Origin: Macrostomum lignano
Taxonomy: Eukaryota
Assembly: GCA_002269645.1 (NCBI GenBank)
Contig: NIVC01004425.1
Location: 1 to 46,520, forward strand
Length of the DNA: 46,520 nucleotides
Direction of reading: 5' to 3'
Below the pieces are notes generated by a model, which ran no database searches, was not told where the DNA came from, and saw nothing but the letters and a program-made list of their open reading frames with translations. Positions 1 to 46,520 of this stretch are shown here, one piece after another. The position numbers were made by a program, and so were the translations under genes. Position 1 is the first letter of the stretch. Each line of letters begins with the position of its first letter.

Positions 1-1501
1 TCTACTCTGTTTTCTATCATCTCATCTCTCTTCTCTTTTTCATTCTTCTCTTTACTCTCTTCTCTGACTGATTGAAGATGCCAAATCCATCAAGATCCTC
101 TCCGCGAAGCAGAAATCCTGTCCGTGCAACTGAAAACCATCGAAATCCTCTCCGTGAAACTGGACTCCTTCGAATCCTCTCCTTGAAACTTAAATCCATC
201 AAAATCGTCTCCATAAAACAGAAATCAATCATAAATTATCTCCGCGAAACAGAAATCCTCTCCGTGAAGCTGAACATCATCGAAATCCTCTCCGTGAAAC
301 TGAACACCTTCGAAATCCTCTCCGTAAACTGAACACCTTCGAAATCCTCTCCTTGAAACTTAAATCTATCAAAATCGTCTCCATAAAAGCAGAAATCAAT
401 CATAAATTTAACTCCGCGAAACAGAAATCCTCTCCGTGAAGCTGAACATCATCAAAATCCTCTCCGTGAAACTGAGCACCATCGAAATCCTCTCCACGAA
501 ACAGAAATCCTCTTTGTCAAAATTAAAACATTGAAATCGTCTCCGCTAAACTGGACTCAATCAATTTTTTCCGTCAAACAACTCAACTCTCCGGATTCAT
601 TGGTTAGGGTTAGGGTTAGGGTTAGAACTACGCACAGCTTCGTGTTAAAGCACTGATAAACTATTGAACTAATTGAATCGATTCATTGCGCAACCGATTT
701 CACAGTCAGTCAGTATCAGTCTCAGTTAAAGTTAACAAAACATTGCGCAATCTAAATCAACCCTCCAATACAAAGCAACTGACCCCTTCCTATACACAGC
801 GCCAGTTGGAAGTCGAAACCCCCAACTTTATCTCTCACCTCTCGCCAAAATGAGTACAATCTTTGCAGAAAGTTTAAAGTATGGAAATAGTTTTTGCAAT
901 GCAGAGCTTTTAGTTTTCATATTTGAAGCAAACAATTTATATCCCTGAAATCAGCTTTGCAAGTTCTTTCCAGCAATATAAATTTTTTCTCTCAAAGTTA
1001 AAAACTCGAGCAACAGTTTGCGTTGAAACTTTCTGATTTAAAGCATTGAAATATCGATTGTACGTTCACTGCCTGCTAAAGAGGCCCGCAAGTTTATGCA
1101 TTGAATTTCAACGTTCAACAAAATCACAGGGCTGCCTATTGAAAATTAGAACACAAATCTTTGCGCAATTGTCTATACAGTCAGCCAGTGAGCCAGGGTC
1201 CGATTGTACACAGGCAGCCATTTAGAACGCCCATCCCCCCACTGGAGAGAAAATACACTGCAGAGATAGGGAAAAGTTGTGGCGCAATCACTTGAAATTC
1301 ATGCAAATTTTCAGCTCCAAGCAGAAAGAGGGGACAATTAAGATTATCAAAGGTCAAGACCGCCGTTTTCTGCTTTTTTGAGGATTTTAGAAATTAAAAT
1401 TTCAGAATTAAAATAGCCTATAGCCGACCTCGGATAATTTCCATCTTCCCATATAAGTTTCAACGCTGAGTTGGCACTATTCAAGGAGGAGTTGTCGAAA
1501 T

Positions 1502-1533
<32 letters not shown>

Positions 1534-1554
1534 ACGCGTGAACTTTAGTATATG

Positions 1555-1602
<48 letters not shown>
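1555..1602 (+). repeat. (TAGA)12 microsatellite at an internal unit junction
   Basis: Twelve TAGA units; a similar (TAGA)10 lies at the array's right end, 29174-29213. Confidence 0.95.
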
Positions 1603-4600
1603 CGATGGGAGAAAGGGGAAGAACTCCCATCACCGGAATTCCATTCCCTGAACTCCATCAGCTAAACTCAACTCTCAGAATTCATTGGTTAGGGTTAGGG
1701 TTAGAGCTACACACAGCAGCGGGTTGAAAGGCCAATAAAATATTGAACTAATTGAATCAATTGATTGCGCAACCGATTTCTCAGGCAGTCAGTATAAAGT
1801 TAGCAAAAAGATTGCGCAATCTATTGTAAATCAACTCTCCAATACACAGCGACCGACCCCCTCCAATACTCAGTGGCAGTTAGAAGATGAAACCAACCCC
1901 CGGAACCCCATGAACCCCTAAAATGAATAAAATCTTTGCCGACAGTAAAAAGTATGAAAAACTTTTTCCATTGCTCCGCCTTAATTTTTCTACTTAAAGC
2001 AAACAATTTTTATACCCGAACTCAGCGTTGCAAGCTTTTTCAGCAATATAAGTCTCTCCTCTCAAAGTTTAATACTCAAAGAGAATTTAGCGTTTGAAAG
2101 TTCCCGTTTTAAAGCATTGAAATATCGAGTGTACGTTCACTACTGCCTGCTGGCACAAATAATAAAACAAATTGATGGCGCAATTCATTTCTCCGTCAGT
2201 CAGTATCAGTCTCAGTTAAAATTATTACGCAAACTAAATCAACCCTCCAATGCTCAGAGGCTGACCCCTTGCAATACGCAGTGGCGTTAGAAATTGAACC
2301 CCCCCCAACTGTTGGGGGTCGGTCGAACCCACATTCCAAAAAATGAGTACACTCTTTGCAGAAAGTTAAAAGTATGGAAATAGTTTTTTCAATGCTGTGC
2401 TTTTTCTTTTCATATTTAAAGCAAACAATTATATCCCTGAAATCAGCTTTGCAAGTTCTTTCCAGCAATATTAATTTTTTCTCTCAAAGTTAAAACTTGA
2501 GCAACAGTTAGCGTTTGAAACTTTCTGATTTAAAGTATTGAAATATCAATTGTACGTTCACTGCCTGCTAAAGAGGCCCGCAAGTTTATGCATTGAATTT
2601 CAAGTTCAACAAATCACAGGGCTGCCTATTGAAAATTAGAACACAAATCTTGCGCAATTGTCTATACAGTCAGCCAGTGAGCCAGGGTCCGATTGTACAC
2701 AGGCAGCCATTAGAACGCCGCATCCCCCCACTGGAGAGAAAATACACTGCAGAGATAGGGAAAAGTTGTGGCGCAATCACTTGAAATTCATGCAAATTTT
2801 CAGCTCCAAGCAGAAAGAGGGGACAATTAAGATTATCAAAGGTCAAGACCGCCGTTTTCTGCTTTTTTGAGGATCTTAGAAATTAAAATTTCAGAATTAA
2901 AATAGCCTATAGCCGACCTCGGATAATTTCCAATCTTCCCATATAAGTTTCAACGCTGAGTTGGCACTATTCAAGGAGGAGTTGTCGAAATGACAGACAG
3001 ACAGACAGACAAACAACACGTCAACTTTAGTATATAGACGAGTGGAACTCCTCCTTCGGAGAGAAAGGGGAAGAACTCCCATCACCGGAATTCCATTCCC
3101 TGAAATCCATCAGCTGAAACTCCACTTGAACCCATCTTCCAAATCGTCTCCAAATTCTTTACAAAATCTTTGAAAGACCATAGCTCAAAGACTCTCACGT
3201 CTCTCATATCTCCTCTCTCTTCTATTCGCTATTATCGTGACTCTCTTCTCTCTCCTCTCTCTCATCTCATCTCTACCCGTACTCCCTTATTTATGTTTTA
3301 TCCCTCGTCTTTCGTCTGTACCCTCTCCTGTCTCTTGTCTCCTCTCTTCTCTCATATCTCTCCTCTTCACTTCTGTCTCCTGTCTTCTCTCTTCTCTCTT
3401 ATCTCTCCCTCTTCTCTCCTCTTTATATGTCATCCCTATTCACTTATCTATCGTCTCTCTTAACCCTCTCTCTCTTCTCTTTTCTTTCCTCTCTGCTCTC
3501 ATTTCTCATATCTCATATACGCTCTCACACTCCACTTACTTGTCTCCAATCTTTCTTTCCTCCTTTCCACTTTTCCCTGTCTCTTCTCTTCTCTCTTTTC
3601 TATCCTCTCCATTCTCTCTTTTCTCCTCCCCTTGCTCCTTTTATCTCTCCCTCTCTTCTCTAATCTCTTCTCTCTTCTCTCTTATGTTCTCACTCATCTC
3701 TTTTTATCGCATCTCTCATCTCTCCTCTCCTCACTACTTTCCTCTCTTAACTCTCTTATCTATTTCATCTCTCTCCTCTCTCCTCTTTCTCTTCTCCTCT
3801 CGCTTCTTCTCTCGCTTCTCTCTCTCTATCTCTCCTCTCATCTCTACTACCGTATTTATATCTTCTAACTGGTCCTTCGTCTCTACTCTCCTTTCTCCTT
3901 TCTCCCCTCTTTTCTCCTTTCTTGTCTCTCCTGTCTCTCCCTCCTTCTCATCCCTCATCCCCTCATCTCACTCTTTCTTTCTCCTCTACTCTCCCTCTCT
4001 TCTATTTTCTCTGTACGCTCTTATCCTAATCTATTTTCTCTCCTCTCTCCTCTTTTCTACTCTCTCCCTCTTCGTTCCCGCCTAAATCCCCTCTTCTCTC
4101 CAATCTGTCATGTCTAATATCTCCACTTATTTCTACTCTGTTTTCTATCATCTCATCTCTCTTCTGCTTTCATTCTTCTCTTTACTCTTTTCTCTGACTG
4201 ATTGAAGATGCCAAATCCATCAAGATCCTCTCCGCGAAGCAGAAATCCTGTCCGTGCAACTGAAAACCATCGAAATTCTCTCTTTTAAACTGGACTCAAT
4301 CGAAATTTTCTCCGTCAAAAAAATAAATATCAGGATTCATTGGTTAGGGTTATTGTTAGGGTTAGGGTTAGGGTTAAAGCTACACAGCTGCGTGTTCAAA
4401 TAAAAATTGAACCAATTGAATCAATTGATTGCGCAACCGATTTCTCAGTCAGTCAGTATCAGTCTCAGTTAAAGTTAACAAAAAGATTGCGCAATCTAAA
4501 TCAACCCTCCAGTACACAGAGACCGACCTCTTTTCAATACGCAGTAGCAGTTAGAAATTGAACGCCGAACTGTTGGGGGCATTGAACCAAAAAATGAGTA

Positions 4601-5713
4601 CAATCTTTGCATAAAGCTAAAAGTATGGAAATAGTTTTTTTGATGCTGCTCTTTTAGTCTTTACATTTATAGCAAACAATTTATATCCTCGAACTCAGCG
4701 TTGCAAGATCTTTTCAGCAGTATAAGTCTCTTCTCTTAAAGTTTAGAACTCGAAGAGCAGTTAGCGTTTGAAAGTTTCCGTTTTAAAGCATTAAAATATC
4801 GAGTGTACGTTCACTGCCTGCCAAAGAGGCTCGCAAGTTGATTCATTCATTACACAGGCCGCCTATTACACAGGGCAGCCTATTGAAAGGCACAGATAAT
4901 AAAACAAATTGATGGCGCAACCGATTTCACAGTCAGTCAGTATCAGTCTCAGTTAAAGTTAAGAAAAACATTGCGCAATCTAAATCAACCCTCCAATACA
5001 CAGCGCCCGACCGCCTTCCACTACGCAGTGGCAATTAGCAATTGAACCCCCCAAATTTATCTCTGACCTATCGCAAAAATAAGTACAATCTTTGCAGCAA
5101 GTTAAAAGTAAAAGTAATAAAATCGTTTTTTGAATGCTGTGCTTTTAATTTTTACAGTTAAAGCAAACAACTTATATCCCTGAACTCAGCGTTGCAAGAT
5201 CTTTCCAGCAATATAAGTCTCTCCTCTCAAAGTTCAAAAATCGAGCAACAGTTAGCATTTGAAACTTTCTGATTTAAAGCATTGAAATATCGAGTGTACG
5301 TTCACTGCCTGCTAGAGAGGCTCGCAAATTGATGCATTGAATTTCACTGTCCGCCAGTTAGCTAGGGTCCAAGTGTACACACGCCGCCACTGAGAACGCT
5401 CCTATCCCCCCACTGGAGAGAAAAACACTGCCAAGTTAGCAAAATTTTATGGCGCAATCACTTAAAATTCATGCAGATTTTCAGCTCCAAGCAGAAAGAG
5501 GGGACAATTAAGATTATCAAAGGTCAAGACCGCCGTTTTCTGCTTTTTTGAGGATCTTAGAAATTAAAATTTCAGAATTAAAATAGCCTATAGCCGACCT
5601 CGGATAATTTCCAATCTTCCCATATAAGTTTCAACGCTGAGTTGCCGCTATTCAAGGAGGAGTTGTCGAAATGACACACAGACAGACAAACAACACGTCA
5701 ACTTTAGTATATA

Positions 5714-5739
5714 CGAGTGGAACTCCTCCTTCGGAGGAG
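5714..5739 (-). terminator. Putative Helitron 3' terminus: hairpin CTCCTCC-GAA-GGAGGAG, then TTCCA-CTCG
   Basis: Perfect 7-bp stem, with the CTCG end 9 nt further on. The same stem occurs at 7231-7247, 9818-9834, 12592-12608, 16493-16509, 19707-19723, 21917-21933 and 26816-26832. It is damaged near 3048 and lost near 1603. Confidence 0.6.
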
Positions 5740-8700
5740 AAAGGGAAGAACTCCATCACCGGAATTCCATTCCTGAAATATCCATCAACTGACATTCCAT
5801 GTCTTGAACCCTATCTTCAAATCGTCTCCAAATTCTTTACAAAACCTTTCAAAGACCATAGCTCAAAGACTCTCATGTTCTCATATCTCCTCTCTCCTCT
5901 CTTCACTGATATCGTGACTCTCTTCTCTCTCCTCTCTCATCTCATCTCTACCCCTACTCCCTTATTTGTCTCTTCTCCCTCGTCTTTCGTCTGTACCCTC
6001 TCTGTCTCCTGTCTCCTGTCTCTTATCTCTCCCTCTTCTCTCCTCTCCCGTATGTCATCTCTAATCTCTCCTCTCTCATATCTACTCTCTTTTCTCTCCC
6101 ATTGGAAGAACTCCTATCACCAGAATTCAATTCCCTGAACTTCATTAGCTGAATTCCATGACCCGAGTTCCATCATCCAAGTCCTCTCCGAAGACAAAAG
6201 ATCCTCTCCGTGAAACTGGACTCAATCGAAATTTACTTCGTCAGACAGAACTCAACTCTCAGGATTCAGTGGCTAGGGTTAGGGTTAGGGTTAGAGTTAC
6301 ACACAGCTGCGTGTTGAAAGGCACCAATAATAAAAAATTGAACTATTTAAAGCAACAGATTGAGCAATCGATTTCTCAGTCAGCCAGTATCAGTCTCAGT
6401 TCAAAGTTAGCAAAATGATTGCGCAATTTAAATCAACCATCCAATACACAGCGACCGCCCCCTTCCAATACGCAGTGGCAAGTAGACGTTGAACCCCCCA
6501 ACTTTATCTCTGACCTGTCGCAAAAATAAGTACAATCTTTGCAAAAGTATGGAAATCGTTTTTTGAATGCTGTATTTTAGTTATTATCATATTTAAAGCA
6601 AACAACTTATATCCCCGAACTCAGCGCTGCAAGCTCTTTCCAGCAATAAAAGTCTCGTCTCTCAAAGTTCAAGAATCGAGCAACAGTTAGCGTTTGAAAC
6701 TTTCTGATTTAAAGCATTGAAATATCGAGTGTACGTTCACTGCCTGCAGCAGAGGGAGGCTCGCAAGTTTATTCATTGAATTTAACTGTCCAAAACTACA
6801 CAGGGCAGCCTATTGAAAATCAGAACACAATTCGTTGCGCAATTGTCTATCTATACAATCAGCCAGTGAGCTAGGGTCGATTGTACACACGCAGCCACTG
6901 AGAATGCGACCATCCCCCCACTGGAGAGAAAATACACTGTAGAGATAGGAGACAGTTGTGGCGCAATCACTCAAATTCATGCAAATTTTCAGCTCCAAGC
7001 AGAAAGAGGGACAATTAAGATTATCAAAGGTCAAGACCACCGTTTTCTGCTTTTTTAGGGATCTTAAAATGTAAAATGCAATATTAAAATAGCCTAAAGC
7101 CATCCTCAGTAAATTTGCAGTTTTCCAATATAAGTTTCAACGCTGAGTTGCAAGTATTCTAGGAGGAGTTATGCAACAGACAAACAAACACACAAACATC
7201 GCACCAACTTTAGTATATACACGAGTGGAACTCCTCCTTCGGAGGAGAAAGGGGAAGAACTCCCATCACCGGAATTCCATTCCCTGAAATATCCATCAAC
7301 TGAAATTCCATGTCTTGAACCCTATCTTCCAAATCGTCTCCAAATTCTTTACAAAACCTTTCAAAGACCATAGCTCAAAGACTCTCACGTCTCTCATATC
7401 TCCTCTCTCTTCTATTCGCTATTATCGTGACTCTCTTCTCTCTCCTCTCTCTCATCTCATCTCTACCCCTACTCCCTTATTTATCTCTTCTCCCTCGTCT
7501 TTCGTTTGTACCTTCTCCTGTCTCTTGTCTCCTCTCTTCTCTCATATCTCTCCTCTTCACTTCTGTCTCCTGTCTCCTCTCTTCTCTCTTCTCTCTTATC
7601 TCTCCCTCTTCTCTCCTTTCTCATATGTCATCTCTCCTTACTTATCTATCGTATCTCTTAACCCTCTCTCTCTTCTCTTTTCTCTCCTATCTGCTTCTCG
7701 TTTCTCAAATCTCATATACGCTCTCACGCTCTACTTTCTTGTCTCCCATCTTCCTTTCCTCCTTACCACTATCCCCTGTCTCTTCTCTTCTCTCTTTTCT
7801 ATCCTCTCCATTCTCTCTTCTCTCCTCTCCTTTCTCCTTTCATCTTCTCCCCTCTCTTCTCTAATCTCTAATCTCTTCTCTCTTATGTTCTCACTCATCT
7901 CTTTTCTCATCGCTCCTCTCATCTCCTTTCTCATCGCATCTCTCATCTCTCCTCTCCACACTACTTTCCTCTCTTAACTCTCTCATCTCTGATCCTTCAT
8001 CTCTCTCCTCTCTCGCCTGTCTCTTCTCCTCTTGCTTCTCGATGTCCTCTATCTCCTCTCATCTCTACTACCTTATTTATATCTTCTCCCTGGTCTTTGT
8101 CTTTACTCTCTCCTGTCTCCTTTCTCCCCTCTTTTCTCCTCTTTTCTCTCTCCTTTCTCCCCTCCTGTCTCATCTCTCATCCCTCATCTCATTCTTTCTT
8201 TCTCCTCTACTTCCCCTCTCTTCTATTTCCTCTGTACGCTCTTATCCCTCATCTATTCTCTCTCCTATCATCTCTCTTGTCTCCCTCTATCTCATATCTC
8301 CCCTCTCATCTCCTCTCTCCTCTTCTCTTCTCTCTCCTTCGTTCCCGCCTTACTCCCCTCTTCTCTCCCATCTGTCATGTCTAATCTCTCCACTCAATTA
8401 TACTCTGTTTTCTATCATCTCATCTCTCTTCTCTTTTTATTCTTCTCTTTACTCTCTTCTCTGACTGATTGAAGATGCCAAATCCATCAAGATCCTCTCC
8501 GCGAAGCAGAAATCTTGTCTGTGCAACTGAAAACCATCGAAATCCTCTCCGTGAAACTGGACTCCTTCGAAATCCTCTCATTCTCTCAACTTAAATCCAT
8601 CAAAATGGTCTCCATAAAACAGAAATCAATTATAAATTATCTCCGCGAAACAGAAATCCTCTCCGTGAAGCTGAACATCATCGAAATTCTCTCTTCGTGA

Positions 8701-9959
8701 AACTGAACATCATCGAAATCCTCTCTTCGTGAAACTGAACATCATCGAAATCCTCTCCACGAAACAGAAATCCTCTCCGTCAAAATTAAAACATTGAAAT
8801 CGTCTCCGCTGAACTGGACTCAATCAGTTTTTTTCCGTCAAACAACTTAACTTTCCAGATTCATTGGTTAGGGTTAGGGTTAGGGTTAGGGTTAAAACTA
8901 CGCACAGCTTCGTGTTAAAAGGCACTGATAAAAATATTGAACTAATTGAATCAATTCATTGCGCAACCGATTTCACAGTCAGTCAGTATCAGTCTCAGTT
9001 AAAGTTAACAAAAGCATTGCGCAATCTAAATCAACCCTCCAATACACAGCAGCAGTGAGAAGTTAAACCCTCCCCCCAACTTTATCTATTACGTCTCGCA
9101 AAACTGAGTACAATTTTTGCAGAAAGTTAAAAGTATGGAAATACTTTTTCAAATGCTGTGCTTTTTCTTTTCATATTTAAAGCAAACAACTTATATCCCC
9201 GAGCTCAGCGTTGCAAGATCTTTCCAGCAATATAAGTTTCTCCTCTCAAAGTTTAAAACTCGAGGAACAGTTAGCGTTTGAAACTGTCTGATTTATAGCA
9301 TTGAAGTATCGAGTGTACGTTCACTGCCTGCTTGCAAGTTGATGCATTGAATTTCAATGTCCAACAAATACACAGGACTGCCCATTGAAAGGCAGGAAAA
9401 CTTATCAGTAGCCATATCATTGCGCAATTATCTATAAAGTCAGCCAGTGAGCCAGGGTCCAAGTGTACACACGCAGCCACTGAGAACGCTCCCACCCCCC
9501 ACTGGAAAGAAAATACACTACAGAGATAGGGAAAAGTTGTGGCGCAATCACTAAAAATTCATGCATTTTTCAGCTCCAAGCAGAAAGAGGGGACAATTAA
9601 GATTATCAAAGGTCAAGACCGCCGTTTTCTGCTTTTTTGAGGATCTTAGAAATTAAAATTTCAGAATTAAAATAGCCTATAGCCGACCTCGGATAATTTC
9701 CAATCTTCCCATATAAGTTTCAACGCTGAGTTGGCACTATTCAAGGAGGAGTTGTCGAAATGACAGACAGACAGACAAACAACACGTCAACTTTAGTATA
9801 TATAGAGACGAGTGGAACTCCTCCTTCGGAGGAGAAAGGGGAAGAACTCCCATCACCGGAATTCTATTCCCTGAAATATCCATCAACTGAAATTCCATGT
9901 CTTTAACCCTATCTTCCAAATCGTCTCCAAATTCTTTACAAAATCTTTCAAAGACCATA

Positions 9960-11088
9960 GCTCAAAGACTCTTACGTCTCTCATATCTACTCTCTCCTCT
10001 CTTCGCTATTATCGTGACTCGCTTCTCTCTCCTCTCTCTCATCTCATCTCTACCCCTACTCTCTTATTTATCTCTACTCCCTTATTTATCTCTTCTCCCT
10101 CGTCTTTCGTCTGTACCCTATCCTGTCTACTCTCCTATCTTCTATCTTATCTCTCCCCTTTTCTCTCCTCTCTCATATCTAATCTCTAATCACTTATCTA
10201 TCGTCTCCGCTCTACTTTCTCTCTTCTTTTTTCTCTCTTCTCTCTGCTCTCATTTCTCGTATCTCTTATACGCTCTCACCCTCTCCTTTCTTATCTCCCA
10301 TCTTTCTTCCCTCCTTTCTACTGCATCACCTGTCTCCTCTCTTCTCTTTTCTCTCCTCTCCATTCTCTCTTCTCTACTCTCATCTCCCCTCATCTCTTCT
10401 CTAATCTCTAATCTCTTCTCTCTCTTATTTTCTCACTCATCTCTTTTCTCATTGCATCTCTCATCTCTCCTCTCTCTCTCTCCTCTCATCTGTACTATCT
10501 TTTTTATCTCTTCTCCCAGGTCTTTCAAATTTACTCTCTCCTGTCTCCTCTCTCCCCTCGTCTTTCCTCTCTCATATCTCTTCTCTACTCACTTATATAT
10601 TCTCTCTCCTCTGCTCCCCTTTTACACTTTCCTATATGCTCTCACTCTCACCCTCCCCTTTCTTATCTGCTGTTTTTACACTCCTTTCTACCACCTGTCT
10701 CCTCTCGTTTCTCTCCTCTCTGCACTCTCATCTTTACCCTCTTCTTTCTCCTCACTACTTTCTTCTCTTAAATCTCTGATCTCTGATCTTTCATCTCTCT
10801 CCTCTCACCTCTCACCTCTCTCCTCTCTTTCCTCTCTTCTATTGCCTCTGTACGCTCTTGTCCCTCCTTTCTTCTCCATCCTGTCTCCTCTCTGCAATCT
10901 CATATCTCCTCTCTCATATCCTCTCCCTTCATCTCCTCTCTCCTCTTCTCTTCTCTCTCCTTCGTTCCCGCCTTACTTTCCTCTTCTCTCCCATCTGTCA
11001 TGTCTAATCTCTCCACTCATTTCTACTCTGTTTTCTATCATCTCATCTCTCTTCTCTTTTCATTCTTCTCTTTACTCTCTTCTCTGAC
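9960..11088 (+). repeat. Long polypyrimidine (CT-rich) low-complexity tract, one per long unit
   Basis: The plus strand is almost entirely C/T. Homologous tracts lie at about 3190-4195, 5860-6100, 7380-8462, 12740-13268, 16620-17490, 19850-20575, 22070-22915, 26960-27940 and 1-65. Confidence 0.9.
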
Positions 11089-11154
11089 TGATTGAAGATG
11101 CCAAATCCATCAAGATCCTCTCCGCGAAGCAGAAATCCTGTCCGTGCAACTGAA

Positions 11155-11560
11155 AACCATCGAAATCCTCTCCGTGAAACTGGACTCCTTCGAAATCCTC
11201 TCCTTGAAACTTAAATCCATCAAAATCGTCTCCATAAAACAGAAATCAATCATAAATTATCTCCGCGAAACAAAATCCTCTCCGTGAAGCTGAACATCAT
11301 CGAAATCCTCTCCGTGAAACTGAACACCTTCGAAATCCTCTCCGTGAAACTGAACACCTTCGAAATCCTCTCCTTGAAACTTAAATCTATCAAAATCGTC
11401 TCCATAAAGCAGAAATCAATCATAAATTTAACTCCGCGAAACAGAAATCCTCTCCGTGAAGCTGAACATCATCAAAATCCTCTCCGTGAAACTGAGCACC
11501 ATCGAAATCCTCTCCACGAAACAGAAATCCTCTTTGTCAAAATTAAAACATTGAAATCGT
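11155..11560 (+). repeat. 30-bp minisatellite (CGAAATCCTCTCCGTGAAACTGAACAYCWT-like) inside array units
   Basis: Tandem ~30-bp units with shorter variants. Homologous blocks at about 130-540, 8530-8800, 17550-17740, 20640-20890, 22975-23170, 28010-28200, and a diverged block at 13280-13400. Confidence 0.9.
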
Positions 11561-13480
11561 CTCCGCTAAACTGGACTCAATCAATTTTTTCCGTCAAACA
11601 ACTCAACTCTCCGGATTCATTGGTTAGGGTTAGGGTTAGGGTTAGAACTACGCACAGCTTCGTGTTAAAAGGCACTGATAAACTATTGAACTAATTGAAT
11701 CGATTCATTGCGCAACCGATTTCACAGTCAGTCAGTATCAGTCTCAGTTAAAGTTAACAAAAACATTGCGCAATCTAAATCAACCCTCCAATACAAAGCA
11801 ACTGACCCCCTTCCTATACACAGCGCCAGTTGGAAGTCGAAACCCCCAACTTTATCTCTCACCTCTCGCCAAAATGAGTACAATCTTTGCAGAAAGTTTA
11901 AAGTATGGAAATAGTTTTTGCAATGCAGAGCTTTTAGTTTTCATATTTGAAGCAAACAATTTATATCCCTGAAATCAGCTTTGCAAGTTCTTTCCAGCAA
12001 TATAAATTTTTTCTCTCAAAGTTAAAAACTCGAGCAACAGTTTGCGTTTGAAACTTTCTGATTTAAAGCATTGAAATATCGATTGTACGTTCACTGCCTG
12101 CTAAAGAGGCCCGCAAGTTTATGCATTGAATTTCAACGTTCAACAAAATCACAGGGCTGCCTATTGAAAATTAGAACACAAATCTTTGCGCAATTGTCTA
12201 TACAGTCAGCCAGTGAGCCAGGGTCCGATTGTACACAGGCAGCCATTTAGAACGCCCCATCCCCCCACTGGAGAGAAAATACACTGCAGAGATAGGGAAA
12301 AGTTGTGGCGCAATCACTTGAAATTCATGCAAATTTTCAGCTCCAAGCAGAAAGAGGGGACAATTAAGATTATCAAAGGTCAAGACCGCCGTTTTCTGCT
12401 TTTTTGAGGATTTTAGAAATTAAAATTTCAGAATTAAAATAGCCTATAGCCGACCTCGGATAATTTCCAATCTTCCCATATAAGTTTCAACGCTGAGTTG
12501 CCACTATTCAAGGAGGAGTTGTCGAAATGACAGACAGACACACAGACAGACAGACAAACAACGCGTCAACTTTAGTATATAGAGAGTGGAACTCCTCCTT
12601 CGGAGGAGAAAGGGGAAGAACTCCCATCACCGGAATTCCATTCCCTGAAATATCCATCAACTGAAATTGCATGTCTTGAACCCTATCTTCCAAATCTTCT
12701 CCAATTTTTTTGCAAAACCTTTCAAAGACCATAGCTCAAAGACTTTCATGTCTCTCATATCTCCTCTCTCCTATCTTCGCTATTATCGTGACTCTCTTCT
12801 CTCTCCTCTCTCTCATCTCATATCTACCCCTACTCACTTATTTATCTCTTCTCCCTCGTCTTTCGTCTGTACCCTCTTTTGTCTCTTGTCTTGCTTCTTC
12901 TCTCTTATCTCTCCCTCTTCTCTTCTCTCTCATATGTCATCTCTACTCACTTATCTATCGTCTCTCTTAACCCTCTCTCTCTCTTCCCTTTTCTCTCCTC
13001 TCTGCTCTCATTTCTCAAATCTTATATACGCTCTCACACTCTCACACACACTCTCTCTCACGCTCTTATCCCTCATCTATTCTCTCTCCTATCATCTCTC
13101 CTGTCTCCCTCTGCTATCTCATATCTCCCCTCTCATCTCCTCTCTCCTCTTCTCTTCTCTCTCCCTCTTCATTCTCGCCTTACTCTCCTATTTTCTCCCA
13201 TATGTCATCTCTAATCTCTCCTCTCTCATATCTACTCTTTTCTATAATCTCTTTTCTCTTTTCTCTGACTGACTGAAGGTACCAAATCCTTCGAAATCCT
13301 CCGTCAAATAGAAATCCATCAAAATTCTCTCCGAGAAACAGAAATGTATCAAAATTTTCTTTGGGAAACTGAAAGCCATCAAAATCGTCTCTGTGAAACA
13401 GAACTTTATCAAATAATACATTATATCTACATGACAAAAATATTAAGTTTTTAGTTATATTTATTACATAAATTACATTG

Positions 13481-13728
13481 TCACAAAACACAATCCACAG
13501 CAACCGTTGAAGTCGATAAGCATTAGAAAGCTATGGTAGAGCATCGCAATACATGTTAAGATTGACATCGGAAATAATAGGGAAGGCGGAAATGCTACAC
13601 CAAAAGCGAAGGGCAACGCATTCACTGACGAATGACCAAAAAAGTGACTGACAGGCATGACCGAGAAAGATTACAAAAAGAGAAAGTGCGACTTCCTGGG
13701 AACCCTACTACAGAAGCAGGAGCTATAA
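13481..13728 (+). pseudogene. Decayed inverted copy of the 5' two-thirds of the 143-aa gene
   Basis: Aligns by eye to the reverse complement of ~14015-14299: KK*LTGMTEKDYKKRKCDFLGTLLQKQEL* versus KKRLTDTEAELERKKRECERLEALVQEQEQV. Contains stops and frameshifts, a perfect 23-bp block (13556-13578 = reverse complement of 14198-14220) and AATAAA at 13740-13745. Confidence 0.8.
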
Positions 13729-13875
13729 TTTTATCTTCTAATAAATCGTTTACATCGTAGAAACTAATAATTCTGAATTAATTTTACCATGTTTGATTAA
13801 ACTAACTAAACTAAATAGCTATTAAATAGTATGGTTACATGTGGTCGCAAAAAAGAAAGAAAACAGAAAGTCAGT

Positions 13876-14307
13876 TCAGTTCGCCGCAGCCGGGTCCTCC
13901 TTGGGCGCCGCCGCAGACTCCTCAGCCAGGGTATCGCTCTTGTCGGGCTCGTCCTGGCTGTGGGGTCGCTTGGCTGGTGGTTCCAAATTGAGCTCGACGG
14001 TTGCGAACAGAACTTGCTCCTGCTCTTGCACCAGGGCTTCCAGTCGCTCGCACTCTCTCTTCTTGCGCTCCAGCTCAGCCTCGGTGTCTGTCAGTCGCTT
14101 CTTGTAGTCGTCCAGTTGCTGCCTTTGCTCAGCCACGACTTCGGCGAGTGATGCCTTGCTCTTCGATTCGTGTTGTAGTGTCTCGTGGTCCTCCTGAATT
14201 ATTTCCGATGTCAATCTTAAGAATGTATTGAAGTGCTGCTCCATGGCTTTCTTCTGCTTGTCGAATTTCTCCAGGTTGCTGCCGGATTGTGTTGTGTGAT
14301 GAGCCAT
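13876..14307 (-). CDS. Intronless 143-aa hypothetical protein with a central coiled coil, basic motifs (RKKRE, PPAKRP) and an acidic/Ala tail; embedded in the array
   Basis: ATG to TGA ORF, GC-rich with GC3-biased codons like the eEF2 exons, standing out from AT-rich flanks. Heptad-like E/K/Q/L stretch. No recognisable family. Confidence 0.75.
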   Translation of the reverse strand: MAHHTTQSGSNLEKFDKQKKAMEQHFNTFLRLTSEIIQEDHETLQHESKSKASLAEVVAEQRQQLDDYKKRLTDTEAELERKKRECERLEALVQEQEQVLFATVELNLEPPAKRPHSQDEPDKSDTLAEESAAAPKEDPAAAN

Positions 14308-16422
14308 AAGTTAATTAAGTTAGGTATGTAAATAGAGTAAATTAAGAAAAAAATTTGGACGTTATTTTGGGAACAGATATTTTTTCAGATGAATGGCTGC
14401 TGTCACATTTATCGGGCTAGATTTGCACAGAACTGGTTTAGAACTGGTTGGGGTAGCCAGCTAAAGGTTTTAGCACCTTGAAAAAAATTGACAAAAAGGC
14501 CTGTGTCGAGATCAGGTAGAAAGGTCTGTAGGATTTTTTCATTTACTCGTAGACATTGCAGTCATTGTGTAGGGTAGGCCTGCAGCTGTACACTGTGAGC
14601 GCATAGAGAAAATCCAAGAGTTTGGGGTTGATTGTTAGAGGGTTAAGCTTATTTACGCTATTGAGTCAATACACTGTTGTCGTGGTGGGGGCCGATAGTT
14701 ATTGAGGTGTAAAGGTGCAGAGTGTCATTTTAAAGTTGATAGTTTAAAGTTTAAAGTTTGTTCTGTAGCCTACTGGGCATTCACTGTGTACACTGAACCC
14801 TATCACTTCACCACTCGCCACCCCCGCCACCCCGGCCCCAACACGGGTTATTTGAATTGAATAGTTGTCAGAAAATTTAAAGAATGATTTTTTCTTGAAT
14901 GCTGTGCTTTTTGTTTTCATGTTTAAAGCAAGAAACTTATATCCCCGAACTCAGCGTTGCAAGCTCTTTCCAGCAATATAAGTCTCTTCTCTTAAAGTTT
15001 AAAACTCGTGGAACAGTTGACGTTTGAAATTTACCGATTTCCCGACTGCTTGCCTGAGAGGCTCGCAAGTTTATTCATTGAATTTCACTGCCAAGCTAAT
15101 ACACAGGGCCGATAATAAAACCAATTGAATCTCGACAGTCTATCTATTTACACTGTACAACTGCTATGTACACTCGGCCCAAGCCCTACCCCCGTTCTGG
15201 GGAAACCATTAAATTTAACTCAACCCCCCAACACGCGGGGGGGTTTTATTTGCATTGAACCCAGAACACGCGCACCCACCACCCCCTCAATACACAGCGG
15301 CCCGCGGGCGGAGGTTGGGGTGGCTATTTTTACAAACTGGCTGCAGCCCCAGGCAGAGTAGAAAAAGAAAGTTATTGGGGGTCAAAAAGGCAGTTTTCTG
15401 CTTTTTTGAGGATCTTAGAAATTAAAATTAAAAAAACAGAAATTAAAACAGAAATCCTCTCCGTGAAACTGGACTCAATCGAAAGTTTCTCTGTCAAACA
15501 ACTGAACTCTCAGGATTCAGTGGTTAGGGTTAGGGTTAGAACTACGCACAGCTTCGTGTTAAAAGGCACTGATAAACTATTGAACTAATTGAATCAATTC
15601 ATTGCGCAACCGATTTCACAGTCAGTCAGTATCAGTCTCAGTTAAAGTTAACAAAAACATTGCGCAATCTAAATCAACCCTCCAATACAAAGCAACTGAC
15701 CCCATTCCTATACACAGCGCCAGTTGGAAGTCGAAACCCCCAACTTTATCTCTCACCTCTCGCCAAAATGAGTACAATCTTTGCAGAAAGTTTAAAGTAT
15801 GGAAATAGTTTTTGCAATGCAGAGCTTTTAGTTTTCATATTTGAAGCAAACAATTTATATCCATGAAATCAGCTTTGCAAGTTCTTTCCAGCAATATAAA
15901 TTTTTTCTCTCAAAGTTAAAAACTCGAGCAACAGTTTGCGTTTGAAACTTTCTGATTTAAAGCATTGAAATATCGATTGTACGTTCACTGCCTGCTAAAG
16001 AGGCCCGCAAGTTTATGCATTGAATTTCAACGTTCAACAAAATCACAGGGCTGCCTATTGAAAATTAGAACACAAATCTTTGCGCAATTGTCTATACAGT
16101 CAGCCAGTGAGCCAGGGTCCGATTGTACACAGGCAGCCATTTAGAACGCCCCATCCCCCCACTGGAGAGAAAATACACTGCAGAGATAGGGAAAAGTTGT
16201 GGCGCAATCACTTGAAATTCATGCAAATTTTCAGCTCCAAGCAGAAAGAGGGGACAATTAAGATTATCAAAGGTCAAGACCGCCGTTTTCTGCTTTTTTG
16301 AGGATTTTAGAAATTAAAATTTCAGAATTAAAATAGCCTATAGCCGACCTCGGATAATTTCCAATCTTCCCATATAAGTTTCAACGCTGAGTTGCCACTA
16401 TTCAAGGAGGAGTTGTCGAAAT

Positions 16423-16462
<40 letters not shown>

Positions 16463-17817
16463 ACGCGTCAACTTTAGTATATACGAGTGGAACTCCTCCT
16501 TCGGAGGAGAAAGGGGAAGAACTCCCATCACCGGAATTCCATTCCCTGAAATATCCATCAACTGAAATTTCATGTCTTGAACCCTATCTTCCAAATCGTC
16601 TCCAAATTCTTTACAAAACCTTTCAAAGAACATAGCTCAAAGACTCTCACGTCTCTCATATCTCCTCTCACCTCTGTTCGCTATTATCGTGATCGTGACT
16701 CTCTTCTCTCTCCTCTCTCTCATTTCATCTCTACCCCTACTCCCTTATTTATCTCTTCTCCCTCGTCTTTCGTCTGTACCTTCTCCTGTCTCTTGTCTCC
16801 TCTCTTCTCTCATGTCTCTCCTCTTCACTTCTGTCTCCTGTCTCCTCTCTTCTCTCTTATCTCTCCCTCTTCTCTCCTCTCCTTTCTCCTTTCATCTTAT
16901 CCCCTCTCTTCTCTATACTCTAATCTCTTTTCTCTTATGTTCTCACTCATCTCTTTTCTCATAGCATCTCTCATCTCTCTTCTCCTCACTACTTTCCTCT
17001 CTTAACTCTCTTATCTCTGATCTTTCATCTCTTTTCTCTCTCCTCTCTCTCTTCTCCTCTCGCTTCTCTCTCTCCTCTCTCTCTTCTCATCTCTACTACC
17101 TTATTTATATCTTCTCCCTGGTCTTTCGTCTCTACTCTCTCTTGTCTCATTTCTCCCCTTTTTTCCTCTCTTCTCTCTCCCCTCCTCTCTCATCTCTCAT
17201 CCCTCATCTGACTCTTTCTTTCCCTTCTACTCTCCCTCTCTTCTATTTCCTCTGTACGCTCTTATCTCACATCTCTATTCTCTCTCCTATCATCTCTCTT
17301 GTCTCCCTCTGCTATCTCATATCTCCCCTCTCATCTCCTCTCTCCTCTTCTCTTCTCTCTACTTCGTTCCCGCTTTACTCCCCTCTTCTATCCTATCTGT
17401 CATGTCTAATCTCTCCACTCATTTCTGCTCTGTTTTCTATCATCTCATCTCTCTTCTCTTTTCATTCTTCTCTTTACTCTTTTCTCTGACTGATTGAAGA
17501 TGCCAAATGCTCTCCGCGTAGCAGAAAAATCCTGTCGGTGCAACTGAAAACCATCGAAATCCTCTCCGTGAAACTGGACTCCTTCGAAATCCTCTCCTTG
17601 AAACTTAAATCCATCAAAATCGTCTCCATAAAACAGAAATCAGTCATAAATTATCTCTGCGAAACAGAAATCCTCTCCGTGAAACTGAACACCATCGAAA
17701 TCCTCTCCACGAAACAGAAATCCTCTCCGTCAAAATTAAAACATTGAAATCGTCTCCGCTAAACTGGACTCAATCGAATTTTTTCCGTCAAACAACTCAA
17801 CTCTCCGGATTCATTGG

Positions 17818-17853
17818 TTAGGGTTAGGGTTAGGGTTAGGGTTAGGGTTAGGG
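17818..17853 (+). repeat. Interstitial telomeric repeat (TTAGGG)6, one of 11 tracts in the array
   Basis: Other tracts: 604-621 (x3), 1689-1700 (x2), 4344-4373 (1+TTATTG+3), 6273-6290, 8868-8891 (x4), 11624-11641 (x3), 15524-15535 (x2), 20965-20994 (x5), 23244-23279 (x6), 28276-28299 (x4). Confidence 0.95.
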
Positions 17854-20800
17854 TTAGAACTACGCACAGCTTCGTGTTAAAAGGCACTGATAAAATTATT
17901 GAACTAATTGAATCAATTCATTGCGCAACCGATTTCACAGTCAGTCAGTATCAGTCTCAGTTAAATTTAACCAAAAGATTGCGCAATTTAAATCAACCCT
18001 CCAGTACACAGAGACCGACCCCTTTTCAATACGCTGTGGCAGTTAGAAATTGAACCCACATCTGTTGGGGGCATTGAACCAAAAAATGAGTACAATCTTT
18101 GCATAAAGCTAAAAGTATGGAAATAGTTTTTTTGATGCTGCTCTTTTAGTCTTTATATTAAAAGCTAACAATTTATATCCTCGAACTCAGCGTTGCAAGA
18201 TCTTTTCAGCAGTATAAGTCTCTTCTCTTAAAGTTTAGAACTCGAAGAGCAGTTAGCGTTTGAAAGTTTCCGTTTTAAAGCATTAAAATATCGAGTGTAT
18301 GTTCACTGCCTGCCAAAGAGGCTCGCAAGTTGATTCATTCATTACACAGGCCGGCTATTACACAGGGCAGCGTATTGAAAGGCACAGATAATAAAACAAA
18401 TTGATGGTGCAACCGATTTCACAGTCAGTCAGTATCAGTCTCAGTTAAAGTTAACAAAAACATTGCGCAATCTAAATCAACCCTCCAATACACAGCAGCA
18501 GTGAGAAGTTGAACCCTCCCCCCAACTTTATCTATTACGTCTCGCAAAACTGAGCACAATTTTTGCAGAAAGTTAAAAGCATGGAAATAGTTTTTTCAAT
18601 GCTGTGCTTTTTCTTTTTATATTTAAAGCAAACAACTTATATCCCCGAACTCAGCGTTGCAAGATCTTTCCAGCAATATAAGTTTCTCCTCTGAAAGTTT
18701 AAAACTCGAGGAACAGTTAGCGTTTGAAATTTACCAATTTCCCGCTGACTTGCTAGAGAAGCTCGCAAGTTTATTCATTGAATTTCACTGCCAAACTAAT
18801 ACACAGGGCTGATAATAAAAAATGAACCAATTGAATCAGTTGATTGTGCAATATATTTCTGTGTTAGTCAGTATCAGTTTCAGTTAAAGTTAACAAACAG
18901 ATGGCGCAATCTAAATCAACCCTCAAATACACACCGACCGACCTCCTAACTGTTGGGGGGGGGGTCGGTCGAACGCCATTGAAATCCTAAAATGAGTACA
19001 ATCTTTGCAGAAAGTTTAAAGTATGGAAATAGTTTTTGCAATGCAGAGCTTTTAGTTTTCATATTTAAAGCAAACAATTTATATCCCTGAAATCAGCTTT
19101 GCAAGTTCTTTCCAGCAATATAAATTTTTTCTCTCAAAGTTAAAAACTCGAGCAACAGTTTGCGTTTGAAACTTTCTGATTTAAAGCATTGAAATATCGA
19201 TTGTACGTTCACTGCCTGCTAATTTAAATGTCCAACAAATACACAGGGCTGCCCATTGAGAGGCAGGAAAACTTATCAGTAGCATATCATTGCGCAATTA
19301 TCTATACAGTCAGCCAGTGAGCCAGGGTCCGATTGTACACAGGCAGCCATTTAGAACGCCCCATCCCCCCACTGGAGAGAAAATACACTGCAGAGATAGG
19401 GAAAAGTTGTGGCGCAATCACTTGAAATTCATGCAAATTTTCAGCTCCAAGCAGAAAGAGGGGACAATTAAGATTATCAAAGGTCAAGACCGCCGTTTTC
19501 TGCTTTTTTGAGGATCTTAGAAATTAAAATTTCAGAATTAAAATAGCCTATAGCCGACCTCGGATAATTTCCAATCTTCCCATATAAGTTTCAACGCTGA
19601 GTTGCCACTATTCAAGGAGGAGTTGTCGAAATGACACACACACACACACACACAGACAGACAGACAAACAACACGTCAACTTTAGTATATATAGATACGA
19701 GTGGAACTCCTCCTTCGGAGGAGAAAGGGGAAGAACTCCCATCACCGGAATTCTATTCCCTGAAATATCCATCAACTGAAATTCCATGTCTTTAACCCTA
19801 TCTTCCAAATCGTCTCCAAATTCTTTACAAAATCTTTCAAAGACCATAGCTCAAAGACTCTCAAGTCTCTCATATCTCCTCTCTCCTCTCTCTCATCTCA
19901 TCTCTACCCCTGCTCCCTTATTTATCTCTTCTCCCTCGTCTTTCGTCTGTACCTTCTCCTGTCTTCTGTCTCCTCTCTTCACTCTTATCTCTCCCTCTTC
20001 TCTCCTCTCTCATATGTCATCTCTACTCACTTATCTATCGTCTCTCTTAACCCTCTCTCTCTCTTCTCTTTTCTCTTCTCTCTGCTCTCATTTCTCATAT
20101 TTCATATACGCTCTGACACTACTTTCTTGTCTCCCATCTTTCTTCCTCCTTTTCACTATCCCCTGTCTCTTCTCTTCTCTCTTTTCTATTCTCTCCATTC
20201 TCTCTTTTCTCCTTTCCTTGCTCCTTGCTCCTTTCATCTCTCTCCTCTCTCCTCACTCTCTTCTCCTTTCGCTTCTCTCTCCTCTCTCTCCTCTCATCTT
20301 TACTACCTTATTTATATCTTCTCCCTAGTCTTTCGTCTGTACTCTCTCCTGTCTCCTCTCTCCCCTCCTCTCTCATCCCTCATCTCCTCATCTCACTCTT
20401 TCTTTCTCCTCTACTCTCCCCTCTCTTCTATTGCCTCTGTACGCTCTTATCCCTCATCTATTCTCTCTCCTATCATCTCCAATCTGTCATGTCTAATCTC
20501 TCCACTCAATTATACTCTGTTTTCTATCATCTCTCTCTCTTCTCTTTTCAGTCTTCTCTTTACTCTCTTCTCTGACTGATTGAAGATGCCAAATCCATCA
20601 AGATCCTCTCCGCGAAGCAAAATCCTGTCTGTGCAACTAAAAACCATCGAAATCCTCTCAGTGAAACTGGACTCCTTCGAAATCCTCTCCTTGAAACTTA
20701 AATCCATCAAAATTGTTCCATAAAACAGAAATCAATCATAAATTATCTCCGCGAAACAGAAAGCCTCTCCGTGAAGCTGAACATGATCGAAATCCTCTCC

Positions 20801-23243
20801 GTGAAACTGAACACCATGGAAATCCTTTCGTGAAACTGAACATCATCGAAATCCTCTCCACGAAACAGAAATCTTCTCCGTCAGAATTTAAACATTGAAA
20901 TCGTCTCCGCTAAACTTGACTTAATCGAATTTTTTCCGTCAAACAACTCAACTCGCCAGATTCATTAGGGTTAGGGTTAGGGTTAGGGTTAGGGTTAGAA
21001 CTACGCACAGCTTCGTGTTAAAAGGCACAGATAAAAATATTGAACTAATTGAATCAATTCATTGCGCAACCGATTTCACAGTCAGTCAGTATCAGCCTCA
21101 GGTAAAGTTAACAAAAACATTGCGCAATCTAAATCAACCCTCCAATACACAGCAGCAGTGAGAAGTTGAACCCTCCCCCCAACAATCTTTGCAGATTAAA
21201 GTACAATCTTTGCAGAAAGTTAAAAGTATGGAAATAGTTTTTCAAATGCTGTGCTTTTTCTTTTCATATTTAAAGCAAACAACTTATATCCCCGAACTCA
21301 GCGTTGCAAGATCTTTCCAGCAATATAAGTTTCTCCTCTCAAAGTTTAAAACTCGAGGAACAGTTAGCGTTTGAAACTGTCTGATTTATAGCATTGAAGT
21401 ATCGAGTGTACGTTCACTGCCTGCTTGCAAGTTGATGCATTGAATTTCAATGTCCAACAAATACACAGGACGGCCCATTGAAAGGCAGGAAAACTTATCA
21501 GTAGCCATATCATTGCGCAATTATCTATAAAGTCAGCCAGTGAGCCAGGGTCCAAGTGTACACACGCAGCCACTGAGAACGCTCCCACCCCCCACTGGAA
21601 AGAAAATACACTACAGAGATAGGGAAAAGTTGTGGCGCAATCACTAAAAATTCATGCATTTTTCAGCTCCAAGCAGAAAGAGGGGACAATTAAGATTATC
21701 AAAGGTCAAGATTCAAGTTTTCTGCTTTTTTGAGGATCTTAGAAATTAAAATTTCAGAATTAAAATAGCCTATAGCCGACCTCGGATAATTTCCAATCTT
21801 CCCATATAAGTTTCAACGCTGAGTTGCCACTATTCAAGGAGGAGTTGTCGAAATGACAGACAGACACACAGACAGACAGACAAACAACGCGTCAACTTTA
21901 GTATATACGAGTGGAACTCCTCCTTCGGAGGAGAAAGGGGAAGAACTCCCATCACCGGAATTCCATTCCCTGAAATATCCATCAACTGAAATTTCATGTC
22001 TTGAACCCTATCTTCCAAATCGTCTCCAAATTCTTTACAAAACCTTTTAAAGAACATAGCTCAAAGACTCTCACGTCTCTCATATCTCCTCTCACCTCTG
22101 TTCGCTATTATCGTGATCGTGACTCTCTTCTCTCTCCTCTCTCTCATTTCATCTCTACCCCTACTCCCTTATTTATCTCTTCTCCCTCGTCTTTCGTCTG
22201 TACCTTCTCCTGTCTCTTGTCTCCTCTCTTCTCTCATGTCTCTCCTCTTCACTTCTGTCTCCTGTCTCCTCTCTTCTCTCTTATCTCTCCCTCTTCTCTC
22301 CTCTCCTTTCTCCTTTCATCTTATCCCCTCTCTTCTCTATACTCTAATCTCTTTTCTCTTATGTTCTCACTCATCTCTTTTCTCATAGCATCTCTCATCT
22401 CTCTTCTCCTCACTACTTTCCTCTCTTAACTCTCTTATCTCTGATCTTTCATCTCTTTTCTCTCTCCTCTCTCTCTTCTCCTCTCGCTTCTCTCTCTCCT
22501 CTCTCTCTTCTCATCTCTACTACCTTATTTATATCTTCTCCCTGGTCTTTCGTCTCTACTCTCTCTTGTCTCATTTCTCCCCTCTTTTTTCCTCTCTTCT
22601 CTCTCCCCTCCTCTCTCATCTCTCATCCCTCATCTGACTCTTTCTTTCCCTTCTACTCTCCCTCTCTTCTATTTCCTCTGTACGCTCTTATCTCACATCT
22701 CTATTCTCTCTCCTATCATCTCTCTTGTCTCCCTCTGCTATCTCATATCTCCCCTCTCATCTCCTCTCTCCTCTTCTCTTCTCTCTACTTCGTTCCCGCT
22801 TTACTCCCCTCTTCTATCCTATCTGTCATGTCTAATCTCTCCACTCATTTCTGCTCTGTTTTCTATCATCTCATCTCTCTTCTCTTTTCATTCTTCTCTT
22901 TACTCTTTTCTCTGACTGATTGAAGATGCCAAATGCTCTCCGCGTAGCAGAAAAATCCTGTCGGTGCAACTGAAAACCATCGAAATCCTCTCCGTGAAAC
23001 TGGACTCCTTCGAAATCCTCTCCTTGAAACTTAAATCCATCAAAATCGTCTCCATAAAACAGAAATCAGTCATAAATTATCTCTGCGAAACAGAAATCCT
23101 CTCCGTGAAACTGAACACCATCGAAATCCTCTCCACGAAACAGAAATCCTCTCCGTCAAAATTAAAACATTGAAATCGTCTCCGCTAAACTGGACTCAAT
23201 CGAATTTTTTCCGTCAAACAACTCAACTCTCCGGATTCATTGG

Positions 23244-23279
23244 TTAGGGTTAGGGTTAGGGTTAGGGTTAGGGTTAGGG
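23244..23279 (+). repeat. Interstitial telomeric repeat (TTAGGG)6
   Basis: Six perfect TTAGGG units in the same flanking context as 17818-17853. Confidence 0.95.
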
Positions 23280-25059
23280 TTAGAACTACGCACAGCTTCG
23301 TGTTAAAAGGCACTGATAAAATTATTGAACTAATTGAATCAATTCATTGCGCAACCGATTTCACAGTCAGTCAGTATCAGTCTCAGTTAAATTTAACCAA
23401 AAGATTGCGCAATTTAAATCAACCCTCCAATACACAGAGACCGACCCCTTTTCAATACGCTGTGGCAGTTAGAAATTGAACCCACATCTGTTGGGGGCAT
23501 TGAACCAAAAAATGAGTACAATCTTTGCATAAAGCTAAAAGTATGGAAATAGTTTTTTTGATGCTGCTCTTTTAGTCTTTATATTAAAAGCTAACAATTT
23601 ATATCCTCGAACTCAGCGTTGCAAGATCTTTTCAGCAGTATAAGTCTCTTCTCTTAAAGTTTAGAACTCGAAGAGCAGTTAGCGTTTGAAAGTTTCCGTT
23701 TTAAAGCATTAAAATATCGAGTGTATGTTCACTGCCTGCCAAAGAGGCTCGCAAGTTGATTCATTCATTACACAGGCCGGCTATTACACAGGGCAGCGTA
23801 TTGAAAGGCACAGATAATAAAACAAATTGATGGTGCAACCGATTTCACAGTCAGTCAGTATCAGTCTCAGTTAAAGTTAACAAAAACATTGCGCAATCTA
23901 AATCAACCCTCCAATACACAGCAGCAGTGAGAAGTTGAACCCTCCCCCCAACTTTATCTATTACGTCTCGCAAAACTGAGCACAATTTTTGCAGAAAGTT
24001 AAAAGCATGGAAATAGTTTTTTCAATGCTGTGCTTTTTCTTTTTATATTTAAAGCAAACAACTTATATCCCCGAACTCAGCGTTGCAAGATCTTTCCAGC
24101 AATATAAGTTTCTCCTCTGAAAGTTTAAAACTCGAGGAACAGTTAGCGTTTGAAATTTACCAATTTCCCGCTGACTTGCTAGAGAAGCTCGCAAGTTTAT
24201 TCATTGAATTTCACTGCCAAACTAATACACAGGGCTGATAATAAAAAATGAACCAATTGAATCAGTTGATTGTGCAATATATTTCTGTGTTAGTCAGTAT
24301 CAGTTTCAGTTAAAGTTAACAAACAGATGGCGCAATCTAAATCAACCCTCAAATACACACCGACCGACCTCCTAACTGTTGGGGGGGGGGTCGGTCGAAC
24401 GCCATTGAAATCCTAAAATGAGTACAATCTTTGCAGAAAGTTTAAAGTATGGAAATAGTTTTTGCAATGCAGAGCTTTTAGTTTTCATATTTAAAGCAAA
24501 CAATTTATATCCCTGAAATCAGCTTTGCAAGTTCTTTCCAGCAATATAAATTTTTTCTCTCAAAGTTAAAAACTCGAGCAACAGTTTGCGTTTGAAACTT
24601 TCTGATTTAAAGCATTGAAATATCGATTGTACGTTCACTGCCTGCTAATTTAAATGTCCAACAAATACACAGGGCTGCCCATTGAGAGGCAGGAAAACTT
24701 ATCAGTAGCATATCATTGCGCAATTATCTATACAGTCAGCCAGTGAGCCAGGGTCCGATTGTACACAGGCAGCCATTTAGAACGCCCCATCCCCCCACTG
24801 GAGAGAAAATACACTGCAGAGATAGGGAAAAGTTGTGGCGCAATCACTTGAAATTCATGCAAATTTTCAGCTCCAAGCAGAAAGAGGGGACAATTAAGAT
24901 TATCAAAGGTCAAGACCGCCGTTTTCTGCTTTTTTGAGGATCTTAGAAATTAAAATTTCAGAATTAAAATAGCCTATAGCCGACCTCGGATAATTTCCAA
25001 TCTTCCCATATAAGTTTCAACGCTGAGTTGCCACTATTCAAGGAGGAGTTGTCGAAATG

Positions 25060-25090
<31 letters not shown>

Positions 25091-28000
25091 GACAGACAAA
25101 CAACACGTCAACTTTAGTATATATAGATTTTCAATACGCTGTGGCAGTTAGAAATTGAACCCCCATCTGTTGGGGGCATTGAACCAAAAAATGAGTACAA
25201 TCTTTGCATAAAGCTAAAAGTATGGAAATAGTTTTTTTGATGCTGCTCTTTTAGTCTTTATATTAAAAGCTAACAATTTATATCCTCGAACTCAGCGTTG
25301 CAAGATCTTTTCAGCAGTATAAGTCTCTTCTCTTAAAGTTTAGAACTCGAAGAGCAGTTAGCGTTTGAAAGTTTCCGTTTTAAAGCATTAAAATATCGAG
25401 TGTATGTTCACTGCCTGCCAAAGAGGCTCGCAAGTTGATTCATTCATTACACAGGCCGGCTATTACACAGGGCAGCGTATTGAAAGGCACAGATAATAAA
25501 ACAAATTGATGGTGCAACCGATTTCACAGTCAGTCAGTATCAGTCTCAGTTAAAGTTAACAAAAACATTGCGCAATCTAAATCAACCCTCCAATACACAG
25601 CAGCAGTGAGAAGTTGAACCCTCCCCCCAACTTTATCTATTACGTCTCGCAAAACTGAGCACAATTTTTGCAGAAAGTTAAAAGCATGGAAATAGTTTTT
25701 TCAATGCTGTGCTTTTTCTTTTTATATTTAAAGCAAACAACTTATATCCCCGAACTCAGCGTTGCAAGATCTTTCCAGCAATATAAGTTTCTCCTCTGAA
25801 AGTTTAAAACTCGAGGAACAGTTAGCGTTTGAAATTTACCAATTTCCCGCTGACTTGCTAGAGAAGCTCGCAAGTTTATTCATTGAATTTCACTGCCAAA
25901 CTAATACACAGGGCTGATAATAAAAAATGAACCAATTGAATCAGTTGATTGTGCAATATATTTCTGTGTTAGTCAGTATCAGTTTCAGTTAAAGTTAACA
26001 AACAGATGGCGCAATCTAAATCAACCCTCAAATACACACCGACCGACCTCCTAACTGTTGGGGGGGGGGGGTCGGTCGAACGCCATTGAAATCCTAAAAT
26101 GAGTACAATCTTTGCAGAAAGTTTAAAGTATGGAAATAGTTTTTGCAATGCAGAGCTTTTAGTTTTCATATTTAAAGCAAACAATTTATATCCCTGAAAT
26201 CAGCTTTGCAAGTTCTTTCCAGCAATATAAATTTTTTCTCTCAAAGTTAAAAACTCGAGCAACAGTTTGCGTTTGAAACTTTCTGATTTAAAGCATTGAA
26301 ATATCGATTGTACGTTCACTGCCTGCTAATTTAAATGTCCAACAAATACACAGGGCTGCCCATTGAGAGGCAGGAAAACTTATCAGTAGCATATCATTGC
26401 GCAATTATCTATACAGTCAGCCAGTGAGCCAGGGTCCGATTGTACACAGGCAGCCATTTAGAACGCCCCATCCCCCCACTGGAGAGAAAATACACTGCAG
26501 AGATAGGGAAAAGTTGTGGCGCAATCACTTGAAATTCATGCAAATTTTCAGCTCCAAGCAGAAAGAGGGGACAATTAAGATTATCAAAGGTCAAGACCGC
26601 CGTTTTCTGCTTTTTTGAGGATCTTAGAAATTAAAATTTCAGAATTAAAATAGCCTATAGCCGACCTCGGATAATTTCCAATCTTCCCATATAAGTTTCA
26701 ACGCTGAGTTGCCACTATTCAAGGAGGAGTTGTCGAAATGACACACACACACACACACACACAGACAGACAGACAAACAACACGTCAACTTTAGTATATA
26801 TAGATACGAGTGGAACTCCTCCTTCGGAGGAGAAAGGGGAAGAACTCCCATCACCGGAATTCTATTCCCTGAAATATCCATCAACTGAAATTCCATGTCT
26901 TTTACCCTATCTTCCAAATCGTCTCCAAATTCTTTACAAAATCTTTCAAAGACCATAGCTCAAAGACTCTCAAGTCTCTCATATCTCCTCTCTCCTCTCT
27001 CTCATCTCATCTCTACCCCTGCTCCCTTATTTATCTCTTCTCCCTCGTCTTTCGTCTGTACCTTCTCCTGTCTTCTGTCTCCTCTCTTCACTCTTATCTC
27101 TCCCTCTTCTCTCCTCTCTCATATGTCATCTCTCCTTACTTATCTATCGTCTCTCTTAACCCTCTCTCTCTTCTCTTTTCTCTCCTATCTGCTTCTCATT
27201 TCTCATATCTCATATACGCTCTCACACTCTACTTTCTTGTCTCCCATCTTTCTTTCCTCCTTACCACTATCCCTGTCTCTTCCCTTCTCTCTTTTCTATC
27301 CTCTCCATTCTCTCTTCTCTCCTCTCCTTTCTCCTTTCATCTTCTCCCCTCTCTTCTCTAATCTCTCATCTCTTCTCTCTTATGTTCTCACTCATCTCTT
27401 TTTATCGCATCTCTCATCTCTCCTCTCCTCATTACTTTCCTTCTCTTAACTCTCTTATCTCTGATCTTTCATCTCTTTCCTCTCTCCTCTCTCTCTTCTC
27501 CTCTCGCTTCTCTCTCTCCTCTCTCTCCTCTCATCTATACTACCTTATTTATATCTTCTCCCTGGTCTTTCGTCTCTACTCTCTCCTGTCTCATTTCTCC
27601 CCTCTTTTCTCCTCTCTTCTCTCTCCCCTCCTCTCTTATCTCTCATCCCTCATCTCACTCCTTCTTTCTCCTCTACTCTCCCCTCTTTTCTATTACCTCT
27701 GTACGCTCTTATCCCTCATTTCTATTCTCTCTTCTATCATCTCTCTTGTCTCCCTCTGCTATCTCATATCTCCCCTTTCGTCTCCTCTCTCCTCTTCTCT
27801 TCTCTCTCCTTCGTTCCCGCCTTACTCCCCTCTTCTTTCCCATCTGTCATGTCTAATCTCTCGTCTCATTTCTACTCTGTTTTCTATCATCTCATCTCAT
27901 CTCTCTTCTCTTTTCATTCTTCTCTTTACTCTCTTCTCTGACTGATTGAAGATGCCAAATCCATCAAGATCCTCTCCGCAAAGCAGAAAAATCCTGTCCG

Positions 28001-28929
28001 TGCAACTGAAAACCATCGAAATCCTCTCCGTGAAACTGGACTCCTTCGAAATCCTCTCCTTGAAACTTAAATCCATCAAAATGGTCTCCATAAAACAGAA
28101 ATCAATCATAAATTATCTCCGCGAAACAGATATCCTCTCCATGAAGCTGAACATCATCGAAATCCTCTCCACGAAACAGAAATCCTCTTCGTCAAAATTA
28201 AAACATTGAAATCGTCTCCGCTAAACTTGACTTAATCGAATTTTTTCCGTCAAACAACTCAACTCGCCAGATTCATTAGGGTTAGGGTTAGGGTTAGGGT
28301 TAGAACTACGCACAGCTTCGTGTTAAAAGGCACAGATAAAAATATTGAACTAATTGAATCAATTCATTGCGCAACCGATTTCACAGTCAGTCAGTATCAG
28401 CCTTAGGTAAAGTTAACAAAAACATTGCGCAATCTAAATCAACCCTGCAATACACAGCAGCAGTGAGAAGTTGAACCCTCCCCCCAACAATCTTTGCAGA
28501 TTAAAGTACAATCTTTGCAGAAAGTACGTTAAAAGTATGGAAATAGTTTTTCAAATGCTGTGCTTTTTTCATATTTAAAGCAAACAACTTATATCCCCGA
28601 ACTCAGCGTTGCAAGATCTTGCCTGCAATATAAGCTTCTCCTCTCAAAGTTTAAAACTCGAGGAACAGTTAGCGTTTGAAACTGTCTGATTTATAGCATT
28701 GAAGTATCGAGAGTACGTATCGATAATATATGATAATATACGTATCGAGAATACGTATATTATCAGTAGCCATATCATTGCGCAATTATCTATACAGTCA
28801 GCCAGTGAGCCAGGGTCCAAGTGTACACACGCAGCCACTGAGAACGCTCCCACCCCCCACTGGAAAGAAAATACACTACAGAGATAGGGAAAAGTTGTGG
28901 CGCAATCACTAAAAATTCGTGCATTTTTT

Positions 28930-29172
28930 CAGCTCCAAGCAGAAAGAGGGGACAAATAAGATTATCAAAGGTCAAGATTCAAGTTTTCTGCTTTTTTGAG
29001 GATCTTAGAAATTAAAATTTCAGAATTAAAATAGCCTATAGCCGACCTCGGATAATTTCCAATCTTCCCATATAAGTTTCAACGCTGAGTTGCCACTATT
29101 CAAGGAGGAGTTGTCGAAATGACAGACACACAGACAGACATACAGACAAACAACACGTCAACTTTAGTATAT

Positions 29173-29177
<5 letters not shown>
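28930..29177 (-). mobile_element. Outermost 5'-terminal module of the Helitron-like array (TC start, (TGTC)n microsatellite)
   Basis: Last copy of the conserved terminal module, followed by (TAGA)10 at 29174-29213 and then unique DNA. Confidence 0.65.
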
Positions 29178-29213
<36 letters not shown>

Positions 29214-31428
29214 GAAGAGAAGACTAACTAAAGTCAATTCGGGGTCAGTTATTGCTATAGTTTTCAAATCTCCTTAAATAATGTCTACTTGAAAAAATAC
29301 AAAATAAACAATGTCAATAGACAATAGGAAAATTATATGATATGGAGTGAGGCAATTTTGTAAGGAGTTTAATTGAAAAAAGTAAATGGATATATAAAAA
29401 ACTTTCAATGTATATAATTAATAACACAAAAAAAGAAAGTAAAATTCTTTCTTTTCGGAAATAGGACCTGCATGTAGGACTTGGTTTATTCATAAATTTA
29501 AAGCATTAGGTAAGCTATTTTATAAATTTTCTAGGCTTACTTTAGCTAGCAGCTAAGTTGTAGTTTATAGCATGCTTTTTATAATCTCTACAGTTCTTAC
29601 ACTATAGAGCGCTATTTATACCTCTGTTATTTCTTGTTACTTACGTAAATTTAACATGTAACACATGGACCAGCTTATTTATTGATAAAAGCGTAATAAA
29701 ATTTCATTAAATGATAATTATTGCAGTTTAGGAAATACTTGCGCCACAAAGTGACATTAACATACGCAATCTCAAGATTACATTCTGCTTAGTTTGAACG
29801 CTTCTTCCGTTTGACATATTTGTTTCTGACAAGAAAGGTCAAGCAAAACAACTGCATAAGTAAGTGAAAAATAAGTGAATTCTCACAGTTTAAATTGTCG
29901 ATACTTGTATTTTGTTTACTCCTTGTCGTGTGTAACTAGAGCAACGTGCTATTAAAACCAATCAGGTTCAACTTAAGCAAGCTCCAAATAAGTTTTTGCG
30001 GTGCATTGGAACAATTTTTTGTTTCATTTAAGTCAAAGATTCCAGTAATTAATTCCATCCATTATACTTTTTCGACATGTCAACCGACACGTTTCATTTT
30101 GCTTTCCAGTTTTTTACTTCTGCATTCTGCCAACCTAGATATTAAAGCCTAGATATTGGAGAGCATTCTTTATTTCTTTTTTAACCTAAATGTATGCAGA
30201 TGAGACTTGTCTTCACGATATAGATGGGCACGTGGTGTTACATGAAATGATGTACATTTTGGATTAGTTCGCGCTTTCCCATATTTTTACAATGCAATTA
30301 CGTAGTAGTAACCGTCGCATGCATAATTTGTCGCTATGCGACTTTAAAGACAAAGATTCAGCTTTGATAGATTTGATGAAGTTATGTAATGATGAAATAC
30401 ATGTACTATAAGCCGCGATTTTAGGCTGGATGCTTAATTTTATATGTAAGAGCGTAAATGGATGTCACTACTGACGCGGTAGGGCACAGCTTTAACACTC
30501 GATTATCTTAGAAATGAGCTGGAGAGGTCGCGGTAAGGAACGTATTTATTCATTATTCTATCGTATTGCTAGTGCATCTATACTATACTATCAATAGAAG
30601 AACAGATACTTCTCGACCAAAGTCGTCTATCGGCGATATTATTTATAATTTCAGCTCATACAGGGTATTGTAAAAATATATGTGTACTCAACTCGTAGCG
30701 TAGTACATCTTTCTACTTCAGTTGTTCATGAAGAGATTCATCAAGCTACATATGTACATAAATAGAAAATATTTGTATGCCTTGTAATTTGAATAAGACT
30801 CAAAATTAGCAAAAATTTATGCGAAAGATTGGGACAAGAGTACAATAGCATTACAGTAAAAGTACACACGTGTATACGCGAGTATGTCAAAACGTCTGAG
30901 CCAAAAAGTTAATTTATTACATACGCAGCGGTCACCGGCATGACTGCAGCAATAAGCATAGACGTTCATGTACGGAATTTTGTATTATTAGAAACTATAA
31001 AAGTTCCAAGCAGCCTATTCCATGTGTCAGCTTGCGTTGCTCCCAAAAGCATATATGTATATATACATGTACAATCTACATGTAAGCTACTATACATTTG
31101 CGTACACCAAAATTTCCATATCAATTCCCCAAGCTAGACCAAACTTCTGCTGACAGTTTCTCAGTCCACCGCAGCAACTCACATTTGCTATAGGAAAGGC
31201 AAGGGCCTGGCGCGTGCGCTGCATACAACAGTGATCGATTTCTAACCCGCTAATGCACGCACAAGTTTGGAGCGACTAACTCACCACGTACAATTTAGGG
31301 GGGTTGTCAAATCCTGGCCCGTTGTGATCAGAGTTTGCACACGATATTCCAAAGTTAAAACCGACTTTTCTTCCAAATTTTGTCGATAGCATTGAATAAC
31401 GCAGAGGCAAATTGAGTATTAAGCAAGT

Positions 31429-32556
31429 CAAGTTTGTGTCCGTAGCTTGAAACTTGCGTGTCCTTAGGTGTCAAGTTTGTGTCCTTAGCTTGAAACTTGC
31501 ATATCCTTAGGTGTCAATTTTGTGTCCTTAGCTTGAAACTTGCGTGTCCTTAGGTGTCAAGTTTGTGTCCTTAGCTTGAAACTTGCATATCCTTAGGTGT
31601 CAATTTTGTGTCCTTAGCTTGAAACTTGCATATCCTTAGGTGTCAATTTTGTGTCCTTAGCTTGAAACTTGCATATCCTTAGGTGTCAATTTTGTGTCCT
31701 TAGCTTGAAACTTGCGTGTCCTTAGGTGACAAGTTTGTGTCCTTAGCTTGAAACTTGCGTCCTTAAGTTGTCAAGTTTGTGTCCTTAGCTTGAAACTTGC
31801 GTCCTCAAGTTGTCAAGTTTGTGTCCTTAGCTTGAAACTTGCGTCCTTAAGTTGTCAAGTTTGTGTCCTTAGCTTGAAACTTGCATATCCTTAGGTGTCA
31901 ATTTTGTGTCCTTAGCTTGAAACTTGCGTGTCCTTAGGTGTCAAGTTTGTGTCCTTAGCTTGAAACTTGCATATCCTTAGGTGTCAATTTTGTGTCCTTA
32001 GCTTGAAACTTGCATATCCTTAGGTGTCAATTTTGTGTCCTTAGCTTGAAACTTGCGTGTCCTTAGGTGACAAGTTTGTGTCCTTAGCTTGAAACTTGCG
32101 TCCTTAAGTTGTCAAGTTTGTGTCCTTAGCTTGAAACTTGCGTCCTTAAGTTATCAATTTTGTGTCCTTAGCTTGAAACTTGCATATCCTTAGGTGTCAA
32201 TTTTGTGTCCTTAGCTTGAAACTTGCGTGTCCTTAAGTTGTCAAGTTTGTGTCCTTAGCTTGAAACTTGCGTCCTTAAGTTATCAAGTTTGTGTCCTTAG
32301 CTTGAAACTTGCGTCCTTAAGTTGTCAAGTTTGTGTCCTTAGCTTGAAACTTGCATATCCTTAGGTGTCAAGTTTGTGTCCGTAGCTTGAAACTTGCGTG
32401 TCCTTAGGTGTCAATTTTGTGTCCTTGGCTTGAAACTTGCGTGTCCTTAGGTGTCAAGTTTGTGTCCTTAGCTTGAAACTTGCGTGTCCTTAGGTGTCAA
32501 GTTTGTGTCCTTGGCTTGTAAATTACGTGTCATTTGGTGACAAGTTTGTGTCCTTA
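31429..32556. repeat. 42-43-bp minisatellite, about 26 copies (CAAGTTTGTGTCCTTAGCTTGAAACTTGCGTGTCCTTAGGTGT)
   Basis: Contiguous tandem units in three sequence variants, with no spacers. Confidence 0.95.
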
Positions 32557-33278
32557 GGAGCCAAGACATTGATTTGATTTCGCATGTAAATAGCATCATT
32601 TTCGCTCTCACGTGCGCGTGAACTTGTGTTTTATGCTCAGTGTACAATCGCTAGTGTACATTGCAAAATCAAATATAAAATATCTCACTTGGCTTTAGCC
32701 ACTTCGTGTTTTCTCGGACTAGCTCAAACCTGCCTTTGGCCTAGTTTACACGCATAACAAAATTATGCATGAAAAATGTCAGTTATGGTCGAGAAAAGAA
32801 AAACAGAAAAACAGTCTTAAAGACAGAAAAATATTGAATATATAATTTTTTTAATCATCATTCTTTCCACAATAACTTGCCTTGCATCACGTCAGCTTTA
32901 TATTAGTAGAGCAACCCAACAACGAAGCCTTAGAGACAAGAACAAACCATATTTTGGGTGCCAAATTTGGGACAAAGATGTGCATTGCGGATTCCACAAA
33001 CCCCGAAGATATTCCTCTCAAAGTTAAATATTTTTTGCAAGAGACAAAGGCCGCATCACCAAATAGTTCTAATTCTCTGTTGTTTTCTTTTCAAAAAATA
33101 TTTTGTCAGATAATTTTATCACTACAAAATCATGAAGTTTACGTAGACTTATATTACGGCAGCTTTGCTCGAGCTGAATCAACTAACAATGATTCCTTCG
33201 TGCCAAAAACCGATACACCCTCAGTTTCTGTTTTAAGTTAGCCAACGAACCCGGTTGCGCAATTGAATACGCAACTTT

Positions 33279-33530
33279 TCACAGCTTGTCCAGGAACCGG
33301 TCCAGCGGCGGGATGCCCTCCTGCAGGCCCTTGCGCTTGCGCGTGTCTATCACGATCTGGCTGGGCTTGGTGCCGGCGGTCAGCGGGTCGCCAGGCATCA
33401 CCTGCCAATGGTCGAACACGCACTGGGGGAAGGCCTGGCCGCCTGTGGCCTGGCGCAGATCCGAGGTGAAGCCGAAGCTCTCGTTAACTGGCAGGTGGGC
33501 CTTCACGATAAACATCGGGGTGCCGGTCAC
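33279..33530 (-). CDS. EEF2: eEF2 exon 6 (VTGTPMF...FLDKL*)
   Basis: Acceptor GAACAG|GTG, stop TGA at 33279-33281. Confidence 0.97.
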
Positions 33531-36500
33531 CTGTTCACGGGATTGATTGGCGCTTGCTGTTAGTGACTGTTGCAATAATGGCATGAATTTAGGGTCAACT
33601 CCTGTTACTATCCGCCATTAAATCCGGATATAAGGGCGATTCCCATGGAATATAAGGGCGATTCCCATGGAATATAAGGGCGATTCCCATGGAATATAAG
33701 GGCGATTCCTATGGAATATAAGGGCGATTCCCATGGAATATAAGGGCGATTCCTATGGAATATAAGGGCGATTCCCATGGAATATAAGGGCGATTCGCAT
33801 GGAATATAAGGGCGATTCCCATGGAATATAAGGGCGATTCCCATGGAATATAAGGGCGATTCGCATGGAATATAAGGGCGATTCCCATGGAATATAAGGG
33901 CGATTCCCATGGAATATAAGGGCGATTCGCATGGAATATAAGGGCGATTCCCATGGAATATAAGGGCGATTCCCATGGAATATAAGGGCGATTCCTATGG
34001 AATATAAGGGCGATTCCTGTAGGAATATAAGGGAAATTCCCATGGGATGTAAGGGCGATTCCTGTAGGAATATAAGGGAAATTCCCATGGAATATAAAGG
34101 CGATTCCTGTAGGAATATAAGGGAGATTCCCATGGGATGTAAGGGCGATTCCCATGGGATATAAGGGCGATTCCCATGAAATATAAGGGTGATTCCTGTA
34201 GGGATATAAGGGCGAATTTCATGGGAAATAAGGGCCATTGTGGCAGGTTTCCATACGAACCCTTGAAGATAGCTAACAAGAGCTGTTTTTATTAACCTGC
34301 TCCTCGGAGTACACCACACCGCGACGACGGTTCAGCACGCCGTAGATGCCGCCGACGGCGTTCTCGGGGCACTGGATCTCACACAGATACACCGGCTCCA
34401 GCAGGGCCGGCTCAGCGGTCAGCACGGCGGCGTAGAAGCAGCGCCGAGCAGTCGGGATAATCTGGCCGCCGCCGCGATGGATAGCGTCGGTGTGCAGCGT
34501 TACGTCGCAGATGTCGAAGCGACAGCCGCGCATGTTTTCGTCGCACATGACGCCCTCCTTGGTGGCCCACTGAAATGCGGCCACAACGCTGTCCTTGATC
34601 TCGGCCAGGTACTGTACACCCTTGGTGACGTCGACAACCAGGTTAGCGCCGTTGGTGTCCGGGCCAAAGCACCAGATCTTGCGAGCCTCGGTCACGTCCC
34701 AGTTGTAGGTGTCGGCAAGGATGCGGCCGCGCTCTTTGGCGTCCTGCCTAGGCGCGATTTTGCCATCGTCGATGTCTTTGGAAAGATCCTCGTCTAGCGG
34801 ACGAGCCTTCATGTACAGCCGGTTGTGCTTGTTGGGCGACTTGGACAGCACCGTCTGCAGTGTAATATTGTAATTCAGTATCAACAACCGGATTGTGAAA
34901 TTGGCCAAATAGTACTCTATGCACTGTGCCTTTCTAGGTTACTGGTCTCTGATCTCATTGTCAGACGGTGAAGACAGGCTTCTAGTCTGAGGACTCTGGT
35001 GCTAGGGAAACTCCTATTGCTAATTAAAGGATAACACACCTGGGTCTGCTTGAGCAATTAACGTCGTTTTAAGGGCTAACCACAAAAGCACACTGAAGTG
35101 TACATGCCAAGCGATAATGGACAGTAATGCCTCTCGCCGGTTTGCCCGACAATGCCACTTAAAGTGCGCCAGGATGCACGCAGCCTCTCTGACTCTAGCA
35201 AAGTAAATAACAAACCTGGTTGCTCTCGTTGGTAACAGTCTCGCGGTACGACACCACGGGATCGCCAGTCTTAATGGGGATCTGGGCGTGATCCTCCTCC
35301 AGATCCTTCAGACAGATCTCCAGATGCAGCTCGCCGGCTCCAGCGATGATGTGCTCGCCAGACTCCTCATTGTAGATCTGCACCATGGGGTCGGACTTGG
35401 CCAGGCGCTTCAGACCCTCGACCAGCTTCGGCAGGTCGGACGGATTCTTGCAGTCAACGGCGACGCGAACGACAGGCGACACGCTGAACTTCATGACGCG
35501 CATGTTGTGCGCAGCGGCGTAGGTGGTGATGGTGCCGGTCTTCACCAGGAACTGGTCGACGCCAACCAGGCCGCAGATGTTGCCACACGGCACGTCCTCG
35601 ATAGGCTCGGTGTAGCGGCCCATCATGAGGATGGTGCGCTGGATGCTCTTCTCAAACAGGTCGTCTTTCTTGCCCGGCGCGAAGTTGGGGCCCATGATTC
35701 GCACCTTGGTGGCGCTCACAACTCCGGAGAACACCCGACCGAAGGCGTAGAATCGACCCTTGTCGGAGGTCGGCACCATCTTCGAGATGTACATCATGAG
35801 CGGCGCTTTCGGATCGCAGGTCTTGATGCCGATGGCGGCCTCGTCATCGTGGGGTCCCTCGTACAGCAGCTCCATGCGGTAGCGCTGGGAGGTCACGGGA
35901 GACGGCAGGTGGATGGCAATCATCTGCAGCAGAGTGTCGCCAGCTGGGAGCCACTTGCGCATCATCACTTTAAGCAGCTGTTTGCCGGTCAGCTCGCGCT
36001 CCTCAGCGTCCAGCTTGATGTTGAGCTTTTCGGCAAGCTTCAGGCCCTCCTCGATCGGCTGGTCCATCACAACGTCAAACATCTGTAGAATGAATCGGTG
36101 AATGTACAATCGATGGTACAGTATATAGCAAGGACAATGCTGAGAAATAAATGTGACAATAAAAACAAAAGTCTTCCACCTGCATCAGAGAACTGAATCC
36201 TCAATAAGATATTTTCAGCCTGGGGCAGTATAAGGTCATCATGTGCAGGTAAAAAATACTTTTTAGATGTTATAGATAAAAGCGCTGACTGGTTTACAGC
36301 TCTGGTCAGACAAACTGAATCATCAATTGCAGCATTTAATTGATTGCATTAGCCTGGGGCAGTATAAGGTCATCACGCATGAGCTGATAAACCAACACGC
36401 GACTAAAAAAACGCATCAATATCTTACCTGGTAGATTGGGTTCAGCACAAACTGGATGAAGCCGCGAACGCACTTGTCGCTCTCCTGAGTCTTCACCCAT

Positions 36501-37749
36501 TTCCTCGTCTCAGTGTTGTAGAAGTTGTCGCCCCACAGACGCTTCATCAGCTTCTCCGGCTCGATCTTGAACTTGGAGGCGTAGATCTCGGCGAACTGCT
36601 TCAGCGTGAAGGCCCAAGCGTGCAGGCCCGAGCCGAAGCCGACGGTGCCCTTCTCCGGCGACACGAAGATGTTGCCCATCGGGCCGCCCTCCTCGCCGAA
36701 CTGGGCGATGATCACGTTGATGTTCTCAACGACTCGCTGGAACTGCTGGTACAGATCCTCCTTGCCCTTCTTGAGCGTCAGCAGCGAGCAGTCCATCTTG
36801 TTCATGAACAGCACCGGCTTGATGCGCTCGGCGATGGCCTGCCGAAGCACCGTCTCCGTCTGCACGCACACGCCAGAGTTGCAGTCCACGACGACAAGGG
36901 CGCCGTCGGTGACGCGCAGAGCGGCGGTCACCTGTTCGTCATAATTAGGCAATAATAATAGCCGATTACTAAAACAATATTCTCTTCAAGACTACCGCAA
37001 AAAAAACAGAAAACTTCACCTGCATCAGAGAACTGAATCCTCAATAAAAATATTTTTCAGCCTGGGGCAGTATAAGGTCATCATGTGCAGGTAACAATAA
37101 TAATTAATAATTTTTCAGCTGGGTGAACTGAAGCAATGCAGAGTTAAGTGTCTTGCTCAAGGACACAAATTGTTTCCAGTGGAAACGGGAATCGAACCCC
37201 CGACCTTTAAGTCGTGAGTCCGACGCTTTGAACACTAGGCTACAACACCTATGTGCAGGTAATTGTGTTGAACTAAGAGTTCAAATAAGGTCATTTACTT
37301 GTACAAATTAGTCGAATAGTGGCTTTGTGTACAGGAGACTCTCCTCTATTTGTTGTCCAAAAGGTCACCTGACAACAACTTACCTCAGAGCTGAAGTCCA
37401 CGTGGCCAGGCGAGTCGATCAGGTTGATCAGAAAGCCGGACTCGTCCGTTCCATCGCTGCGCTTGGACACCTCCTGCAGGGTCTTGACAAACTTCACATC
37501 GGCCTCAGTCAGCTCGTAGTACATGCTAACAGCCGTAGACTTGATGGTAATGCAGCGCTCCTGCTCGTCCTTGCGCGTGTCGGTGAACCTGGTCTCGCCA
37601 GCTCTGGCCGAGGCGATAATGCCAGCCTTGGAGAGAAGAGAGTCGGTCAGGGTCGACTTGCCGTGGTCCACGTGAGCAATGACAGACATGTTGCGGATGT
37701 TCCGCTTGTTGTCCATCATGCCACGGATTTGATTAACAGTGAAGTTCAC
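33279..37749 (-). CDS. EEF2: Eukaryotic translation elongation factor 2, coding exons 2-6 (about 849 aa with the upstream ATG)
   Basis: Contains (M)[10 protein letters not shown]1 [28 protein letters not shown], the diphthamide loop [22 protein letters not shown] and C-terminal FLDKL*. Exons 37384-37749, 36428-36931, 35216-36082, 34297-34854 and 33279-33530 join in frame through GT..AG introns. Confidence 0.98.
33627..34235. repeat. 22-bp minisatellite, about 28 copies (TATAAGGGCGATTCCCATGGAA), in eEF2 intron 5
   Basis: Contiguous tandem units, homogeneous at low coordinates and degenerating above ~34000. Confidence 0.95.
34297..34854 (-). CDS. EEF2: eEF2 exon 5 ([13 protein letters not shown]...SEEQ, 186 codons; includes the diphthamide His)
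   Basis: Acceptor CTGCAG|ACG, donor CAG|GTTAAT. Confidence 0.96.
34922..35050 (-). ncRNA. Candidate box H/ACA snoRNA in eEF2 intron 4
   Basis: About 130 nt: hairpin, H box AGACTA (34983-34988), hairpin (GCCTgTCT/AGAaAGGC lower stem, TCTGA/TCAGA upper stem), then ACA plus 3 nt, ending ~67 nt before the 3' splice site. Pocket spacing is imperfect. Confidence 0.4.
35216..36082 (-). CDS. EEF2: eEF2 exon 4 (MFDVVM...ESNQ, 289 codons)
   Basis: Acceptor CTACAG|ATG, donor CAG|GTTTGT. Confidence 0.96.
36178..36250 (-). ncRNA. Box C/D snoRNA, paralogue A (eEF2 intron 3)
   Basis: ACCTGCAc-ATGATGA(C)-CCTTATACTGCCCCAGG-CTGA(D')-...-TTGAGGA(C')-TTCAGTTCT-CTGA(D)-TGCAGGT, with a 7-bp terminal stem. Confidence 0.85.
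36297..36386 (-). ncRNA. Box C/D snoRNA, paralogue B (eEF2 intron 3)
   Basis: CAGCTC stem-GTGATGA-CCTTATACTGCCCCAGG-CTAA(D')-...-TTGATGA(C')-...-CTGA-cca-GAGCTG. Same guide as paralogue A, different stem. Confidence 0.8.
36428..36931 (-). CDS. EEF2: eEF2 exon 3 ([10 protein letters not shown]...NPIYQ, 168 codons)
   Basis: Acceptor GAACAG|GTG, donor CAG|GTAAGA. Confidence 0.97.
37018..37092 (-). ncRNA. Box C/D snoRNA, paralogue C (eEF2 intron 2)
   Basis: Near-identical to paralogue A; its D box is ~90 nt upstream of the 3' splice site. Confidence 0.85.
37095..37250 (-). mobile_element. Truncated tRNA-derived SINE with a CORE-like segment, (ATT)n tail and 12-bp TSD
   Basis: A-box-like TAGCCTAGTGTT, B box GGTTCGATTCCC (37187-37198), TGTGTCCTTGAGCAAGACACTTAAC. 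Direct repeat ATGTGCAGGTAA at 37083-37094 and 37251-37262. Homologous to 46139-46446. Confidence 0.85.
37384..37749 (-). CDS. EEF2: eEF2 exon 2 (VNFTVN...DFSSE, 122 codons)
   Basis: Acceptor TTTTAG|GTG, donor GAG|GTAAGT. Confidence 0.97.
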
Positions 37750-37829
37750 CTAAAATATTTTAGTAAAGTGATGGGGCCATGTTAATTACCAAGAACCATA
37801 ATTTAAAGCGGTGCAAAATCATAGAGTTA

Positions 37830-37918
37830 TCATAATTTTGTCAGTCCATCTAGTAGCTGAAAGCCCACATGGTTTTTAGGGCAAGATTCAAAATTATCAT
37901 CATTAATGAGATTTATGA
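37830..37918 (-). ncRNA. Box C/D snoRNA with a 28S rRNA guide (3' end of eEF2 intron 1)
   Basis: C box ATGATGA (37897-37903), D box CTGA (37841-37844). The 14-nt antisense element at 37846-37859 is complementary to conserved LSU rRNA CCAUCUAGUAGCUG (recalled). External TCATAA/TTATGA stem; ~90 nt from the acceptor. Confidence 0.8.
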
Positions 37919-38748
37919 AACAGCATAAATAAAGAATTTCATTACAAACATTTTTAACAAACATCAAAAAAGTCAAAAAGTAAGTTGCACATCCAGTGTA
38001 AATTAGGGGGTTGCATGCTTCTAAATGAAATTTTCCTGAATACCTAGAAGCAGTTTCTTATTTTAATTCTTTCTTTAATCTTTATGTAGTAGTCTGGGGC
38101 TTTGCTTTTAAATTAAACAAGTGTAAGATGTAGCATTTTTAAATGGAATCATGCTGCATATTTTATGTGACCAAGTTAAGGTGTTCTATATAATTTAGTG
38201 AATATGCTACTATGCATTATTCCAGTTTATTAATTTTAATAACAATATAGCAATAAAAAACTAGTTTTTATGTCAAATGGTGCAATTGACTAGTTGACTA
38301 GCTTTTAATCTTTTATTGCATATGCTTTATTTCCAGTTTTAGTTTTGCCATTATTGTGGATAGCATCTGATATGGATTGCCCTTAATACTATGTGCAATC
38401 TAGTGCACTAGTGTGGGAAAAAGGTATCTGGTATAGTTTATACATTGGCTGCAAAAATGTGGCAGTGTTCTTTCATTTAATTTCATTAGTTTACTTACTA
38501 GATTTGCTATCTTTGTTTAATATTTGTGTCTTAAAATTTGATGAATATTTCTACACTTTCCTTGATAGGCATCTTATGAGGATCCTATATGTTTGTCTAA
38601 ATATTCTGCAACAAATTCAAAATGATCTTATACAAAAACAATATGATAGTTTGAATATTTTCCAAAAATAATCACCTAAACTATATATACACCTATTAAT
38701 ATTTTGACAATTGTAGATCTATACGAAACATAATCTTAACAAAATAGT

Positions 38749-39376
38749 TAGTGTTTTGCTGTAAGGAGGGTCCATGTACCATAGCTGTAGCCATAAGCAA
38801 AACTATGGCTTATTCCAATTCTCCATATTCCATAGCCATAGGGACCCCAATATTACCATATTCCAATAGTTCCCATAGCCATAGTTTTAACAAAAAGTCT
38901 AGAAAACAAAATATTTTGAATCAATAAGATAACCTAGTGCTTAAAAAACTGCAAATTAAGTTACAAAATAAAAGAAACACTTGATTGACTTTGTAAGATT
39001 ATATTTTATCTATTTTTCAGAGCGACAATACTAAATTGTTACTGAAAGTACTAATGCTGAACTTTTTCACATAAAAAAATAGAATTTGCTAGTGTTTGTT
39101 TGTACTTTATTAGGTATATTTTAAAAGTTTCAAAGTTGATAATACAGTTTACTAAAAGTATATTTGTTTTATTCTACCTGTTTCTAATATTTTTTTCAAT
39201 TTTTAAACAGTAACTATGGCTATGGCAATCTACAGAATCTGACAACAACTACCATATTTCCGTATTTGTAGCCATAAGAGCAGCTAGCTACTGTAGGCGT
39301 ATCTGTAGCTGCTGTAGGCACCTATTTTACCGTAATTGCCATAGGATCCCGTAGCTATGGCTACTGCGGAACACTA
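38749..39376. mobile_element. hAT-like MITE (628 bp)
   Basis: TIRs TAGTGTT.../...AACACTA, 8-bp TSD AAAATAGT / AAAATAAT (7/8 match), subterminal GCCATAG/CTATGGC repeats. Confidence 0.7.
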
Positions 39377-40102
39377 AAAATAATTGTCTATAAATATATT
39401 CTATAAAGTAATTTTGGTCTAGGATAGAATCTTTGCATGGCTAATTTAGAACTTAAAATTGTGTACTTTTTTAAAGAATGTTTATACATTAACATGTGCA
39501 AATATTTCTTATATTGCAATACTTAAAGACTTCTTAAAGTTGTAACAATAAAGGACCTTTTATGGTTTGTCATTTTGACAATAAAATATATTTTTGCCCA
39601 AAGCCAATTGCTTTTACATGCAATAAAATCTGTTTTACATGTTACAAGTGCCAGAGTTTAGATAGTTTATATATATGCCAGAAATTCCAACATACAAAAG
39701 ACCTGGAGTACACCATTGGCATACAACTTGGTGTACAAAAGGGCCTAATGTGCCTTTTTGGTATATAGCTTGGCATATAGAGATTGTTAAGATAGCACAT
39801 TGGACCAAGTTTGATTTGTCCCAACCAATCCCAGCATTGGTACAAGTGTAATATACAACCTTTTAAAATGAAATCATACTTCAAGTTTTTAGCAATGACT
39901 CAAGTGCACAAGTTTGTCTAATATGTATACACAAGTTTATCAAAAATATGCATGCAAGTTTTTTGCAATACATACAGAATGCATCTTGGATTTTGTACAA
40001 AAATTCTTTCTTTGCCTCCTATCACATAAAAAATTATCAACTCATATAACATAGTCTAGATCATGCAAGGTGCATACCTGAACAAAAATTGAATTATAAA
40101 TG

Positions 40103-42900
40103 CCTGCCTGGCTGTCGTAATCTGGTTTTCATCTGGCCTCGTCCGGTTTAACCCGTTTTAGGGGGGTGTTTTCGGACCAAAAAGATGTTGATCCGGTTTT
40201 GATCCAGTTTTTGTTTCTGGACCAAAAACTGGGCCAAAATCCGGAGTAAAGCCGGATGAAAGAGTTCTCTTTGTGACTCTTTTCATCCAGTTTTTGATCC
40301 GGTTGACTTGTCGATTAAACTCTAACAATCAGCCAGATTGAAAACCAGATGAAAACTGGAAGAAAGCATATCTTGGTCCGGAATTTTGTCCGGTTTTACA
40401 TCCTGTCCATTGACCCACCAAAAGCCAGATAAAGACCAATGCACAAAATGGAAGAAGTCCAGATGAAATACTGAGTTCGGAAAGGGGACTTGGATTTTTT
40501 ATGAGTAAGTAATTTGCAAGACTGCATTGAGTTGTTATTAGGTAAAGAAATATGTAATGAGTGACCAATGTGACCACTGCTGTGTTATTTGTGTTTTTCT
40601 GTGCTTTTTTAAAATAGCTGTGTTATTGTGTTTTTTAAGAAGTCATCTTTTTTCTGTGTTAAACTTAAATAAACAGCCCAATTTAGCTTTTTCTTGTGTT
40701 TTTATATTTTCTACTTGGGTGGAAAGGAACTGGCAATAGCAAGGAAGGCCACTAGCCTAGACAAATAGGGTAATACCGTCTCAATCTATCCCTACAATGT
40801 ATGATTGATGATGATATTGATTTAAAATGAAAATGTGCTGCTTGAATTAGCTGGAATGAATTAAAACAAGAATTTCTATTCAGACAATAAATAAGCATTG
40901 GCAAAATTGCTATAGTGAATGTTTTTCACTTTTTCTTCATTTAAGTAGCTACTGTGTTTTTTCTTTCTAGCTGGGTTATTTCTCACATTTTTGTTGCTGG
41001 TCACACTGAGTGACATAAATTGTGAAGTACTTGTAAGTATTGAATTATAGAGCTGTATCACTAAAGATGGTATAAAAGCCATACATTTTGTGGCAAAAGC
41101 CGTAGTAATTTTGTGCCATATGTTATCCTAATTTCAATTTAAATACACTGTTGTCTATGTTGCCTTTGGCCTATGTTTAATGGAATTTTCCAAAGTTTAT
41201 TGCTTATGCTTTGTGATTCAATAACTAATTATGTTTAGTTGTCTATAGTGTATCTTTCTTATCAGTCCAGCAATCAGATCAAAGACACAATAATGAAAAA
41301 GAAGGGAGTATATTATATTATCAGTTGAAGGAACAAAGACATGCTGAATATGCACGATGTACCTATTGCCTGCAATCTATACACCATGGTGGGTATTTTA
41401 GAACAGTAACTTTACTTAACATTACTAACGTGTACAATAATCACTGTTCTGCAGATAGGTAATATCAACCTTGGGTCTACATTTCTAGTTTTCTGTTGAC
41501 ATTTTGTTTCACTCCTAGTATGGAAAAATGTATATGTCGCTATTTTTTCTGTTGTCCCCAATTTTATAAGTGAGTTTTTTTTCTGCGCCTATTTCTTCGT
41601 GTAGCTGGAAGTTTTTCTTCTGTGAAATTTCTAGTTTTTCTGCCTAGTACTAATTTGTAGCCGCCTAAAAGATAGTGTGTCATCTCATTCTCCATTTCTC
41701 CTGATTTGTCCACCCAATATGAGGTTTTGCCATTCTATTTTTGACTCAAGCATGTCTTGTGTATTTGCATTTTTAGCGACATGCAACTTTAACAATTATC
41801 TTTGGTTTCATACATGCGCAACTTCCAAAATTTGGTCGGCTGTGCAACTTAGTTTTAACAAAAATGCGACATGGTTTTTTGGCCAAAAATGCGACTTACA
41901 TGTAAAAAAACCAACGCAACTTTGGGTTAACGGCAAGAGTAACTATGACTGTCTTATTAAAGAAAAATGCCTTGTCATCTACTTAGTACTACTTTTGTAT
42001 TTATTTGGGTGGGCATTTTTGCGACTTACATTGGTTGGCCGCCAAATCGGTCGGCCGACTATTGCGCATGTATGTTCGGTTTCAATATTCGGTACAAAAA
42101 AACCAATGCAACTTTGGGTTAACAGCAAGAGTAACTATGACTCTCTTATTAAGGAAAAATGCCTTGTCATCTACTTAGTACTACTTTTGTATTTATTCGG
42201 GTGGGCATTTTTGCGACTTACATTGGTTGGCCGCCAAATCGGTCAGCCGACTATTGCGCATGTATCTTCAGTTTCAATATATTCAGCTTCCACTACTCTA
42301 TCTAGCAAAGTGAATTAAAGGTTGGCCACCCTCTGTGCAAGTGCAATATACCTTGCTTTCTTTGAGGTGTTTCCAGCAATTTGTTTTCTTACATTTTCAA
42401 AAGATTTCGTCTTGTTGTCAACCTTACTTAGTTCTTTAACATGTTATCTGCTTTCCCATCCAGTAGACTTGTGCATACATTTGATCTGGAATTTTGTCCA
42501 GTTTCTCATCCGGTAGACATGTGCATACATTTGATCTGGCATTCATCCAGAATTTCATCCAGTTTCATCTGGTGGAGGTGTGCATACATTTGATCCGGCA
42601 TTCATCTGGAATTTTGTCCGGTTTCTCATCCGGTGGAGGCATGCATACATTTCGTCCAGATTTGCTCCACAATTTGCTCCGCCCTGTTCTCTGCAGCTTT
42701 CCAGATAGCTTCCTGGATGAATTTCCGGACTAATGTTGGTTGAACACCCAGATGAAAGGTCAAATATGCATGTTTTCATCTGGTTTGTAAACTTTTCATC
42801 TGGCTCTCATCCGGTTTTTAAATGAGACATTTGTATTACATACCAGATGAAATTCGGGATGTTGCTTTGGATGAAAACCAGATTATGACAGCCAGGCGGG
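40103..42900. mobile_element. Non-autonomous CMC/EnSpm-like TIR element (2.8 kb)
   Basis: 31-bp TIR CC(T/C)GCCTGGCTGTC(G/A)TAATCTGGTTTTCATC (29/31 match), TG on both flanks (2-bp TSD), many subterminal TTTCATCTGG/CCAGATGAAA/CATCCGG repeats, and no transposase ORF. Confidence 0.75.
41904..42285 (+). repeat. 192-bp tandem duplication inside the EnSpm-like element
   Basis: Two near-identical copies offset by 192 bp (41911 versus 42103). Confidence 0.9.
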
Positions 42901-43357
42901 TGCACACAAAAAATTTTGAGTATACACTCACACTCTTAAATTTATGCTTGAATTGCAACAATAAATGACCTTTTTTGGGTTGCGTGAAGAACACTTTTGG
43001 CTAATTATTTGGTTGATTTTTTTGCTTTTTCCCCTATATTATTTATAGCAAAAAATTGATATATGCAAATATTTGTTTAAATGCCTTAATACAAGCTTGA
43101 AAAAACTAGAAAGCTTAATATTTTTTACTTAAAATGATTTTTATTTTTTTTTCACTTATTCTTTTTTTACTAACTCTTTCACAAGATTCTATAAGTTGTA
43201 TGCCAGGTGTGCATGCATACTAATTTCTCAGGAGTGATGCACGCCAACTGTGCATGCCTACTTTTGGCATACCTACACTCAAGGTTACATGTACACCAGA
43301 ATTTTCCAACATACCATTGAAGAGTTTGGCATATTAGGGTACCACTTTGGGGCACCA

Positions 43358-44078
43358 CCCCTATTGGAATAAGTTTCAAAAACCTGCGGACATGCAACAT
43401 GGGTGCCAAAATTGTGCCTTCAAAAGCATGACGCGACACCAAATTTTGTTGACTAGGGGGGTGGCGATGCAACGTGCAACGCAACACTGACAACCGAATA
43501 ACCAGGGGGAGGGGGAGGACACCATAGCAGCCACGTTGCAATTGACAATTTCTGTTTTGCCATTCACTCCCAACACCAAGACCATGGAGTGAGAGACAAA
43601 AGTATTCCTTTCAATTTTGCAGAAAAAGAAATGAAATTTAAAAACAATAAACAGTAAAACAACAAAGGTACAACACTTAGAAAACAGTGCATGCATTGTA
43701 ACTAACAAGTAACATTTCTAAAAATTATATTTGAAGTATTAGTTACTTTACCGTCAAAATAAAAAAGAACAATTCAAGAACTAGTTATTATCAAACATGT
43801 TTAAAACATTTAAATACCAAGAAACAACCATAAACATATTACAATGAAACACAGTTTATGAGGTTTTGGCTACATATCTAGGCCGCAACGCGACACATGA
43901 TGCCAGACACCAAGTTGCCACACTGTTGCGTTGCATTGTGCAATGCATGACGACATCTGGTTTCCAATGTTGCGCACATGACACACCACTTGATACCACT
44001 GTTGCACAATGCGACACCAGGAGAATCCAAAATGTGACGGATGGTCATCCACATTTTGTCAACTTATTCCAATAGGGG
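43358..44078. mobile_element. MITE (721 bp) with an 18-bp perfect TIR and 5-bp TSD; superfamily unassigned
   Basis: CCCCTATTGGAATAAGTT (43358-43375) / AACTTATTCCAATAGGGG (44061-44078), CACCA on both flanks, internal GCGACAC/GCAAC repeats. Confidence 0.7.
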
Positions 44079-44790
44079 CACCATTTTAAGCTTGAGAAAC
44101 TTTTGGCACACCCACTACTATAATTTTTCTTTTACAAAACTACATGCACATTGTAGGCCTAACATTAACAACAATGAGAGTTTAAAAAATTCCATTTTTA
44201 TTTACAATAGTAATAGTACTTTTCCAAATATAAAGTTTTAAAATTTGTTAGTACCTATTAATATTTTTGATTATTCAAAGATGTTATAGAAAGTTTTTGT
44301 TTAACTAAAGAACATTTTTGAAAATTTAGAAAATGTGCAGTTTCTAAATGCAATTTAACTTGATGTGATAGATTTTTGCAATGTAAATTTGGCATTGTTT
44401 GGAATCTGCGCGCAACAGCAAAAGTCCTTGAATTGTCGCAACAGTTGCAAAAAAGGTCCTTTATTGTTGCAAGCGCAAATTTCAAAATGGTCCTTTCCTT
44501 AGACACTAAATCTTTGATTGATACTTCTAAATCTTCTTAGTTAGATACCAAATCTTCGAAATAAAAGATGCATAGCCATAGGCCTAGTTAAGTAGACGAA
44601 AATTACTAGACTAATTGCAAAAAAAAATTCTAAACACTTATTTATGGCGAAACGGTCTAAAAAGGAAAGATGTCCTTGGCAGGAATGGTTTAGTTTGGGG
44701 CGAAACAGCCAGAATTATGCATTACCAGTAAAAATACAGCAATACTGCAAAATAATTTAGCTAATAGTAGCAGAAAAAACAGGAGCTTAC

Positions 44791-44793
44791 CAT
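44791..44793 (-). CDS. EEF2: Probable eEF2 exon 1 coding part (ATG only), giving a ~7.0-kb first intron
   Basis: Exon 2 starts at codon 2 directly after an AG. The best upstream ATG|GT site I found is CCTAAAAATG|GTAAGC, with a pyrimidine run (TTCTCCTTTT) ~90 nt further upstream. Confidence 0.55.
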
Positions 44794-44880
44794 TTTTAGG
44801 CTGCTTCCAGTTCCAACTGCGATACAAATACTTTAAACACTAATAAACTCACACTACTATCGTATCTATGAAAAGTCAGT

Positions 44881-44890
44881 AAAAGGAGAA
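44881..44890 (-). promoter_or_regulatory. Candidate 5'TOP/TCT-like transcription start of eEF2
   Basis: TTCTCCTTTT on the minus strand. eEF2 and snoRNA host genes are classically 5'TOP genes. Confidence 0.4.
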
Positions 44891-45132
44891 CGTTTTTGAA
44901 ATTGTTGTTGCATATAGAACTTTTCTAACAGTTACAGTAAAACAAAGACTATTTTTAAAAAGCTTTGCTGAAGCAGAATGTTTTTGCGTTTATTGTATTT
45001 ATCTATTTATTTAAATATAATTTTTTATTAAAATGTTAAATGTACTCGTGTAACGACTAATAAAAAATGCATTTGGTAGGAGTATGGCTTTAGATTTTTT
45101 GTCTAATTATTTAAGTCAATTAAATTTCGACT

Positions 45133-45187
45133 TAATCCGCACTGCGGATTAGCATCACGCGCGGTACTGTCAGCCAATACTGACTCA
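45133..45187. promoter_or_regulatory. Candidate bidirectional promoter motifs: palindrome TAATCCGCA-C-TGCGGATTA, CCAAT and TGACTCA
   Basis: Locally GC/CpG-richer cluster between the putative eEF2 start and a divergent plus-strand exon. Confidence 0.35.
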
Positions 45188-45889
45188 GTAGAGAATTGTT
45201 GTTTCAAATACTGTTACAAATATGGATGTGAGATACAAAGAATTCAGACAGTTTATTTCTGGGTTTTTTTCTAAATCACTAATATTTTTTACTTTATTCT
45301 GCTAGCACTCATACACCAAATATGACATATTTTTAATTTCTTTGTTGTTGTATCTCAAGTTTAATCAGTCTAACTAGTTTATCGATCAAACTGCCAGTTT
45401 TTAGATAGCCATAATTTTCAGTCACCCTAAATTCATAAAATGATATACGAGTGGTACATAAATTATGTTCCTATTAGATTAGAGAAAGGAGTTACAATAA
45501 AATTGCAGTATTTTATTCTATTTTTTACAGACAGCCTACTTATCACATTTACCCTAACAGCTCTATTTTTCTTCAACAATTGGATAAATTATCAATTAGT
45601 TTTCTACTAAACGCTTACGCTACCATGATAATTGAAATCACTATGGTCAAGTTAGGAAACAATTTTACTTAGTCACCGACAATATAACTATTGCACATGA
45701 GAAGAAGAAGAAGAAAAGCATAATTTCAATTTCATTTAATTCAATGATATGCATTTTTTGAAACTTTAACTCAAAACTAATAAATAGAGTTCAACCCCCC
45801 TTTTGCAGAAGCAGTTAAAAGAAATTCATTGATAGCAGCAGTTATTACTAATTGCAATGTCTGCTTTTATCTAAAGAATCGTCTCTTAG

Positions 45890-46046
45890 AAGTACTTGTC
45901 GTAGTTGGCGCCGATGACAGCAGCAGTCTCCGGCCTCGGCCAGGCGGCGGCGCTGGCAGCGGTCCAAACAAGCTGCTGACCAGCATCGCCTACGAGCCTT
46001 GTTTCCTAGCAACTGTCAACGAATCTAAGGCGGTTTTCCCAAACAA
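45890..46046 (+). CDS. Probable internal exon of an unidentified divergent gene (..VLVVVGADDSSSLRPRPGGGAGSGPNKLLTSIAYEPCFLATVNESKAVFPN..)
   Basis: GC-rich open segment bounded by TCTCTTAG| and |GTTAGT inside AT-rich DNA. The reading frame and partner exons are not established. Confidence 0.5.
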
Positions 46047-46138
46047 GTTAGTATTTGTGTTTTAGCGTGCTTTTCCATAGATTATTGATCGTCAGCTTTA
46101 ATAATTCTGAACTTCTAATTGTCAATAGCTTGAAAACA

Positions 46139-46446
46139 GGGGGTTGTAGGTTGTAGCCTAGTGGTTAGAGCGTCGGACTCACGACTAAAAGGTCGGGGGT
46201 TCGATCTCGACCCACTCAGAACAATTTGTGTCCTGGAGCAAGACACTTAACTCTGCATTGCTTCAGTTCACCAGCGGTAAATGGGTGCCAGCACTAGCTC
46301 GGGTAATTGAGGGTGCGTGGCGACCCCCAGTCCTTGGACTGAACAGCCGTACGCAGCCTTCAGATGCGCCGCGCAATAGCTGCGGCTGAGCTGTCGGTTG
46401 CACATCTGTCTATTTGTGTAGGTATAATCAATTATTATTATTAATA
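46139..46446 (+). mobile_element. Full-length tRNA-derived SINE with a CORE-like segment and (ATT)n tail
   Basis: A box TAGCCTAGTGG (46154-46164), B box GGTTCGATCTC (46198-46208), TGTGTCCTGGAGCAAGACACTTAAC...GTAAATGGG, ATTATTATTATT tail, near-TSD TTGAAAACA / TTGAAACA. Confidence 0.85.
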
Positions 46447-46520
46447 TTGAAACAACAATAGCTCGGACGAAACACATAACTACAATGAAAACCGGCCATC
46501 ACTTGAAATTCGCAAAAATT

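What the first reader, a model, noticed from the sequence alone, without database searches (positions are those of the whole stretch)
13481..14307. Gene facing its own decayed inverted copy, with a perfect siRNA-sized 23-bp block: candidate hairpin-RNA or self-silencing module inside a satellite
Seen: the intact 143-aa ORF (minus strand) is tail-to-tail with a ~250-bp pseudogenised copy on the plus strand (13481-13728) that carries stops and indels and is roughly two-thirds identical by eye. One block, TTAAGATTGACATCGGAAATAAT, is 23/23 identical (13556-13578 versus 14198-14220). The first canonical minus-strand AATAAA I found after the stop codon is at 13460-13465, beyond the inverted copy. 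Inference: one mRNA could include both arms and fold into a long imperfect hairpin with a ~290-nt loop, as in Drosophila hpRNA/endo-siRNA loci that silence selfish genes (e.g. Nmy/Tmy versus Dox). Convergent transcription (plus-strand AATAAA at 13740) is an alternative dsRNA source. Local gene conversion could also explain the perfect block.
Basis: partly seen in the sequence, partly recalled or inferred. Interest (0 to 1): 0.85.

Follow-up and report, generated by a model that had tools for sequence, protein, structure and literature searches.

The report
Flatworm gene beside its decayed inverted copy
A small orphan coiled-coil gene of the flatworm Macrostomum lignano has a decayed, inverted copy of its own first two-thirds just downstream, so its mRNA could fold back on itself, but the sequence tests possible here point to a decaying duplication relic, not a maintained RNA-silencing device.

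Summary
The ORF at 13876-14307 (minus strand, 143 aa) lies tail-to-tail with an inverted, pseudogenised copy of its CDS nt 9-292 at 13481-13723. The arms are 81% identical without gaps and 67% with gaps. They include a perfect 23-mer (13556-13578 / 14198-14220). On the mRNA strand the first AATAAA after the stop lies just beyond the copy.

The window is a whole contig of Macrostomum lignano (Mlig_3_7), not a fly. The gene is a lineage-restricted single long helix under purifying selection (dN/dS about 0.3). It sits in a ~2-kb insert inside a complex satellite.

A transcript spanning both arms would fold into a bulged hairpin (z about -18). Only two helices reach 19 bp.

Nothing shows that pairing is maintained:
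- Wobble-compatible changes are symmetric (12 vs 11).
- Indels are deletion-biased.
- All frames of the copy carry stops.
- The 23-nt run is only modestly unusual (p about 0.03).
- The block already differs by one base in a 91%-identical relative.

The three other genomic copies are more than 99% identical, so they say nothing about conservation.

Most likely this is a fold-back partial duplication decaying inside the gene's 3' UTR. An hpRNA-like self-silencing role remains possible (about 0.2-0.25) and can be tested with published small-RNA data.

The parts
13876..14307 (-). Intact 143-aa ORF. It is a lineage-restricted protein predicted as one long alpha-helix (residues 5-107) with a disordered acidic tail.
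   Evidence: ORF listed. No Pfam family above its cut-off. The only relatives are one 90% cluster and one marginal coiled-coil hit. AlphaFold2 gives helix 5-107 with pLDDT above 93. dN/dS is 0.30 against the ENA relative, with no indels and 11 synonymous of 24 changes (p=0.006).
14016..14299 (-). Gene arm of the inverted repeat (CDS nt 9-292, codons 3-97).
   Evidence: Alignment; inverted pairs I1-I5.
13481..13723 (+). Decoy arm: a decayed inverted copy of CDS nt 9-292, with stops in all frames and a net 41-nt shortening.
   Evidence: No extension of homology beyond either end.
13556..13578 (+). Perfect 23-nt block in the decoy arm.
   Evidence: It forms the longest helix in the MFE structure.
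14198..14220 (-). Perfect 23-nt block in the gene arm (codons for L-R-L-T-S-E-I-I). It is 22/23 in the ENA relative (A to G, Ile36Met).
13673..13691 (+). Second-longest predicted helix (19 bp, including G:U pairs), pairing with 14048-14066.
13724..14015 (-). Loop of the potential hairpin (292 nt): the last 140 nt of the CDS plus 152 nt of AT-rich 3' flank.
13460..13465 (-). First canonical AATAAA on the mRNA strand, 410 nt after the stop and 15 nt beyond the decoy arm. The predicted cleavage zone coincides with the unique/satellite boundary at 13442.
13442..15439 (.). A ~2-kb insert that interrupts the 30-nt minisatellite of one satellite unit. It holds the decoy, the gene, 560 bp of upstream sequence, a D9-family repeat copy (14869-15131) and more unique sequence. 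There are no TIRs, TSDs or poly(A) tail.

Best explanation
This is a decaying fold-back (inverted, tail-to-tail) partial duplication of a real, lineage-restricted coiled-coil gene of Macrostomum lignano.

Origin (inferred): a local replication or repair template switch copied the helix-coding CDS nt 9-292 in inverted orientation to a point 152 bp past the stop codon. The copy included no promoter, start codon or 3' end.

Since then (shown): the copy has decayed like non-functional DNA. It has 19% substitutions, 19 indel events that are mostly deletions, drift toward AT, and stops in every frame. The gene itself stayed under purifying selection.

Consequence (inferred): no canonical poly(A) signal lies between the stop and the copy, and the first AATAAA lies 15 nt beyond it. 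The copy is therefore probably part of the gene's 3' UTR. The mRNA can then fold back into a heavily bulged ~240-nt stem, which may yield some small RNAs as a by-product.

I consider the present arrangement a relic without a selected function. The perfect 23-mer is best explained by chance survival or a short gene-conversion tract.

The four near-identical copies in the assembly reflect the redundancy of this neopolyploid genome, not conservation.
For: - The arms are real and collinear, end sharply, and are symmetric about the stop-codon region, as expected for a fold-back duplication.
- The decay pattern is neutral. There are 15 deletions against 4 insertions in the decoy. GC is 44% in the decoy against 52% in the gene arm. 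ts:tv is 23:21. Substitutions are spread over codon positions 15/11/18.
- There is no strand asymmetry of wobble-compatible changes (12 vs 11, p=1.0).
- The stem is fragmented: 204 pairs in 35 helices, only two of at least 19 bp.
- The 23-nt run has p about 0.027 under uniform decay when gap events count as single breaks.
- The block is not invariant in the relative's gene arm.
- The gene is real. Its ORF is intact in a 91%-identical relative, with dN/dS 0.30 and p=0.006. GenBank models of this assembly derive from RNA-seq transcripts (PMC5730564).
- The copies L002, L003 and L005 are more than 99% identical through the module. The assembly is known to hold 180-312 Mb of duplicated blocks at least 95% identical (PMC5730564).
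- The feature is not an assembly artefact. It occurs on four separate contigs, and its arms are diverged, not perfect palindromes.
Against: - The run of 23 is still longer than expected (p 0.003-0.03). The next longest run is 10.
- The decoy carries the M. lignano state at 8 of 8 informative sites. This suggests either a recent origin or gene conversion, meaning the arms interact.
- The arrangement has persisted for a time comparable to a species split without being deleted, although long inverted repeats are usually unstable.
- The poly(A) signal sits just past the decoy, so the decoy is probably transcribed together with the gene.
- No expression or small-RNA data could be examined. Absence of function is therefore an inference from sequence only, based on small numbers.
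Confidence: 0.55

Rival explanations
1. hpRNA-like self-silencing module. The gene's mRNA reads through the decoy and folds into a long imperfect hairpin. Dicer processes it into endo-siRNAs, possibly amplified by the M. lignano RdRPs. These limit expression of the gene in cis and of its three other genomic copies in trans.
For: - The hairpin is strongly favoured on the mRNA strand (dG -358, z -18.8).
- It contains a perfect 23-bp helix and a 19-bp helix.
- There is no canonical poly(A) signal before the decoy, and an AATAAA lies 15 nt after it.
- M. lignano encodes Dicer, about 13 Ago-clade paralogs and four RdRPs (PMC5594548).
- The 23-nt run exceeds neutral expectation (p 0.003-0.03).
- The decoy tracks M. 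lignano-specific states at 8 of 8 sites.
- All four assembly copies keep the arrangement.
- Precedent exists. Drosophila hpRNAs arise from inverted fragments of their targets, sometimes next to the progenitor gene or inside a 3' UTR (PMC10317233).
Against: - There is no signature of selection for pairing (12 vs 11 wobble-compatible changes, deletion-biased indels).
- Arm identity (81% ungapped, 67% with gaps) is low, and the stem is broken into 35 helices.
- The block is 22/23 in the relative's gene arm.
- There is no separate target: the gene has no diverged paralogs.
- The gene is itself under purifying selection, which sits badly with constitutive self-destruction.
- The four copies are too similar to count as conservation.
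- hpRNAs have not been described in M. lignano (PMC4604429).
Confidence: 0.22
2. The decoy is transcribed on its own from the plus strand (convergent transcription ending near the plus-strand AATAAA at 13740) and acts as a short antisense-free decoy or natural antisense partner. Alternatively, the locus is read as part of a satellite-embedded piRNA cluster, so that small RNAs against the gene are piRNAs and not siRNAs.
For: - A plus-strand AATAAA lies 17 nt after the end of the decoy arm.
- The module lies inside a 29-kb satellite array, and such arrays are common piRNA sources.
- M. lignano has abundant piRNAs and PIWI proteins (PMC4604429).
Against: - The AATAAA lies in 75% AT sequence, where the hexamer is expected by chance.
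- No promoter evidence exists for the plus strand.
- A plus-strand decoy transcript has the same sense as the mRNA, so it is not complementary to it. It would pair only with antisense transcripts.
- Nothing here could be tested.
Confidence: 0.08
3. The module is cargo of a mobile element (Helitron gene capture, a foldback or TIR transposon, or a retrocopy), and the inverted fragment is a by-product of capture.
For: - Three of the four copies lie ~0.7 kb from a ~9-kb segment encoding a Helitron Rep/helicase.
- The module is a foreign ~2-kb insert within a minisatellite.
Against: - The window copy has the module without the Helitron.
- A satellite fragment and a D9-family repeat separate the two.
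- No TIRs, TSDs or poly(A) tail flank the insert.
- The protein family has no additional dispersed copies.
- Flanking satellite is co-duplicated at 95-97% identity, as expected for segmental or homeologous copies and not for transposition.
Confidence: 0.07

Closest known systems
Drosophila hairpin RNA (hpRNA) loci, e.g. hp58, hp88, Nmy/Tmy (PMC10317233; PMC10292708)
   Same: Both have an inverted repeat derived from a fragment of a protein-coding gene. Both lie near the progenitor or inside a 3' UTR. Both contain stretches of perfect complementarity of siRNA length. The target is an evolutionarily young, lineage-restricted gene.
   Different: In Drosophila both arms are non-coding copies in a dedicated transcript separate from the target, and the arms are usually highly complementary. 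hpRNA status there is defined by Dcr-2-dependent 21-nt siRNAs and de-repression in mutants. Here one arm is the intact gene itself, the arms are only 81% (ungapped) or 67% (with gaps) identical, the host is a flatworm, and no small-RNA or genetic evidence exists.
Mouse oocyte endo-siRNA sources from inverted-repeat pseudogenes and gene/pseudogene pairs (Tam et al. 2008; Watanabe et al. 2008; cited from my own knowledge)
   Same: In both, a pseudogenised copy in inverted orientation provides dsRNA that matches a functional parent gene.
   Different: The mouse hairpins are formed by two pseudogene copies, or in trans between pseudogene antisense RNA and the parent mRNA. They were defined by sequenced siRNAs. 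Here the pairing would be intramolecular, between CDS and 3' UTR, and is untested.
Plant proto-MIRNA genes formed by inverted duplication of target genes (Allen et al. 2004; cited from my own knowledge)
   Same: The origin model is the same: an inverted duplication of part of a gene, followed by decay that leaves only short islands of perfect complementarity.
   Different: This is a different kingdom with different processing. Plant loci are separate from their targets. Here the decay leaves one 23-nt island, but there is no evidence of processing.
Ordinary fold-back or template-switch inverted partial gene duplications (non-functional relics)
   Same: Shared features are the tail-to-tail geometry with a short spacer, a copy that contains an internal CDS fragment only, and neutral deletion-biased decay.
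   Different: The only differences are the modestly over-long perfect block and the likely inclusion of the copy in the 3' UTR.

Membership tests
hpRNA / endo-siRNA hairpin locus (Drosophila definition) | A long inverted repeat able to form an intramolecular RNA duplex | tested here: met
   Arms of 243 and 284 nt. The MFE structure pairs 204 nt between the arms, z -18.8. The duplex is poor: 35 helices, only two of at least 19 bp.
hpRNA / endo-siRNA hairpin locus (Drosophila definition) | [quoted passage not shown] | tested here: inconclusive
   Only signal-based evidence is available. There is no AATAAA or ATTAAA between the stop and 13465, and the first AATAAA lies 15 nt beyond the decoy. No transcript-end data could be read.
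hpRNA / endo-siRNA hairpin locus (Drosophila definition) | Dicer-dependent ~21-nt small RNAs from the duplex arms | not testable with these tools
   No small-RNA read data are accessible. Libraries exist for M. lignano (PMC4604429).
hpRNA / endo-siRNA hairpin locus (Drosophila definition) | The primary transcript and the target are de-repressed in RNAi-pathway mutants or knock-downs | not testable with these tools
   This requires an experiment.
hpRNA / endo-siRNA hairpin locus (Drosophila definition) | siRNA-length stretches fully complementary to a target mRNA | tested here: met
   The 23/23 block lies at 13556-13578 and 14198-14220. The only target is the host gene itself and its near-identical copies.
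hpRNA / endo-siRNA hairpin locus (Drosophila definition) | Evolutionary maintenance of pairing (compensatory or wobble-preserving change, or conservation above the neutral level) | tested here: not met
   Wobble-compatible changes are 12 vs 11. Indels are deletion-biased. The block is 22/23 in the relative. Within-genome copies are uninformative. Numbers are small.
Processed pseudogene / retrocopy | A copy of a mature mRNA with a poly(A) tail and target-site duplications | tested here: not met
   The decoy is an internal CDS fragment (nt 9-292) with sharp ends, no poly(A) tract and no TSD.
Helitron-captured gene fragment | The fragment lies between the Helitron termini and moves with the element | tested here: not met
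   The window copy has the module but no Helitron. In L003 a satellite fragment and a D9 repeat separate the two. Helitron termini were not mapped.
TIR or foldback DNA transposon | Terminal inverted repeats and target-site duplication at the insert ends | tested here: not met
   No alignment of the termini exceeds shuffles for any candidate right end (14868, 15031, 15131, 15439).
Protein-coding gene (as opposed to a chance ORF) | The ORF is conserved with an excess of synonymous change in a diverged relative, and there is transcript support | tested here: met
   dN/dS is 0.30, 11 of 24 changes are synonymous (p=0.006), and there are no indels. The GenBank models are RNA-seq derived. One of the four copies is frameshifted.

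The most novel reading that the evidence does not exclude
This is the first hairpin-RNA type endo-siRNA locus in a flatworm, and an unusual one. The sense arm is the intact coding sequence of a functional gene and the antisense arm lies in its own 3' UTR. Each mRNA would then be both message and Dicer substrate, forming a built-in negative feedback or dosage limiter. M. lignano RdRPs could amplify it, and it could act in trans on the homeologous copies of a neopolyploid genome. The 23-nt perfect island and the 8/8 sharing of lineage-specific states would then reflect selection or gene conversion that keeps a minimal trigger.
Probability: 0.15. Interest if true: 0.65.

Novelty: new member of a known kind. 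Interest (0 to 1): 0.3.

Why it matters
If the hairpin is processed, it would extend gene-derived hpRNA regulation, so far documented mainly in Drosophila testis, to a spiralian that has RdRPs. It would also show an early or late stage of hpRNA evolution in which the target gene itself is one arm. That bears on how endo-siRNA loci are born from inverted duplications and how genes escape self-silencing. If it is a relic, as I think more likely, it is an ordinary product of fold-back duplication. Its main value is then as a cautionary example. Near-identical 'copies' in a redundant neopolyploid assembly are not evidence of conservation, and a single perfect siRNA-sized block inside an 81%-identical repeat is only weakly significant.

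Tried and rejected
1. Pfam, PDB-sequence, word-indexed and exhaustive HMMER searches for relatives of the ORF found only its own 90% cluster and one marginal coiled-coil hit. No family assignment is possible.
2. A metagenome-contig scan for the 20-nt core of the block gave four hits that share only the 20-mer, so they are chance matches.
3. A protein search with the 61-aa ORF that runs through the decoy arm, meant to find the decoy in relatives or transcripts, found nothing.
4. Rfam at gathering thresholds found no RNA family in the window.
5. The three other genomic copies could not serve as a conservation test. They are more than 99% identical throughout.
6. I tested whether the 29-bp deletion in copy L005 was templated by the decoy arm, which would be gene conversion. 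It was not.
7. Tests for TIRs, TSDs or a poly(A) tail at the insert ends were negative.
8. The sample accession of the ENA relative does not appear in the literature library, so the taxon of the outgroup is unknown.
9. An assembly artefact (palindromic chimeric reads) is rejected. The arms are diverged, and the structure recurs on four contigs.
10. I did not run a fold search on the predicted single long helix, because such matches are uninformative.

Full report
**1. What is in the sequence**

- An intact 143-codon ORF lies on the minus strand at 13876-14307.
- The repeat finder reports five collinear inverted segments (I1-I5) between 13481-13723 and 14016-14299, including a perfect 23-nt pair with 619 nt between its two copies.
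- A gapped alignment joins these segments into one arm pair: 13481-13723 (+) against 14299-14016, which is CDS nt 9-292.
  - It has 193 matches, 44 mismatches and 19 gap events covering 53 columns.
  - Identity is 81% over ungapped columns and 67% over all columns.
  - The score is 188, against 38 +/- 7 for shuffled sequence.
- Homology stops sharply at both ends of the arms.
- The copy has stop codons in all three frames.
- The 23-mer occurs exactly twice in the 46.5-kb window, and never in 100 shuffles, even with up to three mismatches allowed.
- The spacer between the arms is 292 nt: the last 140 nt of the CDS plus 152 nt of AT-rich flank.
- On the mRNA strand there is no AATAAA or ATTAAA between the stop and 13465-13460. 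Only AATTAA at 13783 and GATAAA at 13735 occur. The plus strand has AATAAA at 13740.

**2. How unusual is the perfect block?**

- If every alignment column is treated as independent, a run of at least 23 has probability 0.003-0.008.
- If each gap event counts as a single break (63 breaks among 193 matches), the probability is 0.027.
- The next longest run is 10.
- The block is therefore longer than expected, but not dramatically so.

**3. Where the window comes from**

- The exact protein is also encoded on two other contigs of assembly GCA_002269645.1. Papers identify that assembly as Macrostomum lignano Mlig_3_7.
- The window is a whole 46,520-bp contig of that assembly.
- The organism is a free-living, neopolyploid flatworm, not an insect.
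- The assembly paper states that it contains 180 Mb of duplicated non-repetitive blocks at least 95% identical, rising to 312 Mb when repeats are included. It also states that the GenBank gene models derive from RNA-seq transcript assemblies (PMC5730564). Annotated proteins at these loci therefore imply transcription.

**4. The gene**

- No Pfam family reaches its cut-off.
- A word-indexed search finds one 90% cluster.
- An exhaustive HMMER search of 1.8 billion representatives finds only a truncated copy and one marginal coiled-coil hit.
- PDB sequences give nothing.
- AlphaFold2 predicts a single long helix (residues 5-107, pLDDT above 93) followed by a disordered acidic tail.
- Two metagenome assemblies in ENA contain a 595-bp contig that is 91% identical in DNA and 92% in protein.
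- Against this relative the ORF has no indels. It shows 11 synonymous and 13 non-synonymous changes and dN/dS of 0.30. The excess of synonymous change has p=0.006.
- It is therefore a real, lineage-restricted protein-coding gene. The decoy arm copies almost exactly its helix-coding part.

**5. Context**

- Positions 1-29.2 kb form a complex satellite. Its units are built of TC-rich blocks, a 30-nt minisatellite, short TTAGGG runs and tetranucleotide runs.
- The segment 13442-14868 is unique within the window.
- Comparison with an 'empty' unit shows that about 2 kb (13442-15439) interrupts the 30-nt minisatellite.
- The insert has no terminal inverted repeats, target-site duplication or poly(A) tail.
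- Its left edge lies about 20 nt beyond the AATAAA.

**6. Other copies**

- The assembly holds four copies: the window, L002, L003 and L005.
  - L002 and L003 came from the exact-protein look-up and were aligned.
  - L005 came from looking up the truncated 67-aa hit and was aligned.
- Through the module they differ at only a handful of positions, so they are more than 99% identical. All keep both 23-mers.
- L005 has a 29-bp deletion in the gene arm that frameshifts the ORF to 67 aa. The deletion is not templated by the decoy.
- Beyond window position 15031, L002, L003 and L005 carry a ~9-kb segment encoding a Helitron Rep/helicase that the window lacks.
- Flanking satellite is co-duplicated at 95-97% identity.
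- These are segmental or homeologous copies of one locus. Their agreement on the 23-mer says nothing about selection.

**7. Would it fold?**

Yes, trivially.

- The mRNA-sense strand of 13440-14340 has an MFE of -358 kcal/mol, against -232 +/- 7 for shuffles (z -18.8). The opposite strand gives -362 (z -17.7).
- In the MFE structure, 204 base pairs (17 of them G:U) connect the arms in 35 helices.
- Only two helices reach 19 bp: the perfect 23-mer, and 14048-14066 paired with 13673-13691.
- This shows the capacity to form bulged dsRNA. It does not show that such dsRNA is used.

**8. Tests for maintained pairing**

- *Wobble asymmetry.* In an RNA hairpin, transitions that create G:U pairs are tolerated on the transcribed strand only. 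The counts are 12 changes compatible with the mRNA-sense transcript and 11 compatible with the antisense transcript (p=1.0). The ts:tv ratio is 23:21.
- *Indels.* The decoy has 15 deletions against 4 insertions, the usual pseudogene bias. It has also drifted from 52% to 44% GC.
- *Codon positions.* Substitutions are spread evenly, 15/11/18.
- *The relative.* Its gene arm has one substitution inside the block, A to G, giving Ile36Met.
- None of these tests indicates selection for pairing. All rest on small numbers.

**9. An unresolved point**

- The M. lignano gene and the relative differ at eight sites where the decoy matches one of the two. At all eight the decoy carries the M. lignano state (sign test 0.004). 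This suggests that the copy was made, or was last converted, after the split.
- Yet divergence between the arms is 18.6% plus 19 indels. This equals or exceeds the total non-coding divergence between the two taxa, which is 10% in the 3' flank and 19% in the 5' flank. That suggests an origin at or before the split.
- Possible explanations are short-tract gene conversion (which would also explain the perfect block), unequal rates in the two lineages, or an error-prone origin.
- One 595-bp outgroup cannot decide between them.

**10. Interpretation**

The geometry is that of a fold-back or template-switch partial duplication. The copy is an internal CDS fragment, inverted, a short distance past the stop, and symmetric about the stop region.

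- *Best-supported reading (about 0.55).* The duplicate is a decaying relic that now lies in the gene's 3' UTR. It may yield some small RNAs as a by-product but has no selected function.
- *hpRNA-like self-silencing (about 0.22).* This remains open.
  - In its favour: the poly(A) signal arrangement, the 23-bp and 19-bp helices, the 8/8 result, and the presence of Dicer, about 13 Ago-clade genes and four RdRPs in M. lignano (PMC5594548).
  - It differs from Drosophila hpRNAs (PMC10317233) because one arm is the functional gene itself and no separate target exists.
- *Independent plus-strand transcription or piRNA-cluster reading (0.08).* Possible but untested.
- *Mobile-element cargo (0.07).* Less likely, for the reasons given in sections 5 and 6.

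**11. Verdict**

- The feature is a new member of a known kind.
- Interest is moderate to low, because public small-RNA and 3'-end data for this species could settle the question quickly.

Noticed in passing
window 1-29200: A complex satellite array. Its units (2.6-5.4 kb) combine TC-rich low-complexity blocks, a 30-nt minisatellite (GAAATCCTCTCCGTGAAACTGAA...), short interstitial TTAGGG runs and (GACA)n/(TAGA)n runs. Some 5.4-kb units are 100% identical over the stretches compared (e.g. 17507-17806 vs 22933-23232).
   Followed up: partly
L003 278-9274 (also L002 213-9120 and L005 162-9117); breakpoint at window 15031/15032: Three of the four assembly copies of the module adjoin a ~9-kb segment encoding a 1468-aa Helitron Rep/helicase (Helitron_like_N + PIF1). 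The window copy lacks it. In L003 D9-family repeat copies flank the segment on both sides. Helitron termini were not mapped.
   Followed up: partly
L005 10001-10204 (NIVC01000413.1, positions 334708-354911); equivalent to window 14092-14120: A fourth copy of the gene carries a 29-bp deletion with adjacent base changes, which frameshifts the ORF to 67 aa. This is a disrupted paralog inside a 625-kb contig. The deletion is not templated by the decoy arm.
   Followed up: yes
window 13876-14307: The GenBank protein model on this contig is 122 aa (starting at Met22). The identical DNA on two other contigs is annotated as 143 aa. This is probably a truncated transcript model caused by multi-mapping reads.
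   Followed up: no
window 33282-37749 (minus strand): An intron-containing elongation factor 2 gene, with domains GTP_EFTU, D2, EFG_III, EFG_IV and EFG_C. A 22-nt tandem array (33628-34239, ~28 copies, 89% matches) lies in its last intron.
   Followed up: partly
window 31427-32557 and 41904-42280: A 43-nt tandem array (26 copies, 92% matches, with a 470-nt higher-order period) and a 192-nt tandem duplication. Function unknown.
   Followed up: no
L001, L004 (ENA ERZ27309172, ERZ28655790): Two metagenome assemblies contain the same 595-bp contig (the two differ by 1 nt) with a 92%-identical ORF. It presumably comes from a related Macrostomum-like flatworm in an environmental sample. The contig ends 58 nt after the stop, so it cannot show whether the decoy exists there.
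   Followed up: partly
window 13481-13723 vs L001: The decoy arm shares the M. lignano state at 8 of 8 informative sites, yet it is as diverged from the gene arm as non-coding DNA is between the two taxa. The age of the duplication, or a role for gene conversion, is unresolved.
   Followed up: partly
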